Of a stretch of DNA of 64,000 nucleotides, positions 1-64,000 are shown in pieces. The DNA comes from a virus, in IMG/VR virus record IMGVR_UViG_3300046328_001165, positions 28,684-92,683 of that record. The stretch is one strand, 5' to 3'. The translations under genes were made by a program, and so were the position numbers. Within the stretch, counting starts at the first letter, position 1. Every line of letters starts with the position of its first letter. A model generated the notes under the pieces. It was given only the letters and a program-made list of their open reading frames with translations. It ran no database searches and was not told where the DNA came from.

Positions 1-1
1 A

Positions 2-649
2 AAGCTGATCCTCTTTATCAAAATACATAAACTCAACCACGCGATCGGTGGTTCTGAACAGTCCATTTTTAGGTTCGGTCAGAACTTCAACGTCTTGCAG
101 ATCCTTGTTAGGCGAGTTTGCGGCAACATAGTCTACGAACTTACAAGCTTGGATGAATCTGGAAATCCGAGACGAGTTATACCCCACCTTTTTGGCATAA
201 TCGGGCTGGGGCATCCCCGTCTCAACGCAGGTATAATAAGCCAGCCGAGCCAGCCTCCAGTTCTCCATTCTGCGCTGCGTGTTCAGGGTTGAAAGCTTGA
301 TTAGAGCGTCCTCTTCAGTCAACTCTTCATCCACGATCGCGGGAATGTAGTCTTGCTCAATCTCCCTAAGAACCCTCGTGAGCATCCACATAGCGACAAA
401 GCGATGGTTGCCTTCAACAGCCTGTAAGCGATCACCTACAGGTCTTAGCAACATAGGCTTATTAGGGTTGTAGCCCTGAACCCGTAAAAGCTCGATTAGC
501 GCTTCAACTTGAGCTTCTTCAACTTTTACTGGGTAGCCTAATATCTCACTGTATTTTTGCGAAACAGGGGCTGGATTCTGCGGATGGGTAACAATTAGGT
601 CGATAGGTGCTTTGACCAAGCTACCAGAGGGGAGTGGCTCGTAGGGCAT
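2..649 (-). CDS. ParB/Srx-like N-terminal domain plus HTH protein (partial, runs off left edge)
   Basis: Hand translation from ATG 649: ...HPQNP...PMLLRPVGDRLQAVEGNHRFVAM...IPAIV...LNTQR...QPDYAKKVGYNSSRISRFI; GxxR motif and HTH as in ParB; absent from the ORF track because it has no stop in the window. Confidence 0.8.
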   Translation of the reverse strand, partial: MPYEPLPSGSLVKAPIDLIVTHPQNPAPVSQKYSEILGYPVKVEEAQVEALIELLRVQGYNPNKPMLLRPVGDRLQAVEGNHRFVAMWMLTRVLREIEQDYIPAIVDEELTEEDALIKLSTLNTQRRMENWRLARLAYYTCVETGMPQPDYAKKVGYNSSRISRFIQACKFVDYVAANSPNKDLQDVEVLTEPKNGLFRTTDRVVEFMYFDKEDQL

Positions 650-680
650 GATGATTTTTCTTGATGATTCCGATCTGAAT

Positions 681-899
681 TTAGATTGAGATTTTAGCCG
701 CCGTAACCTTGGGGCGCGATCGCTTAATCTTCAATTGCTCTTCAAGCGCTAGGTATAACCTTATAGCTTGAGGCAAGATGATTTCTTCTTCGCTGTGAGA
801 GTGGAGGATTAGCACTAGCCCTGGTAACTCTACAACCGTAACTAGCAGCTCGCCACCCTCGCGGCTTTCTCTCACGATAGTACCACTGAAATTACTCAT
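681..899 (-). CDS. HicB-like small protein (degenerate)
   Basis: REGGELLVTVVELPGL...EEE...AIRLYL resembles the HicB N-terminal PdLPG...eEA..AI.ly pattern; ATGA overlap with upstream gene. Confidence 0.45.
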   Translation of the reverse strand: MSNFSGTIVRESREGGELLVTVVELPGLVLILHSHSEEEIILPQAIRLYLALEEQLKIKRSRPKVTAAKISI

Positions 900-1453
900 A
901 GATATTTACTCACACCTTCGGGAAAGGACAGACCTTCAGAGCAAAAAACGACCGCAATTTTATTGCGATCGCTGACGTGCCGATATTTTTGGATACCCTC
1001 GATGCTTCGACCTAGATATTGGTAGGGGGAAAAAGGATCGTTGCTTTCCGCCAAGGCATTTAGCTTGTTAGGGAAGAATGCCTCCATTGGTACGCCCAGA
1101 GCGATGCTAAACAATCTCAGTTCGACCGCTTGCATGATGCGATCGCTATTCTCGACCTTGGACATCCAAGACACGTCGCCCGAAACCTCTGTGTCTATGC
1201 CTACATCATGCAGGTCGTCCCGTAATTTGTTTAGGTCTGCGGCTAAATCTTTTTGTCGCTTACCTTGAAACTCTCGAAACTTGGTGAGGTTTGCAGCGAC
1301 ACCTATCTCTAGCGCGGTAACAACCTCTGAGAATGAGGTTATCTTGTGCATCTCATTGATGACATCTTGCTGACCGCAATCAGCGTCCGTGCGCTCCTCC
1401 TCCAACCTTCGCCCGACGTGGGCGCTAAGCCTGACCTTATTTTTTGCTGACAT
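896..1453 (-). CDS. XRE-family HTH transcriptional regulator
   Basis: KFREFQGKRQKDLAA...SWMSKVENSDR...ELRLFSIALGVPMEAFF is a typical XRE/cI HTH; divergent from the rightward arm. Confidence 0.7.
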   Translation of the reverse strand: MSAKNKVRLSAHVGRRLEEERTDADCGQQDVINEMHKITSFSEVVTALEIGVAANLTKFREFQGKRQKDLAADLNKLRDDLHDVGIDTEVSGDVSWMSKVENSDRIMQAVELRLFSIALGVPMEAFFPNKLNALAESNDPFSPYQYLGRSIEGIQKYRHVSDRNKIAVVFCSEGLSFPEGVSKYL

Positions 1454-1508
1454 ATTTTAACTGGTAACTCTATCTAGATTCTCGCACCGAAACGTGGCTT
1501 TATGGCGG

Positions 1509-1523
1509 TTTTGTGGTAGTATT
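1509..1523 (+). promoter_or_regulatory. Extended -10-like / operator motif TTTTGTGGTAGTATT
   Basis: Identical 15-mer on the - strand at 37890-37904; both copies lie just upstream of a co-oriented gene. Confidence 0.5.
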
Positions 1524-1545
1524 CAAGAAAATTAGGAGAAATCTC

Positions 1546-2001
1546 ATGGGCGATAAAGTGGATTTGAACTTGCGGTTGAAGGTGGCGACTTTTGATGGCT
1601 ATCACGATTTTCGCACTCACATGCCGCAGAACAGGATTAGCGCGAGAGAAGATGTTGGCGGTAGATTTATAGAGGTTCCCTATTACGAGCTTTCTCTTGA
1701 TGTGATCGCCGAAGCTTGCGATCGGCACAATATAGGCTTTAGTCTTAAAGGGGCTGTGGATGCTAAAGAGGGGTACGAGTATGTTGCTACCTGCACGAAT
1801 GCCGAGCCCATAAGTGGCGCTGGATCTACCAGAGCGATCGCTGTATGCCACTTATTTGTCGCTGTCATGACTGAGCGATCGCTGGAGAAGGAAAGGGCTA
1901 TGAAGCGCGATCGCCTCGGCAGGAAGATCGCCGAAGAAGCGTTAGAGATGGCTTCTCAGTGCCTTGATTTTGAGCAGGTCTATACTCCTTCGTTTTTTTG
2001 A
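1546..2001 (+). CDS. Phage ABA-sandwich-like protein
   Basis: VPYYELSLDVI...GSTRAIAVCHLFVAV; AGGAG SD before ATG 1546; paralog of next gene. Confidence 0.55.
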   Translation: MGDKVDLNLRLKVATFDGYHDFRTHMPQNRISAREDVGGRFIEVPYYELSLDVIAEACDRHNIGFSLKGAVDAKEGYEYVATCTNAEPISGAGSTRAIAVCHLFVAVMTERSLEKERAMKRDRLGRKIAEEALEMASQCLDFEQVYTPSFF

Positions 2002-2590
2002 CGCGATTGGTTTACGCAAAAAAGTTGCGGCACTGGCTGGTTGGGTTGATATTTGCCATCACTCAACAGTGGGCAGTCATGAGCTACTCGCAAAACGTCA
2101 AAAAGGTTCTGATATTTCTCAGGTTCCTCGCTATGAGGAAAGTTTTGACGCGATCGCTTCGTTACTGTCTGGGTACGGCATATTGTTTACCCTTAGCGGT
2201 ATGGAGGATATGCCCACTTTGGTGGGTAATACCCCTCCAACACTGATCTACAGAGAGATTGGGACTGAGATTGAGGGGCGTGGCAAAACAGAGGCGATCG
2301 CTCTATGCAGCCTTTTTATCGCTGTGATGAGTAGTCCTTCCGTGGAATCCATTCCTAGCGATCACTATCGAGAGTCCTCAATCAAGCAGGCGTTAATAAA
2401 GATTGGAACTCCTTTTACCCGAACTATTCTTCAGCACATAAGGGAGAAAGCCAGTTCGCAGACTAACTCTTGGGGTGGGCTTGATTGGGTTGAAGCGCAT
2501 CGGGATATATCTCGCGCTGCCGACAGGCTTGACGCGATGCTAGCCAGAAAGGAGTTGATTGAGCTTACCTTTCAAACCGAGGCAGGTTAA
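1964..2590 (+). CDS. Phage ABA-sandwich-like protein (paralog)
   Basis: LRKKVAALAGW...VPRYEESFDAI...GKTEAIALCSLFIAV aligns to the preceding ORF. Confidence 0.55.
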   Translation: MILSRSILLRFFDAIGLRKKVAALAGWVDICHHSTVGSHELLAKRQKGSDISQVPRYEESFDAIASLLSGYGILFTLSGMEDMPTLVGNTPPTLIYREIGTEIEGRGKTEAIALCSLFIAVMSSPSVESIPSDHYRESSIKQALIKIGTPFTRTILQHIREKASSQTNSWGGLDWVEAHRDISRAADRLDAMLARKELIELTFQTEAG

Positions 2591-2640
2591 TCGCTAATTT
2601 CCACAAAACTGAATAGTACTCTTGACAGAAAGAGAAAGTA

Positions 2641-4155
2641 ATGCCATTGAACCGAGTTATCGAGCCAATGGCATTTCGTTTTGATGATGTAAGTTTTGCG
2701 ACACGCACTGAGATGCGTGAGGACGGTCTGTATGCATACAGCACCGTTTGTCGTGACGGGATACTAACGTATTTCCGAGGTGACGGCAAGCGAGTCCGTG
2801 AATTGCGACCTGCTTCGGCAAACCGCGATCGCGACTTCCTTGAAGCGCTGAAAGATCTGCCGATGACCGTCGAACATCCGACCTCTTTATTAAGGGGGAA
2901 ACGAGATAGTTCTATTGGTGAGTTAACAAGGGCGGGTGAGTACAACGATTCTGAGGGGGTTGTACAGAATATTGCCCGAATCTCTAACCCCGACTTTGCT
3001 CAGTCTGTAAGGGCTGGCAAAAAGAACGGTTTGAGCCTTGGGTATGAATGCGAAATTGTTGAAGCTCCTGGCGGGGTCTGGTTCGATGCGATCGACCAGA
3101 TTACCTATAAGGGCGATTTCGATCGCGTTCAAACCAAGATTCGACCAGACCATTGCGCCGCAACCGACAACCCACGCGGGGGGAGCGATGTCAGGATGCA
3201 CCTAGACAGCGCCGATACCGATGAGGACTCAGTTGTTGGTCTAGAGCGGTTTGACTCAATCCAAGTTGACCGTCCTAGTCCGAACAGCGTTGTTGTTATT
3301 TCCACAAACAAAAATGAGGGTAGCTCCGCTATGTCCGATTTAAAGACGAAAACCTTGCGCGTGGATGGCGCTGATTATTTGGTGGAGGAAGTAGCAGCCT
3401 ACCCTCTAAGTCAAAAGCTTGCCGAACTATCCACAATTAAAGCGCGTGTAGATTCTCTTGAGGCTGAACTCAAAGAGAGGATCGATACTATTGGCGAACT
3501 CACTTCTGATGTTAACCGCGCCAAGGGTCGTGCCGACGCTCTTGAAGATGAGTTAACCGAAACACTATCCGAGCTTGAAACCGCCCGTGCCGACGGAGAA
3601 AAGATGGCTAAGGAAGACGAAGAAGGTGATGAAGATGAAGACGGCGATGAAATGCCCGACTTTATCAAGAAAAAGATGAAGAAGAAGATGAAGTCTGGCG
3701 AGAAGATGGATGCCTCTGATCTGGCAATCATCCTCGACTCTGACCAAGTTCGTGAATTTATAGCCGAAGAAATTAACAACCAGACCGCAGATCGTCTTCA
3801 CGCTATTGGCAAAGCCAATGATTTACTTTCCGCTAAGGGGGTAAAGATTGAGGACGCGGGTATCGTAACCACGATGGATTCTACCGAGATTCGTCGGGCT
3901 GCGCTCAAAGCTATCAATCCTGATAGTGATCTAAGCGATCGCAACGACAGCTACATCGAAGCTCGCTTTGATAGCGCTGTTGAGTATGCTGCTCAAGCCC
4001 CTGCTACTAGCCATGCTGATCGTCTTGAGACCGCCGTAAAAGCTGGACGCACTACTCGTGGTGATTCTGAGCAGAAGAAGGATGCAGCAGAAGCCAACAA
4101 CGAGCGCTACGGTGAGAACCACAAAAAGCCCTTAACTCGTTCTACCAAGAAATAG
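2641..4155 (+). CDS. DUF2213 prohead protease/scaffold protein
   Basis: DGLY...RDGILTY...ELRP...LPMTVEHP...GLSLGYEC...QTKIRPDHCAA..PRGG N-terminal domain, then acidic coiled-coil scaffold; upstream of capsid genes. Confidence 0.85.
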   Translation: MPLNRVIEPMAFRFDDVSFATRTEMREDGLYAYSTVCRDGILTYFRGDGKRVRELRPASANRDRDFLEALKDLPMTVEHPTSLLRGKRDSSIGELTRAGEYNDSEGVVQNIARISNPDFAQSVRAGKKNGLSLGYECEIVEAPGGVWFDAIDQITYKGDFDRVQTKIRPDHCAATDNPRGGSDVRMHLDSADTDEDSVVGLERFDSIQVDRPSPNSVVVISTNKNEGSSAMSDLKTKTLRVDGADYLVEEVAAYPLSQKLAELSTIKARVDSLEAELKERIDTIGELTSDVNRAKGRADALEDELTETLSELETARADGEKMAKEDEEGDEDEDGDEMPDFIKKKMKKKMKSGEKMDASDLAIILDSDQVREFIAEEINNQTADRLHAIGKANDLLSAKGVKIEDAGIVTTMDSTEIRRAALKAINPDSDLSDRNDSYIEARFDSAVEYAAQAPATSHADRLETAVKAGRTTRGDSEQKKDAAEANNERYGENHKKPLTRSTKK

Positions 4156-4168
4156 GAGCAACTAGAAA

Positions 4169-5041
4169 ATGCAAAAGAATTATCGCCAGTATTTTACTCA
4201 GGCTCTCGCTGGAATGGTTGAGGGTATGGGTGTCGGCTCCGTTGAAGCTTATCACAACGACAGCGGCTACACCAAGGAAGTTTGGACGGTTACAACCCCT
4301 GTAACTCCCGTAACAGCAACCCTGTATAGCATCACTTTGTATGACAAGGACACCTCTGATAGCCCTATCACCATCTCTTTCACGACCGCTTCAACCTCTC
4401 GCGCCGATCTAGCAACAGGCTTGTTTAACGCTTTCCGCGCTAACCTTCGCGCTAGTCAGATCACTTCTGTGGTTAACGGTACTTCTACCCTGACCTTTAC
4501 CCATCGCAAAGACAACACCCCAATGTTTGTCAGTGTTGGCGGCGGCGGCGCAGCTCCATTGACCGTGCCTACCACTCCAACCACCGCAGCGGCAGCGCCA
4601 ACCCGCATTCTTTTTGGTGTATTTCTCACCAAAGTTGCTGGCGTAGCTCCCCGCGTTGTGGGCAACCTGACTGGCGGCAGCATTCGCCTCCCTAATGCTG
4701 GAGATGCGATTACTGCAATTTGTGGTCTAGCTCGCTTAAACACCTCCGTTCAAAAGGATGTTGTTGGCGAATTGGCAACCGCAGGTTACGAAGCCAATCA
4801 GTTGGCGGTTGATGTTCAGCGCCGATTGGGAGATCTCTCAGGTATGTGGGTTCCTACGCTGGAAACCAGCATTCTTGAGTCCGATCCTGTCTACATCTCT
4901 GTTGCCGCTGGTTCTAAGGGCTTTGCCCAGAAGACCAATGCTAACAGCGCGATCGACGCTTCAAGCCGCGCTTTTTTCCGCTCTGATGTTGTTACAGACA
5001 TCAACAACAATCGAGTTGTTCTAGTTTACGCAAACTTCTAG
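4169..5041 (+). CDS. Capsid decoration/cement protein
   Basis: MQKNY...ALAGM start and FG...MWV...DPVY motifs; lies between DUF2213 and MCP; highly expressed codon style; Thr-rich insert. Confidence 0.7.
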   Translation: MQKNYRQYFTQALAGMVEGMGVGSVEAYHNDSGYTKEVWTVTTPVTPVTATLYSITLYDKDTSDSPITISFTTASTSRADLATGLFNAFRANLRASQITSVVNGTSTLTFTHRKDNTPMFVSVGGGGAAPLTVPTTPTTAAAAPTRILFGVFLTKVAGVAPRVVGNLTGGSIRLPNAGDAITAICGLARLNTSVQKDVVGELATAGYEANQLAVDVQRRLGDLSGMWVPTLETSILESDPVYISVAAGSKGFAQKTNANSAIDASSRAFFRSDVVTDINNNRVVLVYANF

Positions 5042-5051
5042 GAGGAGTCCA

Positions 5052-5957
5052 ATGGCTACTGAAATTAAAAACGATGACTGGTCAGTGGGCTACTTTAAAG
5101 AGCAGCTCGTTGAACTTGAGCAGACGATGGAAAAAGAAGAGTACGAAGAGCTTTATTGGGCTAATGGTACTCTCGTTCCTCGCGAGGACTGGAATAAGCC
5201 TTGGCTTGAAGAAACTGGCTACCGCAAGGTGACTGGTATCGGTCGGTGGGAAGCTGCTCGCGATTACACTACTCACGTCCCTAACGTTGAGATCGTATCG
5301 AGAGAGTTCCGCCAGCGCGTTTCCGAGCACATCGGTGGCTACACTGTTAACGACAAAGAGCTTGAGCTTTCTCAGCAATTTGGCACAGGCATTGACGCTG
5401 AGAAAGTTCAGATCGTGCTTGAGGCGGGTCAGCAATATCTCGATAAGATGGTATTCCTTGGTGATGGGCAGCTTCGTGGCTTCTTCAACCACCCTGACAC
5501 CCTGAAGTCTTATTCAGCGTATCGCTTTGACAGCAATGCTACTGTTGCTCAGATGCTGGCTGTGTTGAACGACACTGGCAACTCTATGCGTCGCTTGACT
5601 CGTAATATCGAGACCCCCGACACCATCTTGTTTGCTCAGGCTGTTCACGACGAAATCAGCTTCCGTCGTTTGTCCGACTTCAATAGCGACTCGGTTCTTG
5701 ACTATTACCTCAGTAAAGCGACTTACATCAAAGATGTAATGGCTTTACTACCTCTTGAGGGTGTTGGTGATGGTAATTCCAACGTGTCCTGCTATTACAA
5801 GCGCGACCCCAAGAAGATCAAGTTCCGCATCACCGAGCCCTTCCAATTCAAGAAGTGGATCGAACTTCCTCGCGGTATGCAGCGCACTGCTCGCATGAGG
5901 TACGGTGGATTGATCATCAAACGCCCTTACTCTGTGAACTGGGTTCACGGCATGTAA
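5052..5957 (+). CDS. Major capsid protein (DUF2184, HK97 fold)
   Basis: FLGDGQLRGFFNHP, PDTILF, RYGGLIIKRPYS motifs; GGAGG SD. Confidence 0.85.
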   Translation: MATEIKNDDWSVGYFKEQLVELEQTMEKEEYEELYWANGTLVPREDWNKPWLEETGYRKVTGIGRWEAARDYTTHVPNVEIVSREFRQRVSEHIGGYTVNDKELELSQQFGTGIDAEKVQIVLEAGQQYLDKMVFLGDGQLRGFFNHPDTLKSYSAYRFDSNATVAQMLAVLNDTGNSMRRLTRNIETPDTILFAQAVHDEISFRRLSDFNSDSVLDYYLSKATYIKDVMALLPLEGVGDGNSNVSCYYKRDPKKIKFRITEPFQFKKWIELPRGMQRTARMRYGGLIIKRPYSVNWVHGM

Positions 5958-5969
5958 ATGGCGATCGCC

Positions 5970-6006
5970 AATATCGAGTGTGGACATATCCACACTCGAT
6001 ATTTTT
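5970..6006 (+). terminator. Intrinsic terminator after MCP
   Basis: AATATCGAGTGTGGA-cata-TCCACACTCGATATT (15-bp stem) followed by T run. Confidence 0.75.
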
Positions 6007-6020
6007 GTATCTATTGAGCT

Positions 6021-6458
6021 ATGAAACAGAACCCCGATCACCTCCTCCTTAACGCGCCATTTCTGCGGAATTTTACCTACAGCGATCGCGTAATCGTCGG
6101 AACCATCGCCGACGAGTTTGATGTGGTAGTCAAAAACCACGCCGACACTATCCTTCACGCCAATCGCAATCACATTGGCGAGAGGGGCGTAATCATGTCC
6201 TGCTTTAGCGACCAATTCGGTTTGATCGCAAGGTTTATGAAGCCAGAGACACTGCGAGAACAGGCTGAGGAAGTTCAGGGCGAATCCTATGACGTACTGA
6301 CTACTTACGATCCGCTTGAGGCAATCGCAATAATGCATATCGGCTGGGACAGCCAACCCCACACCGAAGCGGTATTAATTACGAAGCTTCAAGAGTATGT
6401 AGCCAAAAGCAATACTCTGCAAAAACCGAAGTCAGACATCCTTTATTTACCCGCATAA
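6021..6458 (+). CDS. Hypothetical protein
   Basis: 145-aa ORF filling the gap after the MCP terminator. Confidence 0.65.
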   Translation: MKQNPDHLLLNAPFLRNFTYSDRVIVGTIADEFDVVVKNHADTILHANRNHIGERGVIMSCFSDQFGLIARFMKPETLREQAEEVQGESYDVLTTYDPLEAIAIMHIGWDSQPHTEAVLITKLQEYVAKSNTLQKPKSDILYLPA

Positions 6459-6469
6459 CAGAAGAAATC

Positions 6470-7078
6470 ATGCCAGAAGATATCAAAGAAACAGCACCTA
6501 AAGGGAAAGCCTCCGCAGTCGCCTTGGCGGAGCCACCAGCCCCAGAAGTTACGACTGAAGATCCAGATTCCTATGTAATTTGGCTATTTAAGCATAGCGA
6601 GCTCCGCAATGCGCCATTCTGTATTCAGTTTCCCCCCAACGATCGCGCTAGAGATATTCTTGCCGATGTTAACGTGCCAAAGGGGATGAGTTCATTGCCA
6701 TTAACAAGCGAGTGGATTAACTTTGGTCCCAACAAGCTCAAGCTTAGCGTCGTGAGAGCAATTCAGTCCCACCCAGCCAGTGCCGCTCACGTTGAGCGCC
6801 TTGTCAAAGAAGGTCTACTGCAAATCATGACTCCCGATCGCGCAGATATTGAAGGCATCTCTAACGACACTGCAATGTCGATCCATTTCACCGAAGAAAA
6901 GGCGATCGCGTTGGTTAACGCCTCTTACGATAAGGCTGAGCTGGAACTTTGGAACAGCCGCGAATCCTCTGCCCGTCCCAACGTCTCTCGCTCGATCACA
7001 GCAAGACTCAAGGCGATAAGAGAAGATGAGGAGGAAAGCCTCCGCAGTGCTGAACGCGCTCACGTAGATACGGTCTAA
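6470..7078 (+). CDS. Hypothetical head-module protein
   Basis: 202-aa ORF; C-terminal helical motif typical of the gene between MCP and adaptor. Confidence 0.65.
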   Translation: MPEDIKETAPKGKASAVALAEPPAPEVTTEDPDSYVIWLFKHSELRNAPFCIQFPPNDRARDILADVNVPKGMSSLPLTSEWINFGPNKLKLSVVRAIQSHPASAAHVERLVKEGLLQIMTPDRADIEGISNDTAMSIHFTEEKAIALVNASYDKAELELWNSRESSARPNVSRSITARLKAIREDEEESLRSAERAHVDTV

Positions 7079-7082
7079 ATAC

Positions 7083-7502
7083 ATGGCAACATTCCCCGTC
7101 GTTACCTCAGACACCTTTACCTCCGACGCTACGTTTTCGGATTTTATTGGTGAGTCACCAACCTTTATCCAGAGTTGGCTAAACGTTTATTCGCGTTTCT
7201 GCTCGATCGAAGAGTGGGGTGATAATGCGGAAATGGCGGTAATGTTGCTGACCGCCCACTATTTAGCTCTAAACACTGAAGAAGGTACGGTCACGATTTC
7301 CAATGCCAAGGCGATCGATACTGGCGAGTCTATGTCGAATAGACGGACTTCAACCCCCGCCAACAGTAACGGCAAATTCTCCGATGTCTATCTATCGCGA
7401 ACTACCTATGGGCAGCAACTCTTGATGATCAAGGAATTGATATTGTCGGGTGGTTTTATGGGTGACAGTATCCCTGCCGTGCCGCCGTTTATTGCTTTCT
7501 AG
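7083..7502 (+). CDS. DUF4054 head-tail adaptor
   Basis: WG...LLTAHYLAL...YLSRTTYGQQLL signature. Confidence 0.75.
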   Translation: MATFPVVTSDTFTSDATFSDFIGESPTFIQSWLNVYSRFCSIEEWGDNAEMAVMLLTAHYLALNTEEGTVTISNAKAIDTGESMSNRRTSTPANSNGKFSDVYLSRTTYGQQLLMIKELILSGGFMGDSIPAVPPFIAF

Positions 7503-7530
7503 CCTCATGTACCACGAGTACAATGAGATC

Positions 7531-7562
7531 AAAAGCCCTAGAGAATCTTCTCTAGGGCTTTT
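7531..7562. terminator. Bidirectional intrinsic terminator
   Basis: AAAAGCCCTAGAGAA...TTCTCTAGGGCTTTT between convergent genes. Confidence 0.75.
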
Positions 7563-7592
7563 GCGATAGATTATACTGCGGCAATATCTTCT

Positions 7593-8069
7593 CTAGCCAA
7601 AGATTTCCTTTCTCCTTTCTTTGCTCAGGGACATCACCTCTTTGCGCGATACGTCTTTCCCTGTGGCGACAGACTTGGCGATTGCGCCTACAACCTTTAT
7701 GTCGTCCGTAACTGCGGTAGCAGATCTCTTGACTACATTTTTAGCGGCTCTCGCCACACTGCCAACACCACTTTTGACTTCACCTAAGTTCTGCTTTCTC
7801 TCTTGGCTTAAATCGTTAGTTCTACCTCCAAGTAATCTGAGATCGTCTTTTACCGCCTCAGCGGATCTCCCTACCACTTTTTTTTACGGCAGAGCCAAGA
7901 CCACCAGATCCTACCTTACACTTTTCAAGCATAGGTATACAGCGCGAACCACAGGGTTTATTGCCAATCTTGCATTTTGGTGCGTCCTCCCTTTTTTTTT
8001 TATCGAAGCCTCTGCATCTATACGCACTTGGAACTGGGAGATCGCGTATTTAACACTAGAATTAGACAC
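7593..8069 (-). pseudogene. Frameshifted member of the RxD/Cys4 modular family
   Basis: GAGGA SD plus GTG 8069; correcting A10 (7992-8001) and A8 (7878-7885) by one base each yields ...KREDAPKCKIGNKPCGSRCIPMLEKCKVG...VVGRSAEAVKDD. Confidence 0.7.
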
Positions 8070-8208
8070 GGTATAATCCTCAACGTTGATATAAGCAATT
8101 AAGACTTGTCGATTAGCAAAAAATACCACTTAATCTCAATTAGCGATCACACTATTAATATCTACGGCGATCGCTAATCTCCCAAGAAGGCTGCTTGTCC
8201 ACACATTC

Positions 8209-8613
8209 GTGCCGAACAATATCGTTATGTCGCTAGCTAACAAGATCACCACGAAACTTCAAGGATTGCGCGATCGCCTCGCAGGAGGTGCGATCGGTGC
8301 GCCTAATGTGTTGCCATTGACAGTTGTGACTCGCACCGCATCGGGTGAAACCAGTCTTGAAATCTTGCCGCATCCCACGATTCTGCGGGTAAACCCTAAA
8401 ACTGTAGCCCTGTTTGAAAGTACCAATATCAAGGTTGGTGTTGACGATTTTCAGATCAGCGGTATATCTGCGGCGTACACCGAGGCTCAGCTTACGGGCA
8501 AGGGTAAATATTACATCGTTGATGGGCGAATCAAGTGCAACGAGGTGATGGGCACTATCGAGAATAAGAGTTTTTCTTGGGAAATTATTTTGACGAGGAT
8601 GCCAAACAGATGA
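8209..8613 (+). CDS. Putative head-closure/head-tail joining protein
   Basis: 134 aa, beta-rich, near the adaptor gene; positional inference. Confidence 0.5.
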   Translation: MPNNIVMSLANKITTKLQGLRDRLAGGAIGAPNVLPLTVVTRTASGETSLEILPHPTILRVNPKTVALFESTNIKVGVDDFQISGISAAYTEAQLTGKGKYYIVDGRIKCNEVMGTIENKSFSWEIILTRMPNR

Positions 8614-9023
8614 ACACCATTTACGCAAGAATTGACACTCTTATTGACCAGCTCCGCGAAGATGCAAAGTGCGGATCGGGCAGTAAATCCTGCGGCAAGG
8701 TCTGCATCCCCCAAGAGAAGAATTGCTTAGGCGAAACAGCAAAAGCTTTTGGTGGTGGTGCGGCTCAAGCCCTTGCGGGTCCACTTGGCAGTGGCACTTA
8801 TCGGGCGTTGAGATCGCAGGGTCGTAGTCGAAGGACTTCTATTGCGGGTGCGATCGGAGCGAATGTAGCCGCTTCTGTGGGCAGTGTAGCTCTCGCTTCT
8901 TATGCGATGAACAAGGCTAAAGAAGGGCTTCGAGATCCTGTTAACAAGGGTGTAAGTCTTGGCAAAGGTATAACCAAGATGGCTGACAAAGATTTCGAGA
9001 AAGCCAAGAAAAAGGGTAAGTAA
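8610..9023 (+). CDS. RxD/Cys4 modular protein (putative internal head protein)
   Basis: ATGA overlap at 8610; MNTIYARIDTLIDQLREDAKCGSGSKSCGKVCIPQEKNC plus Gly/Ala helices. Confidence 0.7.
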   Translation: MNTIYARIDTLIDQLREDAKCGSGSKSCGKVCIPQEKNCLGETAKAFGGGAAQALAGPLGSGTYRALRSQGRSRRTSIAGAIGANVAASVGSVALASYAMNKAKEGLRDPVNKGVSLGKGITKMADKDFEKAKKKGK

Positions 9024-9025
9024 TT

Positions 9026-10870
9026 ATGTACGAGATCGCATCTCTATCAAAGGTAGTCCGCCACGATGTCCAAACAGAGGTTAAGGTTCCAGCGCAGAAC
9101 GGACGTAAGGCTTACTCGTATTTTCGCAATGCTAGCGCAGTTAAGAAAGGCGCTGCGGGTGTTGGCGCAGCTCTTGCTATTGGCGGACTGACTGCGGCGG
9201 CGATCGCGCTCAGGAAGAAGTCAGAAGAGTCAAATGCTTTGCCAGCACCAGTTGGGGTTCTCACTCCTATCGTTGCACCTCAATCCACTGCAAGTCGAGC
9301 TGGTGAGTTCGCCAAGAAAGCGGCGATCAAGGCTGGTAGGGTCGCAGGCGGAGCAGTCCTTAATGCTGCGGGAGCCGTAGTTATTGGTCAGGTCTCTGGA
9401 CGTGTTATCAAGGAAGCAGTAAAAGACAGAAGATCTCCTGAGCAAAAAGCGGCAGCTTGGAAGCAAAAGGAGGAAGAAGAAAGAGAAGGGAGGGAAGCTC
9501 GATACGCCGCGTTTTTGCAATCAGATCCTAGGGCTACGGCGAAAGATAATATTGAATATCAAGAGGGGATGGCTCAGAGGGTCGTCGAAAGAGTTCGAGG
9601 CGAGGAGCTAGCGCCCCTCATTGAGCAGGATGTATCAAAATATCTCAAAGAAGTGGAAGTGGCGGAAAAAGATCTTCTAAGCAAGATGTCTAGACCCGAT
9701 CGCCTGCCACCACCAAAGCCAAGACTAGAGGTTGGCGGAGCATTAGCCCCTGTCAACCAACCTCAAACCACTACACCCCCTATTCCAGATCGATTGCCAT
9801 ACAATCCTCGCGCACCCAAGGTGTCTACTAGCGGACTAACTTTTGCTGCAAGCGAACCTTCGGCACAACCTCAAAAACCCAAATTCGTCCAAGTTGCTGG
9901 TCAGGCTGGCGCTGCTTTGGGGCGCTTATATCGGCAAAGTAAAGAGCGGGATCGTATGGCTAGAGAAAATCTGGCGAATAATACCGTAGATCTTAATAAA
10001 GTCGCTGAAGGTGTAGGTCGAGGCGCTAGGTCTGTGTTGAGTGCTGTTGAGGGGTTCGCCCGTAAAGCCAAGCAAAGAGTTTCTGAAGATATCCAAACAA
10101 TTGACATAAAAGCCGAAGAGGTAAAAGAGTCGAAGGCATCTGAGGATCTCAAGGGAGTTCAGACCAACGCGCTTCCCGAAGGTGGCAAGAGAAAACCTGG
10201 TCGCCCGAAGACCAAGTTTACGCCTAAAGATTTTATTAGCCCAGACAGTAAACGGGCGAGAAACAACTCCATTTATATGCGTATTGACAGCTTTGTTGAT
10301 CGGCTCCGCAAGGATACCCAAATCGAAGTCAAAGTCCCAGCGCAGAACGGGCGCAAGGCTTACTCGTATTTCCGCGAAGGCAATGAAGGCGAGGTGGGTT
10401 CTCCACGGATACCCTCCCGCAAAATTGTAGCGGGTGTTGGAGGCGCGATTGCGGCGGCTGGGTTGGCTGGATTAGCAGCGATCGCACTGAGAAACAGATC
10501 GGAAGCGATGAAGACTGTTGCGCCCGATGCGAAGCCTAAAAAAGCGATTGATATCAAAAAAGATATTGTTATCCCTTCAGTGATTGGGGCGAGTAAAATC
10601 GTTTTAACCGCAGAACTGGTGAAAGGTCTTAATGGTGTGGTATCTAAAGTTAGGGGAGTTAAACCCTCGGTGAAGGAAGAGTCGAAGACTGTTCCCGATC
10701 TGAAAGCCCCCAAGCCCGATCCTAGTGGCAAGGAAACGATTACGCCCGAAGAATCGGCAAAAGTAGATCCAGTAGTGGAAGTACCCTCCTTACCCGCCGA
10801 GCCAGAAGAGTCGAAGGTAGTTGCTCCAAAACGAGGAAGGAAGCCTCGCGCTGTCAAGCAGGCTTCGTAA
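9026..10870 (+). CDS. RxD/KAYSY two-module protein
   Basis: Two copies of RxD.Q.EVKVPAQNGRKAYSYFR, each followed by a hydrophobic Gly/Ala helix; low-complexity basic linkers. Confidence 0.75.
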   Translation: MYEIASLSKVVRHDVQTEVKVPAQNGRKAYSYFRNASAVKKGAAGVGAALAIGGLTAAAIALRKKSEESNALPAPVGVLTPIVAPQSTASRAGEFAKKAAIKAGRVAGGAVLNAAGAVVIGQVSGRVIKEAVKDRRSPEQKAAAWKQKEEEEREGREARYAAFLQSDPRATAKDNIEYQEGMAQRVVERVRGEELAPLIEQDVSKYLKEVEVAEKDLLSKMSRPDRLPPPKPRLEVGGALAPVNQPQTTTPPIPDRLPYNPRAPKVSTSGLTFAASEPSAQPQKPKFVQVAGQAGAALGRLYRQSKERDRMARENLANNTVDLNKVAEGVGRGARSVLSAVEGFARKAKQRVSEDIQTIDIKAEEVKESKASEDLKGVQTNALPEGGKRKPGRPKTKFTPKDFISPDSKRARNNSIYMRIDSFVDRLRKDTQIEVKVPAQNGRKAYSYFREGNEGEVGSPRIPSRKIVAGVGGAIAAAGLAGLAAIALRNRSEAMKTVAPDAKPKKAIDIKKDIVIPSVIGASKIVLTAELVKGLNGVVSKVRGVKPSVKEESKTVPDLKAPKPDPSGKETITPEESAKVDPVVEVPSLPAEPEESKVVAPKRGRKPRAVKQAS

Positions 10871-10897
10871 TCACAGAAAAATGGCAGACAGGTAATC

Positions 10898-13525
10898 ATG
10901 TACGCGATCGCACCAACACCAGTAATTCAAAACGCAGATCCACTCGCAGCCAGAAAGATAATCGCGAGAATATTAACTCGCATAATTTCTCGCGCTTACG
11001 GAAGCATCGACCAAATCGTTAGTATCGACATTGCTGATGATGGTCTGATTACCTGTCTATTTCGTGACGACGACAAAGATCGAAAGTTAATTCGATTAGT
11101 GTTAGGCGATCGCGCTGAATACAGACAAATTCTTGATGGGCGTAATGATTCGCTAAATATCGATACAGATCAGTATTTAGTCGCGTATGCCAATAGTATT
11201 GGTCAGCGTACCGACAAGGTATCTAAACCGAATAACTGCAAAATAGGTACATCCTGTAAGGGCGCTTGCATCTCTAAGACCGATGTTTGTCGTGTCGATG
11301 TACCAGAGGTTTTGAATAGGCAGGAGATTTCCGATCTGAATGACGCGGTAAACGACGTTCAGAGGGCAAAATTTGTTGGTGTTGCGCCAGTTTCGGACGA
11401 ACTTGATAGCAAGAATATTCGCGAATTGAAGGATGAAGCCCGTAAAAGGGGCGTGTACCGCTATTCGTACATGAATCAATCTCAGTTGCGAGAGTCTATT
11501 CGTTTGCAACAGGCTAATCCCGAACGCCAAAATATTGTGCGAGAAGGGCTAAGCCGTAATGCGGCGAGTAAGAAAGCGCTCAAAAGCTTACTGCCTCAGC
11601 CTGTGGCTGGAGCATGGAAAGACATTGAGAAAATCAGTAAATTCTTTGGCGACAATCGCCCTGCGGCAGGAGTATTGGCGGCAAGCGTATTGCTAGGTAT
11701 TCCATCGTCGGTAATGCTTTCAGCTCGCGATCGCTACAAAGAAGGCTTACCCGAATCGGCACTAATGGCATATCAAAGATCGCAAACCACCCCCGTAGAG
11801 CCAACTAGCAAACCTCAAATCACTTTTGCTGTAGGTGGGTTCTCTAATCTCGGATCTTCGGGCAGTAAAGTTGCTGAATACTTGAAGACACCTTTAGACA
11901 CATCGAAGCGCGAGCAGTGGTTTAACAAGACCCAAGAAATCATCGCCTTTGATAGTCCTGAATTTAATGTTCCTCCTACAAAAATCGACAAAAAAGACAA
12001 GGATGGTAAATACAATCCGTTGTACTTGGGGTATGTTGCCAAGGAAAGTTTTGGTAAATATCTAAGCAATGTTGTAGGCGGCAGAAATGAAGCTGCTGTA
12101 GACTTGGCTTCCAAGTTATATGCTTATGGCTCCAAGTACCGTAACAAACCTTTAAACGTCGTTAGCTATGGTTCTGGTGGCAATGTAATCGACGAAGCTG
12201 CGGAAATCGTTAGCCGCATCAAGCCAGAAAAGGGGCTTGATGGCAGGGAGATCTTAAAGCGGCTAAATATTGCCAGACTTGGCGGAGCCTCTTTTGGTTT
12301 AACTGGTGGCACAACTCAAGACGAAAAGAACTGGGCAAGTATTAATAACCGTACTATCACGTCAAAAAACGATCCGTTTTCGATCCTACCCAAGAGGTTC
12401 TCTCAATTTGTTAGCTCTGTAAAGGGTGGTGAGATTGAGGATTACCTGACGAATAGCGATGCTAGAGACAAGATTCGTGAGGTGTTTGGCTTCTTCTCCA
12501 ACTCTGCTGCGGGAAGTAAGATAACCAATGAAGCGAGTGACGAGATCAAGAAATCCTTGAAGGATGTAGCTAAGACGATCAATCCAAAGCTCGGAAAGTT
12601 GGCGAACCTGATTGACGGCATCTCGTCGAAATACTCAAACAACCCCGTAGCGGCGGCGATCGATACTGCTGGGGCTTTAGCTGTCACGGGTGTTGCCGTG
12701 GTCGCTAAGTCCAAGCTTAATTACAAAGAGAATCTTGGCAACTCGGCAAGCAAAGCTCAGGAGATGGTTTCTAGTGGGCAGGTCTCCCCCATCTCCATTT
12801 CCAAGCCCAACGTTATTATCACTGTCGGAGATGCCGAGATAGATGGCGATGAGATGAAGAGAAAAATCGAAGGCGCAAAACAAAGCTCTGGGCGGGGGTT
12901 GGTAGCGAATAACTACCTAAATAACAGTGAAGTAATTGCATTTGACAGACCTTTTCTAACACCGCCCTCAAGGAATAAATTTATGGCTCCTGTAGATCTA
13001 ATGGCAAAGACCTATGAAGCTGTTATGAATAGAACGCTAGCAGCGGGTACAGATCCAGAAGCCATTCGACTGGCTGCAAATATTTACGCGATCGCAAACA
13101 CCCCCTACGCGGGTACTGCTAACTCCTATCCGTCTGTCTCCGTCGTGGGACTGAAGCAGGGTGGCGAAACAACGAAAAGGGCTTTGGATATTTTGGAAAA
13201 AATGACCAAGGTTCAGGTTGGGGCAAAGGCAGATCCCAATATAGTTGGTGGAAGATCTGTTTCCTCTGGTCAGGTGCATATCATCACGTTAGGAACCCCT
13301 GAACTCGATTTCGGGGGTAAAGGCGCAAACGCCGCTAGAAATGATTTATGGGTAGATGGGGACATATTTGGGCAAACACCTTTAAAAGGGTCTGCCCCAT
13401 CGTACATCTCTACACAAGGTAATGGCAGTGCTAGTGATTACCTTGAAGCTCCTGTGGTTGCGGATCTATTGGGCAAGCTATCCTCAACCTCGTTTGCGAG
13501 AGCGAAGAAAAATAGGAGGCAGTAA
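10898..13525 (+). CDS. RxD/Cys4 protein with Rho_N-like domain and two degenerate alpha/beta-hydrolase-like domains
   Basis: CKIGTSCKGACISKTDVC; KNIRELKDEARKRGVYRYSYMNQSQLRESI; LNVVSYGSGG...IARLGG...SKNDP and VSVVGLKQGG...IITLGTP...VDGD. Confidence 0.65.
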   Translation: MYAIAPTPVIQNADPLAARKIIARILTRIISRAYGSIDQIVSIDIADDGLITCLFRDDDKDRKLIRLVLGDRAEYRQILDGRNDSLNIDTDQYLVAYANSIGQRTDKVSKPNNCKIGTSCKGACISKTDVCRVDVPEVLNRQEISDLNDAVNDVQRAKFVGVAPVSDELDSKNIRELKDEARKRGVYRYSYMNQSQLRESIRLQQANPERQNIVREGLSRNAASKKALKSLLPQPVAGAWKDIEKISKFFGDNRPAAGVLAASVLLGIPSSVMLSARDRYKEGLPESALMAYQRSQTTPVEPTSKPQITFAVGGFSNLGSSGSKVAEYLKTPLDTSKREQWFNKTQEIIAFDSPEFNVPPTKIDKKDKDGKYNPLYLGYVAKESFGKYLSNVVGGRNEAAVDLASKLYAYGSKYRNKPLNVVSYGSGGNVIDEAAEIVSRIKPEKGLDGREILKRLNIARLGGASFGLTGGTTQDEKNWASINNRTITSKNDPFSILPKRFSQFVSSVKGGEIEDYLTNSDARDKIREVFGFFSNSAAGSKITNEASDEIKKSLKDVAKTINPKLGKLANLIDGISSKYSNNPVAAAIDTAGALAVTGVAVVAKSKLNYKENLGNSASKAQEMVSSGQVSPISISKPNVIITVGDAEIDGDEMKRKIEGAKQSSGRGLVANNYLNNSEVIAFDRPFLTPPSRNKFMAPVDLMAKTYEAVMNRTLAAGTDPEAIRLAANIYAIANTPYAGTANSYPSVSVVGLKQGGETTKRALDILEKMTKVQVGAKADPNIVGGRSVSSGQVHIITLGTPELDFGGKGANAARNDLWVDGDIFGQTPLKGSAPSYISTQGNGSASDYLEAPVVADLLGKLSSTSFARAKKNRRQ

Positions 13526-13983
13526 TGAAATTAGATACCAAAATCAAGGTTGACGTGCCAGCAGCGCAAGGGCGAAAAGCGTACAGCTACGCTTTAGCTC
13601 TTAAAAGCCTAAAGCGACGCGAAAAAAGGGCTCAGTCTAATTCAGACTCAAGCAGATTAGACACAACATGCGATCGCGGCAAACCATGCCAAGGCGAAGA
13701 CGGACAAACTTACTGCATCCCCCAAGGGGCTACCTGCGGTAAAGGCAAGGTCGGCAGAATCATCAAAGGTGTTGCTGGCGCGGTTGGTCGCGGCGTGATT
13801 ACTGGCTTAACTGCCGCCGCGATCGCCAAACTTGCTAGCAAGGGTAAGGCTGGGTTGAAAGAGGATTTTAATACGGCGAAGATCATTTTTAATGCGGGTC
13901 GCACCACTGGCAAGATTGAGTCCAAGGTGGCGAATGGGGTCAAAGCTGTTAGTCGGATAATTAAGAACCGAGGTAAGAAATGA
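13525..13983 (+). CDS. KAYSY plus RxD/Cys4 modular protein
   Basis: KLDTKIKVDVPAAQGRKAYSY and RLDTTCDRGKPC...CIPQGATC plus Gly/Ala helix; TAATG coupling. Confidence 0.7.
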   Translation: MKLDTKIKVDVPAAQGRKAYSYALALKSLKRREKRAQSNSDSSRLDTTCDRGKPCQGEDGQTYCIPQGATCGKGKVGRIIKGVAGAVGRGVITGLTAAAIAKLASKGKAGLKEDFNTAKIIFNAGRTTGKIESKVANGVKAVSRIIKNRGKK

Positions 13984-15095
13984 CAAGAGATTTAGCGGAC
14001 GACCTAGCCTACCTTGAGGGGCAGATATCCGTGGCTCTACGCCATGATGCTGGCAGAAAGCTCAAATGTAAAGAAGGCTACGTTCAGCGCGGGAATGCCT
14101 GCCAAAAAGTCACTAAGAAGGCTTCTGGAGGTAATCTCGCGAGGAGTATTGGTACGGGCTTGGGTGTTGCGGCTTTAGCTGGAGGTGCGGCGGCTGGAGT
14201 GGCGATCGCGTCAAGACGGGGCAGTCAATCAGGCAATTCGCCTGTAAGCAAACCAGATACTTTGCCTGCAAAAATCGAGACGGTTTCCTCGGCTTTACTC
14301 CCCAAAAGAAGAGAATTGATCGCGTATAAAGCGTCAAAGGTGCTCTCAGATAAGCGGGTTCGCAAAGCGGCGATCGCGGCAGGTAGTACTGGAGCTGTAA
14401 TTGCAACAGTTGTCGGAATAGGCAGTGTAAAGCTAACCAAAGATTATGCGGTTAAAGACATTGCATTGATAATGACCTACAAGCAGAGCTTGATACTAGG
14501 GAAAGCCGCAGATCGCATCCTAGATAAATCCGATATAAACCCAGACTTAAAAGGTAAGGCTAAGGACTTGATTGGTATGACCAAATTAGCCTTGGCTAGA
14601 AAAACTATGTCCGTCAAGGGTCGCGACCTTATCGATGTGGATAAGGAGTCAAACAGCTTTACATATAGAGACAGAAAGAATGGAGGGATTTATACAGTAG
14701 CTTCTGTTGGTCCAGCCTTGTATACCTTTACCAGCGTGTTTAAAAAAGAGGTTTCCGCAGGGAAAGTTTACGAGGTTTCTTTTGCTATAAACGAATCCAA
14801 CAATAGGGAAGAATCAGCGAATCTTGGGGCTTCAGGAGCTAAGCAAATTATAAGATTAACAAGACAGTCTTTCGACAAGCATGTTGAAGCCGTGCCCGAC
14901 AATGTAATTCTAACCGCAGGTGCTTACGACAAAGATGGTGCAGGAAAAAAGCGTAAAAACATCTATGAGAATGTCGGTTTTGCCCCTATGGAGGGTCAAG
15001 ATCCTATGGTCTTGTACGCAGCAAAGAAGGATGGAAAACTTCAGCCGCTGTCGAGTGTCTACAGCGTGAAGAAACCCCCAGAAGCTAAGACTTAA
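13980..15095 (+). CDS. RxD/Cys protein with C-terminal GNAT-like domain
   Basis: RHDAGRKLKCKEGYVQRGNAC; hydrophobic helices; C-terminal YEVSF...KRKNIYENVGF. Confidence 0.55.
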   Translation: MTRDLADDLAYLEGQISVALRHDAGRKLKCKEGYVQRGNACQKVTKKASGGNLARSIGTGLGVAALAGGAAAGVAIASRRGSQSGNSPVSKPDTLPAKIETVSSALLPKRRELIAYKASKVLSDKRVRKAAIAAGSTGAVIATVVGIGSVKLTKDYAVKDIALIMTYKQSLILGKAADRILDKSDINPDLKGKAKDLIGMTKLALARKTMSVKGRDLIDVDKESNSFTYRDRKNGGIYTVASVGPALYTFTSVFKKEVSAGKVYEVSFAINESNNREESANLGASGAKQIIRLTRQSFDKHVEAVPDNVILTAGAYDKDGAGKKRKNIYENVGFAPMEGQDPMVLYAAKKDGKLQPLSSVYSVKKPPEAKT

Positions 15096-15103
15096 TCATG
15101 AGG

Positions 15104-15132
15104 TTTATAACAGGCGATGATCGCGCTATAAT
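15104..15132 (+). promoter_or_regulatory. Sigma70-type promoter of moron gene
   Basis: TTTATA-N17-TATAAT, with the -10 box 21 nt upstream of ATG 15154. Confidence 0.55.
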
Positions 15133-15153
15133 GCCACAAAACTATGTAAAGCG

Positions 15154-15498
15154 ATGAGAAAGATCTTAATCGGATTAACGGGTGGATTGGCAGCTATTAT
15201 AGTTTTCAACCACATTCGCGCTGACCTTGCAGCCTCAGCCATACACAAGGAATACAAGCGATGTGAAACAGGCTATAAGCTTCTAGGTAAAAAGGAGCGC
15301 TTTTTAAAAAATCTTGCAGAATCAGGCGAGAGTCAGGAAAAACATGCATCCACAATAAAAAGCATGGATGAGGTGGAGGATAGTTGTGCAAAATACAGTA
15401 AATACTTCGGCGAGTGGGGCGAAGGGAGAATCAAGCCATCAGACAATCTGGTATGGGCGTTATTGTCGCGATATGAGCCAGAAAAATTAAAGCAGTAG
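15154..15498 (+). CDS. Membrane-anchored moron protein (superinfection-exclusion candidate)
   Basis: N-terminal TM MRKILIGLTGGLAAIIVF; AT-rich; own promoter and downstream hairpin; directly before the TMP gene. Confidence 0.6.
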   Translation: MRKILIGLTGGLAAIIVFNHIRADLAASAIHKEYKRCETGYKLLGKKERFLKNLAESGESQEKHASTIKSMDEVEDSCAKYSKYFGEWGEGRIKPSDNLVWALLSRYEPEKLKQ

Positions 15499-15504
15499 TG
15501 AACA

Positions 15505-15548
15505 CCATAAAAATAACTGAGAAGAATATTTCTCGGTTATTTTTATGG
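15505..15548 (+). terminator. Hairpin/terminator overlapping the TMP start codon
   Basis: CCATAAAAATAACTGAGAA-gaatat-TTCTCGGTTATTTTTATGG (19-bp stem, one G-U). Confidence 0.6.
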
Positions 15549-18500
15549 CTTCCCAGCAAACAAACGTTGTCGAGATCTTAATACAAGCCAAAGATCAAGC
15601 CTCAAAGACGATTGGCACATTAAGCGACTCACTTGGCACGGCTGGAGCCGCAGCTCAGTTTGCTCAGGGAAAAATAACAGCTCTTGGTGGCGCATTGCTC
15701 ACCACGTCTGTTTCTGGTATCAAGTCTTTAGGGTTGTTAGGTAGCGCGATTCAGTCGATTCGCTCGTCACTGGATACCCCTGTTGGGCAAACATTGATCC
15801 AACAGATCTCCTTGGCAGCGGACGAGGCTCTTGGCAAAGCAGCTAAACTCTCGACGCTAGTTAAAGAAGTATCTGGTGTATCCAAGGATTTTGGATCGGG
15901 CTTTGCGTCAAGGTCTTCGAGTAGCACGATTCAGCTATTCGACCCGTCGGTAACTGGGAAGCAGTTAGAAAACGTAGTTATCAAGACGGCTGATACATTT
16001 TCTAGGTCTCTTGAACAAAAGGTTAGAAATTCCGATCTAGCAACAGCGTTTGAATCCAAACTCGGCGTAAGTATAGATTCGATCGCTTCTCAGTTGGACA
16101 GCTCACTGTCTGAAACTCTTCTTTCAGGATTTGTGGGTAAGACGCTACCCAGCGCCCTTGACACGGCGTTAGGTAGCGTCTTCGGCGTGAACCTCACCTC
16201 AAAAATTGTTCAATCTATACAAGCCGCAGGTAAGTCAAACCTTCTTGGCGGAGCTGTTGGTAAACTGGCTCAGGGGTCCGTAAGCGGGGCGGCAAGAGAA
16301 TTGGTGATCGGAGAGCTAACCCCAAATCTTGAAGGGGCGCAGTTGGCTGGAGCCAAACTGTCTAATGTCTTTGGTAAGAAAGTAGCTCAAGCGGTATTAG
16401 GAGAAAGAACTCCTGCTAGCGCAGAATTTAAGCAGATTGACGAGCAATTAGGTGGGGCGCTTGGTGATGTCATTAGCCGCCTTGGGCAAAGATTCCCTGA
16501 TGTTCTTGGAAAAAGCGACCTCCCTATCGGCAAGTTACTTGCCACCAAGTTGAGGGGGCTTGCTGAGGTTACATCAAAAAACGAATTACAGGCAGCAGGG
16601 AATCTGTTTGTTGAAACAGCCTTTTCTGGGTTAAGGGGCATTCGCAAGGACTTTTTGGGCGACGACTTGAATGCGGTTTTTGATCTTGTCATAGCACCAG
16701 CTTTCGACGCTCAGAAGGAAAACCTGAAAAAGCTGATTGGCATAGATTCCGACACATTTTCTCAAGGGTTTTTAGACCCGCTCAAAAAAGCGTCTAAAAA
16801 TCTAGCGAAGGGCTTTGACGACAGCTTAGAGGCAGGGCTTGGTGCGCTAGGGAATGGAGGTGCAATCGCCGAGTACTTGGGGGATGTTGATGAGTTTTTA
16901 GGTGGTGGGATAACAGAAGCCTTATCTCTTGCGGGGAATAAAGCCGCCTCCAGTTTTGCTGACGGGTTTAGAAGCGCAATTTTTGAGGAAATTACTGGCG
17001 TAATCGACAATGTTGACGCTTTTGTTCTGGGAAATTTAGAACAGGTTAAACAGATCCCCCAGAAGCTTACACAGCCCGTTGGCTTGGTGTCATTGGTTGC
17101 AGATCCACTCGCGGGTGCTACCGAGCCGCTAGAGCTTTTTGAGTTGCTTGAAGCGGGTGCGGGTAAGGCAACCAACGCCATTTTTGAGGTTTCTCAGCGA
17201 CTAACATTCCTTTCTTTTGGCTTTCAAGCTCTCCAAGGTTTCGTTCAAAACGGTCCATTCGATCTGCTTATTGGGCAGAATGCGAGACTGCAAGAACAAC
17301 TTCTAGCGACACAGGCGAGCCTTGTAGCCACAAACAAGATTCTTCAGAATGGCGTCGTAATTTCCGATCCGACAGCAGCTATCAAGGCTTTGGGTCCTGC
17401 GGTTGAAGGTGCGATCGCCAAAATTCGGAAAGACTCACTAGAGCTTGTCGGCGTAACCTCCAAAGATCTCGTAGATTTATTTCAGATTGTTGCTGGTCAG
17501 GCAAGTAATATTGGGGCGAACCTAGATCAGTCCGCCAATATTGTCACGTCAACCGCTGCTGCGCTCGGAACTCTAGGCATCCCTTTGTTTCAGGCAAGGC
17601 AAGAAATCACCTCAATCGTGCAGGGGACGATTGACCAAAACTCTTTGCTAGCCAAAAACTTGAATCTCAACAATGAGATGGTCAACAAGTGGAAGGCACA
17701 GGGAACCTTCGTTGACGAGCTGTTAAAAAGACTGGAAGCGTTTAGGGCGGGGAACAAACTCGCCAGTCAGACGATATCGGGGATTACGAGTAACATTACC
17801 GAACTTTTTGATGAGATTGGACGCAAGGCAGGGGCTAAATTTTTAAGCCCGATTGTCAAGGAATTGGACAATGTTTATCAGTTTCTTGCGGCAAACCAAG
17901 AGACGATTTCAGCCCAAGTTGAGCAGCTTGTTTCTACGTTATTCGTAGCCTTTGACAAGATCGTAGTCCTGTTTAAGTCTTTGGGAGATCCGATCGCCAA
18001 AATCTTTGGTGGCATTCCTGCTTACTTAACAGGTTCGTTGGTCGGGGCTATTACCGCGTTCTCTGATGCAATAGTTTTTACCGTAAACGTTCTCAAGCCA
18101 GCTATCTCTGTGTTTGCCGAGGTTTTTAAACTTATTGCGCCGCTAGGGGGCTTATTTATAACGGCTTCCATCGGTGCAAAGGTCCTATCCGCAGGGATAC
18201 TAGGTCTGGGGCAAGGGTTTGGGTTTCTCGCAAAACTTCTACCTGGTCTTGGCGAACTACTCTTTCTTGTTGATAAGAGATCTAACAGTCTTTTTAATCA
18301 GTTTCTAAACCTTACATCGGTATTAGGTAATAGGGGAGCGGCAGGTTTTCTAACCTTTGCGGCAAATTTAGACAAGATACCTGGAGCCGCAGGTTTCGCT
18401 ACCAAGCAATTGCAGGGTCTTCTTGGTAGTCTAGCTCCTTTGTCTGGGTTTCTGGTCTCTTTAGCGCCTCAAGTCGGGGGGTTGGGAATAAAGCTGGCGG

Positions 18501-21500
18501 GTTTAGCCCAGGCGTTTCCTGCCCTTAAAAATGTTTTTGAGAAGGCTTTTATTGGCGCTCCAGGCGCTTTGTTGGTCTTGTCGAGAGTCGTTGGCAAGAG
18601 CGAGATCTTTGGAAGTCTCGCCCCCCTCATTGGGGATGCATCAAAGCAGCTTGCGAAGTTTACGGGTATTGCTGGTAATGCGGAGAAGGCGAATTCCTTA
18701 CTCGCCAAGAGCTTGCAACTAGGTGGCGCAGCCGCTAGAGAGTTCGCCGTAAATAGCGTATTACTTGGCGCTGGAATTGGTATCGGGTTCATCTTCTTTG
18801 ACCAGCTAATCCTAAAGAATAAGGGTCTCCAAAAAATTATTCAAGACCTAATAGGAACTATCCGTAAATTTGCGGACACGGTGGGTGCGGTTCTTGGTCC
18901 AGTGTTTAAACTGATTGGCGACACAATTTTGCCGCTGTTTACTTTTGGGGAGAATTCTAATCCTTTCCAGAAGATTGTTGGTGGATTGCTGATTGCGATC
19001 GCGGTTGTAAAACTTTTTGGTGGAACGATAACCAATGTATTTAAAACCGTAAACGTCAGTATCGGAACTCTTGGGACTGGCATTTCGGAGACTTTTACTA
19101 AAATCAAGAGGGCTAATGACAGCCTAAAGGAAATACTGGGGCTTGCAAGCGAGGAGGGTAAAAGCAAGACTTTTACCAGCCCCGTCCTAGAGGAAGACCC
19201 AAAGAAAAGAAGGGAAGCTAGATCTGCTCTACTCAAGGAAGCTTTGGCAGCTAAGAAGCAAGAGTCGCTCGCTTTAAGTTCTGGGGAAGCTGAAGCCGCA
19301 AGGAGTAAAAAGAATTCACTTACGCAGGTAGCGCAATCCTTGGTAACAGGGGAGGCAAAAATTTCGATCCCTTCGGCGGGGATTATAACTCAGCGGGATG
19401 TGACCCAAGCCAAACTGCGTGTATCCGAGATAACAAAAGATATCATTCGGTTCTCGAAAGAGGCTAGACAGAGCGCGACCGTAGACCCTGTGGCTTCAAG
19501 TATCGCAACAGCGAGAAGGGAGTTTGCGATCGCTCAGGCAAATGCGGTTAGAGCAGGTATAGAGAATCAGAAACTTATAGCCCCTTTAAGTCAGTTGCTG
19601 TTTGAGAAGCCCACTGCTTTACTGTTTCAGCTCGGAGCTTCTGCATCTGAAGGGTTCAGATCAAACCTTTTGAAAGCTGGAGACGCGATTAATAATTTCG
19701 CCCTGAGAGGTGGGTTCGCATTATTAGAGCTTGAAAACAAAATAAGAAGTGTCCCAAAAGTCTTTAACGACATAGCTTTGAAAGGAGGCTTTGCTCTGCT
19801 GAGCCTTGAAAACGGATTGAGAAACATTCCAAAATCCCTTGATACTATAACCACAAAAGCTGGGTTTGCCTTGCTAAGCCTTGAAAACGGTCTTAGAAAT
19901 ATTCCCAAGACTTTTGACAACATTGCTCTGCGAGGAGGGTTTGCCTTACTAGAAATAGAGAAGGGTTTAAGAAACATTCCCACGGCTTTTTCTGGGGCGA
20001 TCGCCTCTGTTGATCAGAAAATCAAAAGCCTGTTTAGTGGTGGAGCAAAAAGGTTTGATTTCGGCGAGGCTCTCAGGGACTTGGATACAAGGGCAGGCAA
20101 CTTTGTCGATCCTGACCGAGCAGAAAGGCTGAAAACTCTAGAAGAAATAAAATCCTTTAACGAAAAGCGCAAAGCACTCATTGCTGACGCTAAAACCATA
20201 GATGCTGGTACAGGGCTGTCTGCGGAGGGCTTTACCGCCGAGAAGATCGGGAAGGAAGTCCAAAGTGTAGATGCTAATATTCAGGCGTTAAGCGCAAAAG
20301 CTGAGCAGCTAGATATTCCCGTAAGAAAAGCGGCGAAGGGGCTTGTCAACTCCTTTAAAAACGTTATTGCAGAAATCGGTCCAACCTTACTGCTCACGGC
20401 TTTGTTCGCTGGCATTACTACCTATATCGGTTTCATTGATGAGCAGTCAAAAATTGCCGCCGACGGCGCTGAGCGATTAGGTAACACCCTCAGAGAAAGT
20501 AAGGCGAAACTCGATATCCTCAACAAGTCTCAGGGTAGAGATGCTTTGGGTGAACTAACAAAGCTTACTGCGGAAAGACAAAGGTATGTAGATGCTATCA
20601 AAGATCCTAAAGTACTTAATGACGACCCAACCCTAAAGCTTTACGATCGCCAAATAAAGAAACTTCAAGAACTTAGGGCATTACAAGCTAAACCTGTAAA
20701 TGCCGAAGGACAAATCAGACAGGAGACAGACAAGGAATTTGAGTCCTTCGATAAGAAGTTTATCTCCTTCTTGGGTGGTCTCACTGGAACCAACGTAAAG
20801 GAATCAACCAATCAGGTAAAGATAGCCTCAGAGAATGTCAACTTAGCCCAAAGCCAAGCTGAGGGTCGTGAGCTGAGGTCTCAGCTTCGCGAACAAGCAG
20901 CTTTGCAGGAAGGGCTGATCAAGCTTGAACAGAGAAAGAATCTGCTTCAAGGGCAAGGTGACAGCGACGGGGTGGCTCAGATAGAGATTGAAATAGAGAC
21001 ACAGAAAGAATCCATCGCGGTAAGAAAGAGCTTTCTTGATACGGTTATCAAGGGTGTTGAAACCAATAAGTTAGACAGCCAAAGTAAAAGAGATCTTTTG
21101 GAAGATCTAAAAAAGCTTAAAGTTGCCTACGATCCCGCTAACTTAAAAATCGCACCTATCGACCTACCTCGTATTGGTGGTGCTATTGAACAGGCTGCGT
21201 CGAGATACCAAGCTGCGGTTACGGCGCTTGCTAGATCTGCTGGAGATCCAACCCTGTTTAAGACAAAAATAACAGAGCTGCTCGAAACGGCAACCGCATT
21301 ACAAGATGCAGGTATATTGCGAGCCGATGAAGTAGCCAAAAACTTTATCGGTATCGCTGCCAACGTATCTGCTGATCGCGATCAGCAGATTAAAGCCCAG
21401 CAAGCTATCACTGAGGCTTACCAGAAAGAGTCTCAGAAGCGTATTGCTACGATCGATGCACAGCAGGCGAAGATCCAAGCTTTGCTCGCTACTGGGAAGA

Positions 21501-24316
21501 TCTCTGAGTCTGAAGCCAGCTTACTAACAGGTAAGAATGAAATAGATAAAATCGACGCTCAACTTGAAGCGGAAAGGAAAGCATTTGAAGCGAGGAGGGC
21601 GATTAGAGAGCGAACTGCCAAGGATCAGCAGGAGCAAATTAGCCGCGATCGCCTTATAGCTGAGGCTCAGGTTGCTGCGGCAACTGGCGATCCTTCCAAG
21701 ATTCAAGCCCTTCGAGATCAACAGGCTCCAATACTTGATGAGAAACTATCTAAGTTAAATCAAGAGTTAAAGGCTGAGCAAGCCAAGAGAGACTCTTTGG
21801 ACTCACTCAACAAGAGTGGATTGGGGACATCCGAAAGCGTCAAACAGTTTGACGCGGCTTCTACTTCCATTAGCAACCTTGAAAAGCAGATATCGGGTAT
21901 TACCGAACAAAGAGGAAAAATTGACTCAGCCTTGAAGATAAGCACTGGCACTCAAAAAGAGCTGAATGATATCACAGCGCAACTAGGTGGAACCAGTAAA
22001 GCTCTTGCTAATGCTAGATCTGAAAGGGATCGTTTCCAGAAGGCTGTTGAGAAGCCTTTGTTAAAAGCTAGATTCCTGTCTGTAGACGAAATTACGAGTG
22101 TAGGCAAAGAAGCTAGGAAGTCCGAGTTTGAGCCACCAACCGTGGAAGACACGGACAGAGTTGTAGAAAAACGCAGGGATGCTGCCGCAAAAAGGGTTGC
22201 GGAGTTAGAACTACAAGAAAGAACCCAGTCAGAACGTAAAACCCAACTCGAAGATATTGCTAAGAAGAACCCCGAAGCCGAAGCTCGTGGCAGGGCTACG
22301 ATCGCCAGCCTCAAGAAGGCGGGAGATGATGCCACGGCTTTTGCTCTTGCTCAGAAAAAGGAGGAGGAGAGGAAATTTAACGAAGTCGCTCAGGTTGCGG
22401 CGGCGAACAGGGCTAAAGCTTTAGCCGAACAGGAGCTAAGAACCCTTGATGCTCGTATTAAGGAAACCCTCCAAGCCGAAAAAGTGGGTGAGACTCAGCG
22501 CCTCGCTCAGATTACTCAGCTTCGCAAATCAGGTATTAAACTTGAATCCGAAATCAAGCTTCAAGAAACCGCTGAACGCAAGCGCAGCATAGCTCTTGAG
22601 CTACAGCTTGAGCAGCAAAAGCAGAAGCAGATTGAGGATCTGGAAAAGAAGGGTATTGGCGTTAACCAAGAAACTCAGAACGCCAATCGAATCAAAGTTG
22701 CTGAACTGACCAAGACCCTCGCCGAAGCCGAACTCGCCGCGATTGAGGGGCTAGTTTCCGCAGTGCGCGATCGCCTTAATCTTGAGGCTCAAAAGTATGC
22801 AGCCACAATCGAGCAGCAAAACCTCAAGCTTGAGCGCCAAAAGCTGCTGTTTACCGCATTGGAAAAGGGACTTGAAAATCAAAGCCGTCTTTCCGAATCG
22901 ACCAACAAGCTAGCTCAGTCAACGGTAGCTCTGCGCGAGTCTGAGCTTAATACCCTCAACAAGATCTTTGACCGCCAACAAGCCGCCATCCGAAAAGCGG
23001 GTGGTGAAGGTAACTTTGCCGACCTTGAACTCGAAGAGAAAAAGCTGATTCTTGCCGAAAAGTTGGCTGTACTCAAACTGAATTCCCTCAAGGAGCAGCA
23101 GAAATTTGAGGCTGAGTCCTTAGAGCGCGATATTCAGAAGCGTGATTTAGCGCTGGAACGAAAGAGGGTTGAGAATGAAATCGCGATCGAGAGGAAGAAG
23201 GTTGACATCGCGGCACAGGATGCTGTAATCAAATCTGCCGAGCTTGAGGTTAAACAGCGCCCTGAATCCGAGGAAGCCAAGTTAAAGCTAGCTCAGGCAA
23301 GGTTGGGACAAGACAAGAACCTTCTTGAACTTGGCGGTTTGCAGCAGGAAAAGGGCTTTATCGGCGACGAAGCTAGAGTCGGTGAACTTGTTAACAACAA
23401 CGATCGCCGTAATCTCGCTATCAATCAAGAGGCTCAAACTAATAACGCGATCGGTGACGTTATCGGGGCAACGAGAGACCCTGCACTGCAAGAGCGGTTA
23501 CAACAGGAGCAGCTTACTCGCATATCCCAAAATACTGGGCAGGGCGCATTGACCAGTACCGATGTAAGCAATGCGGTAGCTTTGGCGAGTCAACCTATCA
23601 ACATTCGTGGAGCCAGTTTCAAAAACCCTACATCTGCTTTGCTTGGACAGGTAGAGCAGGGCGGATTTACGGCGGCGAAGGTAGACAAACCAGAAAATAC
23701 ACCATTTGCCACCAGCTTTGAGGAGCTGGCTGCTAGGTATCCTGACAAGAGTATCGCGAGTAGCTTTGACGACTTAAATAAAAAATATCCTGTTCAGGTC
23801 AACTCTTTTGAGGAACTCAATAATAAGTTCAGTGGCAAGCCTGAGCCTGAACAGCCAATTGTTTCTTCGTTTGACAAGTTGACTACGCAGATAAACGAAG
23901 GCTTTTTCAAAGTACTGGTCGCCCCAGACATCAAGGTGAGAGACTTGACTTTGAGCTTAGAGGCTGAGTTTGAGAGGGTGTCAAAGAAAATCAGCGAGAA
24001 TCCCGTCAAGCTAGAAATCGACGAGAAGCGCTTAGAGCAGATTCGCGAAGAATACAAGAAGCCTTTAGCTGTGTTTGACGAAAGGCAGTTGGAACGGCTT
24101 GAGGGTATTGTTGGCGCTCTAGGCAAGGGCGAGGCTAATATCGCCAACTCAGGTATAGTTGGCGCTGCCGCAGGTGGAAACCTAACTATCAATGCACCAA
24201 CAACAATTAATTCTCAGGGTGGTGGTGTCACGGATAGCGAAGTCAAGAAAGCTGTCAATGATTCACTAGACAGGATACTAAAGGGTGTTGGGCGCGTTAC
24301 CAGCAACGTGAGGTAG
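15545..24316 (+). CDS. Tail tape measure protein (2923 aa)
   Basis: VEILIQAKDQAS N-terminus, Ala/Gly/Leu-rich helices, hydrophobic central segments, long coiled-coil C-terminal half. Confidence 0.9.
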   Translation: MASQQTNVVEILIQAKDQASKTIGTLSDSLGTAGAAAQFAQGKITALGGALLTTSVSGIKSLGLLGSAIQSIRSSLDTPVGQTLIQQISLAADEALGKAAKLSTLVKEVSGVSKDFGSGFASRSSSSTIQLFDPSVTGKQLENVVIKTADTFSRSLEQKVRNSDLATAFESKLGVSIDSIASQLDSSLSETLLSGFVGKTLPSALDTALGSVFGVNLTSKIVQSIQAAGKSNLLGGAVGKLAQGSVSGAARELVIGELTPNLEGAQLAGAKLSNVFGKKVAQAVLGERTPASAEFKQIDEQLGGALGDVISRLGQRFPDVLGKSDLPIGKLLATKLRGLAEVTSKNELQAAGNLFVETAFSGLRGIRKDFLGDDLNAVFDLVIAPAFDAQKENLKKLIGIDSDTFSQGFLDPLKKASKNLAKGFDDSLEAGLGALGNGGAIAEYLGDVDEFLGGGITEALSLAGNKAASSFADGFRSAIFEEITGVIDNVDAFVLGNLEQVKQIPQKLTQPVGLVSLVADPLAGATEPLELFELLEAGAGKATNAIFEVSQRLTFLSFGFQALQGFVQNGPFDLLIGQNARLQEQLLATQASLVATNKILQNGVVISDPTAAIKALGPAVEGAIAKIRKDSLELVGVTSKDLVDLFQIVAGQASNIGANLDQSANIVTSTAAALGTLGIPLFQARQEITSIVQGTIDQNSLLAKNLNLNNEMVNKWKAQGTFVDELLKRLEAFRAGNKLASQTISGITSNITELFDEIGRKAGAKFLSPIVKELDNVYQFLAANQETISAQVEQLVSTLFVAFDKIVVLFKSLGDPIAKIFGGIPAYLTGSLVGAITAFSDAIVFTVNVLKPAISVFAEVFKLIAPLGGLFITASIGAKVLSAGILGLGQGFGFLAKLLPGLGELLFLVDKRSNSLFNQFLNLTSVLGNRGAAGFLTFAANLDKIPGAAGFATKQLQGLLGSLAPLSGFLVSLAPQVGGLGIKLAGLAQAFPALKNVFEKAFIGAPGALLVLSRVVGKSEIFGSLAPLIGDASKQLAKFTGIAGNAEKANSLLAKSLQLGGAAAREFAVNSVLLGAGIGIGFIFFDQLILKNKGLQKIIQDLIGTIRKFADTVGAVLGPVFKLIGDTILPLFTFGENSNPFQKIVGGLLIAIAVVKLFGGTITNVFKTVNVSIGTLGTGISETFTKIKRANDSLKEILGLASEEGKSKTFTSPVLEEDPKKRREARSALLKEALAAKKQESLALSSGEAEAARSKKNSLTQVAQSLVTGEAKISIPSAGIITQRDVTQAKLRVSEITKDIIRFSKEARQSATVDPVASSIATARREFAIAQANAVRAGIENQKLIAPLSQLLFEKPTALLFQLGASASEGFRSNLLKAGDAINNFALRGGFALLELENKIRSVPKVFNDIALKGGFALLSLENGLRNIPKSLDTITTKAGFALLSLENGLRNIPKTFDNIALRGGFALLEIEKGLRNIPTAFSGAIASVDQKIKSLFSGGAKRFDFGEALRDLDTRAGNFVDPDRAERLKTLEEIKSFNEKRKALIADAKTIDAGTGLSAEGFTAEKIGKEVQSVDANIQALSAKAEQLDIPVRKAAKGLVNSFKNVIAEIGPTLLLTALFAGITTYIGFIDEQSKIAADGAERLGNTLRESKAKLDILNKSQGRDALGELTKLTAERQRYVDAIKDPKVLNDDPTLKLYDRQIKKLQELRALQAKPVNAEGQIRQETDKEFESFDKKFISFLGGLTGTNVKESTNQVKIASENVNLAQSQAEGRELRSQLREQAALQEGLIKLEQRKNLLQGQGDSDGVAQIEIEIETQKESIAVRKSFLDTVIKGVETNKLDSQSKRDLLEDLKKLKVAYDPANLKIAPIDLPRIGGAIEQAASRYQAAVTALARSAGDPTLFKTKITELLETATALQDAGILRADEVAKNFIGIAANVSADRDQQIKAQQAITEAYQKESQKRIATIDAQQAKIQALLATGKISESEASLLTGKNEIDKIDAQLEAERKAFEARRAIRERTAKDQQEQISRDRLIAEAQVAAATGDPSKIQALRDQQAPILDEKLSKLNQELKAEQAKRDSLDSLNKSGLGTSESVKQFDAASTSISNLEKQISGITEQRGKIDSALKISTGTQKELNDITAQLGGTSKALANARSERDRFQKAVEKPLLKARFLSVDEITSVGKEARKSEFEPPTVEDTDRVVEKRRDAAAKRVAELELQERTQSERKTQLEDIAKKNPEAEARGRATIASLKKAGDDATAFALAQKKEEERKFNEVAQVAAANRAKALAEQELRTLDARIKETLQAEKVGETQRLAQITQLRKSGIKLESEIKLQETAERKRSIALELQLEQQKQKQIEDLEKKGIGVNQETQNANRIKVAELTKTLAEAELAAIEGLVSAVRDRLNLEAQKYAATIEQQNLKLERQKLLFTALEKGLENQSRLSESTNKLAQSTVALRESELNTLNKIFDRQQAAIRKAGGEGNFADLELEEKKLILAEKLAVLKLNSLKEQQKFEAESLERDIQKRDLALERKRVENEIAIERKKVDIAAQDAVIKSAELEVKQRPESEEAKLKLAQARLGQDKNLLELGGLQQEKGFIGDEARVGELVNNNDRRNLAINQEAQTNNAIGDVIGATRDPALQERLQQEQLTRISQNTGQGALTSTDVSNAVALASQPINIRGASFKNPTSALLGQVEQGGFTAAKVDKPENTPFATSFEELAARYPDKSIASSFDDLNKKYPVQVNSFEELNNKFSGKPEPEQPIVSSFDKLTTQINEGFFKVLVAPDIKVRDLTLSLEAEFERVSKKISENPVKLEIDEKRLEQIREEYKKPLAVFDERQLERLEGIVGALGKGEANIANSGIVGAAAGGNLTINAPTTINSQGGGVTDSEVKKAVNDSLDRILKGVGRVTSNVR
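19690..19990 (+). repeat. Four ~75-bp (25-aa) repeats within TMP
   Basis: GGFALL[E/S]LENGLRNIPKxFDxIAL[R/K] x4. Confidence 0.8.
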
Positions 24317-24349
24317 GGGGCGATTCCTGATTTCGCAACAATCAAACAT

Positions 24350-24391
24350 CAAAAAGGCGATTGCACCTTAAATAAAGCGATCGCCTTTTTG
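24350..24391 (+). terminator. Intrinsic terminator after TMP
   Basis: CAAAAAGGCGATTGC...GCGATCGCCTTTTTG. Confidence 0.6.
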
Positions 24392-24399
24392 GTGCGCCA

Positions 24400-25851
24400 A
24401 TGATATCCCTCCTGCAATTCGACAACTTCGCGATCGCGCCAGATGGTATTCAGTTTGGCGAGGCGGAGTCAAGGGAATTTACCAAACAAGGCGAAACCAA
24501 TCTTCAGAAGTTCAGGGCTTACCGCCCAAATATCGGAATAACCATTACTGGGGTTACGGATTCTGATGTTGTCTTTTATCAGTCCGCAGTAGAGGCGGGT
24601 TCTGATTTCCGTGAGATCATTTCTTATGGCGGTCGCGGCTTGACGGGTTGCCGCTTAATCTCGGCAGAGGTATCAAATATATTGCAAGTTGGCGACATCC
24701 AATTAGTTGATACTCTTAGACTTCTTTACGAGAGCAATACATGGACGCATGGGGTCGCTTTTGAAAGGTTTAAGGGCTTTGTTGTTGACTTGGATGGTAT
24801 TCAGTTCGGCGATGGCGATTCAATTAGTGTTCAATACGCGGATTCGGGCGTGGTTCGTACCGCTATTGTTAAACGTCGAAAAGTGGGAATCACTTTAAAA
24901 GGTACTTCTCCATCCGACTATCAGACATTCCTCAGCTTGCTTAACAGCGATCTGCTAAACCCCCTGACCGAGGATATTACTCTGGGTGGTATCACCTTAA
25001 ACGATGCAGTATTAACGTCGGTAACGCCAACCGCATCAATTACCACAGGTTTAGGAGAGATTAGTGACTCATTGGTGCTTGAATACGAGACTAGGAATTA
25101 TGATGTCCCATTCTCTCAGGGGACTTTCGATGGCTTCCCGATCGCGAATATTAATGTTAGCGCTGACACAAAGATATTTGTAATCAATCAGTCGGGTTCA
25201 GGGCGGCGAGATGTTCCGACATTTAAGCGGAAGATATCTTTCTCAGTCATTGGTACTCCAGCGGAGTATGCGGTTGGCTATATAAGCAAGGTTGAAAATG
25301 TTGCCGACGCGCTCAATCCTGAGATTATCTCGCTGACAGTTGCGGGTTACACGATTGCTTCAGCGATTCTTGTTAATGTCACCCCGTCGGAGACTGTGGC
25401 CGTAGGTGGAAGGGAGATACGGGCATCAACGCAGCTAGAGTTTATTAGTAGGTACTGGTCTTACGATCTGACTGGCGAAGGAGAAGCCAATTTCTTTGAT
25501 GGATATGAAGTTGACTCGTTTTCGCTTAACGATGTTGACGGTCAACAGGTTTTACTTAATCGCAACGGTGTTCAGTCGCAGGTCGCCATAGCTCGCCAGT
25601 CTGCAACTATAGGGCTGGCAGGTGTTAAGGTTAGCGATGTTGTTTTGTGGAGATCCGCAGCCGCTGCATCGAGGAGAAATCTAGTTAATGGCTCTTCCCC
25701 TGACCTGAGATCTGTGGGTTTACTTGGGGTAGCACTGGATAGCTGCTACCTTATTAGCGCCGTGCCTTCGGGTAAAGAATACCTTGTTGGGACGGAGAAG
25801 CTCGTTGACTCAATAACCCTGATCTACGAAACTCTTGAATGGAACTACTAA
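24400..25851 (+). CDS. Distal-tail/tube-like protein with four tandem ~120-aa domains
   Basis: Repeat ends LLYESNTW / LEYETRNY / LEFISRYW / LIYETLEW; first gene after TMP. Confidence 0.6.
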   Translation: MISLLQFDNFAIAPDGIQFGEAESREFTKQGETNLQKFRAYRPNIGITITGVTDSDVVFYQSAVEAGSDFREIISYGGRGLTGCRLISAEVSNILQVGDIQLVDTLRLLYESNTWTHGVAFERFKGFVVDLDGIQFGDGDSISVQYADSGVVRTAIVKRRKVGITLKGTSPSDYQTFLSLLNSDLLNPLTEDITLGGITLNDAVLTSVTPTASITTGLGEISDSLVLEYETRNYDVPFSQGTFDGFPIANINVSADTKIFVINQSGSGRRDVPTFKRKISFSVIGTPAEYAVGYISKVENVADALNPEIISLTVAGYTIASAILVNVTPSETVAVGGREIRASTQLEFISRYWSYDLTGEGEANFFDGYEVDSFSLNDVDGQQVLLNRNGVQSQVAIARQSATIGLAGVKVSDVVLWRSAAAASRRNLVNGSSPDLRSVGLLGVALDSCYLISAVPSGKEYLVGTEKLVDSITLIYETLEWNY

Positions 25852-25866
25852 ATTCAGATCGGAATC

Positions 25867-26718
25867 ATGTTTAAGTTAACCTCCAACGATCTCCCTGCCA
25901 TCGCGCTGCCTAGCCTGTCACAGCCTAGCGCTAGTTTTACACGGCTGTGGAACGGAGCATCTCGAAGCATGGCTCCAATTGCTAATTGCGACTATCTTGC
26001 CCTTTACGCAAACGCGGTTGGATTGCAGCCAGTCGTTTACCATGCGATCTCACCTATTTATTCAGGTGTTCACTACCGATACGCTTTCCCATTCACAGCC
26101 TCACTTGTATCCGTAACGGGATCTAGCGAGGTGGAGCCAAGGTTGGCTACACCTTATTCGTTTTGGCTGAACACCGACTCAAACACCGTCCATATATATC
26201 GACCTAGAAAAGGGGAGATCATAGAATTGGATATACTGGTGTCGGCAACCGCGATCGCTACAAACACTGCAAACGTATATCGCATTGACACATCGACATG
26301 GGGGGCTTTTACCAGCCCCGACCCGATCTCTGTGGATGGTATCCTCTTCCCCTATTCAGCCATTCTTGGGGTTGCAGGAACTTATGGTATCGAAGCTGGG
26401 GCGATATTCGTTTATTCGACCGCACCATTCCCCAATGGTGCTACATTGCTCCATCTACAGCAAGATCTGGAACTGGAGCCCGTAGCTGCGATCGCCACTT
26501 ACGAACTGACCAACTTTGCGCTGGTCTGCGATTTTGCGGGACGCACATATTTTAGAGCCGCAGATTTACAATCTCCTGAAATCTACGAATTTCTTTCTGA
26601 CGATGAAAGGTATGTTTCGCTGTATATGCCAATCTCGTCGCTTACAGCAATTCAGATTGAGCCGCTCAAGCCCGTGGGTGGTATACAGGCAGTGGGCAGT
26701 ATTACCTACAACTCCTAA
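25867..26718 (+). CDS. Putative tail protein
   Basis: 283-aa beta-rich ORF in tail module. Confidence 0.6.
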   Translation: MFKLTSNDLPAIALPSLSQPSASFTRLWNGASRSMAPIANCDYLALYANAVGLQPVVYHAISPIYSGVHYRYAFPFTASLVSVTGSSEVEPRLATPYSFWLNTDSNTVHIYRPRKGEIIELDILVSATAIATNTANVYRIDTSTWGAFTSPDPISVDGILFPYSAILGVAGTYGIEAGAIFVYSTAPFPNGATLLHLQQDLELEPVAAIATYELTNFALVCDFAGRTYFRAADLQSPEIYEFLSDDERYVSLYMPISSLTAIQIEPLKPVGGIQAVGSITYNS

Positions 26719-26733
26719 TAAACACCCAAAAAT

Positions 26734-29184
26734 ATGTCAACAGTCACCCAAAAACTATCAAATTACCCTTTATTGCCCTACCCTTTGCAGGTGGGCAATT
26801 TGCAATGGTCAGAGAAACTAGAAGACTACCCATCGGGCGAGATTCTATATAAGGGGAATACCTTGGAAGTCGCCAACGCGATCGCCGCAGCATACCCAGA
26901 TCTCAAGGTCGTAACTATCGAAGGTATCGGCTTTGTAGTTGCCCCTGCTGGCGTATCGGTCAAGAGATCTCGTTTTGGTCGAGGTGATATTGAAACTTAT
27001 GATGTAACTGTGCAGCTAGAATCAAAGTGGAAAGCTAAGTGTCAGCGCAAGATCGGTATCGCTCCATTCTTACAAAGAGATGCATTCTCGAAGTTCAAAT
27101 ATGCATCTAGTGTCAGTGTTAGCGCGATCGCCTCTTTCTTGGGTATCTCGTATATTGGACCAGCCATTTTCTACTCACCTGAACAAATCGAAACGACTTT
27201 TGAAGAAATACTGAGGACTAATTGCAGGAGGCTTGGGTGTTTTATTAGCTTTTCAAACCCTCAAGCAGTTAAATTGGTAGCGATCGATGGTGTCGGAGAT
27301 TATGCATTTCCAAATTCGGTAGTGATCGATAGTGGCAGTAGTAAAAGAGATCCTGTCCTGCCGATCATTGATAATGTCCTTGTAACAGGTAAATTTTCTA
27401 GAGATCCTTTCGATGAGCAGGATGCCTTATTACTGCCATTGGAACCAGTTCGGGAAGTGATTAAACAGGGTGAAGATGCTAGCAGGTTAACCGAAAAGGA
27501 AAGCTACGGAACGCTGACCAATCTGGACTTAAATTTTGACGTATCTGGACCAAAAAAAGTCTACACAGAGACAACTTTTATCGACAATATCGTTGTTAAG
27601 GAGATTAGTAAAACTTACGGGTTTGCGTACAGAGGTATTGATATTGCAGTCTTTGGCAATATTCAGGGCGTGAATACGATTATCAAGTTAAACGGTTCCC
27701 CTCAACTTTATTGGACGCAAGTTGAGGAACAGATTACAGACTACAACTATGAATCGATAACTTCTGACTTTAATGTGATTGCCACTTATGAAGGTCGGAC
27801 AGTCTCTATCTATGTAAATCCAGACTCCGTAAATATCCTGTCGGTAAATGGCAACCAAGTTTTTTTAAAAAATGCCAAATACCTTTTAGGCACTAAAACG
27901 TCTGGATGGAAACTTGTACGCCTCCAAAAAGAAGAGACAAAGCCTTTGGGGTCTTGGGTCAAAGCCCCTCCAGCGGTAAGTGCTCAGACGTATCAAACGC
28001 TAAGATATGGGGCTGAACTTTGTCGGTTCAACAAGGTTGAAATAAGAGGCAGCTCTGGTGTTGAGGTTGAACCGCTAAGAAAACTTTATGGGAAATCTAC
28101 GCCAATACCTTTCACTTTAGAGGTCAAAAAATACACCGATCTTGATCCAAGTACGATTACAAGGGCGGGAATTCCAGCAAGACTTATAGAGCGTAATGGC
28201 GTTATGGTCGTTGACCCTGAGTATGTCGTGGGGATAGTTAGCGCAAATGTTTCTGATTCAGAACCGTACTGGCTAAAATCGGAGTCGAGTTTTAGATCGG
28301 CGTTTACTTACGGCAAGAGCCCGAAATACAACCCCTACCTCCCAGACAACACACAAAAGCTGCGGAAAGCTGGCGATGTTAGCCCTGAATATATCTTTGC
28401 AGGGGACGAAAGCTACACCAGCGCGGTTCGCAGGGTTTTTGTTGATTCCAAAGACCAGAATATTACGGGTAAATCCTCTTCGGAGCCTTTTGATTACGCC
28501 GAGCTTTACGAAGAAGTCCTGCTGAACGACACAGCTCAGGGACCCAATTTCTTGGAAGCAGCAAGTGAAGCGACCAAGGAAATAAAAAGAGGTAAACCCC
28601 CGATCGCTCAGGTTCAGCTCAAGCGTTGGGGGACAGCCAAGGAAAAAGCCCGAATTGCCAGCCCAAACAGTGTTCGTCGCTACACTTATGCAAAATACTA
28701 CGCAACATCGGATTTGCTGACCACATTCCCTGCGGATATTATTTTGAGGTACACCGACAGCGATGTGATCGATCTCCCTTACGCCAACACCGTGCAAGAA
28801 GCTCAAAAGACTCTGGAAACTGATTTGCGGGTAGCTGGCATGAATAATGCGATCGCTGCAAAGAAATTGGCATGGTATTACCCAAATATCCGCGTGGGCG
28901 ATCGCGTTACGTTTAGCGAAGGTCGGCTACGAGCTATTTCAGTGTCGAACAACCTTGAGTATAGGGGCTTGCAAAATGGGGCGTTGATGGTTGTTTCTGA
29001 GGGTACGCAGGTAGAATGTGGGTATGACAAAGCCCGATCTGTTACGATAAAACAGGCGACCTACAGCCGTAACCTTGACAGCGAGATCGCCCCTGATGTC
29101 AGAATCAAGGGTAACGACAGCATATCGGCTGGCGAGTTTGTCTACAACACTTCTAGGAGGAGGGACTTCAATGCCAAGCGATAA
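26734..29184 (+). CDS. Putative baseplate hub/central tail protein
   Basis: 816 aa; C-terminal YYPNIRVGDRV motif typical of hub proteins; positional. Confidence 0.55.
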   Translation: MSTVTQKLSNYPLLPYPLQVGNLQWSEKLEDYPSGEILYKGNTLEVANAIAAAYPDLKVVTIEGIGFVVAPAGVSVKRSRFGRGDIETYDVTVQLESKWKAKCQRKIGIAPFLQRDAFSKFKYASSVSVSAIASFLGISYIGPAIFYSPEQIETTFEEILRTNCRRLGCFISFSNPQAVKLVAIDGVGDYAFPNSVVIDSGSSKRDPVLPIIDNVLVTGKFSRDPFDEQDALLLPLEPVREVIKQGEDASRLTEKESYGTLTNLDLNFDVSGPKKVYTETTFIDNIVVKEISKTYGFAYRGIDIAVFGNIQGVNTIIKLNGSPQLYWTQVEEQITDYNYESITSDFNVIATYEGRTVSIYVNPDSVNILSVNGNQVFLKNAKYLLGTKTSGWKLVRLQKEETKPLGSWVKAPPAVSAQTYQTLRYGAELCRFNKVEIRGSSGVEVEPLRKLYGKSTPIPFTLEVKKYTDLDPSTITRAGIPARLIERNGVMVVDPEYVVGIVSANVSDSEPYWLKSESSFRSAFTYGKSPKYNPYLPDNTQKLRKAGDVSPEYIFAGDESYTSAVRRVFVDSKDQNITGKSSSEPFDYAELYEEVLLNDTAQGPNFLEAASEATKEIKRGKPPIAQVQLKRWGTAKEKARIASPNSVRRYTYAKYYATSDLLTTFPADIILRYTDSDVIDLPYANTVQEAQKTLETDLRVAGMNNAIAAKKLAWYYPNIRVGDRVTFSEGRLRAISVSNNLEYRGLQNGALMVVSEGTQVECGYDKARSVTIKQATYSRNLDSEIAPDVRIKGNDSISAGEFVYNTSRRRDFNAKR

Positions 29185-29344
29185 CGATATTGTCCAGAGA
29201 TTTACTGAAATAATCAAGCAAGCCTCCCCAAGCGTCACAAGATCGCCGTCTGGTATATCTATAACCCAAGGCGAGCAAACTTACGAGATTCCCTTTAGGA
29301 TTGATGCCACATCCGTAGCTAAAGTGGTCTTACTAAAAAAATGA
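29171..29344 (+). CDS. Small tail-module protein
   Basis: ATG 29171 after GGAGG; ATGA overlap with next gene. Confidence 0.5.
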   Translation: MPSDNDIVQRFTEIIKQASPSVTRSPSGISITQGEQTYEIPFRIDATSVAKVVLLKK

Positions 29345-31659
29345 GCACCCCCGAAGAGCTGCTAGTTCAAATTCTGGCGAATGATAAGAAAATTGCTTTT
29401 GGGACAACTCTTGGTACTGACGTTAATGATAATTGTACCGTCCAGACAACAAGTGGCAGTATTTTGGCGCGATCGCCTGATCGTATATCTGCGGGTAATT
29501 GTATAGCTCTTAAAACTGATGACGGTGAATGGTATGCCCTTTCCGCCAGCCTTTCTGGGAGTGTGCAAAAATCTACAATATTCAAGAAGGTAAACAGGAC
29601 TGAAAAAGGCGATCGGGGGACAACTGAGGTTATTTTTCTTTTTCAAAAGACCAACGGGAATATTCTTGATTTTTATGTTGGGGGAGACAGGGATAGCCCC
29701 GAAGTTTTTTACAGGATAGAGAAATTTAAGGTAGGTAAGGTTCTGTCGCTTGTTTACGGGTCGATTCAGAAAACAGGGATTTATAAAAACAGCTTTGTCG
29801 TAAATCTGCTTATAAAAGAAGATCCTTATGTCGCTAGGTTTGACGACATCACGGAGCCTTCTACTTACTATCTATACACCATCAGAAGTATAGATGAAGG
29901 CAGTAAAGAGGAAGATGCCGAGATTGATGCCTTAGACGATTCAAGGCTTGAGGATGGCATTTACCTCTCACCAACGTTAAGCGCTTTTAAACAGAGCTTG
30001 GTTTTACCTCGATACCCAAGTCGTGATGGGTCTCAATTGTTGCAAAACTTCAGAGCTACATTAAGCGATCGCGGCTTTTACTTTGGCTTTGGTGAACCAG
30101 ACCCGCAAGAGGTTAAAGGCTTCGCCGATTTTATTTTTCAATACGGATATTTTGGCAGCTTTGAGATTGGGCTAGGAACTATATCTGAGAATCGCAGTGG
30201 AGCGTGGCACGAATTAAATATCCCCTTTGACGAGATCCCTGTCGGCTCGGTTATTCCAAGCGCAAACCTCGACTCTATTCCCCAGTTTTCGCCTGGTCAA
30301 CTCAAATATCAGCAAGAACCTTTCCAGACGGAATACGACTACACCCATGTTAAGAACCAGTATGTCGATCCACCAGTCGGGGCAGGCGTTTTTTACCGTG
30401 TGTATTTGCAGGTACAGTCAAGATCGGATTCTCAGTATGGGGGTGCGACTCTGTACGTTACCTCAGCCAGTCCTGGCGGTAATAGGCTTTTAAACCCTCC
30501 CACAAATTTATTTATAAGAACCTCTGGTTTTCGGCTTGCAGGTCCCGTTTCGGTCGTGGGTTATCGAGACACTCTTAATGTTGGCAACCAGAACGGGACA
30601 AGTACGACTAGAGGGCAAGGTATAGAATTTTCGACTGGGAATGGCAATGTAATTGTATTTGCTGGTATTTACAACTTTGACGACCCTCCCTTTAGTGGGA
30701 CTGGCGACACTGTTGAAGGAACTGCATCAGTTTACAAAATACTCAGAGAGGATGGTCCAGAAGGCGATGATGGATGTAGCGACGTTGATGCGAATAACTA
30801 TGTTGAAAGACAGCCTCCTCAATATCCAGATGAGTATGATTTTGAGGATGACAGGCGAACACCAAAAACTTGTACTTACAACCCTTTTGTAGTCAGAGCA
30901 AACCAACGTACTGTCGAATGTTCTTTCGAGTTGGATACTGATATCGAAGTAGATGTTTTGCCTGAGCCAGAAATTACGCCAACCCAGCAGATATTCTCCT
31001 TTAACAATCCAATCCGAACGCTCACAACAACTTTCCCTGACGAAGAGATCCTTGACACTCGCGAATACAGTATCCCGATCGCTGGCGGAGGGCTAACTTC
31101 GCAACAAATTGTCGTAACCCACATCCCTAGAGATCCTTTTACCATTGGCAGGGTCGAACCACAGAGGTTACTTTTTGAGGGAGAGTATTTTGATACAAAA
31201 TTTTTGACTGTCAGCCATGATAAGCAGACTGTTTTGGTGAAAAAGCTTCCTAAGTACCCGACAGAAATCCAGAATGAGATTGAGGCGACAACGATCGGTA
31301 ACACCCCAACGATAAGCTCTGAGCAGATCGCCTTGCGGGATACTGTGGTTACTGGGCTAGGTCAGGATATACCTTATTCTCAGTTTAAGATACCGAGCAA
31401 CTTCTTTGATGCCCCCAGCATAAACAATGGCAACTACATCTTTGACCTTTACTCTGCAAATTTTGCGTTCGATGACACTATTTTTGTTGTGGCAGCGATC
31501 GCTATTCCCGAAGATGGTAAAACTATTGAAATTATAAAAACCAAGACAAGAACACCTCAAGGGGCTATATCAATCAGTCACGAACCACTATATAGCGATT
31601 TCGTTGGTGATACGATTGGAGATATCGTTGATGCCAGCGCTTTCTTCGAGGCAGATTAA
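29341..31659 (+). CDS. Putative tail/baseplate protein
   Basis: 772 aa; OB-like N-terminus, acidic beta-rich remainder. Confidence 0.6.
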   Translation: MSTPEELLVQILANDKKIAFGTTLGTDVNDNCTVQTTSGSILARSPDRISAGNCIALKTDDGEWYALSASLSGSVQKSTIFKKVNRTEKGDRGTTEVIFLFQKTNGNILDFYVGGDRDSPEVFYRIEKFKVGKVLSLVYGSIQKTGIYKNSFVVNLLIKEDPYVARFDDITEPSTYYLYTIRSIDEGSKEEDAEIDALDDSRLEDGIYLSPTLSAFKQSLVLPRYPSRDGSQLLQNFRATLSDRGFYFGFGEPDPQEVKGFADFIFQYGYFGSFEIGLGTISENRSGAWHELNIPFDEIPVGSVIPSANLDSIPQFSPGQLKYQQEPFQTEYDYTHVKNQYVDPPVGAGVFYRVYLQVQSRSDSQYGGATLYVTSASPGGNRLLNPPTNLFIRTSGFRLAGPVSVVGYRDTLNVGNQNGTSTTRGQGIEFSTGNGNVIVFAGIYNFDDPPFSGTGDTVEGTASVYKILREDGPEGDDGCSDVDANNYVERQPPQYPDEYDFEDDRRTPKTCTYNPFVVRANQRTVECSFELDTDIEVDVLPEPEITPTQQIFSFNNPIRTLTTTFPDEEILDTREYSIPIAGGGLTSQQIVVTHIPRDPFTIGRVEPQRLLFEGEYFDTKFLTVSHDKQTVLVKKLPKYPTEIQNEIEATTIGNTPTISSEQIALRDTVVTGLGQDIPYSQFKIPSNFFDAPSINNGNYIFDLYSANFAFDDTIFVVAAIAIPEDGKTIEIIKTKTRTPQGAISISHEPLYSDFVGDTIGDIVDASAFFEAD

Positions 31660-31713
31660 TCGTTCATTCCGCCACAAAAATACAACGCGATCGCTGCATC
31701 GTAAAATCAAAAT

Positions 31714-34065
31714 ATGAGATATCAATATCAAGGCACACCAGAAACCCCGCCAGCACTTCAATTAAGCCTATTCTCTGGCAGTAGCGGTGTGGGGGGTGAA
31801 AAATACTTTTGGCTCCAATACCGTAACCGCGCTGGGTATAGTGCGGTTGGTCAGGTGTCCTCAATTAATGCGATTAATGGGACGATTTCGATTACTATCC
31901 CTTCAGGCGCAAAGCCTCTCGCGAATGGCACTGTTTTTGGCGTTGATATTCAAGAGTATGTAATCCTCTCTTCTAAAACGAATGACCCTAGCTCGGCATT
32001 TGTTATTGCAACGTTCCCTGGGTATCAAGTCGATGGGACACCTTATGAGCTTCCCGCAGTTGTAAGCGTATTTGGATACCCTGAAGTCTCGGAATTGACC
32101 GTAGCAAACGAAGCGGCGCTGCCACTTAACCCTATTCATGGCATGAGAAGGGCGGTCGCCAATCCAAGCCAAGTCTTTGCCTATGACGCAATATTTAGCC
32201 CTATCGGATGGAAACCAGCTTACCCACCACTACTCTCGACTTACGTTTTAAACACTCAGTTTGAGAATGGTGCTGACATACCTATTTCCGACATTGTTGA
32301 CGGGTCGGTGGTTATAACTCCAAGTTACGGGGTGGATGGGACTTTCAGCAAATCGGTCGGATTCTGGCTGGTTAACGACAGCAACAACGAAATTCCAGAA
32401 GGCATTCAAATTGGTGTCTCTTTTGATCTTGACAACGTAGATGTTTCGAGCCAGTTCATCGGTCTAGCCTCAATCACCTTTCAAGGCTATGTGGATACGA
32501 ATACAGGAACTTTGGATGTGTCGGGCATGATTGTGAATACGAGCGTTCCCTATTCGGGCGCACAGACTGGCATGGTTTTGCAGAAAGCCTTGCCAGTTGG
32601 TATCGCAATCCTAATCCAATTCCAGTTAAATTTTAGGGCTTTTCAATTAGCTAACCGCCCAGTACAAGGATCTGTACTCAGGGTTTCTCCATACATTTAT
32701 TCTGAGGTTGCTAGATTCGATCCAAATGGGGCGATCAATGGCTCATTAATTGCGGCAGAGTTTGGGCGGCGAAGAATCGTGCCAACCGCAGGAGCAAATG
32801 CCGCCAAAGCCTTAAAAGGGACTGGAAATATATCGATCGCAGGAGTAGGCGCTTATACTTTTACGGGCGTGACAGAATTGGATGTGATTGGATTAGAACC
32901 AAATACAGCTAACCAGAAAGCGTTTATTTCAATCAATGGTCCCCTCTATGTCGCCGACTCCACGATCGCAGGAGCAAGGCAACGTGCTTTAATCGGCACA
33001 ATTGATGGCATTGGGCATATCACCGATTGGAGTGGAAGCTATGCCCTTGACGAGACAAAAGCCCTACAAGTTGTAGCTACCTATCCTGCAAACATCTCAA
33101 ATATCTACCCCGATGTAGTCTCAGGAAATTCGGACGGAATTTTTAACGCCTCCGATATTCGGGTCTATGTGCGACCTGTTGGTGGTGGAGATATAAAATC
33201 ATTCGATACCAGTGTTACAGTTGGTGCGCCGCAAAATTTTGTTGTGGGTATAACTGGTACTGGCTCTGTAGATACCATTCCGCCAACTCCTGCTGATAAC
33301 TTTGGCTTGTACCGAGCCGAAGATGGAGTTTACGATGTCAGCGTTATCCTTACGACCAGCGACTTTGTGGCTGGTAATTACGAGATCGCGATCGCCTATG
33401 TGTTCAGTGGTAAAGTAACCAGCATTAGCCATAGTACCGATGACGGCAATATCTATGAAGCTTCGGGGACATGGGCAGAATTGTATCAAGCCGCCGACTA
33501 CTGGAAATACGCCGTAACTAACCCAGCAGCACTTAGGGCTTTGCCTTCTGCGGGGTATGTCAATTTCCATAGACGGGCGATCGCTAGTTTAGGATTAGAG
33601 GTTGTCTGGAATGCTTTGTCGGTGGAAGTTGATGATGGTATTAATTTCTTCAAGCCTAGCGATCGGGATGTTTTGCAGCCTGGTCGCTATGAAGCGATCA
33701 TCGCTCAGCTAAACAAAAGCCAAACCTATCGGGCGGCTCAATCTGTTCAAGTTGTTGAATACATCGCAGTACTCGGTGGTACAACCACCATTGACTTATC
33801 CGCAGGGAATGCGCGAGTTGTCTTTGAGGCAACGGGTGATACGGCGATCTCCTTTATTAACTCTTTTGATGGCGGGTCTTGGGTTATCCACCTTATTCAG
33901 CCCGATACAGGGGCGCTCTGTAATATTGAGTGGATAGACCTATTTATTGACTGGGGTGTTTTTGGTGAACCACCTCTAAGTGAAAATAAGCGAGATATAG
34001 TCACATTGGTCGGAGATAGTGGTTTGCTATTCGGCTTTTCAACCCCAAACTTTAGGAGGGTGTAA
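31714..34065 (+). CDS. Putative tail fibre/baseplate protein
   Basis: 783 aa, beta-rich; C-terminal IDLSAGN...LIQPDTG...W...PPLS...DIV fibre-type domain. Confidence 0.6.
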   Translation: MRYQYQGTPETPPALQLSLFSGSSGVGGEKYFWLQYRNRAGYSAVGQVSSINAINGTISITIPSGAKPLANGTVFGVDIQEYVILSSKTNDPSSAFVIATFPGYQVDGTPYELPAVVSVFGYPEVSELTVANEAALPLNPIHGMRRAVANPSQVFAYDAIFSPIGWKPAYPPLLSTYVLNTQFENGADIPISDIVDGSVVITPSYGVDGTFSKSVGFWLVNDSNNEIPEGIQIGVSFDLDNVDVSSQFIGLASITFQGYVDTNTGTLDVSGMIVNTSVPYSGAQTGMVLQKALPVGIAILIQFQLNFRAFQLANRPVQGSVLRVSPYIYSEVARFDPNGAINGSLIAAEFGRRRIVPTAGANAAKALKGTGNISIAGVGAYTFTGVTELDVIGLEPNTANQKAFISINGPLYVADSTIAGARQRALIGTIDGIGHITDWSGSYALDETKALQVVATYPANISNIYPDVVSGNSDGIFNASDIRVYVRPVGGGDIKSFDTSVTVGAPQNFVVGITGTGSVDTIPPTPADNFGLYRAEDGVYDVSVILTTSDFVAGNYEIAIAYVFSGKVTSISHSTDDGNIYEASGTWAELYQAADYWKYAVTNPAALRALPSAGYVNFHRRAIASLGLEVVWNALSVEVDDGINFFKPSDRDVLQPGRYEAIIAQLNKSQTYRAAQSVQVVEYIAVLGGTTTIDLSAGNARVVFEATGDTAISFINSFDGGSWVIHLIQPDTGALCNIEWIDLFIDWGVFGEPPLSENKRDIVTLVGDSGLLFGFSTPNFRRV

Positions 34066-35117
34066 TGGGATTTCCTCAACTACCTTTTAGCGCGTTCAGA
34101 AACAGGCGAGGTTTGCCCAATATTGTCGCGAGGCTCCTGCCTCGAACTAAGGGAGAGCGAGATAAAACCATGTTTGCGAGGTTGATTACTCGAAATACGT
34201 CAAGTGTATTAACCTCATTGCTTATGCGTTTGACAGGTGGCGCGAGTACAGAGAGAGACGCAACTATGTTTTCAAGGCTGATTGCTAGAGGGTCTGCCGC
34301 GATCCAAGTCTTAAACGAAATCGCTGGCAAATACATCGCTTACTGGGCTTTTGAGAGCTACACAAGCGACTTCAACTCAGGTATTTATCAGTGGAATGAT
34401 TCAACACCCAGCAATATCGGGTTAAACCCAAGCAATACTAATTTTGTTCAAGACGGGGTGACGGCTGGGCTTATCGGCAATGGATCTAAATCAATTGGGG
34501 GAGCATATCAGCCACCAAACTATGCTCCTGTTTCTGTACCTTTAACCTCTTACCCTTATTTTGTTTTTACGGGATGGATTAAATTTGACGGCATATTTAC
34601 GGCTGAGGACGCTGACGAAACTTCGGGAAGGCAGTTCACGCCCGAATCATATAGTTTTCAGTTGCTTAATGTAAATGTTGCTCCAAACTCCCTTTTTATA
34701 AATGTAGTTGCAGTACCTGGGGTTACTGGAGGAAGCGTTTTTGAAGAGCCTGGAGGAATGAGAACCAATGCAATTAGGGTTAACTACTATTACAACAGTG
34801 CGCTGGCTAGTATAGATATTCGATTCACAAACCAGTGGGTTTTTATATACGCAGAAATGGATGTGAGCAACAGGATACTTACTTTGGAGGTGAACGACAG
34901 CAGCCAGACAATTAATGGCTCTGGCTCCCCATCAGCAACCTTTACCGACGACATAATCGATGCTGTCGGTATTACTGTTAGTGGGTACAGTGGATACCAA
35001 GGCGATGATTTTATCGTGTTGATAGACGAAATGGGTTTCACTAACAACAGGCTAACGCCAGCAGAAAGAAGTTACATTTACAACAACGGCGCAGGGCGCA
35101 CTTATCCATTCAGCTAA
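34065..35117 (+). CDS. LamG/concanavalin-like receptor-binding protein
   Basis: IAYWAFE...FTGWIKF...WVFI...IDEMGFTNNRLTPAERSYIYNNGAG. Confidence 0.65.
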   Translation: MGFPQLPFSAFRNRRGLPNIVARLLPRTKGERDKTMFARLITRNTSSVLTSLLMRLTGGASTERDATMFSRLIARGSAAIQVLNEIAGKYIAYWAFESYTSDFNSGIYQWNDSTPSNIGLNPSNTNFVQDGVTAGLIGNGSKSIGGAYQPPNYAPVSVPLTSYPYFVFTGWIKFDGIFTAEDADETSGRQFTPESYSFQLLNVNVAPNSLFINVVAVPGVTGGSVFEEPGGMRTNAIRVNYYYNSALASIDIRFTNQWVFIYAEMDVSNRILTLEVNDSSQTINGSGSPSATFTDDIIDAVGITVSGYSGYQGDDFIVLIDEMGFTNNRLTPAERSYIYNNGAGRTYPFS

Positions 35118-35126
35118 ACTAAAACT

Positions 35127-35912
35127 ATGTCTCAGTCTACTTATTTAAAGGAAGAAGATGTCAAGTGGGTAAGGAATGTTGGGGCGTATGCGCCACCGCC
35201 CACTTCCTTGTGGATATCAATTCACGATGGCAATCCTCTACTTACAGGTGCGAACGAAATAGCTTTTTCCCGTGTTGAGGCAACCAGCTTTGGGGCTATT
35301 GTCACAAGCGACATTCTTAGGCAATTCCCTATCAGTCAATCTTTGGACTTTATAAACTCTCCGATCACTGGAACGGCGACCCATGTAGGCGTATGGGATT
35401 CACCTCTTGATGGAAACTTCTTGATCGGTGGTGAATTTGTAGGCGCTGATGGATTGCCAGCTCCAATAGCATTGGCGATCGCCAATGATGTGACGATCGC
35501 GGCAGGGGTGATTAAAATCTCTTACCAATTAGGCGTTTTTAGTGAATACTTTATTGATGCAAAGCTTAATTGGTATCAGGGCGTTGCTTTTCCAGTATTA
35601 CCCAGTGTTACCAACCCCATTTTTATTCAGATTGGGACTGGACTTGACTCTAGTGGCGCTGGAACTCCTTTCCTTGATCGGCAGGCTGTTTCTTGGGGTA
35701 GCGGAGTCACGATCGCTAATTATATTCGGGTATCGAATGATGCAACAGTAACAATAGGAACTGCTCCGCCACTTACTTCTTGTAACTCAGCAGCCTTTTA
35801 CGATGCTCAGGCTAATGGTAATTTGTTGTGGGCATCACAGTATCCAACTCAAACCTTCCTAAACGAGTCGCCTGTGTTCTTCTCTGCGGGGCAAATCAAC
35901 GCTGACTTCTAG
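35127..35912 (+). CDS. Tail-fibre-associated protein with duplicated domain
   Basis: THVGVWDSPLDGNFL and SAAFYDAQANGNLL repeats. Confidence 0.65.
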   Translation: MSQSTYLKEEDVKWVRNVGAYAPPPTSLWISIHDGNPLLTGANEIAFSRVEATSFGAIVTSDILRQFPISQSLDFINSPITGTATHVGVWDSPLDGNFLIGGEFVGADGLPAPIALAIANDVTIAAGVIKISYQLGVFSEYFIDAKLNWYQGVAFPVLPSVTNPIFIQIGTGLDSSGAGTPFLDRQAVSWGSGVTIANYIRVSNDATVTIGTAPPLTSCNSAAFYDAQANGNLLWASQYPTQTFLNESPVFFSAGQINADF

Positions 35913-36004
35913 AAGTTATTGAGGAGCGATCGCCAATTTCTCCACCCCTGCGATTACTTGTTGGGCAAAGGTCATATTCAGGGAAACTATTGGTAGCTAC
36001 CTCT

Positions 36005-36403
36005 ATGTCAATTGCAATCGCCCTCGTGGAGATCCCCGATTTAATCGGGCGCGTCTGCCAGCCCAACGAAGTAACTTTGGGTGAAGGTAACTCGATTACC
36101 TTTAACGTTAATTACGCTGGAGACATTACGCCGTTCAACGCGGCTAAGCGTACTATCCAGTATTCTGTGTCTGGTCTCTCTGGAACTGAAGTTACAAGTC
36201 TCCAGTCGCTTGCTGAGACAAATCTTGGCAACTTGGTTAAAAAGACTGACCCCTCCTACTCCGACATTTACCTTTCTGGATTGCTGCTTGAAGACAGCTT
36301 CCTGCGAAGTGTAAAGCCTTCGGGATCTCTGACCGTTGATTCTGAGGCGATCGTCGAAAAGACCGATCTAGTCTACGAAACCAAGGGTCGTTACTTAGTC
36401 TAA
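36005..36403 (+). CDS. Single-domain homolog of the 24400-25851 repeat; tail tube candidate
   Basis: GLLLEDSFLRSVKPS...LVYETK matches the repeat consensus; highly expressed codon style. Confidence 0.55.
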   Translation: MSIAIALVEIPDLIGRVCQPNEVTLGEGNSITFNVNYAGDITPFNAAKRTIQYSVSGLSGTEVTSLQSLAETNLGNLVKKTDPSYSDIYLSGLLLEDSFLRSVKPSGSLTVDSEAIVEKTDLVYETKGRYLV

Positions 36404-36409
36404 GTTCCG

Positions 36410-36460
36410 ATCTGAATAAAGCAAAAGCCCGTCAATGACGGGCTTTTGCTTTATTCAGAT
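36410..36460. terminator. Bidirectional terminator at convergence of the two arms
   Basis: Perfect 25-bp inverted repeat ATCTGAATAAAGCAAAAGCCCGTCA-a-TGACGGGCTTTTGCTTTATTCAGAT. Confidence 0.85.
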
Positions 36461-36777
36461 TCTTCTTTTATAATGAGTCTGTAAGCCTTGCCTTGACCTC
36501 CAGCCTCAGCTTTTTCAAGACCATAGGGGAAGCACATCTTTAATCCGATAATGTTTGTTTGTATCATGCAGATAATTTCAGCCCCCGTTGCAACCCACCC
36601 CCAATAATCAATACCTCGAAAATCGTTTCGAGTTTGATCTGGGGAGATGCTTACCTTTAAGGGACAAACAAACTGACTTCCGCACATTTTTACCTGACCC
36701 TTTGTGGGGTAGATATGAGACCAGTACGCCGCCCCGTCTCGCCCTACAACTTTGCTGCCGTAATAGATTTCTCTCAT
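36451..36777 (-). CDS. Hypothetical protein
   Basis: 108 aa; ATGA coupling. Confidence 0.65.
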   Translation of the reverse strand: MREIYYGSKVVGRDGAAYWSHIYPTKGQVKMCGSQFVCPLKVSISPDQTRNDFRGIDYWGWVATGAEIICMIQTNIIGLKMCFPYGLEKAEAGGQGKAYRLIIKEESE

Positions 36778-37577
36778 GCTGACTTCTGCTGCTCTTGCAT
36801 CTGATTTAAACCCTTTAGGTATTGCTGTAGTTGGGGGATGCTCAATTCATTTACTCTCGCACCATTGAAGTGCCTTGCTGAGTATTCAGCACCTTTAGCT
36901 TTGAAATTTTCCATGCCCCAAACCTGTTTTGCTTTATCAACAAGCAAAGGGACTATATCTTCTGGTTTGGCAAATGGGTCGAACGTGGTGTGGATTTTGC
37001 GGATTCTAGCGATCGCCTGTTCAATGTATTCTGAAGAGTTTCGCTTCCAGTCGCTTTTTATTTCATCCTTGTGTCGGTCATCTCTGTAGGAAAGGGGGGT
37101 CTTCTGAGAGTCGAATAGCAAGGGTATGACTACTTTTGGATCTTCATCCCCCTTTCTTCCACCGATGTATATCGGCGATTTTAAGGGTTCTTCTGGTAGG
37201 TTCAAAATGGTTAGGATAAAAATTCTGGCAAAAACAGATTTGGCTCCTACCCGAATACTGTAGTTAGACCCCTCACTATAGACGTGGATAGCTATTTTTT
37301 CGGCATCGTCATATTTTGAGTTGGTAGATGGTTGGGTATATGCACTAAGGTTGTTAAAGATTCCTTTTAAGCATTCGGCATCGGTGTCTACCCAAACGTT
37401 TTTTGAGACTTCCCTCTCGAAAATAACTCTATCTTTGGCGGATATGCTGAGCTTAGGGTACAAACCAGCCGATGAGGGGAGGGGGACAAACCCAGATCCC
37501 TCCAAGGCATCTATTTTAGCCTCAAGAGTTTCTAGTTTTTTGAGTAGCATCTCCATCAATTGAGCTTGATTGATCAT
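36774..37577 (-). CDS. Hypothetical protein (possible ssDNA-binding/recombination role)
   Basis: 267 aa; N-terminal coiled coil, C-terminal NELSIPQL helix motif. Confidence 0.6.
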   Translation of the reverse strand: MINQAQLMEMLLKKLETLEAKIDALEGSGFVPLPSSAGLYPKLSISAKDRVIFEREVSKNVWVDTDAECLKGIFNNLSAYTQPSTNSKYDDAEKIAIHVYSEGSNYSIRVGAKSVFARIFILTILNLPEEPLKSPIYIGGRKGDEDPKVVIPLLFDSQKTPLSYRDDRHKDEIKSDWKRNSSEYIEQAIARIRKIHTTFDPFAKPEDIVPLLVDKAKQVWGMENFKAKGAEYSARHFNGARVNELSIPQLQQYLKGLNQMQEQQKSA

Positions 37578-37598
37578 GTTTTTGCGAATTTTTATAGG

Positions 37599-37868
37599 TT
37601 AATTTGATTGGGGCGTGGTCATCTCAGACTCAAGCTTGTCCAAAAGTAGCCACGCCTGAGCTTGATCTACTGCTTGATATTCGGCGGTGTCAGGTGGTGT
37701 CAAAAAGATTCGAGTACCTTCAACCTCAACACTGAAGCCCATAGCCAAGGCGCGATTTCGTATTTGGTCAATGCTGTAGGACTTTTTGCTGCGCTTGGAT
37801 TTTTTTGCCAAGCCTTTGGGCTCACCCATTTCGATACGATCAAACAGATCTAAAAATTCAGAACTCAT
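37599..37868 (-). CDS. Hypothetical protein
   Basis: 89 aa; downstream of the 37890-37904 motif. Confidence 0.6.
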   Translation of the reverse strand: MSSEFLDLFDRIEMGEPKGLAKKSKRSKKSYSIDQIRNRALAMGFSVEVEGTRIFLTPPDTAEYQAVDQAQAWLLLDKLESEMTTPQSN

Positions 37869-37889
37869 GTTTTGATACTTCCTTGAATT

Positions 37890-37904
37890 AATACTACCAC
37901 AAAA
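37890..37904 (-). promoter_or_regulatory. Second copy of TTTTGTGGTAGTATT
   Basis: Exact match to 1509-1523. Confidence 0.5.
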
Positions 37905-37960
37905 GCAGATCGCGGACTTAATATAGGCTAAGCCCTAACGTTGTTTGCCGCGATCGCTGA

Positions 37961-38257
37961 TCACCCTTCCGAGGGAGGAACCTCTTCCACAGGCTTTTCC
38001 CAGAAGTCTATGAGATCCCAGAACTCCGCAAGTTGGATCTCAAATTCATCCCAAGTACATGGGTAGTCAATGTCTTGATCAAGTGTGAGCCTGTCATCAG
38101 TCGCTCTGTAATCAAGGCAATAATTCTCACCCTCAACCGTTTCCATTACTTCGGTATCCATTTTGATACGCACGAAATCATCGGGAAAACTTGAGTTATT
38201 CTTGGCGAAGTCAGCTAAAGCCTCGCTCAGATCTTTGTAAGTATTCAGTGTTGTCAT
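37961..38257 (-). CDS. Acidic hypothetical protein
   Basis: 98 aa, D/E-rich. Confidence 0.65.
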   Translation of the reverse strand: MTTLNTYKDLSEALADFAKNNSSFPDDFVRIKMDTEVMETVEGENYCLDYRATDDRLTLDQDIDYPCTWDEFEIQLAEFWDLIDFWEKPVEEVPPSEG

Positions 38258-38263
38258 AGCATT

Positions 38264-38440
38264 TCATCTGTTTTGATTGTTGTCTTGATTAACCTCAACA
38301 CCCCATCGACCAGCGACAGGGTAAACACGCCGATCGCTGTGCAAGTCATAGATAATATTCTTTGCCTCCTCCTCTGTGCTAGCCTTAATAGTTTCCCTGT
38401 AGCCAAGCGGATTTCCGACAGTGTAAGACCATGATTTCAT
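38264..38440 (-). CDS. Small hypothetical protein
   Basis: Hand-translated 58 aa MKSWSYTVGNPLGY...; AGGAG SD. Confidence 0.55.
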   Translation of the reverse strand: MKSWSYTVGNPLGYRETIKASTEEEAKNIIYDLHSDRRVYPVAGRWGVEVNQDNNQNR

Positions 38441-38463
38441 TGTTTTTCTCCTTGTTTATGTTT

Positions 38464-38814
38464 TTAAAAACTATATTTAAGACGGTTTTCCCACAAAGCC
38501 TTTAAAGCCTCGTCACGACTCTCGCCTTCATAGACAACTTCGCAGTCTGAATCGGTTTCTTCGTGCCAGTCATGATACAAGGTCGCCGTCCATTTCTTGT
38601 AGCCCACGATCGTATCGCCATCATATATAGCGTTTCGACCGCCAACGCCGCCAATGCAGTTGTATTCTGTGAGGCGAATCGCCTGACACAGAAAACAGTT
38701 ACCTTGACCTGCTGGGTAATTCGTGTTTTCATCAATCCAATAGTTGTAGCCAAGATCGTGGAATAGGATTCGGATATCCTGATTCATTTTGTAATAGTCG
38801 AACGCTGGACTCAT
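38464..38814 (-). CDS. Hypothetical protein
   Basis: 116 aa; GAGGA SD. Confidence 0.65.
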   Translation of the reverse strand: MSPAFDYYKMNQDIRILFHDLGYNYWIDENTNYPAGQGNCFLCQAIRLTEYNCIGGVGGRNAIYDGDTIVGYKKWTATLYHDWHEETDSDCEVVYEGESRDEALKALWENRLKYSF

Positions 38815-38866
38815 AATCCTCTCTAATAAATTGTTTTAATTATTGATTGTGGTTGCGATCACCTAA

Positions 38867-39298
38867 CTACAGATCTGGACTCCATTCGCACATCGACTCC
38901 GCACATTCCGCTCCTCGCATGTGCGGCACGAGATCTAGCCCGTATTTAACTCTGGCGAAATCGATAAAGGACAAGACGAACATCTCATGGCAGATACCAG
39001 AATCAAGAGCCTCTTGTAGGCGCTCATAACCAAAGGCGAGTTCATCCGCATTGTCCAACCCGAACGGGTCGTCCAATTCTTGAATCCACTCATCGGTATC
39101 CTCGGACATGTTCACAAACGTGAGGCATAGCTCCTTCGGCATCTCATCAACATATTCTTTGGCGATCGCTCGAATCTGGGCGGACAATTCCTTCATGGGT
39201 TCAAGCCAAGAAGATGAAATGTCGTCAGCGCTGATTGCCTCCATAACAGTGGGAAGCCCATCGACTTCTCGAAGGCAAAATCCAATTCTGTAGCTCAT
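38867..39298 (-). CDS. Acidic hypothetical protein
   Basis: 143 aa; ATGA coupling. Confidence 0.65.
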   Translation of the reverse strand: MSYRIGFCLREVDGLPTVMEAISADDISSSWLEPMKELSAQIRAIAKEYVDEMPKELCLTFVNMSEDTDEWIQELDDPFGLDNADELAFGYERLQEALDSGICHEMFVLSFIDFARVKYGLDLVPHMRGAECAESMCEWSPDL

Positions 39299-39600
39299 AT
39301 TCTCCTCGCGTTCATTCTGTTTCGTTCATTCTGTGCTGCAACCTTAGCATCTACCCGTCTTTGCCAGTTGGCTTCACGAGCGAGATCCTCAGCGATCGCG
39401 TCAATGAGTAGCTGCGGATATAAGTTACCCGCCTCGTCCACGATCACCAGTTTAGATCTCTCCGCAGGCTCAAGAAAGCTGTCTTTGTCTCGTAAGCGCC
39501 ACAGATTCCATTTGAGAATACGAATGTTGTCTGTGGCGCTAGGGGAGTATAGAATGTCTCCGTTAGGAAGGATTTGTCTGATCCGATACTCCTTTCCCAT
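39295..39600 (-). CDS. Hypothetical protein
   Basis: 101 aa; SD. Confidence 0.65.
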   Translation of the reverse strand: MGKEYRIRQILPNGDILYSPSATDNIRILKWNLWRLRDKDSFLEPAERSKLVIVDEAGNLYPQLLIDAIAEDLAREANWQRRVDAKVAAQNERNRMNARRI

Positions 39601-39605
39601 GCATT

Positions 39606-39872
39606 TTAGCTATTCTCCTTAGCCCTGCAATACTCTTCTTTGGACACTTCTTCCCAGTTGCCGTTAAAGAAGTCAACGCCCCAAACCTCTTTGGGGTAGT
39701 CTCGTCCCACAAAGGTCAAGATATACTTGGTTGTATGATAGCCTTCAAGAGATCTCGTAGACCTGACATTGTGAACTTGGTCAAGAGTAGCAACAAGCCC
39801 TGATGGGATGTACCTGTAGTACTCGTTAGTAACTTCGATAACTTCAATAACTGCCTCAAATTTCCGCGCCAT
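39606..39872 (-). CDS. Hypothetical protein
   Basis: 88 aa; SD. Confidence 0.65.
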   Translation of the reverse strand: MARKFEAVIEVIEVTNEYYRYIPSGLVATLDQVHNVRSTRSLEGYHTTKYILTFVGRDYPKEVWGVDFFNGNWEEVSKEEYCRAKENS

Positions 39873-39909
39873 GTCAATCCTCTAGTGTTTTTGTTTTGAG
39901 CCCGATTGT

Positions 39910-40191
39910 TTAAAATGGTATGTCGTAGTAGGTGTAGGGTTTGTCGTCAGTGTCAACATCATCTACCTTTTCAATCCTTCCATCTCTGATGAGGTTAGCG
40001 ATCGCGAGATCCGTAATCTTGTCCGCGTTCGATTTGTCTACGCCGATTGTCTGTTCGTAAACTTCGACTTTTAGCTGATAAAGCTCTTGAGGACCACGAG
40101 CTTCGATCAAGTCTACGATGTGCGTAGCGGCGGCGATCCCTATATATTCCAAGCTGTTCATTACTTTCGCCATATATTCCAAGCTGTTCAT
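39910..40191 (-). CDS. Winged-helix-like small protein (paralog of 40802-41152)
   Basis: AIANLIRDGRIEKV...YTYYDIP; duplicated N-terminus. Confidence 0.6.
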   Translation of the reverse strand: MNSLEYMAKVMNSLEYIGIAAATHIVDLIEARGPQELYQLKVEVYEQTIGVDKSNADKITDLAIANLIRDGRIEKVDDVDTDDKPYTYYDIPF

Positions 40192-40197
40192 TACTTT
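40142..40197. repeat. 26-bp direct repeat with 30-bp period
   Basis: ATATATTCCAAGCTGTTCATTACTTT at 40142 and 40172. Confidence 0.85.
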
Positions 40198-40508
40198 TTG
40201 AACCTAATAGTTGTGCAATTGTGATTTTCGGGCGCGATGGATGGGCGAACATGCCATGTCTCCTCATGGTCGCAGAGCAGAAACCATGGATCGTAATCGA
40301 TCGCAGTTTCCACGACCTCCTTGAAGTAAAGTGTCCAGCCATCAAACTCAAAACCAGTAAGTCGGTTTTGAGTTTGCTTTTTAGCCCAGTCCACGAGTTG
40401 CCGCTTGATCGCCCTTTCGGATGGCAGATCGGCTTCGGGGATGTCGCCAAGCCCGATATCGTCATAGCAAATAGCTTGTTGGAAGTAAAGCTCAACCGTC
40501 CGCTGCAT
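40191..40508 (-). CDS. Hypothetical protein
   Basis: 105 aa; TAATG coupling. Confidence 0.6.
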   Translation of the reverse strand: MQRTVELYFQQAICYDDIGLGDIPEADLPSERAIKRQLVDWAKKQTQNRLTGFEFDGWTLYFKEVVETAIDYDPWFLLCDHEETWHVRPSIAPENHNCTTIRFKK

Positions 40509-40516
40509 ATCTTTCC

Positions 40517-40750
40517 CTATACCTGTGTTAGTGGCGACGATGGGTATATATTGATGTCGGTCAGGTCGATAAGACCTTTGACATCCTCTTCGAGAACGTG
40601 AGGCTCAATCTCGTAAACGGTAATAGTGGATTGGGTGAACGGATGGCGGCGGACAGGATCGGCAGCGAAGTGAAGTCTAGACGGCAGTAGATAGTCGCGG
40701 ATAAAACGAAGCAGAGCCTCGTCATGTTGCATTCTAATTTTTGTAGCCAT
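40517..40750 (-). CDS. Hypothetical protein
   Basis: 77 aa. Confidence 0.55.
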   Translation of the reverse strand: MATKIRMQHDEALLRFIRDYLLPSRLHFAADPVRRHPFTQSTITVYEIEPHVLEEDVKGLIDLTDINIYPSSPLTQV

Positions 40751-40801
40751 GTTTTTACTTGCGTGAATTTATTGTAAAGCGCGATCGTTTGCTCAGGTGT
40801 T

Positions 40802-41152
40802 CTAGTCGTCACTTTCCGCTGGCAGGTTGTAGTAAGTGGTTACAACATTCTCTTCATCCTCGTCCTCCCATTCCTCAATCAAATTGTAGGCAAGGAGTGT
40901 GGTGATCGCATTTTCAATAGCCTCTTCAATTTCCGAGATCTCAGCCAAGGGGGAATCCGTGGACGCGCTTAGGGACGTGGCATAGCTAGCAAAGTTTGAT
41001 CTTATGCAGTGCTTGTCTGCACAGCCATCGCCAAGGAGGTTGATAACGTAATCAGCGGCTTTGGCGGCAAGAGGAGTAGGAAATAGCCTCTCCCAAAACT
41101 GCCTGTTACGGGTGTCGCAAAGAAAACTCATAGTTGCATCTAGACTTGCCAT
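40802..41152 (-). CDS. Winged-helix-like small protein (paralog of 39910-40191)
   Basis: AITTLLAYNLIEEW...VTTYYNLP. Confidence 0.6.
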   Translation of the reverse strand: MASLDATMSFLCDTRNRQFWERLFPTPLAAKAADYVINLLGDGCADKHCIRSNFASYATSLSASTDSPLAEISEIEEAIENAITTLLAYNLIEEWEDEDEENVVTTYYNLPAESDD

Positions 41153-41215
41153 TATTTTTCCTCAGTGTTTTGCTGTGTAGGTGCGATCGCCCGACATGAA
41201 CGAATCGCACTGGAA

Positions 41216-41554
41216 TTAATCCTTACCTATTGCGGCGCTGAAAATCTCGTAGAGCCCGTAAGCAACCAGCCCTACACCTATAGAACCCTTGATCCCATGA
41301 CCAACCGCTTCGATCTTCCTACCCTTTCGATTAGCCCTTGACATCGCAAAGAACTCGTTAACAGCAAGTTCGGTGCAGTCGCCCATCGAATCGTTGATCT
41401 GACCGCTAAACTCTGCGAGAGTCATACTCTCGTAGTCTTCTTGTGATGCGATCGCTTTTTTTCTTTTCCTAACGCTTGATTTAGCTCCCTTCTGCTGCTT
41501 GTAAGCAGCCAAAAGCTCACGCAAGCCGTTCAACTCTTCTTCGGTCATCGCCAT
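41216..41554 (-). CDS. Hypothetical protein with C-terminal TM helix
   Basis: IGVGLVAYGLYEIFSAAI; GGGAG SD before ATG 41554. Confidence 0.6.
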   Translation of the reverse strand: MAMTEEELNGLRELLAAYKQQKGAKSSVRKRKKAIASQEDYESMTLAEFSGQINDSMGDCTELAVNEFFAMSRANRKGRKIEAVGHGIKGSIGVGLVAYGLYEIFSAAIGKD

Positions 41555-41638
41555 TCGCAGTCTCCCTGTTTTGATTTTGTTGTGTTGAAATCGCAAAGGA
41601 GTGGAGGTGGCGATCGGGCTTTAGTTGGCATAGGCTAG

Positions 41639-41989
41639 TTAAGCCTCAAGGTTTTCAATAGCGATTTTGCCTGACCCTACGGGCTGCGAGAAGTGTTTGA
41701 CAAATGAGCTTATCGCAAACTCAGAAATAGGTTGTGAGCATTTAGACCAACCCATCCAAGACCAGACTTCGCAGTGGTAGAAAATCTGCGCGTCAAGTAG
41801 TTCAGCCCCAGAAACAAAAGCCGACAAAACTCGAAACTTTTCTGTCTTCTCGCCTACATCGCGGGAAAATTCAAAGCCGTCGGGATACAGTCGAGTCTTC
41901 TCAGTAAGTGCTTGAAGCTCAACTCGCTTCAAGCCATCAAAGTGGCTGATGATTTCTTGAGCCGATTCGGTTAAGTTTTTTGAATACAT
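41639..41989 (-). CDS. Tandem paralog family A
   Basis: RLYPDGFEF...FYHC...PISEFAI. Confidence 0.7.
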   Translation of the reverse strand: MYSKNLTESAQEIISHFDGLKRVELQALTEKTRLYPDGFEFSRDVGEKTEKFRVLSAFVSGAELLDAQIFYHCEVWSWMGWSKCSQPISEFAISSFVKHFSQPVGSGKIAIENLEA

Positions 41990-42313
41990 CTAAACCTCCT
42001 GTTCTGGTGTTCCAAATTTAGCGATCGCCCTGTCAATCGCGCTCTCCGAGAGAGGCATAACCTCATGATCTTCTGGAGTCCAAGAAGGGACATGACAGCG
42101 ATACCAAACTTGAATATCGTCATCAGCAAAGCCGCTTAGGTAAGCCCCAAGAATGTAGCTCCCCTCTAGTTCGCCCGAAACAGAGGGGTAATAGAACTTG
42201 AAGTTGCTGGGGTATTTACGGGATTGTTCTGCGAGGTCTTGGAGTCTCTTCGCTTTAATTTCTTCCGCCCAGACTATTATTTTATTCGCAGCATCGTGTA
42301 CTTTTGGATTCAT
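41990..42313 (-). CDS. Tandem paralog family A
   Basis: RKYPSNFKFYYPS...WYRC...AIAKFGTP. Confidence 0.7.
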   Translation of the reverse strand: MNPKVHDAANKIIVWAEEIKAKRLQDLAEQSRKYPSNFKFYYPSVSGELEGSYILGAYLSGFADDDIQVWYRCHVPSWTPEDHEVMPLSESAIDRAIAKFGTPEQEV

Positions 42314-42664
42314 TCAAGCCTCCTGTCTTGGTGTTCCAAATTTAGCGATCGCCATACTGATTGTCTTTTCTTCCAAAGGGACAATCTCTCCTTCATGAGT
42401 GTATAACGTAGGTATAGAGCAGGAATACCAAATGCCTATGCCCCCGATTTCTGCGTTAGGCAGGTAGCCGCAAACGATGCTCCCTAGATGAAGTTCTCCG
42501 TCTTCTGGTGAAGGATAATAGAACTCGTGTCCGTCTGGGTACATCCTATATCTCTCCAACAGAGCTAGTAAATCATGATGCCTATCCCTCGAAATGCGGG
42601 TATAGGCATCATGAAAACGCTGCTCAATCTCAATCATCCCGTTAACTACTTTGTTATCTTGCAT
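42314..42664 (-). CDS. Tandem paralog family A
   Basis: RMYPDGHEFYYPS...WYSC...AIAKFGTP. Confidence 0.7.
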   Translation of the reverse strand: MQDNKVVNGMIEIEQRFHDAYTRISRDRHHDLLALLERYRMYPDGHEFYYPSPEDGELHLGSIVCGYLPNAEIGGIGIWYSCSIPTLYTHEGEIVPLEEKTISMAIAKFGTPRQEA

Positions 42665-42817
42665 CTAAGCCTCCTTGTTGTCGTATGATTTGACCACGAT
42701 AAAAATGACCCCGTTACGGCGAACGGGGTACTGAGCTGATCGGCGAGGCGATCGCGCTTTGTTGTGAGCAGTGTTAGTTTTAGCCATTAATCCTCCAAGG
42801 TTGCTTTCGGCTTTATC

Positions 42818-43144
42818 TTAGCTGTCCAAATATGAAAGCTCGCGAGGCGAAAGCTCCCCCTCTTGGTAAAAGTTGAGAGATCCAAAACCATACGAAGCGG
42901 ACTGCTTCCAATCGTCTCCATACTCTTCGACCATGAATTCTTGAGCGTCTTTATGGGCTTGCTTTATACCTGCGGAGATCTTCTCGGCGCGATTGTCGCC
43001 ATCCTCCAATGTGCAAACACTGAAGTGGTTTACTGATCGCTTCTGGGGATGGACAAGAGTTGCGTTAGATCCTAATGGAGTGGAATCGAAATAGCCTGGG
43101 CTGCGAGAGTGGAAGAAGTCGATAAGAACGTGCGTTTTAGACAT
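42818..43144 (-). CDS. Hypothetical protein
   Basis: 108 aa; AGGAG SD. Confidence 0.65.
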   Translation of the reverse strand: MSKTHVLIDFFHSRSPGYFDSTPLGSNATLVHPQKRSVNHFSVCTLEDGDNRAEKISAGIKQAHKDAQEFMVEEYGDDWKQSASYGFGSLNFYQEGELSPRELSYLDS

Positions 43145-43164
43145 AGCGGAATCTCCTGTGATAA

Positions 43165-43470
43165 TTATTCAATGTAAATAAGCCAGCGAGTGTTAACTGT
43201 CTGACCGCGATCGCTTAAATAGTCATAAATGCTACCGAAAGACTCTACCTGAACCTCCTCAACATCATTATTCTCAGCAATCCAAGTATTAGCGTACTCG
43301 TTATTGATGAAGGGGTGTAGCTTTGCCACAACGCCTTCAACCTCCGTACCGTTGACTCTGGGATAGGCTTGAGTATTACTTGGAATTTCATTCGTGCCTG
43401 CGAGCACTCCAAAGAACTCGATCGTATCAAGGAAGTCAATTACGATTGATGTGATTAAAAATTTTTTCAT
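43165..43470 (-). CDS. Hypothetical protein
   Basis: 101 aa. Confidence 0.6.
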   Translation of the reverse strand: MKKFLITSIVIDFLDTIEFFGVLAGTNEIPSNTQAYPRVNGTEVEGVVAKLHPFINNEYANTWIAENNDVEEVQVESFGSIYDYLSDRGQTVNTRWLIYIE

Positions 43471-43480
43471 GTGCCCTACT

Positions 43481-43807
43481 TTAAATCCGATTCAAGAGCG
43501 TACAGAGCAAAAGCTTGATCTTCACCCATATAGTCAACCTCAACAGAACCCTCAATAGGTCTCGTATAAAGGCGAATTTCTTTGCGAATCCAAGGCTTAG
43601 TGATCGGGTGGTTTTGAAGCCATAGTACTTCCCCGCCGCTCTAGTAGATCCGTATTTCTGCCCCTCCTTTACGGGTGTAAAGGTAGAGGTGAACCTTGTC
43701 AATAACACACCGACTTGGCGGTTAAATTTATCAGCTCCTAGACCCGCAACATGAACCTCAGATTCTACAAAGCGGTCTTCTTCTGTTAGGACTTGACTTT
43801 CAGCCAT
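43481..43807 (-). CDS. Hypothetical protein, probably chimeric/frameshifted near 43605
   Basis: Unnatural C-terminus; an alternative frame gives ITKPWIRKEIRLYTRPIEGSVEVDYMGEDQAFALYALESDLK*. Confidence 0.45.
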   Translation of the reverse strand: MAESQVLTEEDRFVESEVHVAGLGADKFNRQVGVLLTRFTSTFTPVKEGQKYGSTRAAGKYYGFKTTRSLSLGFAKKFAFIRDLLRVLLRLTIWVKIKLLLCTLLNRI

Positions 43808-43810
43808 AAT

Positions 43811-44242
43811 TCACCCCTCAATTGGTAGTGGTTGATTGTTGGCGATCGCGTTCTGAACAAGCTGGTTGAGCCAGAGCATAGCGGCTTCCTTCTCCGCGTC
43901 CCACCTGTCGGGAAGCTTAGGTAGTAGTGGATTAAAATGTGCGATCGCTACTTTGCAAAACATAGCCTCAACATCAATACCCTCCGCTTCGTCAATGGTG
44001 TCAATCCAGTCTAGGCATTCATCAACGAATTTCAGCAGCAATGAACCCTCTCCTTTTGGAAGGCGAGAATGAGGGGTGTCGCGAAGCCAGTTGTAGTAGT
44101 CCTCCTCGCAGGTCTTGAACAGGTTGTCAAGAACTGCATCTCTCGTCCAGTAACCCGCAATCAAGGTAACATAAGGCTCAAGAAGCTTTCTCGCTTCTGA
44201 ATCTAGGCGGAGTGTGTCAATAAAAACGACTCTAGATGCCAT
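43811..44242 (-). CDS. Hypothetical protein
   Basis: Start at MASRVV; ends AIANNQPLPIEG. Confidence 0.6.
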   Translation of the reverse strand: MASRVVFIDTLRLDSEARKLLEPYVTLIAGYWTRDAVLDNLFKTCEEDYYNWLRDTPHSRLPKGEGSLLLKFVDECLDWIDTIDEAEGIDVEAMFCKVAIAHFNPLLPKLPDRWDAEKEAAMLWLNQLVQNAIANNQPLPIEG

Positions 44243-44246
44243 GAAT

Positions 44247-44654
44247 TCATTCCTCAGTTGGTAGTGGCTGGTTATTGGCGATCGCATCTAATTCTTCAAG
44301 GCTCAGGTAAGGCGTGTTCTGGCGATTACTGGAGTCATAAACTTCCCAGAACACCGCAGGCTCATCACCTTCAACATCAATCCAAACCCCTGTTGACTCG
44401 TGACGGCACTCAATTAGATGTTCGTCGTTCGGAAGGGTAAAGAAATCGTCAGGCAGATACGGTCTTTTTTGGGTGTACCTGCTAAACACGTAAAGCCTCT
44501 CAAAAGCGAACCGACTAAGCCGAATCTCAGAGACATCTTCAATTCTGGGTAAGGAATAAATCTCTCTCGCCCTGCCAGCGATCGCACTCGCCATCTCAGG
44601 GGTCAGTTCTATAGCCAATCCACTGCCGCTGCGATCATAGAATCCTAACAACAT
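44247..44654 (-). CDS. Hypothetical protein
   Basis: Ends AIANNQPLPTEE. Confidence 0.65.
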   Translation of the reverse strand: MLLGFYDRSGSGLAIELTPEMASAIAGRAREIYSLPRIEDVSEIRLSRFAFERLYVFSRYTQKRPYLPDDFFTLPNDEHLIECRHESTGVWIDVEGDEPAVFWEVYDSSNRQNTPYLSLEELDAIANNQPLPTEE

Positions 44655-45049
44655 CTATTTATCTCCTCATGACGTTGAGCAAAGTATTCGTGAACCTCTT
44701 GAAATCTCCCTTTAATCCAAGACCATTGGGCAATGCTACCCTCTAAGTCGGGATCGGGTTGAATGTCTTGGCAGTAAGAGCAGTGACCGTTTTGGCTTCC
44801 GTCTATTGCTACAGGTACAGAATAGACACTATAGAAGATTCTTCCTGTCCGTCTTTCCGCCCTTTCGCCAAGAGCGAGGAATCTAAACTTCCCGCCAGAC
44901 ATCGAATTCTGGGAATAGGGTTTAGGGGCGATTAGCAGGAAGGCTCCTGTATTCCATGTAATATCCCAGTCCTCATTTATGTGAGCGGTGAGATTCCCTT
45001 CGCGCCATCCCAATAATTTCGAGACAGCTAGAGACAATTCGTTGTCCAT
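44645..45049 (-). CDS. Hypothetical protein
   Basis: 134 aa; AGGAG SD. Confidence 0.65.
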   Translation of the reverse strand: MDNELSLAVSKLLGWREGNLTAHINEDWDITWNTGAFLLIAPKPYSQNSMSGGKFRFLALGERAERRTGRIFYSVYSVPVAIDGSQNGHCSYCQDIQPDPDLEGSIAQWSWIKGRFQEVHEYFAQRHEEINRCC

Positions 45050-45057
45050 AAGATCTC

Positions 45058-45525
45058 CTAGTTGTCGTTGAAAACGTGACCGTCGTGCAAAACATATCCA
45101 TTGGAGAAGAGATCGTTAGCGATCGCCTCGTAATCAATGCAATACTCAAGGAAAGTGGGGATCTCCATAAGGTTATCTGCATAGAAGTGAGCGAGTTTAA
45201 CCTCTGTCTCAAACTCCCCTTCGTGTCGCTCTTGATACTTCCGAACATCGTCCCAATGCTTGATATATACCAGAAACCCTTCGCCATGCTCCTCAACAGC
45301 TTCGGCGATCTCAATAACTCGATCTATATCGGGATTGGTTCCAAGATTCGGCATATCCTCGTAGTCGTGAATAGCCCATTCTTCGGCATCCTCAATGGGT
45401 GATTCTTCGAGAAGCTTTTCGATTTGATCCTCAAGGTCGGAATCAGAAGCGCAAAGCCATTCCCCATGCGTACAACCTGCGTTGTACGATGCTAAACAAA
45501 CAACGTAGACTTGTGGATTGTGCAT
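45058..45525 (-). CDS. ardA: Antirestriction protein ArdA
   Basis: VYVVCLASYNAG..HGEW...EEWAIHDYE...IDYEAIANDL...GHVF signature; highly acidic. Confidence 0.9.
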   Translation of the reverse strand: MHNPQVYVVCLASYNAGCTHGEWLCASDSDLEDQIEKLLEESPIEDAEEWAIHDYEDMPNLGTNPDIDRVIEIAEAVEEHGEGFLVYIKHWDDVRKYQERHEGEFETEVKLAHFYADNLMEIPTFLEYCIDYEAIANDLFSNGYVLHDGHVFNDN

Positions 45526-45558
45526 TGCTGTGTCTCCTTATTTCGATTTGTTTTGATG

Positions 45559-45741
45559 CTAAACGGCGGTAGATTTGCCGAGTTTCGGGGCGGCGTAAAC
45601 TCTGACGTGGCTCCACCCAACTTTTTTCAACTCAGATTTAATGTATCCAACGTTCTCTTTCGCCACATAAACACTGCTCGACTCCTCATAGGCTTGAAAC
45701 GCCCACAAGGTAAGTCTCTGTTTCATAAACTCAAAAAGCAT
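45559..45741 (-). CDS. Small hypothetical protein
   Basis: AGGAG SD before ATG 45741. Confidence 0.45.
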   Translation of the reverse strand: MLFEFMKQRLTLWAFQAYEESSSVYVAKENVGYIKSELKKVGWSHVRVYAAPKLGKSTAV

Positions 45742-45858
45742 AAGATCTCCTAGATTTTTCCAACGCGAAGCTGAGGCGATCGCCTGTCGTAATATTGATT
45801 TTAAACAAATGTTTGTGGCAGTATTATTGCAGCGATCGCGCTCTAAAGTCAATTAAAT

Positions 45859-46281
45859 TCAGCCGTACATCTCGTTAGATTCCCAGTAGTCAAATTCAAT
45901 GCGCTGGTAGTTACAGTTCATGTGGTGGACAGTGTGGATACCGCCTGCGTCTATAGTCACCTTCCCTTCTGTCCAGTCCCCGTTATCCATCACGCGAATT
46001 GAATAGACGGGAGATATAGCGCAAAATTCCTCATAGTTCCGATGGCTGCATTCTTTGAATCTGCCGATAATTCCCACTCCGCCAGATGTTTTGTGTAGTG
46101 GCAATTCTCCGCCAAGGGTTAACCCTCGGTGTTCAAGCCAATTTAAAAAGTTCTGACGCTTGTTGAATGCGACGTAAGATAAAGCGGCTGTTGTGACCGT
46201 GTACCAATAGTTACAACATTTGCTGTTTGCGTCTTCGTCTAGGGTGCATACAAATAGCTGCGAGTAGTTTGTCGTGTGCAT
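45859..46281 (-). CDS. Hypothetical protein (Cys/His-rich)
   Basis: 140 aa; SD. Confidence 0.65.
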   Translation of the reverse strand: MHTTNYSQLFVCTLDEDANSKCCNYWYTVTTAALSYVAFNKRQNFLNWLEHRGLTLGGELPLHKTSGGVGIIGRFKECSHRNYEEFCAISPVYSIRVMDNGDWTEGKVTIDAGGIHTVHHMNCNYQRIEFDYWESNEMYG

Positions 46282-46362
46282 TTGTTTATCCTTGCTTGAG
46301 GTTTACTGGTCGGAGTGGACGAGCTGGCGATCGCTATACCCGATATAGAGGCTAAAGTTTGT

Positions 46363-46602
46363 TTATTCTTCGGTGTCGCCATAAACCAAATCGCGACTTG
46401 CTGTATCCAAAAACTGATACTCAGTCGCGGTAACTAAAATCTCAACGTATTCACCATCAATGTTTAACGGGATAGCATCAGCCTCCTGTATTGAAATGTT
46501 GATACCCTCTTGAGCGTATGCCTGTTCAGCGCCCCTGTAAAAGCCTTCCAATCGCCAGCGCATAAAATCAAACACCGTAGCCGTGATATGAATACCTTTC
46601 AT
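46363..46602 (-). CDS. Hypothetical protein
   Basis: TAATG coupling at 46602. Confidence 0.55.
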   Translation of the reverse strand: MKGIHITATVFDFMRWRLEGFYRGAEQAYAQEGINISIQEADAIPLNIDGEYVEILVTATEYQFLDTASRDLVYGDTEE

Positions 46603-46967
46603 TAGATGTGCCTCCGCACGATTTCTACACAATCCGATTTGGAGTAGACATTCAGAACCGCTTCTGTTAGCGCTCGATAGGTGTATCCCACGCTATCCTG
46701 ATCCGTGTCTCTGTACTTATCAAGGATTGCATCAAAAGCAACACCCTCGTCTTCAAGGAGCTTACCAGCCATTGTCCAGTGATCCTCAATAGTTATATTC
46801 TCGCCAGCGATGTTGACTATATCCACAGCCACGGCATAGCTGTCGGCTGCAATGACAACGTTCTCGGAGAAGCGATCGCATACAGCACCAATATCCAAAA
46901 GGTCTCCCCCAAATTGGCGCTGAAGTTCTTGGGCGAGTCCGCAAATGTCTGTGATTGCCTTAGCCAT
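46602..46967 (-). CDS. Acidic hypothetical protein
   Basis: 121 aa. Confidence 0.6.
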   Translation of the reverse strand: MAKAITDICGLAQELQRQFGGDLLDIGAVCDRFSENVVIAADSYAVAVDIVNIAGENITIEDHWTMAGKLLEDEGVAFDAILDKYRDTDQDSVGYTYRALTEAVLNVYSKSDCVEIVRRHI

Positions 46968-47244
46968 TGGTGTTTGCTCCGTAAGTTGATTGAATAAACG
47001 CCTCGGCGTTGTCGGGATCGACTTCGCGCAAGATTAATTTAGAGTGCTCGTAAAGCCCAGAAGCTCTAGAGATAACTTCTTCGTGTTCAAACTTGCTGTT
47101 TCCTCGTCGCAAGGTAGCACCCTTTGTTTTGAGTAGCATCTGGTAGTTGTAGCGAGCCTCGCGAACCATGATTTCTGCGTAGCGAATAACTTCCTCGTTC
47201 TTGGCAAGCAATCGCCGAATATTTTTTTTGTAACCATTAAGCAT
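46960..47244 (-). CDS. Hypothetical protein
   Basis: GGAG SD before ATG 47244. Confidence 0.6.
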   Translation of the reverse strand: MLNGYKKNIRRLLAKNEEVIRYAEIMVREARYNYQMLLKTKGATLRRGNSKFEHEEVISRASGLYEHSKLILREVDPDNAEAFIQSTYGANTNG

Positions 47245-47485
47245 CGTCTCCTCCTGAATAGTCAAACTTGACGAAATCTTGAAGGCTGTATGCGACAACT
47301 TCTCCGTCCTCATCCACAGACCCTATGACTGTGTACTTGATCGGAGTGACCGTGTAAAGGATATACAGGTCGTCAATAGCCTCTAGCGGGATCACGGCGC
47401 ATTGATATCCATCTTTTCGATAGAAATCAATGCGCCGTGATCCTGTTGGTATAGTTGTTCGACTGCGCCAATTAGATTGCGCCAA
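47237..47485 (-). CDS. Hypothetical protein
   Basis: 82 aa; start uncertain. Confidence 0.45.
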   Translation of the reverse strand: MAQSNWRSRTTIPTGSRRIDFYRKDGYQCAVIPLEAIDDLYILYTVTPIKYTVIGSVDEDGEVVAYSLQDFVKFDYSGGDDA

Positions 47486-47533
47486 CCCTTGAGTAGCAGC
47501 GGTGCGTCAAGGGTTACTTGGATTGGCTGAACT

Positions 47534-47959
47534 CTAGGCATTAATCCCTCCTAAATAACGATTATCGGCGGCAACAACCATCTCCAGAACAGACTCCATT
47601 CCGTCGTAAACGTATGACATGGCATCTTCGATGGCGTTGTTTAGGTAAAAGTCGTTCTCCCATTCGCTTTCGATACGATCAATGATTGCCTCTGTATCAA
47701 GTAGGCTTTCGAGATTGCCTTTAACACCGTAATAGCGACTTTCATCAAAATTAACGCCGTGGAATTCTTCGCAAGATAGGTCGTGTTGATCGTCAGCCCA
47801 ACTGATCACCCAGTCGGTGATATCGTCAACGGTGACTGCAATCACCGCATCGGTTGTGTATGCAGCAAAGGCTTCGGCGATCTTTGCTCTGTTGTGTTCG
47901 CCAAAAGTGGCGGCAAATGCGTTGATTAGGCGATCAGGATTTGCGATAATTTTAGTCAT
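47534..47959 (-). CDS. Highly acidic protein (DNA-mimic candidate)
   Basis: 141 aa, strongly D/E-biased, helical. Confidence 0.6.
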   Translation of the reverse strand: MTKIIANPDRLINAFAATFGEHNRAKIAEAFAAYTTDAVIAVTVDDITDWVISWADDQHDLSCEEFHGVNFDESRYYGVKGNLESLLDTEAIIDRIESEWENDFYLNNAIEDAMSYVYDGMESVLEMVVAADNRYLGGINA

Positions 47960-48259
47960 TACTTAAAAGATCCATTTTTAGTTGTTAATACTGATTCGAT
48001 AGCGAGAACCGATCTAGGGGGTGAGCCAAAGATCAGTAGATGGAGAATACTCGTAATGCTTATTGATTTCTGGCTCAGCACAGGAGCGCCAGAAGTCTGA
48101 AGGCTTTTCTCGGCACAGCCATTCCTTTTAGCCGCTAAACATGTAGGATTTTCCGTGTGAGTCCTCGCTGGAATACTGGATCATCGACTTAGTTTCGTAT
48201 CGCGTCCACTCCTCGCCTTCAAACTGAATGCGAACCGTCAAAAGTTTATACGTGATCAT
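47960..48259 (-). pseudogene. Disrupted small gene
   Basis: MITYKLLTVRIQFEGEEW...FSG*KEWLCREKPSDFW...; in-frame TAA at 48128-48130, probable frameshift at G5 48017-48021. Confidence 0.5.
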
Positions 48260-48443
48260 AAAATCCAATCTCTCTAGACTCTTTTAAATACTTCGACTTC
48301 AACTCGGACATCGCTTTCGCGCATTGCCAGCCATGCTGCAAGGATCGCTTACCGCTAGTAGGCTCCTCGTAACCATCGTGAAACAAATCCATTCCACGAT
48401 GGAAATCTTTGTCCCACTGCGCCAGAAGTTGCTCTTTCGTCAT
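48246..48443 (-). CDS. Hypothetical protein
   Basis: 65 aa; ATGA coupling. Confidence 0.55.
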   Translation of the reverse strand: MTKEQLLAQWDKDFHRGMDLFHDGYEEPTSGKRSLQHGWQCAKAMSELKSKYLKESREIGFYDHV

Positions 48444-48715
48444 TTCTTAATCCATGAATAAAGTGGTTCTAAATAGCTGTCGGTAACGAGAGAAAGGCGC
48501 TTGTTGCCTTTATTCATCGTCTCCTTTTTGTGTTTTCCATCGGCATCGGTCATCTGGTAGAAGAGATTGCCCTTTCCTTCAACAAGAGTGAAGTAAACCT
48601 CAAGGCTCTCACCCCAGTCGGGGCTGGGGTCTGCGACCTCGAACACGTAGCGATCGCGTGGTCGCATGTGTTCGATTAGGTCTTTGAATTCGGTGAATGA
48701 TTTAGGCGATCGCAT
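48440..48715 (-). CDS. Hypothetical protein
   Basis: Start MRSPKSF just after upstream stop. Confidence 0.6.
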   Translation of the reverse strand: MRSPKSFTEFKDLIEHMRPRDRYVFEVADPSPDWGESLEVYFTLVEGKGNLFYQMTDADGKHKKETMNKGNKRLSLVTDSYLEPLYSWIKK

Positions 48716-48717
48716 AG

Positions 48718-49002
48718 TTAAAATACCGATAGTTCGACAACCATCTTCCACTCGTCTTCGGTCAGGTCTCTACCGAAATAAGTGAAGTCCTGCTCATCAT
48801 CAAAGATGATGTCTTCGTTTGCAGCTAAGTCAGCCCAAAGATCTGGGTGAACGGCGCAAGGCTCTCTATCGCACTCAAGGAGAGAATCGACGAACTCCCA
48901 CCCTTCCTGTTTAAGTTGCAGAGACAAGGACTGCCCTTCTTCTCGCAGGCTTTGCAGTGACTCTTGGTATTCACTGATTTTGGCTTGCAGTTGTTCGTTC
49001 AT
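48718..49002 (-). CDS. Tandem paralog family B (acidic)
   Basis: KISEY...LKQEGWEFV...VHP. Confidence 0.7.
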   Translation of the reverse strand: MNEQLQAKISEYQESLQSLREEGQSLSLQLKQEGWEFVDSLLECDREPCAVHPDLWADLAANEDIIFDDEQDFTYFGRDLTEDEWKMVVELSVF

Positions 49003-49039
49003 ATTTTTGTTGTTTTGATAGGTTTACAAGGCGATCGCA

Positions 49040-49327
49040 CTAGGCTCCAATCAATATCTCAACGATATGATCTCCCCATTCTTCGCCTTCTGATTGAAGA
49101 AGATCGAACAAGGAACCGAAGGCATTCCATTCAATGTCGGGACTCCACCCGTCAGAACTAGCGAGTTTGGGGCTGATCATTAGGATTCCTCCGTTGTGAC
49201 CTTGGATGCCATAAATGACTGTCCAACCAGCTTTTTCTAGACTCTCACGCAAAGCCCTCCCGCTTGGGATGAGCGTGTCAAGCAGCCGATTGTAGCTGTC
49301 AATCTTCTCTTTTAATGCTAAATCCAT
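49040..49327 (-). CDS. Tandem paralog family B
   Basis: KIDSY...LEKAGWTVI...ISP. Confidence 0.7.
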   Translation of the reverse strand: MDLALKEKIDSYNRLLDTLIPSGRALRESLEKAGWTVIYGIQGHNGGILMISPKLASSDGWSPDIEWNAFGSLFDLLQSEGEEWGDHIVEILIGA

Positions 49328-49336
49328 AACTGTTTC

Positions 49337-49615
49337 CTAAAATAAAATGTAATCAAGGTTCTCAACCCACTTGGGGTCAGGCTCTTCTAGCATCTCTGGT
49401 GTTTCGCCTCCATCGAAAGTATCCAACTCCAAGGAGCCGTACATCTCAGGAGATACCAGCCAATACTGGTATCGAGAGTCTGGGTTGTACTCGCCAATGT
49501 CTTTTGCAACCCATTCCCAACCACAGTCTTTTAATATCGCCTGAGCTTCGGTGGTTGCCTCATCAAAAGACTTCTTCGCTAATTGGTAAACAGCGATCGC
49601 TTCTTGAGAAATCAT
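49337..49615 (-). CDS. Tandem paralog family B
   Basis: LKDCGWEWV...WLVSPEM...DYILF. Confidence 0.7.
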   Translation of the reverse strand: MISQEAIAVYQLAKKSFDEATTEAQAILKDCGWEWVAKDIGEYNPDSRYQYWLVSPEMYGSLELDTFDGGETPEMLEEPDPKWVENLDYILF

Positions 49616-49624
49616 AATTAGCTC

Positions 49625-49900
49625 CTAAAATAACAAATAATCAACAAATTCATTCCAGATGTCGAGATCTGGCTCACCATCGAATTCTGGGTATGGCTGA
49701 CCATCCCGAATAATGAGAGGCGTTTCATCAAACATCTTTGGCGAAACGAGCCACTCTTGATAGTTACCCTCAATACCCTTCAGAACCCACTGCCAGCCAC
49801 ATTCTCTCAAGGAGAGTTGAATCTCGGTAGTTTGCCTTTCAAAATGTTCTATATAGCCTACATACCGAGCGATCAAGCTCTGTATCTGGAATTCAGTCAT
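49625..49900 (-). CDS. Tandem paralog family B
   Basis: LRECGWQWV...WLVSPKM...DYLLF. Confidence 0.7.
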   Translation of the reverse strand: MTEFQIQSLIARYVGYIEHFERQTTEIQLSLRECGWQWVLKGIEGNYQEWLVSPKMFDETPLIIRDGQPYPEFDGEPDLDIWNEFVDYLLF

Positions 49901-50082
49901 CGTTCCCCTCCTTGATTTGTAGACAGCTTTGAGATTTCGCCTCGAACATAAGCGCGAAACATCGACTTTGCTTCGCGCTTGGTGTGTCCGATATACATCT
50001 GCTTGTAATACTGGTTGCCGATGATTGTAGACAGTTTGAGATACCCGTTGGGGGTAACTTGTTCTGAGATGTCAATCTTCAT
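49897..50082 (-). CDS. Small phage protein
   Basis: YIGHTKREAKSMF motif; coupled to neighbours. Confidence 0.6.
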   Translation of the reverse strand: MKIDISEQVTPNGYLKLSTIIGNQYYKQMYIGHTKREAKSMFRAYVRGEISKLSTNQGGER

Positions 50083-50302
50083 CGTCTTCTCCTGTAGTTA
50101 CTTGCCACCAGCCACGAAACTCAAATTCCTGATCGTTGTCTCCGCTGACCAGAGCGCAAAGCTCGCCTTGCGTATGCCCTTGTGGGTACATCTCGAAGAT
50201 TCTAGCGATCGCAGCCTCTTCCAGTTCCTTCGCGTAATCCTCACGAGGGGGATTGTCCTCCTCGTTCCGCCATTGATACCAGATCTTTAGTGTGCGTTCC
50301 AT
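50072..50302 (-). CDS. Hypothetical protein
   Basis: GHTQGEL...FRGWW; TAATG coupling. Confidence 0.6.
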   Translation of the reverse strand: MERTLKIWYQWRNEEDNPPREDYAKELEEAAIARIFEMYPQGHTQGELCALVSGDNDQEFEFRGWWQVTTGEDDED

Positions 50303-50691
50303 TATTCTTGTACCCAATATAGTTTTGATCCGTGTGTAATCATTTGGCGAAACTCTGCGCGATCGCAGGGTTCGCCGTCGCGAATCCAGTGCGGGATGAC
50401 GCGAGGATTGTAAGTAATCTCACCCTGAGCCTCAATGTCTTGAGGATAGTCAAGATGTACTTCAACCATCTCGCACTCAACCCAAGCGCAAACAGATTTG
50501 TTCGCGCCGTCGTGGATTCTCTGCGCTGTTTTTGCGGCGTTATGCAGCCGACAGTCCCATAAGATGAGGCTGTACTGCGAGGGTTCGTAGTAGTGAACTT
50601 CCGACCCTCGCTTGACTTGCCAGTGGCGGCAATACTCGCCCTTGGCAAGATGGAAACGGACGGTTGTGGTTATTATTGGTAACGCTCGCAA
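50302..50691 (-). CDS. Conserved phage hypothetical protein (start uncertain)
   Basis: VRFHLAKG...WQVK...NKSVCAWVEC...YNPRVIPHW. Confidence 0.6.
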   Translation of the reverse strand: MRALPIITTTVRFHLAKGEYCRHWQVKRGSEVHYYEPSQYSLILWDCRLHNAAKTAQRIHDGANKSVCAWVECEMVEVHLDYPQDIEAQGEITYNPRVIPHWIRDGEPCDRAEFRQMITHGSKLYWVQE

Positions 50692-50846
50692 AGATCTTCA
50701 AGTGTTAAAATGATCGCGCTAGACTCAGGAATAAACCCGTCTTTTTCCAACCAAGAAGCAAGGGCTTCCGTGAGCGTAAGAGCGTCACGGCGATCGCCTT
50801 CTAAAAGTGCAGCGATTAGTTGTCTGATTGTTGTGGTTACGTCCAT
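50673..50846 (-). CDS. Small phage protein
   Basis: Hand-translated 57 aa MDVTTTIRQL...LASWLEKDGFIP. Confidence 0.55.
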   Translation of the reverse strand: MDVTTTIRQLIAALLEGDRRDALTLTEALASWLEKDGFIPESSAIILTLEDLCERYQ

Positions 50847-51115
50847 GCTTTAAAATGTTTGAGGTTTTCGAGTTCGGAGAGAATTTTTTCGTTGGCAAGA
50901 GACGTGTAAATATCGGCTAGATCACGAATTGCAGCGGTTGCAAGAATTTGAGCCAGCACTTGTCTTCTGCCATCCGCTCCACCGTCTGAGTCATCCATGT
51001 AGGAGTCCACATCTATCGCTCCAGACTCGTAAAAGTGTTTAGCCTTTTCGTTTAGCGCCAAAATAGATCCCTGAAAAAGGACTGCGACTTCGTGTAAGAC
51101 TCGCTCTTTGTTCAT
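50837..51115 (-). CDS. Hypothetical protein
   Basis: 92 aa. Confidence 0.6.
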   Translation of the reverse strand: MNKERVLHEVAVLFQGSILALNEKAKHFYESGAIDVDSYMDDSDGGADGRRQVLAQILATAAIRDLADIYTSLANEKILSELENLKHFKAWT

Positions 51116-51147
51116 GATTTTGTTTTAGTTTTGTTGATGGTTGACTG

Positions 51148-51423
51148 CTAAACTTCGTGTTCCCTTTTAGTGGAAAGCGTATGAGAAATGTAGATGCAGC
51201 GCCAGACCGATTGAAAGCCGTAGCCAATTAAGATGAAATTCGCAGCTACAGAGCCATCCTGAAAATACAGGGGCAAGACAATATCGCCGATTTCTCCGTC
51301 TAAATCTCTGTCGCCATCAAAAGGCTCAAGACAGCCGCAGATTTTCTCATAAAGATCGTTAGCTTTCGCAAGTGCTTCAATCTTCTCGAAGTTGTATTGC
51401 CTATGCAGCTCAAGGTTTCCCAT
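51148..51423 (-). CDS. Hypothetical protein
   Basis: 91 aa; AGGAG SD. Confidence 0.65.
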   Translation of the reverse strand: MGNLELHRQYNFEKIEALAKANDLYEKICGCLEPFDGDRDLDGEIGDIVLPLYFQDGSVAANFILIGYGFQSVWRCIYISHTLSTKREHEV

Positions 51424-51497
51424 TAGTTTTCTCCTTGTTTGATTTTTTGTTGATTGATAGTGCGATCGCTAACGCTGTTCGCAGGCAGCACCAAGAG

Positions 51498-51848
51498 TTA
51501 TTCTTGAGGCTTGTAATTAGGAATGTACTCGACCATCCAAGGGTAGCTCTCCAGCTCCTTGCAGTCAGTGGTATAGTCAAGTTCGTCAAGCTTGGCTTCA
51601 TATACAGGTCTAAAAGATTCGCCTACTTCGTGGAGTAGCTGGTAATGATAGCGTTCCGAATCGTTACCGTAAATGAAGTGGACTTCTCCGTTCGATTCAT
51701 CAATGAATAGCAGCAGGGATTCAATCGTGTACTTCTGGTTAAACACATCTTGATTTGCTGTTAGATCCTCACATCGGAATTCGCCAAATTTAGGGTCATC
51801 TTCACAGGTACTTGCGTAGAGATCGAATTCGTTTTCTTGTTCAAGCAT
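51498..51848 (-). CDS. Acidic hypothetical protein
   Basis: 116 aa. Confidence 0.65.
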   Translation of the reverse strand: MLEQENEFDLYASTCEDDPKFGEFRCEDLTANQDVFNQKYTIESLLLFIDESNGEVHFIYGNDSERYHYQLLHEVGESFRPVYEAKLDELDYTTDCKELESYPWMVEYIPNYKPQE

Positions 51849-52107
51849 CTAATTTATTCTCCTGATTCAAAAACATTTCTTCGTAGCAACCCGAATGGGT
51901 TTGAAGCATATATCTGCCATTAAGGGTAACGGCGTGTTCGTCGATCTCTAGCCGCTCAATTTCGTCATCACACATACCATTGTCGGAATAAGTCCAACTT
52001 CCGCAGTACGGAGTGATGATACGACCACTCCCTCTCTCTAAGAGAGCGACACCATAGCCGCCCTCTTTTTTGTTGTTACAATACTCTTCGATTGTCATTT
52101 GTCGCAC
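51841..52107 (-). CDS. Hypothetical protein
   Basis: 88 aa. Confidence 0.6.
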   Translation of the reverse strand: MRQMTIEEYCNNKKEGGYGVALLERGSGRIITPYCGSWTYSDNGMCDDEIERLEIDEHAVTLNGRYMLQTHSGCYEEMFLNQENKLDA

Positions 52108-52445
52108 CTCAGCGCTGTAATTGAATAAGGCTCATACTGAATTGATTCCTCAACGTCCTCAAAGGAGGCTTCGGGGATTGAGGCTCTCAACTTTGTGAGG
52201 TAGTCGGCAATCGCGTCATCAAGAACCCAGCCCTCCTTTTTATAAGTTTCTGGCTCTAAGCGATCGTCACCCTCCATGTCCTCGTCAGCCCACAGAGCAT
52301 CTTCATGCTCCATGTCAGCATCGGATAGGATGTCAAGCCAAGGGAAATTACACTTGATTCGCACCAGAAGGACGAAGCTCCCATCAATCCAAATCTTTCT
52401 GTCGTAATAGTCTTGCAGCGATCTCCGCGCTAATTGGATTTTCAT
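52095..52445 (-). CDS. Acidic hypothetical protein
   Basis: 116 aa; TAATG coupling. Confidence 0.65.
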   Translation of the reverse strand: MKIQLARRSLQDYYDRKIWIDGSFVLLVRIKCNFPWLDILSDADMEHEDALWADEDMEGDDRLEPETYKKEGWVLDDAIADYLTKLRASIPEASFEDVEESIQYEPYSITALRCDK

Positions 52446-52768
52446 TATAGATTCACCGTAAAAGGAAACTTCTGCGTGTATCCACTATCGTCAAAAGCCC
52501 ATGTGTTTGACCATGTGTGGATGGCTTCAACAATCGCCCTGCGAAAGTAGTCGCCATCAAACTTAGCTGTCGGATCGTCAAGGTCGATGACTGCTAACTG
52601 ACTGGTGTTCTCAAAGGCGATCGCCATCATGTTTTTATGGATAACTCGATTTTGCTGAAAGAATACTTGAGTGAATCCTTCGCAGCCTCCTGAGCCATTG
52701 CGGTGGTAAACGATGTTAGTTATCTTCACAATTAAAACTCCAAACTGACGCAGGGTAATTACCTTCAA
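52445..52768 (-). CDS. Conserved phage hypothetical protein (true start likely GTG ~52729)
   Basis: YHRNG.GG..F...F...GDYF motif. Confidence 0.6.
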   Translation of the reverse strand: MKVITLRQFGVLIVKITNIVYHRNGSGGCEGFTQVFFQQNRVIHKNMMAIAFENTSQLAVIDLDDPTAKFDGDYFRRAIVEAIHTWSNTWAFDDSGYTQKFPFTVNL

Positions 52769-53054
52769 ACCATCTCAAGTTGCGATCGCCTTCTTCGCTT
52801 CGATAAATCTCGATAAAAGGAATTACAACTTTGACCAAAAACTCCTCAGAAGGAGTGAACCAGTTTAGCCCTTTACTCCAGCCACAGCGTAAAGGTGCAG
52901 GCAGGATAAGCCCTTCTGAGGCGACTTTTGAGATGCTTTGCCAAGACTGAAGCCCCCAGAGCCCAATTTTGCGGGGATCTTCGCTATTGTGGAACTCAAC
53001 GTACCGCCGAGTAAGGTCGGCGGCGATGACGCGGTGGCGCTTTAGCAATTTCAT
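52716..53054 (-). CDS. Hypothetical protein
   Basis: 112 aa; TAATG coupling. Confidence 0.6.
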   Translation of the reverse strand: MKLLKRHRVIAADLTRRYVEFHNSEDPRKIGLWGLQSWQSISKVASEGLILPAPLRCGWSKGLNWFTPSEEFLVKVVIPFIEIYRSEEGDRNLRWFEGNYPASVWSFNCEDN

Positions 53055-53641
53055 TATTGTTTAAACCCTAGCATTTGCTCTTTAAAATATTTTGCCTGCG
53101 ATTCGGCGATCGCTTCCATGCGCTCTTCGGTTAAGTCAGCGATCGCTACCGATACTTTTTCCCAGTCGCTGAATGTACCTTTGTCTTGACCGTATTCGTC
53201 GGGATCGGCGAATACGTCAAAGTAGAAGTGAGGCTCATCCATCATTCGCCCAGAGAAAGAGCTGGTTGAATTAGAAGACCCAACGTGATCGAAGAAAAAG
53301 CATTGAAATTTGACCCGAAGGAATACATCTCTTTGCCATTCATCTATAGCGTCGTAGTATTCTTCGCTACCAACTTCGTGACTCTCTTTGGCGTGGTCGG
53401 AAGCGTATTCGTACATCCGATTAGCCCACACCCCGATAGATCCAGAATTCGTGTCGTCACAGTTTAGCGAGCCTTCAATGATGCCGCCGCCGTCCGTCCA
53501 CGCCCAAAACCCGTCGTAATTATGGGTGCAGTTTGGGGTGTATTCCCAGTTAGTGTCAACGAGTTCCGATATAAGATCAAGGAGCTTTTGCGTCCAAGCA
53601 TCGATCAAAATATTGACCTGTTTTAGATCTGAGCTACCCAC
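53054..53641 (-). CDS. Acidic hypothetical protein
   Basis: 195 aa. Confidence 0.65.
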   Translation of the reverse strand: MGSSDLKQVNILIDAWTQKLLDLISELVDTNWEYTPNCTHNYDGFWAWTDGGGIIEGSLNCDDTNSGSIGVWANRMYEYASDHAKESHEVGSEEYYDAIDEWQRDVFLRVKFQCFFFDHVGSSNSTSSFSGRMMDEPHFYFDVFADPDEYGQDKGTFSDWEKVSVAIADLTEERMEAIAESQAKYFKEQMLGFKQ

Positions 53642-53865
53642 GGTTCATCTCCTGAAGTATTTTGTAAATTTGCTCCAAATTTGCGTTTGCGGAAGCCCCC
53701 GCAAACTTTGCGAATTCGACCCATTACGCCATCATCAACTGGGTTGAAGGGGCTGGGATCTGTGCAGACAAGGCTCTTGAGCGCCCATTGAATAAACCCA
53801 AACTTGTTTAGCTTCCTAGCCTTTCTTCTTAGTTGCTTCAGTAGTTTTAGATCTGGTTCAGTCAT
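53623..53865 (-). CDS. Basic hypothetical protein (possible frameshift at C5 53696-53700)
   Basis: Removing one base gives a more natural end ASANANLEQIYKILQEMNRG*. Confidence 0.5.
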   Translation of the reverse strand: MTEPDLKLLKQLRRKARKLNKFGFIQWALKSLVCTDPSPFNPVDDGVMGRIRKVCGGFRKRKFGANLQNTSGDEPWVAQI

Positions 53866-54100
53866 TTTTGAGAGCCTCTATCTCGGTGTCAATCATGTCA
53901 TCAAATTCGACAGAAGACACCTTGCGATGCCAGCCATCTTTTTTTAGCTTGTCAACTGCGGCGATATAGCGATCGCACTCTTCTCTTTCCAAGGCTTTCC
54001 GCTTTAAATCAGCCTCAGTATAGCCGTGATAGTTAGCAGAAAGAGGATCTCCGTAGAGACCCTCACAAAGTTGAGGACAAGTCTCGTAAGGTTTTTTCAC
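53858..54100 (-). CDS. Hypothetical protein
   Basis: 80 aa; coupled. Confidence 0.6.
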   Translation of the reverse strand: MKKPYETCPQLCEGLYGDPLSANYHGYTEADLKRKALEREECDRYIAAVDKLKKDGWHRKVSSVEFDDMIDTEIEALKND

Positions 54101-55023
54101 TAATATTCACTCCTTGTTTTGCGAATCAAAGCTGCAATCTCGTCCTCAGTGTCCTCGTCAATAGCCGCCTCAACCCTTTCCAGCCACAGAGCAATTTTCT
54201 CGTCCTGATCGTCAAGATTGAAATTTGGGTAGAAGAGCCCATACTTGGCATCTCTCAGATCTACAAAGCTCTTTATAGCTTCGGGTATAGGACGAAGCCA
54301 TACGCCACCTACCAAAGCGTAGCGAATGAAAGCGGTACGGGGAAACTCTTTGGCAAGGTTTTTGTTATGACAAACCATTTGAAGAGCAAGGAACGCCTCC
54401 AATGAGTCCCCTGCAACGCCCCAGTACTGCTCGAAGGAGTCATTTTGATTAGACTCTTTGCTTCCCAGCTCTACGTGGGACTCACTATCTTCTCCTACGA
54501 CTAACACCAAAAGGCATCCTTGTACTTCAGGCAGATCCTCTGAAGGGTATGAAAGGTAGGCATCACTCACGTTAAGGGTATAGAGGAAATGTTCGCTCTC
54601 CCACCACCGCTTCGTTACAGGCATTTGCTCTATAATCCAGCTAGGAAGTTCTGCATCTCGAATAGGTAAGTCTGAGATATCAGAACACCCCACATGATAG
54701 TAGATAGCGTCGCGCCACCCCTGAAAGTTCATGCACTCGGCAATTTTCTCAGGGATTTGCGGATCTACACTCCCGCCAGAGGTGTATCGCTCCAACAAGA
54801 GGGTTAGGAATAGCTTGGCTTCAGCCCAATCCTCACACCGAACCTGTCCCGAACACATTGTTGAGACTGACGAATAATGTTCGGAGAGATATTCGCCCAC
54901 TCCATGCCCGACATAATCAAGCTTGTAGATGATGTTGCCCCATCCTGTGATTGTGCGAGTGAGGTATGTATGCTCGCCGATCTGTTCCTCAAGGCGATCG
55001 CATTCTTCCTGAAGTGTGTTCAT
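54100..55023 (-). CDS. Acidic hypothetical protein
   Basis: 307 aa; GGAG SD. Confidence 0.7.
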   Translation of the reverse strand: MNTLQEECDRLEEQIGEHTYLTRTITGWGNIIYKLDYVGHGVGEYLSEHYSSVSTMCSGQVRCEDWAEAKLFLTLLLERYTSGGSVDPQIPEKIAECMNFQGWRDAIYYHVGCSDISDLPIRDAELPSWIIEQMPVTKRWWESEHFLYTLNVSDAYLSYPSEDLPEVQGCLLVLVVGEDSESHVELGSKESNQNDSFEQYWGVAGDSLEAFLALQMVCHNKNLAKEFPRTAFIRYALVGGVWLRPIPEAIKSFVDLRDAKYGLFYPNFNLDDQDEKIALWLERVEAAIDEDTEDEIAALIRKTRSEY

Positions 55024-55047
55024 AATGATTTCTCCACTGTTTTTAGA

Positions 55048-55419
55048 TTAGTCATGGCATAGATATTGATCCATGCCGTTAGTTACGTCGAACTCGATCG
55101 CTGCTAAATTCTGCAAATCATAGCGATCGCCAAAATTACCGAGGCTCACATAACGATCTTCTGGATCGAATTCATCGCCAGGTTTGATGTAATTCAAAAG
55201 CTCGGCATCGGCGGCGATGTCGAGAGCCTCTTCTAGGTGCTTAGCAAAAGCCACCCCCAATACGCAGCCAAAGTTACCGCTGGGGACAGCCAGTAGGAAC
55301 CCCGTGAGCCCGTGCTCGTAGGTTTCACCCTCACCGCAAGGACAAGTCGTGAGGTCGTCAAGGTTGGCGACACGATCTTTCTGGACGACCATGGAATCAA
55401 TTAGATAGTATTCCTTCAT
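55048..55419 (-). CDS. Conserved phage hypothetical protein
   Basis: FAKHLEEALDIAAD...LGNFG..YDL. Confidence 0.65.
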   Translation of the reverse strand: MKEYYLIDSMVVQKDRVANLDDLTTCPCGEGETYEHGLTGFLLAVPSGNFGCVLGVAFAKHLEEALDIAADAELLNYIKPGDEFDPEDRYVSLGNFGDRYDLQNLAAIEFDVTNGMDQYLCHD

Positions 55420-55731
55420 TTAATCCTCCAAAGCAAATTCGGTCTCATCAATACTGAGGTATTCGACCCCATAACGAGGATAGGCATCAATCATGACGGC
55501 GACCCCAAAAGTCTTGCCTCCGCCCCAATTAAAGAGTCGAATTACTTCCATGTTCTTCTCGGAAACGGCGGAGAGCCCTCCTTTGAGGAAGTCGTATTGA
55601 AGGGTATTTGCAAGCCTGTGAATCTCGAAATAGTTCTCGACAACTTCTTGGAAAGTTGCTATCCACACATATTTTTTGTGGAACGCATTCCAATAGTGAA
55701 GCCGAATAAGAATCTTTTCGTTAGTTCCCAT
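55420..55731 (-). CDS. Hypothetical protein
   Basis: 103 aa. Confidence 0.6.
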   Translation of the reverse strand: MGTNEKILIRLHYWNAFHKKYVWIATFQEVVENYFEIHRLANTLQYDFLKGGLSAVSEKNMEVIRLFNWGGGKTFGVAVMIDAYPRYGVEYLSIDETEFALED

Positions 55732-56461
55732 ACTTGATGTCCTCCCCAGCGACTTTCAACAGATCGTGATAGCAAGCTTCGATATGCTCGGACATACCGT
55801 TCTCAAAAGGGTTGGAGCCGAAAAATCCGCCGCAGGAGTCAATTTGTTCGCCTTCAGCATCTAAAGTGCTAAAACCATAGATGTCTCCCTGCAAGTATTG
55901 CTCATAGGTCTTTATCTCGGCTTCAAAACACGCGATCGCTTTGGCGCGACTCTCGGCAGAAAGATCGCCGTATTCCTCAATGATTTTCTCGTTCTCTGCA
56001 TAGATAATTCCAGCGAAGGACGTGTCCCACTGGCAGGTATAGCCGTTAAAACTCTTGGTGGTTGAAAGCCAAATGCCAGAATGAACTAGGGCATAAATAG
56101 GAAGCCAAACGAGAGGCTCTTTTTTATACTTGTTGATAAGTTCTTGCCCTTCAGCCCTGTATTCCTTTTCAGAAATCTCGTCGTTATCGTATCGCTCTAC
56201 AAGGTCATCGTGTTCGGGATAGTCTCCAGACTCCCAATCGGGAAGTCCACGGCAACGATCCATTAGCGATCGCATGTCATCATCACCAACAGTGCGATCG
56301 CCACAAAGATCCATCACCTTCCGAATAACCATCTCGCCAAGATTGTCCCATTTGCGAGGGTTAGGTGGGATCTGATCGTGCCAAATCTCGATCTTCTCAA
56401 CAGTGCGAAGCGAGTCGTCGTGATAATCGGCTAACGAAACAAGTTCTAGCTGCCTATTCAT
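55721..56461 (-). CDS. Conserved mobile-element/phage early protein
   Basis: NPRKWDNLG...PIYALVHSGI...WDTS..GIIY...EIKTYEQYLQGDIYGF...DSCGGFFG. Confidence 0.7.
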   Translation of the reverse strand: MNRQLELVSLADYHDDSLRTVEKIEIWHDQIPPNPRKWDNLGEMVIRKVMDLCGDRTVGDDDMRSLMDRCRGLPDWESGDYPEHDDLVERYDNDEISEKEYRAEGQELINKYKKEPLVWLPIYALVHSGIWLSTTKSFNGYTCQWDTSFAGIIYAENEKIIEEYGDLSAESRAKAIACFEAEIKTYEQYLQGDIYGFSTLDAEGEQIDSCGGFFGSNPFENGMSEHIEACYHDLLKVAGEDIKYGN

Positions 56462-56479
56462 GGTAAGCCCTCATACAGA

Positions 56480-56752
56480 TTACGGAACAGAAATAGCCCT
56501 TAATAGCTTTAGGGCGAGCGCCAAAGCCATCGCTCTCGGTCGAGTAGGGCATGATTCTGGAGTTAATTCGTTGCCATTACCCTGCGATATATAGCCGCCA
56601 TAGACGGGGATTAGCGTTGCTTCGCAGGGGCACTCATAGCGATCGCGATACTTGATGACGATGCGACGATCTTCGTAGCGATCGTCCTCTTCTTCAAGAT
56701 CTTCGGCGTTCTCGTTTTCGCCGAAGATGAATTCAATAGATGAAATTTGCAT
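56480..56752 (-). CDS. Hypothetical protein (possibly chimeric)
   Basis: Acidic N-terminus, atypical C-terminus. Confidence 0.45.
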   Translation of the reverse strand: MQISSIEFIFGENENAEDLEEEDDRYEDRRIVIKYRDRYECPCEATLIPVYGGYISQGNGNELTPESCPTRPRAMALALALKLLRAISVP

Positions 56753-56956
56753 TTATCTCCTCCCAGTGATTTTGTACTTGCCAACCAAGTTGCCGTTGAT
56801 GTCAAGCAAGATGCCTTCCTTGTTACCTTCGTCAACCTTCTGGGCGGCAACCTCTAGAAGTCGGCGAATCTCAGCTTCTATATAGCCATCACCAAGTACT
56901 GCGCCTTCTCTACCAAATGCTGCGTTATCACAGTCGAATTCGAGTTTGAATTTCAT
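56753..56956 (-). CDS. Conserved small phage protein
   Basis: FDCDNAAF...EIRRLL...LDINGNLVG. Confidence 0.7.
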   Translation of the reverse strand: MKFKLEFDCDNAAFGREGAVLGDGYIEAEIRRLLEVAAQKVDEGNKEGILLDINGNLVGKYKITGRR

Positions 56957-56958
56957 AG

Positions 56959-57468
56959 TTACCACTTAGGGATGCCGTACAGTAGGGAGAGAGCCTCAAT
57001 ATCCCACTCGGCGAGAGTACCGAGGGTTGCGTAGCAAATTCCGTTGCTCTCAATAGCGACGAAGTAAGCGTCTTCGTCGCTATTTGGAATGGAACTCCAA
57101 GCTTCCATGTGCACGAAGCCCCCACGCCCCATGCGAATAGGAGGGAGAGATCCCAACATGTAGTCAAAGTACTCCTTGGAGATAGGTCTCCAAAGACGAG
57201 TGTTTGACCGCAAATCAGCTTCAAGCGCATCGCATACCTGCTGATCTTTGGCTCGTCGGTCAGCCTCGGCAGCTTCAGCGATCGCGTGGCGATTACCGTA
57301 AGCAATAATATTGTCGATATTGTCATGGAAGATCTCACGAGCAACAGTGGCGGCATTGCGGAGGCGCGATTCAAAGTGCTTGGTCAACGTTTCTCTGTTG
57401 ACAACACCGCCAGCGATAGATCCTGTCTCTATCTCTAGGATCAGGGTGTCGAAGGTTATCCCATCCAA
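56959..57468 (-). CDS. DUF1419-like protein
   Basis: ISKEYFDYMLGSLPPIRM..GGF.HME motif. Confidence 0.55.
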   Translation of the reverse strand: MDGITFDTLILEIETGSIAGGVVNRETLTKHFESRLRNAATVAREIFHDNIDNIIAYGNRHAIAEAAEADRRAKDQQVCDALEADLRSNTRLWRPISKEYFDYMLGSLPPIRMGRGGFVHMEAWSSIPNSDEDAYFVAIESNGICYATLGTLAEWDIEALSLLYGIPKW

Positions 57469-57530
57469 TATGGGCAGTCAACCTTCGCGCTCTAGGTCAA
57501 CGTTTGACCAGTCAGTTTCAAATGTGGACA

Positions 57531-57803
57531 TTAAATCTCCTGTGGATTTTCAAAAACGAACACGGATGCGGAATGAGATAGGGAGCCTTTGTGTAAAGGG
57601 AGGTTTATCTCCCACCCAAGCTTTTCTATTAAAGCGATCGCCGCCAAGAGGCTTGGATCTTGATTACCCTCAATGGGGTCGTCACAGATTAGCGATCGCC
57701 GCTTTCCACCTGCGTTGTGAGGCTCAACAGAAGCCCTCCACTTGCGCGGTGTAAAGTTGGTAGCAGGTATTACCTCTACGGTAATTGCCAGTCTCAACAT
57801 CAA
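57531..57803 (-). CDS. Conserved small phage protein
   Basis: AITVEVIPATNFTPRKWRA...GSL....VFVF. Confidence 0.6.
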   Translation of the reverse strand: MMLRLAITVEVIPATNFTPRKWRASVEPHNAGGKRRSLICDDPIEGNQDPSLLAAIALIEKLGWEINLPLHKGSLSHSASVFVFENPQEI

Positions 57804-58090
57804 TAGCCTCCTGCGGGTTTGGGTGTGGTTGCGGGTTTTGGTGTTTCAGGCTTCTTGTCTCTGGGCTTGTCGCAAATCCAGATAGTTTTATCGGGCTTGC
57901 CCTCCTCTTTGACCGTGACTTTGATGCAGTCATTCTTCGCGACCTTCGGAGGTACGCACATTTTTGTCCCGTTTGGGAGAGTGACTATAGTGCAAGGCGC
58001 AACCTCAACAGGGATATTAAGTTTGTCTGCCGCCACTAAAGGCATGGGAAAGATTAAAGCCGACAACGCGATTGGAAGTATTAATTTCAT
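57800..58090 (-). CDS. Small secreted Cys/Pro-rich protein
   Basis: Signal peptide MKLILPIALSALIFPMPLVAA; 4 Cys in two hairpin units; Pro/Lys/Thr tail. Confidence 0.6.
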   Translation of the reverse strand: MKLILPIALSALIFPMPLVAADKLNIPVEVAPCTIVTLPNGTKMCVPPKVAKNDCIKVTVKEEGKPDKTIWICDKPRDKKPETPKPATTPKPAGGY

Positions 58091-58108
58091 TTTGCAGATA
58101 TAGAGACA

Positions 58109-58140
58109 CACTGAAGTCCACCAGACCGCAGACTTCAGTG
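58109..58140. terminator. Intergenic hairpin
   Basis: CACTGAAGTC...GACTTCAGTG (10-bp stem); T-run on + strand. Confidence 0.45.
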
Positions 58141-58147
58141 ATTTTTT

Positions 58148-58360
58148 TTATTTAATAGTGATTCGCAAGTTCTTTGCGGCGATCTCAAAGGCTTGTTTTT
58201 GATCCGCGTTACGCAATACTACCACAAATTCGTGGCGGTATCCTAAAAGATCTTGCTGCCTCTGTGGGGACAGTTTGTAAAGCCTGAGTTGGCTGATAAT
58301 GCGATCAGTCACATTGCCGACGAGCAGCGCAGCCTTGCCTGATACGGTGGCTACTACCAT
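58148..58360 (-). CDS. Hypothetical protein
   Basis: GGAGG SD before ATG 58360. Confidence 0.55.
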   Translation of the reverse strand: MVVATVSGKAALLVGNVTDRIISQLRLYKLSPQRQQDLLGYRHEFVVVLRNADQKQAFEIAAKNLRITIK

Positions 58361-58602
58361 ATTGGAGCCACCTCCCAATCAATAGCGATTGGATGGAGTT
58401 CGCCATGCGTCTCAAGGAAAGTTGAGACCTCTTGGGTTATGTACCCAAGATCTACGATGGGGTCTAGCACTCCCAAGTTAAAAAGGAACGCTTCAATTGC
58501 GTCCCGAACCTTGGTCTTGTCCCATTCAGGGATAGGAGAAAAGGTCAAATCCAAGTCAGCGCCAATCGAGGCGACGGGGTACACGTTTTTGCGAGTAGGC
58601 AT
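58354..58602 (-). CDS. Hypothetical protein
   Basis: 82 aa; AGGAG SD. Confidence 0.6.
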   Translation of the reverse strand: MPTRKNVYPVASIGADLDLTFSPIPEWDKTKVRDAIEAFLFNLGVLDPIVDLGYITQEVSTFLETHGELHPIAIDWEVAPIW

Positions 58603-58644
58603 CAGAAATTCTCCTGTTTTGATTTTTTGATTTGATTTGATTAC

Positions 58645-58688
58645 ATCAAAAAGCCACTAACTTCGCATGGAAGCAGTGGCTTTTTGAT
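58645..58688. terminator. Intrinsic terminator-like hairpin
   Basis: ATCAAAAAGCCACT...AGTGGCTTTTTGAT (14-bp stem). Confidence 0.65.
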
Positions 58689-58737
58689 TTGCTTGATTGT
58701 TCGTAGTCAGCCCACCAGACATAGCAGGCAGCGAGAG

Positions 58738-58995
58738 CTAGGCATTATTTTTTTTGCAACAGGTGTTAGCAAACTCGATCGCGGCTTCCTTCGCCAAGGA
58801 AAGCGATCTTTTCCTATTGATGGTGATGAGAGTTTGGGGGCGATGCCCGCTCCTCTTTAAGACATAGGCAGTCCAAATATGCTTGGCATCTTTGGAGAAC
58901 TCAATCCAGTATGGCTCCTCTCGGAACGCTCACTGATGAGTGCAGCGCACCCACTTGTCATCTTTGAAGCGATAGCAGTCTTCGGTTCGATTCAT
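58738..58995 (-). pseudogene. Disrupted small gene
   Basis: MNRTEDCYRFKDDKWVRCTHQ*AFREEPYWIEF...; in-frame TGA 58930-58932 and frameshift at G5 58836-58840. Confidence 0.55.
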
Positions 58996-59480
58996 GTGGC
59001 GATCTCCTTATGTCTCAGGTCGTAGGGAGAGTAACTATCGGGTTTCCACCCGCCAGCGATCCTAGACAGGGGCAAGTCGTCGGGGTAATAGCCGTTACCC
59101 TGCAAAGACTCTCTAATCATCTCCATCTCGTCATCGACTGCTTTTTCGGGATCTGGCGAGTGGTACTGAATAACAGTCGGATTGCCATCGATCTGATGGC
59201 AATGGACATATATAGAGCTGCTGTTAGACTCTAGCTCAAAGTTGTAGAACTCATCCCTATCCTCCTCGGACAAAGACTCAGTATAAGCCTCTAGCTCAGG
59301 GGATGGCTCGGTAATAATACCAACGAATTGAAGCCAGTACGAAGGGGTAAATTCACACAAGTGAGTCACCTCAGCATCATTGAAGATGTATACTGAGTAT
59401 ATTTTAGACCCCAATACTTTTTGCTGGATCTCGTCAGCCCAGTCGTGGGTTTCGTCAAGCGCGACTACATTGATTGTCAT
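58992..59480 (-). CDS. Acidic hypothetical protein
   Basis: GGAGG SD before ATG 59480; THLCEFTPSY motif. Confidence 0.65.
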   Translation of the reverse strand: MTINVVALDETHDWADEIQQKVLGSKIYSVYIFNDAEVTHLCEFTPSYWLQFVGIITEPSPELEAYTESLSEEDRDEFYNFELESNSSSIYVHCHQIDGNPTVIQYHSPDPEKAVDDEMEMIRESLQGNGYYPDDLPLSRIAGGWKPDSYSPYDLRHKEIAT

Positions 59481-59589
59481 TGAACCTCCTTTGGATGGGT
59501 TATACCTTGGAACACAGATAGATTTTGTATTGCCCTGCGGCAAGTTGATTCGGGTATATTTTGCCGCAAGTAGCCAAAGCAGAGTCGAA

Positions 59590-60000
59590 TCATGGTTCTT
59601 GCTCCCCTAACAATCGCTGCACAGGCAGCTCGTCAGAAAAATGGATATACAGCTTGGCGATCGTCAACTGTGTGACGGCGCAGAAATCGCCGCCATCGAC
59701 CACGCAGATGTATTTGTTCTCGACAAGCCAACGGAAGGCGGTCGAGTTTTCAGCCAGTCCCGCCCCCCCATCAGGTTTGAGGTTAATTAGCGAGGTTAGA
59801 TTCCCATAACTTCTCCAGTTCGCAACCATCTGGCAGATGGTTTGGCGGACAATATGCTCTTTCTCGGCAGCCTGTCCTGTGCCGCTAAAGAGGGACATGT
59901 ACTCACCAGACGATCGCTCGGAAAGCCAAGTCAGGAAATTGAGAGTTTCAGGAATAGGTCTCTCAATGGAGGTCTTTTGAATTTTTGATAGTTGTGTCAT
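59590..60000 (-). CDS. Hypothetical protein
   Basis: 136 aa. Confidence 0.65.
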   Translation of the reverse strand: MTQLSKIQKTSIERPIPETLNFLTWLSERSSGEYMSLFSGTGQAAEKEHIVRQTICQMVANWRSYGNLTSLINLKPDGGAGLAENSTAFRWLVENKYICVVDGGDFCAVTQLTIAKLYIHFSDELPVQRLLGEQEP

Positions 60001-60002
60001 GG

Positions 60003-60179
60003 TTAGATCCTTAAATCGTCAGAATTTGTGCCAGTTACTACTCTTAAACTGTCAAAGTAGTCAAGAGGGTCTTGTTTATTGTTTACAAGCCTTTGGAACA
60101 ACCCGACATAGGCAATCCATTGCTCTCGTGAAACTTTAGACCTGTTCACGAACTGGGACGCATAGAATTTCCCGTCCAA
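60003..60179 (-). CDS. Small hypothetical protein
   Basis: GGAGG SD, TTG start, 58 aa by hand translation. Confidence 0.45.
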   Translation of the reverse strand: MDGKFYASQFVNRSKVSREQWIAYVGLFQRLVNNKQDPLDYFDSLRVVTGTNSDDLRI

Positions 60180-60203
60180 AATAACCTCCTTGTGGTTACT
60201 AAA

Positions 60204-60608
60204 CTAATTTTGCTCGTCGTCCAAGGTTTCCATAATCCCTTGGATCGTCATGTCCGTGACGATCGCTGCGATCGCTTCTAAACGCTTTGGCAATCCATAG
60301 ACGACTGTGGGGATACCAACATCTATAGATGGAGGAGTGTCGCGATCTCCTCCGTCATAGACCATTGGAAACAGGGTGTATCGGGTAGTCTCGACAGATA
60401 TGTTTCGAGTGATAATCCCTACACACTCCTCTTCCACAGTGACGTTAGAGAACCAAATCTCTAAGCCGAGGTTGTCAAGAACTAGGACATTCTCATCCCC
60501 TCCCTCCTCGTTTTCACGGAGACCGTCATCCGTGATGGAGCAAGGATGCTTGAGGCTTTCGAGTAGTTTGGCGATCGCTGCTAGAGTTTAATGTTTTGAA
60601 TAAATCAT
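60204..60608 (-). pseudogene. Gene with early nonsense codon
   Basis: ATG ATT TAT TCA AAA CAT TAA, then an open frame TLAAIAKLLESLKHP... to 60204. Confidence 0.55.
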
Positions 60609-60803
60609 TTGCTATAACGAAGTTTAGGGTAAAGTTCAGCGGCTTTCTTCTTCATTGATTCAGGTATGGGGTAGTTATCGCCATCCTCCTCGTCAATGTT
60701 TTTGCACATTTCGCCAGATATAGAGAGGGTAAGCAGTTTTAAGAAAGCTAGCTTTCTTTTGTGGCACTATTGTAGCAAGTTTGCGCCAATACCGCCACAA
60801 GAA

Positions 60804-61268
60804 TTAGTCCATGCAGTGACCACGCTGTATGGGGCATGGCATCCGCTTGTGGCGATCGCTTCTTAACTCGAACTCGCGGTTGTCCACGACCCCGAAAGGT
60901 GCGACATAACGCCCTGCTAGTCTTTGGTTTGAATATTCTCCGTAATTCTGGCTATTCACTTCCAGTCGCCCCGCGTCCCATACGGAGCACAAAAACTCCC
61001 ACCCTTTTTGGGTTAGCGGAGAAAGTCCACCGCCCTTGCCGATAAGGATGTCGGCGTTTTTCTCGCTATATTTAGAGCAAGAGCACCCAGACTCTTTTAT
61101 GAAAGCCTCCAAGGGGCTTTCTCCGCCCGAATACTCTGGCGAGTATTCAGACAGGTTCGCGCATCCGTCCTCGCGCTGGACAACCAAACCACTTGCGTAA
61201 TTTTGATTAAAACTGTCTTGCAGTTTTTGGGTTAGGGTTAACCCCTCAGTTCTCACTTTAAAAGCCAT
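60804..61268 (-). CDS. Hypothetical protein
   Basis: 154 aa; GGAG SD. Confidence 0.65.
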   Translation of the reverse strand: MAFKVRTEGLTLTQKLQDSFNQNYASGLVVQREDGCANLSEYSPEYSGGESPLEAFIKESGCSCSKYSEKNADILIGKGGGLSPLTQKGWEFLCSVWDAGRLEVNSQNYGEYSNQRLAGRYVAPFGVVDNREFELRSDRHKRMPCPIQRGHCMD

Positions 61269-61422
61269 AAAAAATCTCCAAATATCTTGTAACTAACGCC
61301 CCTTATGGTACATGGGGAATAAACCAAAGTCCAATGAATAAAGATATCCAGCAAAACCCTACAAACGTTAGCCAGAGCTATTTTGAGGGCTTTGCTAGAT
61401 ATTGCTATAACCTTGGCAGAAG

Positions 61423-61764
61423 TTAGGCGTAATGCTTAACCTCGGCTGGCGTAAAGCCTGGTCTAGAGTTTTTAAACTTGTCGAACAAGGGAAGCTTTTC
61501 AGTCCATCGGCTAAGAAGTGCGTAGGGAACGTGGGTAAACAAGCCGCCACCTGAATGATGCTCGTCAAACTCGATCGCCATACCATCAGGCATATCGCCC
61601 GAAATAATCATAACTTCAAAAGACCCACCGCCCTTGACAGTGCAATCACAGTAGTGATCTGGTGATTGCTGCACAGATAGCGTCACACCTTTGAGCTTTA
61701 AGGCGATCTCGTTCCTGCTTGCTCTGGGAAAGCAGCATTTTGAGTAGTAATCGTAAAAAGTCAC
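61423..61764 (-). CDS. Hypothetical protein
   Basis: 113 aa; GGAG SD, GTG start. Confidence 0.6.
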   Translation of the reverse strand: MTFYDYYSKCCFPRASRNEIALKLKGVTLSVQQSPDHYCDCTVKGGGSFEVMIISGDMPDGMAIEFDEHHSGGGLFTHVPYALLSRWTEKLPLFDKFKNSRPGFTPAEVKHYA

Positions 61765-61820
61765 AACGAAAATCTCCAGAGTAAACCGCCGATGATCTAC
61801 GCCTCGGCAACAGCAAAAGA

Positions 61821-61859
61821 TAACCCGATCACATCTTGGGTAAAGTGGCGATCGGGTTA
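61821..61859 (-). terminator. CGATC-core hairpin terminator
   Basis: TAACCCGATC...GATCGGGTTA, followed by T-rich tract on - strand. Confidence 0.55.
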
Positions 61860-61866
61860 GCGGTGG

Positions 61867-62184
61867 TTATGTTGGCAGATACCGAACTCTCACGCGAGAG
61901 GATATCTGTTTGGTTTTGCCAGAGATCGCTATCTTGATAAACGGTTTATCGGATAGGCGATCGCGCAAGTCTTCGCACTGGGATTTTGTACCCCTAAAAA
62001 GACAATAATCCCCCTTAAAGGAAGTGAGAATATAGTCTTTTTTACCTAGCGCATCCCTCACGCTAGGCGGAACTAAAATGTCTCGATCCTTGTAATGATC
62101 GGGCATATTATCCCTCTGGGTTTCTTGCCAAAGGGAGAGTAGTTCTGGGGCGTATTGCTCCAGCCACTCCTGATCTATAAGCAC
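61867..62184 (-). CDS. Hypothetical protein
   Basis: LFRGTKSQC motif shared with neighbour; GGAGG SD. Confidence 0.6.
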   Translation of the reverse strand: MLIDQEWLEQYAPELLSLWQETQRDNMPDHYKDRDILVPPSVRDALGKKDYILTSFKGDYCLFRGTKSQCEDLRDRLSDKPFIKIAISGKTKQISSRVRVRYLPT

Positions 62185-62237
62185 CTCCTCTTTGTTGATC
62201 TACTTGTTACAGCGCCGATCGGGTAGGCGCATCACTA

Positions 62238-63161
62238 CTACAGGTAAGGGTGAGGCGCAACGATCGCGCCGTCAAGATCCTTAATGTCCACAATCGCGGG
62301 GTAGCCGATCTTGCCCTTCTCGCGGTATGCGAGCGAGTGTTTCGCATAGTTAACGCGACACTCGGCGAGAGTACCCTCAAAGAGTACTTTGGTGAAGTAG
62401 GTAGTCTTGCCAGTCTTTTTGGCTGTGCGGGGCAAGGATACAACGATCCTATGGATCTCTTCGTGGTTTTTGTGGGCGATCGCCTTCTCGCCTATGGCGG
62501 CGAGTTCCTGTCTATAAGCGCGGCGACACTCTGCCAGCGTACCTGTAACCTCACGATCGCCGCATTCCATAGTGTAAGTTTTGTCTGTAGCGATCGCGCC
62601 CGTGGGCGGTTTTAAAGGCGCGATCGGCTCACCCGCAGGGGACAAAATAGATAGATCTGCCCTGTCAAAGCACAGATCTATCTTATTCACTTTAATTTTG
62701 ATCGGCTTGGAGTTGCGATCGCGGTACATTTGCGAGATCTCCTCATGCGTACCCATAGCGATCGCGTATTGCCCCGATAGGACTAACTTAAACCCGCGAT
62801 CAGGCTTGTGAAAGCCTAAAAACCGCACTAGGATGATCTCGCGATCGTGATCATCCATAGTGGCGTAGTTTTGATCTAAGTACTCGATCCCCTTACCGTA
62901 GGAGATAATATGCTTCATTTCTTGGGCGATCGCGCCAAGATCCCGCATTTTTAAAGAGAATGTCTTTGCGACGGCGATCGGCTTTGCGGTTCTATTTTCC
63001 GCTATGACTTGCGGGAGGGCAATTTTATTGCCACTCCTAGACATAGCTAGGTTAGATGTATTATGTTTGGCGCAATGCTTTGCGCTAAACATCTTGCAGG
63101 CGTACTCACTGCCCGAAAATAATTTTTTGCCAGCCGTATTGAATACTGAAAAAGTAGCCAT
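62238..63161 (-). CDS. Basic protein with repeated LFxGTxxEC motif
   Basis: Start at MATFSV (63161); LFSGSEYAC, VTGTLAEC, LFEGTLAEC. Confidence 0.65.
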   Translation of the reverse strand: MATFSVFNTAGKKLFSGSEYACKMFSAKHCAKHNTSNLAMSRSGNKIALPQVIAENRTAKPIAVAKTFSLKMRDLGAIAQEMKHIISYGKGIEYLDQNYATMDDHDREIILVRFLGFHKPDRGFKLVLSGQYAIAMGTHEEISQMYRDRNSKPIKIKVNKIDLCFDRADLSILSPAGEPIAPLKPPTGAIATDKTYTMECGDREVTGTLAECRRAYRQELAAIGEKAIAHKNHEEIHRIVVSLPRTAKKTGKTTYFTKVLFEGTLAECRVNYAKHSLAYREKGKIGYPAIVDIKDLDGAIVAPHPYL

Positions 63162-63235
63162 ATTGATCCTATCGGCGATCCCGCCGATCCTATAGTTGAT
63201 AAAGTTGATAAAATTGGACAAAAAAAACCACAAAA

Positions 63236-63288
63236 AACAGCCAATAAAAAACCCGATCGGGCGGCGATCGGGTTTTTTATTGGCTGTT
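63236..63288 (-). terminator. 24-bp perfect hairpin
   Basis: AACAGCCAATAAAAAACCCGATCG-ggcgg-CGATCGGGTTTTTTATTGGCTGTT. Confidence 0.7.
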
Positions 63289-63297
63289 AGCAAAAAA

Positions 63298-63720
63298 TTA
63301 GAAAATTTCTATATCTAATCTGTAACCGTATTTAGATAAATATCGTGCTAATCTTCTTAAAAAGTCTTTAGGTTTTAAAACCGCTTTACTAGCGATATCT
63401 GTAGGAAGATAGGAAGTGGTAAAGTTGGCAGTCTTGTCATAGTTCAAGATTGCTATGCATAAACGTTTAATCTTGCCATCGATCGAAAATTCGATATAAC
63501 AATAATTACCCAAAATATAACAAAGCGCTTTACCTATAGCGCTTTGCGTCTCAAACCTATTCTTGTCTATAGCAGACATTAAGACGGGCTTTGTAGTTGA
63601 TAGCCTATCTTTACCTGCAACGATATCACCATGAATGATCGACTTATAGTCAGCTTTTTTAAATCTGTCTTGTCTTTCTCCAGTGTTTGGATTGATTTTA
63701 TTTTTATGTTTGTTTGCCAT
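63298..63720 (-). CDS. AT-rich basic hypothetical protein
   Basis: 140 aa between two hairpins. Confidence 0.6.
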   Translation of the reverse strand: MANKHKNKINPNTGERQDRFKKADYKSIIHGDIVAGKDRLSTTKPVLMSAIDKNRFETQSAIGKALCYILGNYCYIEFSIDGKIKRLCIAILNYDKTANFTTSYLPTDIASKAVLKPKDFLRRLARYLSKYGYRLDIEIF

Positions 63721-63751
63721 ACTCTTTAATTTTTTATAGGGTTAAAAATAA

Positions 63752-63789
63752 AATAACCCGATCGCCGTAGAGTAGGCGATCGGGTTATT
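63752..63789 (-). terminator. 15-bp perfect hairpin
   Basis: AATAACCCGATCGCC-gtagagta-GGCGATCGGGTTATT followed by T tract on - strand. Confidence 0.7.
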
Positions 63790-63794
63790 GTTAG

Positions 63795-64000
63795 TTACGC
63801 TACAATGTCAGCAGTAACTAGCTCTGTAGCTGTGCCATTCTTGGCTGTGCCATTCTTGGCTGTGCCATTCTTGGCTGTGCCATTCTTGGCTGTGCCATTC
63901 TTGGCTGTGCCATTCTTGGCTGTGCCATTCTTGGCTGTGCCATTCTTGGCTGTGCCATTCTTGGCTGTGCCATTCTTGGCTGTGCCATTCTTGGCTGTGC
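63795..64000 (-). CDS. Partial CDS ending (AKNGT)n-ATELVTADIVA*
   Basis: Open minus frame through the repeat to TAA at 63795, immediately followed by a terminator hairpin. Confidence 0.4.
   Translation of the reverse strand, partial: TAKNGTAKNGTAKNGTAKNGTAKNGTAKNGTAKNGTAKNGTAKNGTAKNGTAKNGTATELVTADIVA
63829..64000. repeat. Perfect 15-bp tandem repeat GCTGTGCCATTCTTG, at least 11.5 copies
   Basis: Directly visible; continues past the window edge. Confidence 0.95.

Follow-up and report, generated by a model that had tools for sequence, protein, structure and literature searches.

The question raised by this locus is why the product of one phage head gene, at positions 2641-4155 of the 64,000-nucleotide stretch of viral DNA that we analysed (the window), is punctuated by R-x-D tripeptides. 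The first-pass annotation had read them as a likely self-cleavage signature. Motif-directed head maturation is familiar from T4 (L/I-x-Glu) and from jumbo phages (A/S/G-x-Glu). We found that the R-x-D motif in the head protease-scaffold is real and lies far above chance, and we think it quite probable that it is the cleavage site of the DUF2213 protease encoded by the same gene.

A protease joined to a helical scaffold

The open reading frame at 2641-4155 encodes an N-terminal DUF2213 head-maturation protease joined to a helical scaffold. Its 504-aa product matched Pfam PF09979 (DUF2213; E 2e-11, 44.6 bits against a gathering cut-off of 22) over residues 30-186, equivalent to profile positions 9-164 of 167, and gave a full-length profile match to phrog_530, head maturation protease (E 1.5e-46, residues 9-499). 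Full-length homologues ranged from 85 to 31% identity and most of them begin MAFRFDD, by which translation may in truth start at Met10 (2668). The AF2 model has a beta-rich domain at residues 21-190, then a disordered linker and then helices at 250-493. The source phage is a cyanophage with a genome of 92.7 kb, and Asp makes up 11% of the protein and Arg 8%. Among phage proteases DUF2213 is a very large family, which at 50% identity falls into more than 3,000 clusters. Megablast of window positions 2000-8000 against phage records gave no match, and a search for related loci with a 16-sequence clade alignment returned only four close relatives. The genes and residues of the head module are as follows.

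2641..4155, + strand: protease-scaffold fusion gene, 504 aa (PF09979, phrog_530, full-length homologues)
2701..3210, + strand: protease domain with an assemblin / T4 gp21-like fold, residues 21-190, AF2 pLDDT above 90
2800..2802, + strand: Glu54 (in RELRP), candidate S3 subsite residue choosing Arg or Lys at P3
2875..2877, + strand: His79, putative catalytic histidine in an EHP motif, invariant in 144 family members
3034..3036, + strand: Ser132, putative catalytic serine in an SLGY motif, invariant in 144 family members
3151..3153, + strand: His171, invariant in 144 family members
4169..5041, + strand: probable cement/decoration protein, between the protease and the major capsid protein (phrog_33525, E 3.4e-32)
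5052..5957, + strand: major capsid protein (MCP) of the PF09950 / DUF2184 type (PF09950 E 3.6e-24; phrog_264)

The fold was compared by VIA-align using the predicted AF2 model, not a solved structure. The protease domain matched T4 gp21 (5jbl_A) at Z 10.5, with an rmsd of 2.7 Å over 129/165 residues; herpesvirus assemblins followed at Z 6-7, and the next unrelated rows (MlaD) stood at about 6. The top Foldseek matches of the model were likewise the T4 gp21 and herpesvirus assemblin families. Because hhalign found no similarity between the 144-sequence profile and the T4 gp21 sequence, the link to gp21 is structural only, and is drawn from a predicted model. His79 and Ser132 are 53 residues apart, compared to 55 for His85 and Ser140 of T4 gp21. 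By analogy, His171 is possibly the third member of a Ser-His-His triad with these two residues; such a triad is described for herpesvirus assemblins (PMC4498786). For a T1-like homologue, a catalytic Ser121 was described (bioRxiv 10.1101/2023.05.21.541620).

The cement gene occupies the same position as those of T1 (gp49/gp48), TLS and Pam3. Its product has no R-x-D followed by S, A, G or T and stands outside the motif system. Among the Pfam and PHROG profile matches of the head module, a second protease gene was not seen.

Distribution and excess of the R-x-D motif

The first-pass annotation had counted at least 12 R-x-D tripeptides, and the translation holds 13 (RFDD13, REDG26, RGDG46, RPDH168, RFDS203, RVDG240, RVDS269, RIDT280, RADA297, RADG316, RNDS434, RFDS442 and RGDS473), together with all of the listed variants (HLDS187, KMDA355, ILDS and TMDS411). 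The next residue is S, A, G or T in 11 of the 13. The sites said to lie just before and just after the protease domain are also there: RFDD13 precedes the DUF2213 match (residues 30-186), and HLDS187 and RFDS203 stand just past its end. The sites of main interest are listed below, with an arrow at the predicted cut and with invariance referring to the 16-sequence clade alignment.

2677..2685, + strand: R13-F-D15, N-terminal site before the protease domain, disordered (pLDDT below 50)
3199..3207, + strand: H187-L-D189 (↓S190), protease domain end, low-confidence linker after it
3247..3255, + strand: R203-F-D205 (↓S), site in the disordered linker (pLDDT below 50), R203/D205 invariant
3358..3366, + strand: R240-V-D242 (↓G), beta-hairpin turn where the scaffold starts, R240 invariant
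3445..3453, + strand: R269-V-D271 (↓S), clade-specific in the same alignment, long helix
3478..3486, + strand: R280-I-D282 (↓T), in the window sequence only within the same alignment, long helix
3529..3537, + strand: R297-A-D299 (↓A), family-wide GRxDxLE site, long helix
3586..3594, + strand: R316-A-D318 (↓G), near the end of the long helix, R316/D318 invariant
3703..3711, + strand: K355-M-D357 (↓A), loop after an acidic/basic disordered stretch, nearly invariant
3940..3948, + strand: R434-N-D436 (↓S), loop before the conserved SDxYIxARFD helix
3964..3972, + strand: R442-F-D444 (↓S), ARFD(S/A) motif, invariant
4057..4065, + strand: R473-G-D475 (↓S), C-terminal disordered loop (pLDDT below 50), D475/S476 invariant

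The scaffold has a mean column identity of only 15%, and its invariant or near-invariant positions, with those flanking the protease, include R13/D15, D189, R297/D299, R316/D318, R442/D444 and D475/S476. The invariance of R316/D318 stands inside an otherwise poorly conserved stretch. Over the 144 family members, the column of R13-F-D15 is basic in 94% and Asp in 96%, with P1' in the window protein being Asp and not a small residue. At H187-L-D189, Asp is found in 99%, a basic P3 in 84% and a small P1' in 88%, making H187-L-D189↓S190 the candidate cut that would part protease from scaffold. Conservation is also high at R240-V-D242 (Asp 83%, small P1' 81%) and R297-A-D299 (basic 90%, Asp 92%, small P1' 76%), and lower at K355-M-D357 (Asp 69%) and R434-N-D436 (basic 71%, Asp 60%). 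The ARFD(S/A) motif is the best-conserved element of the C-terminal part of the scaffold (Asp 78%). As judged from the AF2 model, cutting is uncertain at 269, 280, 297 and 316 (within a long helix predicted with confidence) and at 26, 46 and 168 (within the folded protease domain).

The comparison with shuffled sequences, proposed as a check in the first pass, upheld the enrichment. In 20,000 shuffles of the 504-aa protein, 4.25 ± 1.9 R.D (R-x-D) were expected against 13 observed (p about 1e-4), and 1.26 R.D[SAGT] against 11, a count reached by none of the shuffles (Poisson 9e-8). Shuffling within blocks of 20-50 residues did not change these results, and R.E, K.E and D.R were not enriched over shuffles in this protein. 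When 1,596 residue pairs were scanned blind, R.D also came first, with a p of 4.8e-4 that would fail Bonferroni correction over all the pairs in this single protein, and we therefore relied mainly on the motif of four residues and on its excess across the family. Elsewhere in the window and in the remainder of the 92.7-kb genome, no open reading frame was comparable, and this one alone was strongly motif-enriched; the other charged proteins of the genome showed no motif enrichment. T4 gp22 served as a positive control: scanned blind in this way, it gave L.E as the top pair, with 16 [LI].E against 5.7 expected; T4 gp21 cuts after Glu in L/I-x-E.

The signal is shared by the family. In 188 homologues there were 1,669 R.D against 526 expected, an excess that comes in part from a few homologous conserved positions and not from independent events, and R.D exceeded expectation in 99% of these proteins, whereas R.E occurred 368 times against 498 expected. 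We also took the scaffold tails (the sequence past the protease domain) from 149 representatives sharing no more than 50% identity; there R.D outranked all others among about 1,500 residue pairs, with 767 occurrences and 210 expected. Block shuffles of the tails gave a mean of 203 and a maximum of 241, the observed count being 40 SD above. Enrichment of x.D in the tails varied with P3 (R 3.65x, H 1.96x, K 1.63x), R.E was depleted (0.53x), and P1' after R.D was S in 27%, A in 31% and G in 11% (69% for the three). The protease-scaffolds of T1, TLS and Rogue1 contain 11-12 [RK].D[SAG] each, compared to about 1.2 expected.

Capsid protein N-termini, residue 54 and competing explanations

Evidence on where the motif is cut came from the capsid protein. 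The profile of the window MCP matched (E 1e-127) the capsid proteins solved for T1 and its relatives. Its start was correctly given in the first pass as MATEIKNDD, and the spacing from K6-N7-D8 to the G-Y-F anchor equals that of TLS (KND↓ASDMGIW).

5067..5075, + strand: K6-N7-D8 of the MCP, predicted maturation cut D8↓D9 with an 8-residue propeptide, anchor spacing as in TLS/T1

The P1' residue at this site is Asp and not a small residue. The mature TLS MCP has the Edman N-terminus ASDMGIW (PMC11447400), which starts at residue 28 of the MCP, directly after K25-N26-D27. The TLS authors inferred a loss of 45 residues (PMC11447400), in disagreement with their own Edman sequence when it is placed on the MCP. 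The cryo-EM model of the T1 MCP begins at residue 27 (PMC11945409), directly after K24-Q25-D26, and this start could reflect disorder rather than cleavage. Neither the TLS nor the T1 paper remarks on a K-x-D motif. In all 11 MCPs examined from Glu54-type phages, [RK]-x-D stands 3-5 residues before a G-x-(W/F) anchor, and it is conserved in P0189-P0192, CL131, PaV-LD and S-CBS4.

Some members of the family did not follow the rule. There was no R.D excess in Pseudomonas PB1 (a relative of Pa193 gp24, PDB 9b40; 1 against 1.5 expected) and no motif enrichment in the Pam3 scaffold (5 against 6.1). The basic-x-Asp rule is therefore not universal in DUF2213, and this led us to a split at residue 54, which is Glu in 7/7 motif-positive and Val in 7/7 motif-negative members. 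Glu54 is present in 142 of the 144 sequences of the family alignment, and the lone Gln54 member has one [RK].D against 4.2 expected. We collected 29 non-redundant Val54 loci by a pattern that itself demanded Val at residue 54; L.D was enriched 2.0x in their scaffolds, compared to 0.93x for [RK].D, and a basic P3 was found in 0/24 of their MCP N-terminal x-x-D↓(A/S) sites. Glu54 members use basic-x-Asp and Val54 members use hydrophobic-x-Asp, a contrast that as few as two or three deep clades may account for. Since both types have Asp at P1, the P1 Asp looks common to the whole DUF2213 family, and residue 54 may set P3. We infer that Glu54 lines the S3 pocket and that an invariant Arg (R179 or R56) lines the S1 pocket.

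The motif was also said in the first pass to be shared with a cargo cassette, and this gained only partial support. Within the first 50 residues, [RK]-x-D was found in 6 of about 7 genes at 8577-15498, compared to 29% of all open reading frames, in a test devised once the pattern had been seen, and homologues conserve the site; the open reading frame counts gave no overall motif enrichment in these proteins. Among homologues of the protein at 13980-15095, R21, D23 and A24 are invariant, yet the whole leader is conserved. CL131 gp044 and PaV-LD ORF078 have leaders similar to those of the 8577-15498 proteins. A packaging of these proteins into the head, with leaders cleaved at the motif, is hypothetical.

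The Asp-P1 specificity of R-x-D↓small proposed in the first pass has gained support from the family-wide enrichment with S/A/G at P1', the TLS/T1 N-termini, the gp21-like fold and the way in which P3 changes with residue 54. We suggest that the product of the gene is a serine protease for capsid maturation, with the assemblin / T4 gp21 fold, that carries its own helical scaffold as a fusion. Its recognition sites would have Asp at P1, with a basic P3 and a small P1' (usually Ser, Ala or Gly), and cleavage would follow the Asp. Once the procapsid is assembled, the protease would come away from the scaffold by self-cutting at HLD↓S and RFD↓S, and cuts at about a dozen sites would reduce the scaffold to peptides of ~10-80 residues, able to leave the shell. 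The capsid protein would be trimmed by eight residues (MATEIKND↓DWSVGYF). For the window phage, cleavage itself and the choice of sites are what we infer.

It is conceivable, but rather unlikely, that R-x-D(S/A/G) is an uncut structural or assembly element of the scaffold, perhaps a charged pair with a helix N-cap, or a contact made repeatedly with the capsid protein or portal. The enrichment of Glu at P3' (1.9x) and P4' (1.8x) after R.D resembles an S-x-x-E capping box, several sites in the AF2 model open a helix (D436, D481) or fall inside one, and ARFD and SDxYI have the look of a conserved element for docking. In Pa193, a fragment of the homologue remains bound within the mature capsid (PMC11456595). 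However, an Arg-Asp pair at i/i+2 does not have helical salt-bridge spacing, and Arg-x-Glu is depleted despite being electrostatically equivalent. The motif also occurs in disordered linkers of the model and exactly at the mapped mature N-termini of the T1/TLS capsid proteins, which are not scaffold helices, and its P3 residue switches with residue 54 of the protease.

It is more improbable still that another protease, of the host or the phage, cuts these sites while the DUF2213 domain has a different specificity or is inactive. The literature searched contained no enzymology for any DUF2213 protein, and the unrelated ICP1 scaffold is cut in E. coli, an event blocked by protease inhibitors (PMC10945586). 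Against this reading, the profile matches of the head module revealed no other protease gene, His79, Ser132 and His171 are invariant in the DUF2213 alignment, the residue that co-varies with the P3 preference belongs to the DUF2213 domain itself, and the motif tracks the DUF2213 gene over hosts as unlike as E. coli and filamentous cyanobacteria. The excess could finally be ascribed to composition, chance or post hoc choice of a motif, given a protein rich in both Arg (8%) and Asp (11%) and a single-protein pair p (4.8e-4 among 1,596 tests) that fails Bonferroni correction. This is refuted by the shuffles and the family-wide scan and has practically no probability left: the excess persists in global and block shuffles, R.D is the top pair in the 149 independent-cluster representatives at 40 SD above block shuffles, and neither D.R, R.E and K.E nor the other charged proteins of the genome are enriched.

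The ICP1 scaffold, ORF124, was considered as a DUF2213 member and was not detected by the domain HMM. It is reported to split into fragments of about 23 and 17 kDa (PMC10945586). A cut at its lone K-V-D site would give 23.4 and 16.0 kDa, which we treated as coincidence-level.

Related systems and meaning for the family

The proposed cleavage at R-x-D by the DUF2213 protease can be compared with several known systems. The fusions of T1-like phages (T1, TLS gp33 'capsid maturation protease', Rogue1 gp19, BASEL Bas04-Bas13) carry PF09979 and have, like the window protein, an N-terminal protease and a C-terminal helical scaffold, an architecture described before (bioRxiv 10.1101/2023.05.21.541620). 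The gene order is that of T1/TLS (protease-scaffold, cement protein(s), PF09950 capsid protein), and these phages share Glu54 and the [RK]-x-D[SAG] excess. However, identity to the window protein is only 25-29% and limited to the first 55% of the protein, P3 is Lys in T1-like phages and Arg in the window clade, and the MCP propeptide has 26-27 residues, compared to the predicted 8. The window scaffold is also ~130 residues longer, with an acidic/basic low-complexity insert. The proteomics papers on Rogue1 and AHP24 give no exact N-terminus.

The closest solved fold is T4 gp21 (MEROPS S77; Z 10.5), which acts with the scaffold core gp22 and capsid-targeted internal proteins. Both systems have an acidic P1, a short x-x-acid motif and a motif-peppered scaffold. 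In T4, the scaffold is degraded to small peptides and N-terminal propeptides are removed from capsid and packaged proteins. Such propeptides are removed from the capsid protein and packaged proteins of jumbo phages as well (PMC10052503). Unlike the T4 system, P1 in the window clade is Asp and not Glu, R.E is depleted, P3 is Arg/Lys and not Leu/Ile, and protease and scaffold form a single polypeptide instead of the products of separate genes. In the herpesvirus assemblin-scaffold (UL26 / UL80, MEROPS S21; fold Z 6-7), the protease is fused N-terminally and releases itself at defined sites, and the invariant His/Ser/His of the window protein is compatible with the herpesvirus triad. Assemblin cuts Ala↓Ser at two sites, whereas the window protein has about a dozen predicted Asp↓small sites. 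According to the P1 paper, an HK97-type protease cuts E↓S.

The nearest cultured relatives, with 33% MCP identity and the same gene order, are Planktothrix phage PaV-LD (ORF071) and Aphanizomenon phage CL131 (gp038). ORF071 has 15 R.D against 4.1 expected, and the predicted cuts in the MCPs are ...TTRLD↓ADEIGTF for PaV-LD and ...EIRMD↓APTIGAF for CL131. The two are annotated only as 'capsid protein' and as 'DUF2213 domain-containing protein', respectively, and processing data for them were not found. The Val54-type proteins (Pam3 gp5, Pseudomonas PB1/Pa193 gp24, Rhizobium RHEph04, Pectobacterium ZF40) belong to the same family with the same architecture, and Asp followed by Ala/Ser is in excess in their scaffolds and also occurs at their MCP N-terminus, but they are without the [RK]-x-D excess and their P3 is hydrophobic or Thr; PB1 has no clear motif at all.

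In the searchable literature on DUF2213, Asp prohead proteases and T1-like cleavage sites, neither the R-x-D motif nor any cleavage rule for the family is stated, and the T1, TLS, Rogue1 and CBASS papers do not state a cleavage motif. The present analysis offers a testable cleavage rule, basic-x-Asp↓small, for a large and little-studied family of phage head proteases, and the site is very probably correctly identified. The family spans T1-like coliphages, many cyanophages and therapeutic Pseudomonas phages. In a wider form that we put forward tentatively, as somewhat less than an even chance, DUF2213 proteins would be Asp-P1 capsid proteases throughout the family, with residue 54 setting P3, substrates that co-evolved and a motif that also frees cargo leaders. 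The Glu54/Val54 switch provides a one-residue test of co-evolution between a viral protease and its substrates. T1-like scaffold domains trigger CBASS immunity (bioRxiv 10.1101/2023.05.21.541620), so the fragments left after maturation bear on CBASS work. If the rule is true, annotations such as the PaV-LD ORF071 'capsid protein', the T1 'major head subunit precursor' and the 45-residue propeptide of TLS would be mended, and an Asp-specific serine protease would join the short list of Asp-P1 enzymes (caspases, granzyme B). Across thousands of phage genomes, it would then be possible to predict from sequence where the mature capsid and scaffold proteins, and possibly packaged ones, begin.

The protease-scaffold gene and its R-x-D motifs

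The window is the final 64 kb of one phage contig of 92,683 bp. Among cultured phages, the cyanophages CL131 and PaV-LD are the closest (capsid-protein identity 33%). The features considered here are as follows.

2641-4155, + strand: protease-scaffold fusion, 504 residues, with PF09979 and PHROG 530 matches
4169-5041, + strand: 290-aa gene between protease-scaffold and major capsid protein (MCP), probable cement protein; sole match phrog_33525 (unknown function)
8577-15498, + strand: run of genes with short N-terminal leaders ending in R-x-D (also at genome 22927-26022, before the window)
15545-24316, + strand: single 2,923-aa ORF after the putative cargo genes

In a Pfam search, PF09979 (DUF2213) matched residues 30-186 of the 2641-4155 product (44.6 bits, E 2e-11), and the whole protein matched PHROG 530, 'head maturation protease' (E 1.5e-46). 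The MCP, downstream of this gene and the 290-aa gene, matches PF09950 and phrog_264. T1, TLS and Pam3 have the same gene order, with cement or decoration proteins in the middle, and the N-terminus of the 4169-5041 product (QALAGMVEGM) is similar to the N-loops of T1 gp49 (AIALPGMVAD) and Pam3 gp6 (AFAYEGMVSD); this product is probably a capsid cement protein. The start of the fusion gene is ambiguous. An AG-rich stretch lies upstream of ATG 2641 and a weak GAG alone precedes ATG 2668, while the equivalent of Met10 (MAFRFDD) is the start in most homologues and would place R-F-D at residues 4-6, matching the family consensus MxxxRxD.

The first-pass annotation had listed 13 R-x-D tetrapeptides and the variants HLDS, KMDA, ILDS and TMDS in this protein, and proposed a protease that cuts directly after Asp (P1) with Arg at P3 and a small P1'. 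All of these were found in the translated ORF, the 13 at their listed positions, and the excess held against shuffled controls: 13 R-x-D versus 4.25 expected (20,000 shuffles, p about 1e-4), and 11 followed by S, A, G or T versus 1.26 expected, a count attained by no shuffle (Poisson 9e-8). R-x-E, K-x-E and D-x-R were not enriched in shuffle tests of this ORF. Local composition is not the cause, because shuffles confined to blocks of 20, 30 or 50 residues left the result unchanged. Comparable R-x-D enrichment was absent from all other ORFs of the window and of the remaining 28.7 kb; the 2,923-aa ORF, whose giant product is presumably a tape measure or virion protein, had 5 versus 6.5 expected. 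When 1,596 gapped residue pairs were scanned blind in the fusion protein, R-x-D came first, DS second and R-x-x-S eighth; the p for R-x-D (4.8e-4) would fail full correction on one protein.

Full-length homologues range from 85% down to 31% identity, and an exhaustive HMMER search with E no higher than 1e-3 gave 3,018 cluster representatives. In 188 family proteins, R-x-D occurred 1,669 times versus 526 expected and R-x-E 368 times versus 498, and 99% of the proteins exceeded their R-x-D expectation. When only the region past the protease domain was used (149 representatives at 50% identity or less), R-x-D was the top of about 1,500 pairs, with 767 versus 210 expected; block shuffles gave 203 +/- 14 (maximum 241). 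In these regions P3 favored Arg (3.65x) over His (1.96x) and Lys (1.63x), P1 was Asp and not Glu (R-x-E at 0.53x), and P1' was Ser, Ala or Gly at 69% of sites. The scaffold is poorly conserved, and in the 16-sequence clade alignment its invariant residues are largely those of the motifs (R203/D205, R240, R316/D318, R442/D444, D475/S476); among 144 members, the sites at 13, 187, 240, 297, 434, 442 and 473 are positionally conserved. The DUF2213 protease-scaffolds of T1, TLS and Rogue1 each carry 11-12 (R/K)-x-D-(S/A/G) versus about 1.2 expected. Database annotations for such proteins are misleading: two DUF2213 protease-scaffolds, PaV-LD ORF071 (L011:2080-3603) and the one of T1 (L001:3986-5098), are entered as 'capsid protein' and 'putative major head subunit precursor', respectively.

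Fold and capsid-protein N-termini

The protein was modelled with AlphaFold2 from 144 sequences (mean pLDDT 82.6), and the model divides as follows.

Residues 21-190: confident beta-rich domain
Residues 193-235: disordered linker
Residues 236-249: hairpin
Residues 250-323: 74-residue helix
Residues 324-339: disordered acidic/basic stretch
Up to residue 493: further helices

The best Foldseek matches of the model were herpesvirus assemblins and T4 gp21, and VIA-align gave Z 10.5 for T4 gp21 (rmsd 2.7 A, 129 residues) and Z 6-7 for assemblins. The family shows no variation at His79, Ser132, His171 and Arg179. Since T4 gp21 cuts after Glu in L/I-x-E, an acidic P1 suits this fold. The same blind pair scan, run on the T4 scaffold gp22 as a positive control, put L-x-E on top, with 16 (L/I)-x-E versus 5.7 expected.

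The mature TLS capsid protein has the Edman N-terminus ASDMGIW (PMC11447400), which starts at residue 28 of the MCP sequence (L002:3586-4560), directly past K25-N26-D27; therefore 27 residues are removed by a cut after K-N-D. The authors surmised a removal of 45 residues (PMC11447400), which their own Edman sequence does not support. In the T1 cryo-EM structure the capsid protein was modelled 'from residues 27 to 319' (PMC11945409), and residue 27 is the Ala right behind K24-Q25-D26. The first-pass remark that the window's MCP begins MATEIKNDD was apt, because the distance from motif to Gly-aromatic anchor is the same in K-N-D-D-W-S-V-G-Y-F as in K-N-D-A-S-D-M-G-I-W of TLS, and relatives carry similar sites (a slash marks the proposed bond): RMD/EYTLGAF, RMD/APTIGAF (CL131), RLD/ADEIGTF (PaV-LD) and RMD/EAGLF (S-CBS4). 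From these sequences, the maturation cut of the window's MCP is predicted at D8/D9.

Residue 54 and the P3 position

The basic-x-Asp motif was not seen in the DUF2213 proteins of Pam3, Acinetobacter Silvergun, Vibrio 1.016.O, ZF40, RHEph04, Faunus and PB1. In the aligned protease domains a single column separates the two kinds perfectly: residue 54 is Glu in 7/7 motif-positive and Val in 7/7 motif-negative proteins. Glu54 is found in 142 of the 144 sequences of the family alignment, and its sole Gln54 member has one (R/K)-x-D versus 4.2 expected. Using a pattern that itself contained Val, we retrieved 80 Val54-type loci from IMG/VR (29 non-redundant), whose scaffolds showed (R/K)-x-D at 0.93x, L-x-D at 2.0x and D-A at 1.8x. 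Their MCPs all start x-x-D/A (one D/S), 5-8 residues ahead of the anchor, with F/I/L/M/V at P3 in 18, Thr in 5, Asn in 1 and a basic residue in 0/24; the Glu54-type phages have a basic P3 at this site in 11/11. We read these patterns as suggesting that P1 Asp is family-wide in DUF2213 and that residue 54 helps to set P3. The Glu54/Val54 split may come down to a small number of deep clades.

The Pa193 'putative scaffolding protein' (gp24, PDB 9b40) is a DUF2213 protease-scaffold homologue via PB1 gp22 (L009:5172-6569; profile E 3.7e-6), and the PB1 copy has no basic-x-Asp excess. A fragment of the Pa193 protein stays in the mature capsid, according to a paper in which no protease is mentioned (PMC11456595). 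The scaffold of Vibrio phage ICP1 was reported to be split into fragments of about 23 and 17 kDa (PMC10945586). ICP1 ORF124 (L012:13639-14700, - strand) has a single (R/K)-x-D, K204-V-D206, and a cut there gives 23.4 + 16.0 kDa; DUF2213 is not detectable in ORF124, so this match may be a coincidence.

Candidate cargo genes and proposed head maturation

The specificity had also been proposed to extend to a cargo cassette, and this part finds partial support. N-terminal (R/K)-x-D is indeed common there, within the first 50 residues in 6 of about 7 genes at 8577-15498 versus 29% of all ORFs, but this pattern was found after the fact and the conservation test was not motif-specific: in 13980-15095 homologues (42-57% identity) R21, D23 and A24 are invariant, which fails to single out the motif because the entire leader is conserved. 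Examples are ...LRED/AKCGSGSKSC, ...VVRHD/VQTEVKVPAQNGRKAYSY and ...SVALRHD/AGRKLKC, and CL131 gp044 (...EARAD/FQNKVLKC) and PaV-LD ORF078 (...LYRVD/E) have similar leaders. Behind each leader lies either a Cys-rich module (CGSGSKSCGKVC, KCKEGYVQRGNAC) or a VKVPAQNGRKAYSY module; a hydrophobic helix comes next. By analogy, the pattern fits capsid-targeting leaders of T4 or phiKZ type on candidate cargo, and the products may be proteins that are packaged into the head and carry a cleavable targeting peptide. The pattern Y-I/L-E/D ... R-x-D makes the leaders DLAYLEGQISVALRHD/A (13980 gene, 13980-14050) and QEYIDAALEVKLRYD/A (genome 22927 gene) similar to the conserved scaffold element SYIEARFD/S (3940-3990), which may point to a common signal for docking and cleavage.

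On the model of T4 and the assemblins, the fusion protein would co-assemble with the capsid protein; the protease would then be activated and cut after Asp, freeing itself at HLD/S (189/190) and RFD/S (205/206) in the disordered linker, chopping the scaffold into short peptides and trimming the capsid protein. Sites 26, 46 and 168 in the folded protease domain are probably structural turns and not substrates, and cleavage at the long-helix sites is uncertain. The proposed Asp-P1 R-x-D/small specificity finds support in the family enrichment, the TLS and T1 MCP N-termini, the modelled fold and the residue-54 co-variation, and we consider it quite likely that the protease cleaves at the R-x-D motifs. 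The fusion of protease and scaffold in T1-like phages has already been published (bioRxiv 10.1101/2023.05.21.541620), and no statement of the cleavage motif was found in the searchable literature on DUF2213, prohead proteases and T1-like phages. A basic P3 with Asp at P1 is a new version of the known motif-directed head maturation, and the R-x-D rule opens concrete and inexpensive experimental tests.

Follow-up and report, generated by a model that had tools for sequence, protein, structure and literature searches.

Modular R-x-D-tagged proteins of an uncultured freshwater cyanophage as candidate head cargo of a DUF2213 protease

Bacteriophage T4 packs into its head the small basic proteins IPI-III and the ADP-ribosyltransferase Alt, all injected with the DNA. 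A short N-terminal signal is removed from them by the assemblin-clan protease gp21 at a P3-x-P1(acid) site, and the scaffold is cut at many such copies. The herpesvirus assemblin, with its Ser-His-His type triad, is fused to its scaffold and cleaves its own chain behind the protease domain and close to the C-terminus of the scaffold, at Ala-Ser sites; to our knowledge, no cargo system goes with it. In phages, DUF2213 is one of the large head-protease families. The phiKZ-like and SPN3US giant phages package in their heads many paralogous proteins, which undergo processing by the prohead protease and then enter the cell by ejection (PMC10052503, PMC7411985). Polyvalent proteins, finally, join 2 to 15 conflict-related domains in a polypeptide delivered with the DNA, and their release by built-in metallopeptidases has been proposed (Iyer et al., 2017, PMC5512222). 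That article makes no mention of cysteines, zinc ribbons, cyanophages or PaV-LD, and has “prohead protease” in its reference list only.

The locus considered here is a cassette of six genes, located between the head genes and the tape-measure gene of an uncultured freshwater cyanophage (positions 7593-15095 of the window, the 64,000-nucleotide stretch of DNA that was analysed). We consider it rather probable that the cassette encodes virion-packaged proteins, most plausibly cargo or ejection proteins internal to the head, which the phage's DUF2213 protease would process at R-x-D sites. Contrary to T4, the proposed motif is R/K-x-D instead of L/I-x-E, the protease is a DUF2213 domain fused to the scaffold, the conserved part (a hairpin and a hydrophobic helix) comes after the site and not before it, and units are chained into polyproteins. 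The ejection proteins of phiKZ-like phages and SPN3US belong to another phage lineage and depend on another protease family. As for polyvalent proteins, one relative gives a weak match to an ART-PolyVal model, but the junctions here bear the motif of the head protease and the window proteins contain 0-2 domains. The parallel to assemblin is in the DUF2213 protein itself, where the near-invariant D189 and D444 recall the positions of the release and maturation sites, and where H79, S132 and H171 can be likened to the triad, an assignment made from conservation.

In the proposed mechanism, the cassette proteins of this CL131/PaV-LD-like cyanophage would travel within the head and be delivered into the host together with the DNA. 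Each would be a chain of at least one unit, comprising an exposed R-x-D, a hairpin knuckle, a Gly/Ala helix with basic flanks, and a payload. The knuckle would be a small beta-hairpin of three interchangeable types, Cys4, Cys2 or KAYSY. The DUF2213 head protease, whose own scaffold is rich in R-x-D followed by a small residue, would cut after the Asp, and multi-unit polyproteins and single-unit genes would then yield equivalent products.

Gene content and units of the cassette

Short modules are common to all six genes, and every module starts directly after R/K-x-D. The original prediction had noted this, and all the genes and modules that it quoted are in place. The cassette and the two neighboring genes that matter here are laid out as follows:

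2641-4155, plus strand: DUF2213 head-maturation protease fused to scaffold, 504 aa; proposed processing enzyme, outside the cassette
7593-8069, minus strand: inverted family member, read from the sequence, twice interrupted at homopolymers; R-E-D 7984-7992, Cys4 7918-7974, A10 tract 7992-8001, A8 tract 7878-7885
8610-9023, plus strand: 137-aa unit-only protein, pI 9.9; R-E-D 8655-8663, Cys4 8670-8726, hydrophobic Gly/Ala segment 8838-8900
9026-10870, plus strand: 614-aa protein with two KAYSY units, the remainder Pro/Lys-rich; unit 1, R-H-D 9059-9067, hairpin 9068-9127, helix 9149-9217; unit 2, R-K-D 10307-10315, hairpin 10316-10375, helix 10421-10492
10898-13525, plus strand: 875-aa protein; N-domain aa 15-79, R-T-D 11207-11215, Cys4 11237-11290, Rho_N-like helix-hairpin 11399-11518, hydrophobic helices 11660-11728 and 12644-12709, alpha/beta-hydrolase-like domains 11795-12487 and 12809-13507, the nucleophile absent from both
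13525-13983, plus strand: 152-aa protein with two units, pI 10.3; K-L-D 13528-13536 and KAYSY hairpin to 13590; R-L-D 13654-13662, spaced-out Cys4 variant 13669-13737 (aa 49-71), helix 13768-13827
13980-15095, plus strand: 371-aa protein; R-H-D 14040-14048, two-cysteine hairpin 14067-14102, hydrophobic helices 14145-14216 and 14364-14429, GNAT-like domain about 14577-15059
15545-24316, plus strand: tape-measure-like giant protein, 2923 aa; downstream border of the cassette, not a member

A strict Cys4 pattern (C, 3-10 residues, C, 2-4, C-I/V/L, 4-8, C) has only three matches when all 92,683 bp of the contig are translated in six frames, all within the cassette (8670-8726, 11237-11290 and, on the minus strand, 7918-7974), and each has an R-x-D 3-8 residues upstream. 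Among the five Cys modules first proposed, those at 8610, 7593-8069 and 10898 thus stand, the copy at 13525 is a spaced-out variant, and the one at 13980 is Cys2 rather than Cys4. KAYSY occurs exactly three times, at 9107, 10355 and 13576, two copies in the gene at 9026 and one in that at 13525 as predicted; the two copies of 9026-10870 form a 71-nt DNA repeat, 82% identical. The Gly/Ala hydrophobic segments expected downstream of the modules are present in all five intact genes.

Reading 7593-8069 as one gene needs two frame changes, at the A10 and A8 tracts. Both tracts are identical in contigs of three other freshwater metagenome runs, so they do not reflect a one-off assembly error; the gene is missing from relatives L005-L007. 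The first plus-strand gene likely starts at the ATG at 8610 (137 aa, database gene call P0115) and not at the TTG at 8577.

No family was assigned to the six cassette proteins by Pfam and PHROGs, which returned just a weak Rho_N match (E 0.02) and a weak phrog_38146 match, and no match turned up when the cassette was compared by blastn with 50,697 phage records. A MuF (SPP1 gp7-like) domain was found neither by Pfam or PHROGs in the cassette proteins nor by Pfam in the scanned relatives. What, then, do structural models reveal about the 875-aa and 371-aa proteins? The AF2 model of the 875-aa protein (mean pLDDT 73) resembles lipases, cutinases and a T6SS lipase effector in Foldseek (prob 0.98-1.0, E about 6e-3), and its homolog P0019 scores above the Pfam cut-offs for DUF676, Palm_thioest and Abhydrolase_6. 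In hydrolase domain 1, Gly stands at the nucleophile position and replaces His, while Asp is kept (columns of alignment A2); the Ser of Y-G-S-G-G, tried as nucleophile, lies one position past the elbow nucleophile, which is Gly in the alignment. Domain 2, judged from its sequence, has L-K-Q-G-G at the equivalent elbow. Model and sequence together indicate an alpha/beta-hydrolase (lipase/cutinase-like) fold that lacks the Ser-Asp-His triad and is predicted to be catalytically dead. For the 371-aa protein, there is no Pfam match and scores in the Atlas feature search are below 0.8, too low to be informative; the top Foldseek rows are GNAT acetyltransferases (E 7e-3), the Atlas structure leads are likewise GNAT, and so are all top 50 VIA rows, the best with a middling Z of 7.4 over 126 aa (rmsd 3.3). 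Its two-cysteine hairpin (aa 30-41) is conserved and forms a type separate from Cys4, with two further copies in the proteins P0020 and P0021 (alignment A3). In neither AF2 model does the R-x-D fall within a well-modelled region: that of the 875-aa protein is in coil with a pLDDT of about 60-74, and that of the 371-aa protein is where the pLDDT drops below 50.

R-x-D sites and the DUF2213 protease-scaffold

The protein encoded at 2641-4155 matches DUF2213 in Pfam (E 2e-11, 44.6 bits against a cut-off of 22) and phrog_530 (E 1.5e-46). H79, S132 and H171 are invariant in 29 homologs, which makes them a putative catalytic triad by conservation, and three Asp residues, D15, D189 and D444, are near-invariant at the domain borders. 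R-x-D-[ASGT] occurs 11 times in this protease-scaffold against 1.3 expected (p<0.0005), 12 times against 1.0 in that of PaV-LD and 4 times against 0.6 in that of CL131. Of 38 homologs with identities down to 25%, nearly all show a several-fold enrichment of the motif or, in the few others, of K-x-D-[ASGT]. Enrichment of R-x-E-[ASGT] was never found in these homologs, nor was any R-x-D enrichment found in the other structural proteins.

The distribution of the unit was followed with an exhaustive profile search. It retrieved 553 cluster representatives, some of them polyproteins in which as many as 7 stretches match. Among 204 Cys4 units in 92 large matches of this search, 149 have an R-x-D at most 18 residues upstream, against a background of 8.6%; its Asp is mostly 3-5 residues before the first Cys, and the commonest next residue is Ala. 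Some units carry degenerate sites (F-D-A, V-D-S, L-D-S), a point against the proposed processing. In the 875-aa type, R104, D106 and the four Cys are all invariant (21 homologs). DUF2213 accompanies the R-x-D-tagged units in 7 of 8 genomes or contigs, the exception being a 24%-complete fragment, and untagged Cys4 in 0 of 6, among them a complete 279-kb phage; Peptidase_S77 was not found in the phages with untagged Cys4. The link between R-x-D and the DUF2213 protease that had been anticipated from the sequence is supported by two independent statistics: the enrichment in the protease-scaffold, which is about tenfold, and the co-occurrence of tagged modules with that protease, which had been proposed as a check.

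The R-x-D site is most likely a cut site of the phage's own head protease. It could instead be a binding motif. Scaffold and cargo would then share an uncut docking signal (scaffold mimicry) that attaches to the inner capsid surface or to the protease-scaffold and co-assembles the cargo into proheads, the proteins remaining full length. The statistics above are compatible with this, as they tie R-x-D to the scaffold protein without proving hydrolysis, and R-x-D is retained even behind leaders of 1-3 residues, whose removal would seem to serve no purpose. In phage Pa193, a fragment of gp24, a protein of the DUF2213 family, is likewise retained in the mature capsid, where salt bridges hold it; alignment to this protein (PDB 9b40) gave no clear R-x-D pattern around the retained fragment. 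Docking nevertheless appears unlikely. Nine to 13 copies of a docking motif in one scaffold would be unusual, whereas assemblin-clan proteases as a rule cut scaffolds at multiple sites, as seen in T4 gp22 and in phiKZ-like phages. The P3-x-P1 acid form of R-x-D parallels the L/I-x-E rule of T4 gp21, D15, D189 and D444 sit at the protease's domain borders, and units can be joined and split freely at less cost if their products end up apart. A literature search found no published cleavage rule for DUF2213, and a search on phage TLS yielded nothing usable. If cleavage by an R/K-x-D-small code is true, the mature ends of head proteins become predictable from sequence, and virion-delivered proteins recognisable in uncultured phages.

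The part played by the leaders has to be revised. They had been proposed to address the proteins to the prohead, and this is not supported: what precedes R/K-x-D is not conserved and varies in length from more than 150 residues down to a single one, as in P0019 (M-R-S-D) and in the window's 152-aa protein (M-K-L-D). The conserved part of the unit is after the site, with no conserved N-terminal targeting sequence before it.

Unit-bearing proteins in related virions

The unit recurs throughout a phage lineage, with seven copies in vB_AphaS-CL131 (gp44, 45, 47 and 48) and seven in PaV-LD (ORF061, 065, 078-081 and 085). These proteins share with the window the R-x-D plus Cys4 unit, often the Gly/Ala helix, and a lipase-like repeat with a conserved juxtamembrane motif. 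Their genes mostly occupy the same genome position, except for PaV-LD ORF061 and ORF065, found in the head module; there is no detectable DNA similarity to the window. They are labelled “hypothetical” or “virion” and are uncharacterised, and no paper describing an R-x-D/hairpin/helix unit system was found. CL131 ORF044-048, which hold all seven units, were detected by LC-MS/MS in CsCl-purified whole virions, in a supplement that reports coverage only and no peptides. ORF045 (453 aa) accounts for 123 PSMs and ORF048 for 175, against 86 for the capsid protein (310 aa): two CL131 unit proteins are as abundant in virions as the capsid protein. PaV-LD ORF081 and ORF085, both unit-bearing, are annotated as virion proteins. 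The expected presence in virions is thus supported by proteins that share the unit, which come from CL131 rather than from the window phage.

These homologs weigh against non-virion membrane proteins made during infection, for instance for superinfection exclusion, lysis control or envelope remodelling, that would merely share domains with the CL131 virion proteins. Every cassette protein does have TM-like helices, and the Cys4 knuckle does occur in secreted bacterial proteins; the cassette, however, lies on the same strand within the structural gene block, and such a role would leave the tie of R-x-D to the head protease unexplained. We regard it as highly improbable.

The cassette is immediately upstream of the tape-measure-like gene, the usual place of tail genes, which speaks against head cargo, and its products might be tail components (tube, tape-measure partners in the tail lumen, or assembly factors) whose processing has nothing to do with the prohead. 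Their Gly/Ala hydrophobic helices are like those of the 2923-aa giant, which has 11 hydrophobic segments and whose position corresponds to the tape-measure genes of CL131 and PaV-LD. The authors of the CL131 study were unable to identify its major tail protein, and ORF045, the most abundant unit protein and present at capsid level, could in principle be that of the lineage; GenBank also records gp47 as weakly similar to a “tape measure domain protein”. Yet the cassette proteins have a pI of 9.3-10.3, opposite to the 4.3-5.7 of the capsid, head-completion (p145, p202, DUF4054) and most tail-module proteins. Enzyme payloads (J-domain, LRAT, GNAT) are not features of tail tubes. The R-x-D tag is common to the cassette and the head scaffold, the giant shows no enrichment (5 sites against 6.5 expected), and PaV-LD ORF061 and ORF065 lie in the head module, between the portal and protease genes. 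A tail role accordingly seems improbable, and head-internal cargo is the preferred reading. Nor do the cassette proteins, modular and of 137-875 aa, look like tape measures themselves; a tape measure is one very long, mostly helical protein with a length that scales with the tail, and the 2923-aa neighbor takes that role.

Reshuffled units and their payloads

The units are permuted, fused and split among relatives with 91-92% identical capsids and about 90% identical flanking genes, their borders falling at gene starts or inside genes. In L005 and L006, a protein of 468 or 533 aa carries the unit of 8610-9023 as its C-terminal part; in L006 and L007, the 614-aa protein is matched by portions of two distinct genes; just the second unit of the 152-aa protein is found in relatives, as 110-112-aa proteins. 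P0020 strings together the 875-aa type, an LRAT domain and the 371-aa type, with R-x-D-hairpin junctions between them. Such freedom among close relatives would be expected if cutting gives equivalent products, as we propose.

The payloads of relatives include a J-domain, LRAT and an active-looking hydrolase, along with weak ART and RelA/SpoT matches. P0020 and P0027 have conflict-type domains above Pfam cut-offs, and P0016 just a weak ART match. A polymorphic, modular family with variable cargo had been predicted, and the permuted units and effector-like payloads of the relatives agree with it. In the window, three genes have no payload or a low-complexity basic one, one has the two lipase-like domains and one the GNAT-like domain. 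The term “effector” therefore fits the relatives better than the window, given its apparently dead lipase-like domains and three proteins without recognisable payload. The unit of Cys-hairpin and Gly/Ala helix marks lineage-wide, rapidly reshuffled packaged proteins in phages of bloom-forming filamentous cyanobacteria. As the payloads of relatives comprise J-domain, acyltransferase, ADP-ribosyltransferase-like and alarmone-synthetase-like types, the set gives a lead on how these phages begin to take over their hosts. The unit also lends itself as a natural carrier with which proteins could be loaded into virions.

The Cys4 knuckle alone is not specific to the R-x-D-tagged system: other phages have it without R-x-D, and so do small secreted proteins of bacteria, among them signal-peptide proteins of Caulobacterales, Bdellovibrionales and others. 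Kinship with LDL-receptor class A modules was set aside, the weak PDB-sequence profile matches (E 0.006) being taken as chance cysteine spacing. A bolder and rather doubtful extension is that the unit is a delivery-and-anchoring device taken from bacterial extracytoplasmic proteins, with R/K-x-D-small the cleavage code of the whole DUF2213 family. After ejection, the knuckle would remain in the periplasm and oxidise, the Gly/Ala helix would cross the cytoplasmic membrane, and the payload (GNAT, J-domain, ART, kinase or LRAT) would sit at the inner face of the host membrane, beside the entering DNA. If true, head cargo would be predictable from sequence in thousands of phages. The KAYSY units have a far narrower range, as a scan for their DNA pattern places them in the window's close relatives only, next to a chance match with stops in L029.

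The cassette and its repeated unit

The window is the terminal 64 kb of a viral contig in IMG/VR (92.7 kb, estimated completeness 69%) that comes from a freshwater metagenome and recurs nearly identically in five more freshwater runs. In both Aphanizomenon phage vB_AphaS-CL131 and Planktothrix phage PaV-LD the capsid protein shares about 33% identity with that of the window, and gene order is similar in all three. The head module includes:

2641-4155, DUF2213 protease-scaffold fusion
5052-5957, PF09950 capsid protein
7083-7502, DUF4054 protein

Between this module and a 2923-aa protein, which has 11 hydrophobic segments and sits where CL131 and PaV-LD carry their tape measure, lies a cassette of six genes (7593-15095). 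All six carry modules described in the original prediction; a full unit consists of an R/K-x-D site, a small hairpin (Cys4, Cys2 or KAYSY) and a hydrophobic helix, ahead of any payload. Across the six frames of the whole contig the strict four-cysteine pattern has three matches, all inside the cassette and each with R-x-D ahead of it. KAYSY also occurs three times, two of these being a 71-nt DNA repeat (82% identical), while the 371-aa protein (13980-15095) has a separate two-cysteine hairpin, conserved in its own right. Gly/Ala-rich hydrophobic segments follow the modules in all intact cassette proteins. The pI of the cassette proteins is 9.3-10.3, against 4.3-5.7 for the capsid, head-completion and most tail-module proteins.

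The minus-strand Cys4 gene (7593-8069) can be read only with two frame changes, at A10 (7992-8001) and A8 (7878-7885) tracts. In three other metagenome runs the contigs agree with the window in both tract lengths, which makes the interruption a real feature of the population; the comparison was made on contigs, which hide minority length variants and so bear on neither phase variation nor slippage. The gene may be dead or may be decoded by slippage. Between it and the DUF4054 gene, which converges on it, is a perfect palindromic hairpin (7531-7562) with the appearance of a bidirectional terminator, although a consensus terminator scan did not call it, there being only four T's. A strong sigma-70-like promoter match (8050-8077, plus strand; 11/12 positions, 16-nt spacer) stands upstream of the gene at 8209, downstream of the inserted minus-strand gene, and may give the cassette block its own promoter in this phage. 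At the far end of the window, a perfect 15-nt tandem repeat (63829-64000; 11.5 copies, 100% matches) reaches the very end of the contig, and may be the reason why the assembly ends there.

Three IMG/VR relatives show how readily the cassette is rebuilt. Their capsid proteins are 91-92% identical to that of the window and their upstream 134-aa protein 90.6% identical, whereas their cassette proteins are merely 40-68% identical and differently ordered. In the relatives, a protein of 468 or 533 aa ends in the unit that the window has as a stand-alone 137-aa Cys4 protein; the 614-aa protein of the window joins parts of two genes of L006 and L007, two of these relatives; the 152-aa protein is their 110-aa protein with a KAYSY unit gained in front; and the minus-strand Cys4 gene is missing from them. 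In P0020, a metagenomic homolog, a single chain runs from the 875-aa type through an LRAT domain to the 371-aa type, each joined to the next by an RxD-hairpin junction. What is a unit border in one genome can thus be a gene border in another.

Spread of the unit, with and without R-x-D

Seven Cys4 units are spread over gp44, 45, 47 and 48 of CL131, and another seven over ORF061, 065, 078-081 and 085 of PaV-LD; almost all of them follow an aromatic residue, R-x-D-A and a Lys-rich linker. A search with a degenerate DNA pattern added units in 21 stretches, which belong to 17 IMG/VR contigs. A 45-position profile built from 29 units (alignment A1) was searched exhaustively against 1.84 billion representatives: 553 proteins matched at E<=0.001, 73 of them at E<=1e-10, some being polyproteins, which reach 3641 aa and seven matched stretches. 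Of the hits, 92 are 250 aa or longer; in these, R-x-D lies within 18 residues upstream of 149 of 204 units (background 8.6%), its Asp usually three to five residues ahead of the first Cys and most often followed by Ala. A TM-like helix lies no more than 90 residues away from half of these units. In the 875-aa family, homologs with as little as 29% identity still keep R104 and D106 invariant, along with the four cysteines. Judged from these sequences, the unit is lineage-wide.

The knuckle also exists without R-x-D. It is carried by small signal-peptide proteins from Caulobacterales, Bdellovibrionales, Sphingomonadales, Pseudanabaena and others, in one or two copies and usually in two (small proteins among P0056-P0163, e.g. 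P0058, P0059 and P0101; stretches L041-L078); they have no Pfam family. A second phage group, with proteins of 150-443 aa, has an untagged knuckle some 35 residues in from the N-terminus; the C-termini differ, and one is weakly kinase-like:

L021, 6790-7989, minus strand; also L008-L010, L012, L014, L017, L019, L022-L024 and L028; contigs of 18-279 kb

DUF2213 is absent from all four contigs of this group that were tested (110-279 kb). A conserved R/K-T-E-A/G near the N-terminus of these proteins could be the site of a different protease.

R-x-D and the DUF2213 protease

The DUF2213 protein of the window contains R-x-D-[ASGT] 11 times, where shuffles give 1.3 (p<0.0005). For PaV-LD ORF071 the corresponding values are 12 and 1.0, for the close relatives 11 and 1.1, and for CL131 gp38 4 and 0.6; by the same test R-x-E is not enriched in DUF2213 proteins, and R-x-D-small enrichment is absent from capsid, tail and tape-measure-like proteins. 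This enrichment, or its K-x-D form, extends to nearly all of 38 DUF2213 homologs, the most distant of them 25% identical. Aligning 29 homologs shows H79, S132 and H171 to be invariant, a pattern resembling the Ser-His-His of assemblins. Near-invariant aspartates occur close to both ends of the protein (D15 at the N-terminal end, D444 at the C-terminal end) and just past the protease domain (D189), a placement that would be expected of self-processing sites.

DUF2213 accompanies RxD-tagged units in four of five viral contigs, the fifth being a 24%-complete fragment, and in three of three Nostoc genomes. It accompanies untagged Cys4 in none of four viral contigs (one a complete 279-kb genome), and two Pseudanabaena genomes with secreted Cys4 proteins only lack it. 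This independent test of the link thus gives 7/8 for tagged units against 0/6 for untagged Cys4 (Fisher exact about p=0.002, hand calculation): the knuckle is a general module, and it is R-x-D ahead of it that goes with the protease.

The simplest account is that the cassette encodes a family of virion-packaged proteins using the motif of the head protease itself. If they are processed at R-x-D, a polyprotein and a set of single genes would amount to the same thing, and the invariance of the motif at unit borders would be accounted for. The main rival reading takes the same motif, shared with the scaffold, as an uncut docking site copied from it. No description of the RxD-knuckle-helix unit, nor of an Asp rule for DUF2213, was found in the literature searched, and the polyvalent-protein paper (PMC5512222) does not mention the unit.

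Virion location and payloads

In CsCl-purified CL131 particles, LC-MS/MS found all of ORF044-049 (PMC6293099), with 123 PSMs for ORF045 and 175 for ORF048, against 86 for the capsid and 90 for the DUF2213 protein (PMC6293099); these data cover unit-sharing proteins of another phage, in whole particles with head and tail unseparated. Per residue, the PSMs of ORF045 (gp45; 39949-41310 of the CL131 record, L003) equal those of the capsid protein. ORF045 may be an internal protein of very high abundance or the tail tube, CL131 being a siphovirus without a known major tail protein. A tail location of the cassette proteins is the second rival; the head interior is favoured by their basic charge, by the tag shared with the scaffold and by two PaV-LD unit genes lying between the portal and protease genes. 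The leader, once proposed as the prohead address, finds no support in that role: leaders span from one residue to more than 150. Any address more probably lies in the knuckle-helix unit, which is retained, or in the motif.

AF2 models the Cys4 knuckle of the 875-aa protein as three short strands and places R-x-D in a lower-confidence coil between the knuckle and a small N-domain. This domain (aa 15-79; window 10940-11134) is a confident alpha-plus-four-strand fold that recurs, sometimes twice, in the homologous polyproteins P0019 and P0011; if R-x-D is cut, it would come off as a separate piece. Structure search assigns the two large domains a minimal lipase/cutinase fold. The first has Gly at the nucleophile position and has lost its His, and the second reads L-K-Q-G-G at the equivalent elbow (from sequence only), so neither is a hydrolase. 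In P0019 the G-H-S-A-G elbow is intact when read by eye, and Pfam cut-offs are passed. The 371-aa protein probably ends in a GNAT-like domain, a reading moderately supported by its top structural matches, all of them GNAT (best Z 7.4). Among relatives, payloads above Pfam cut-offs include DnaJ, LRAT and hydrolase domains, with weak matches to ART-PolyVal and RelA/SpoT.
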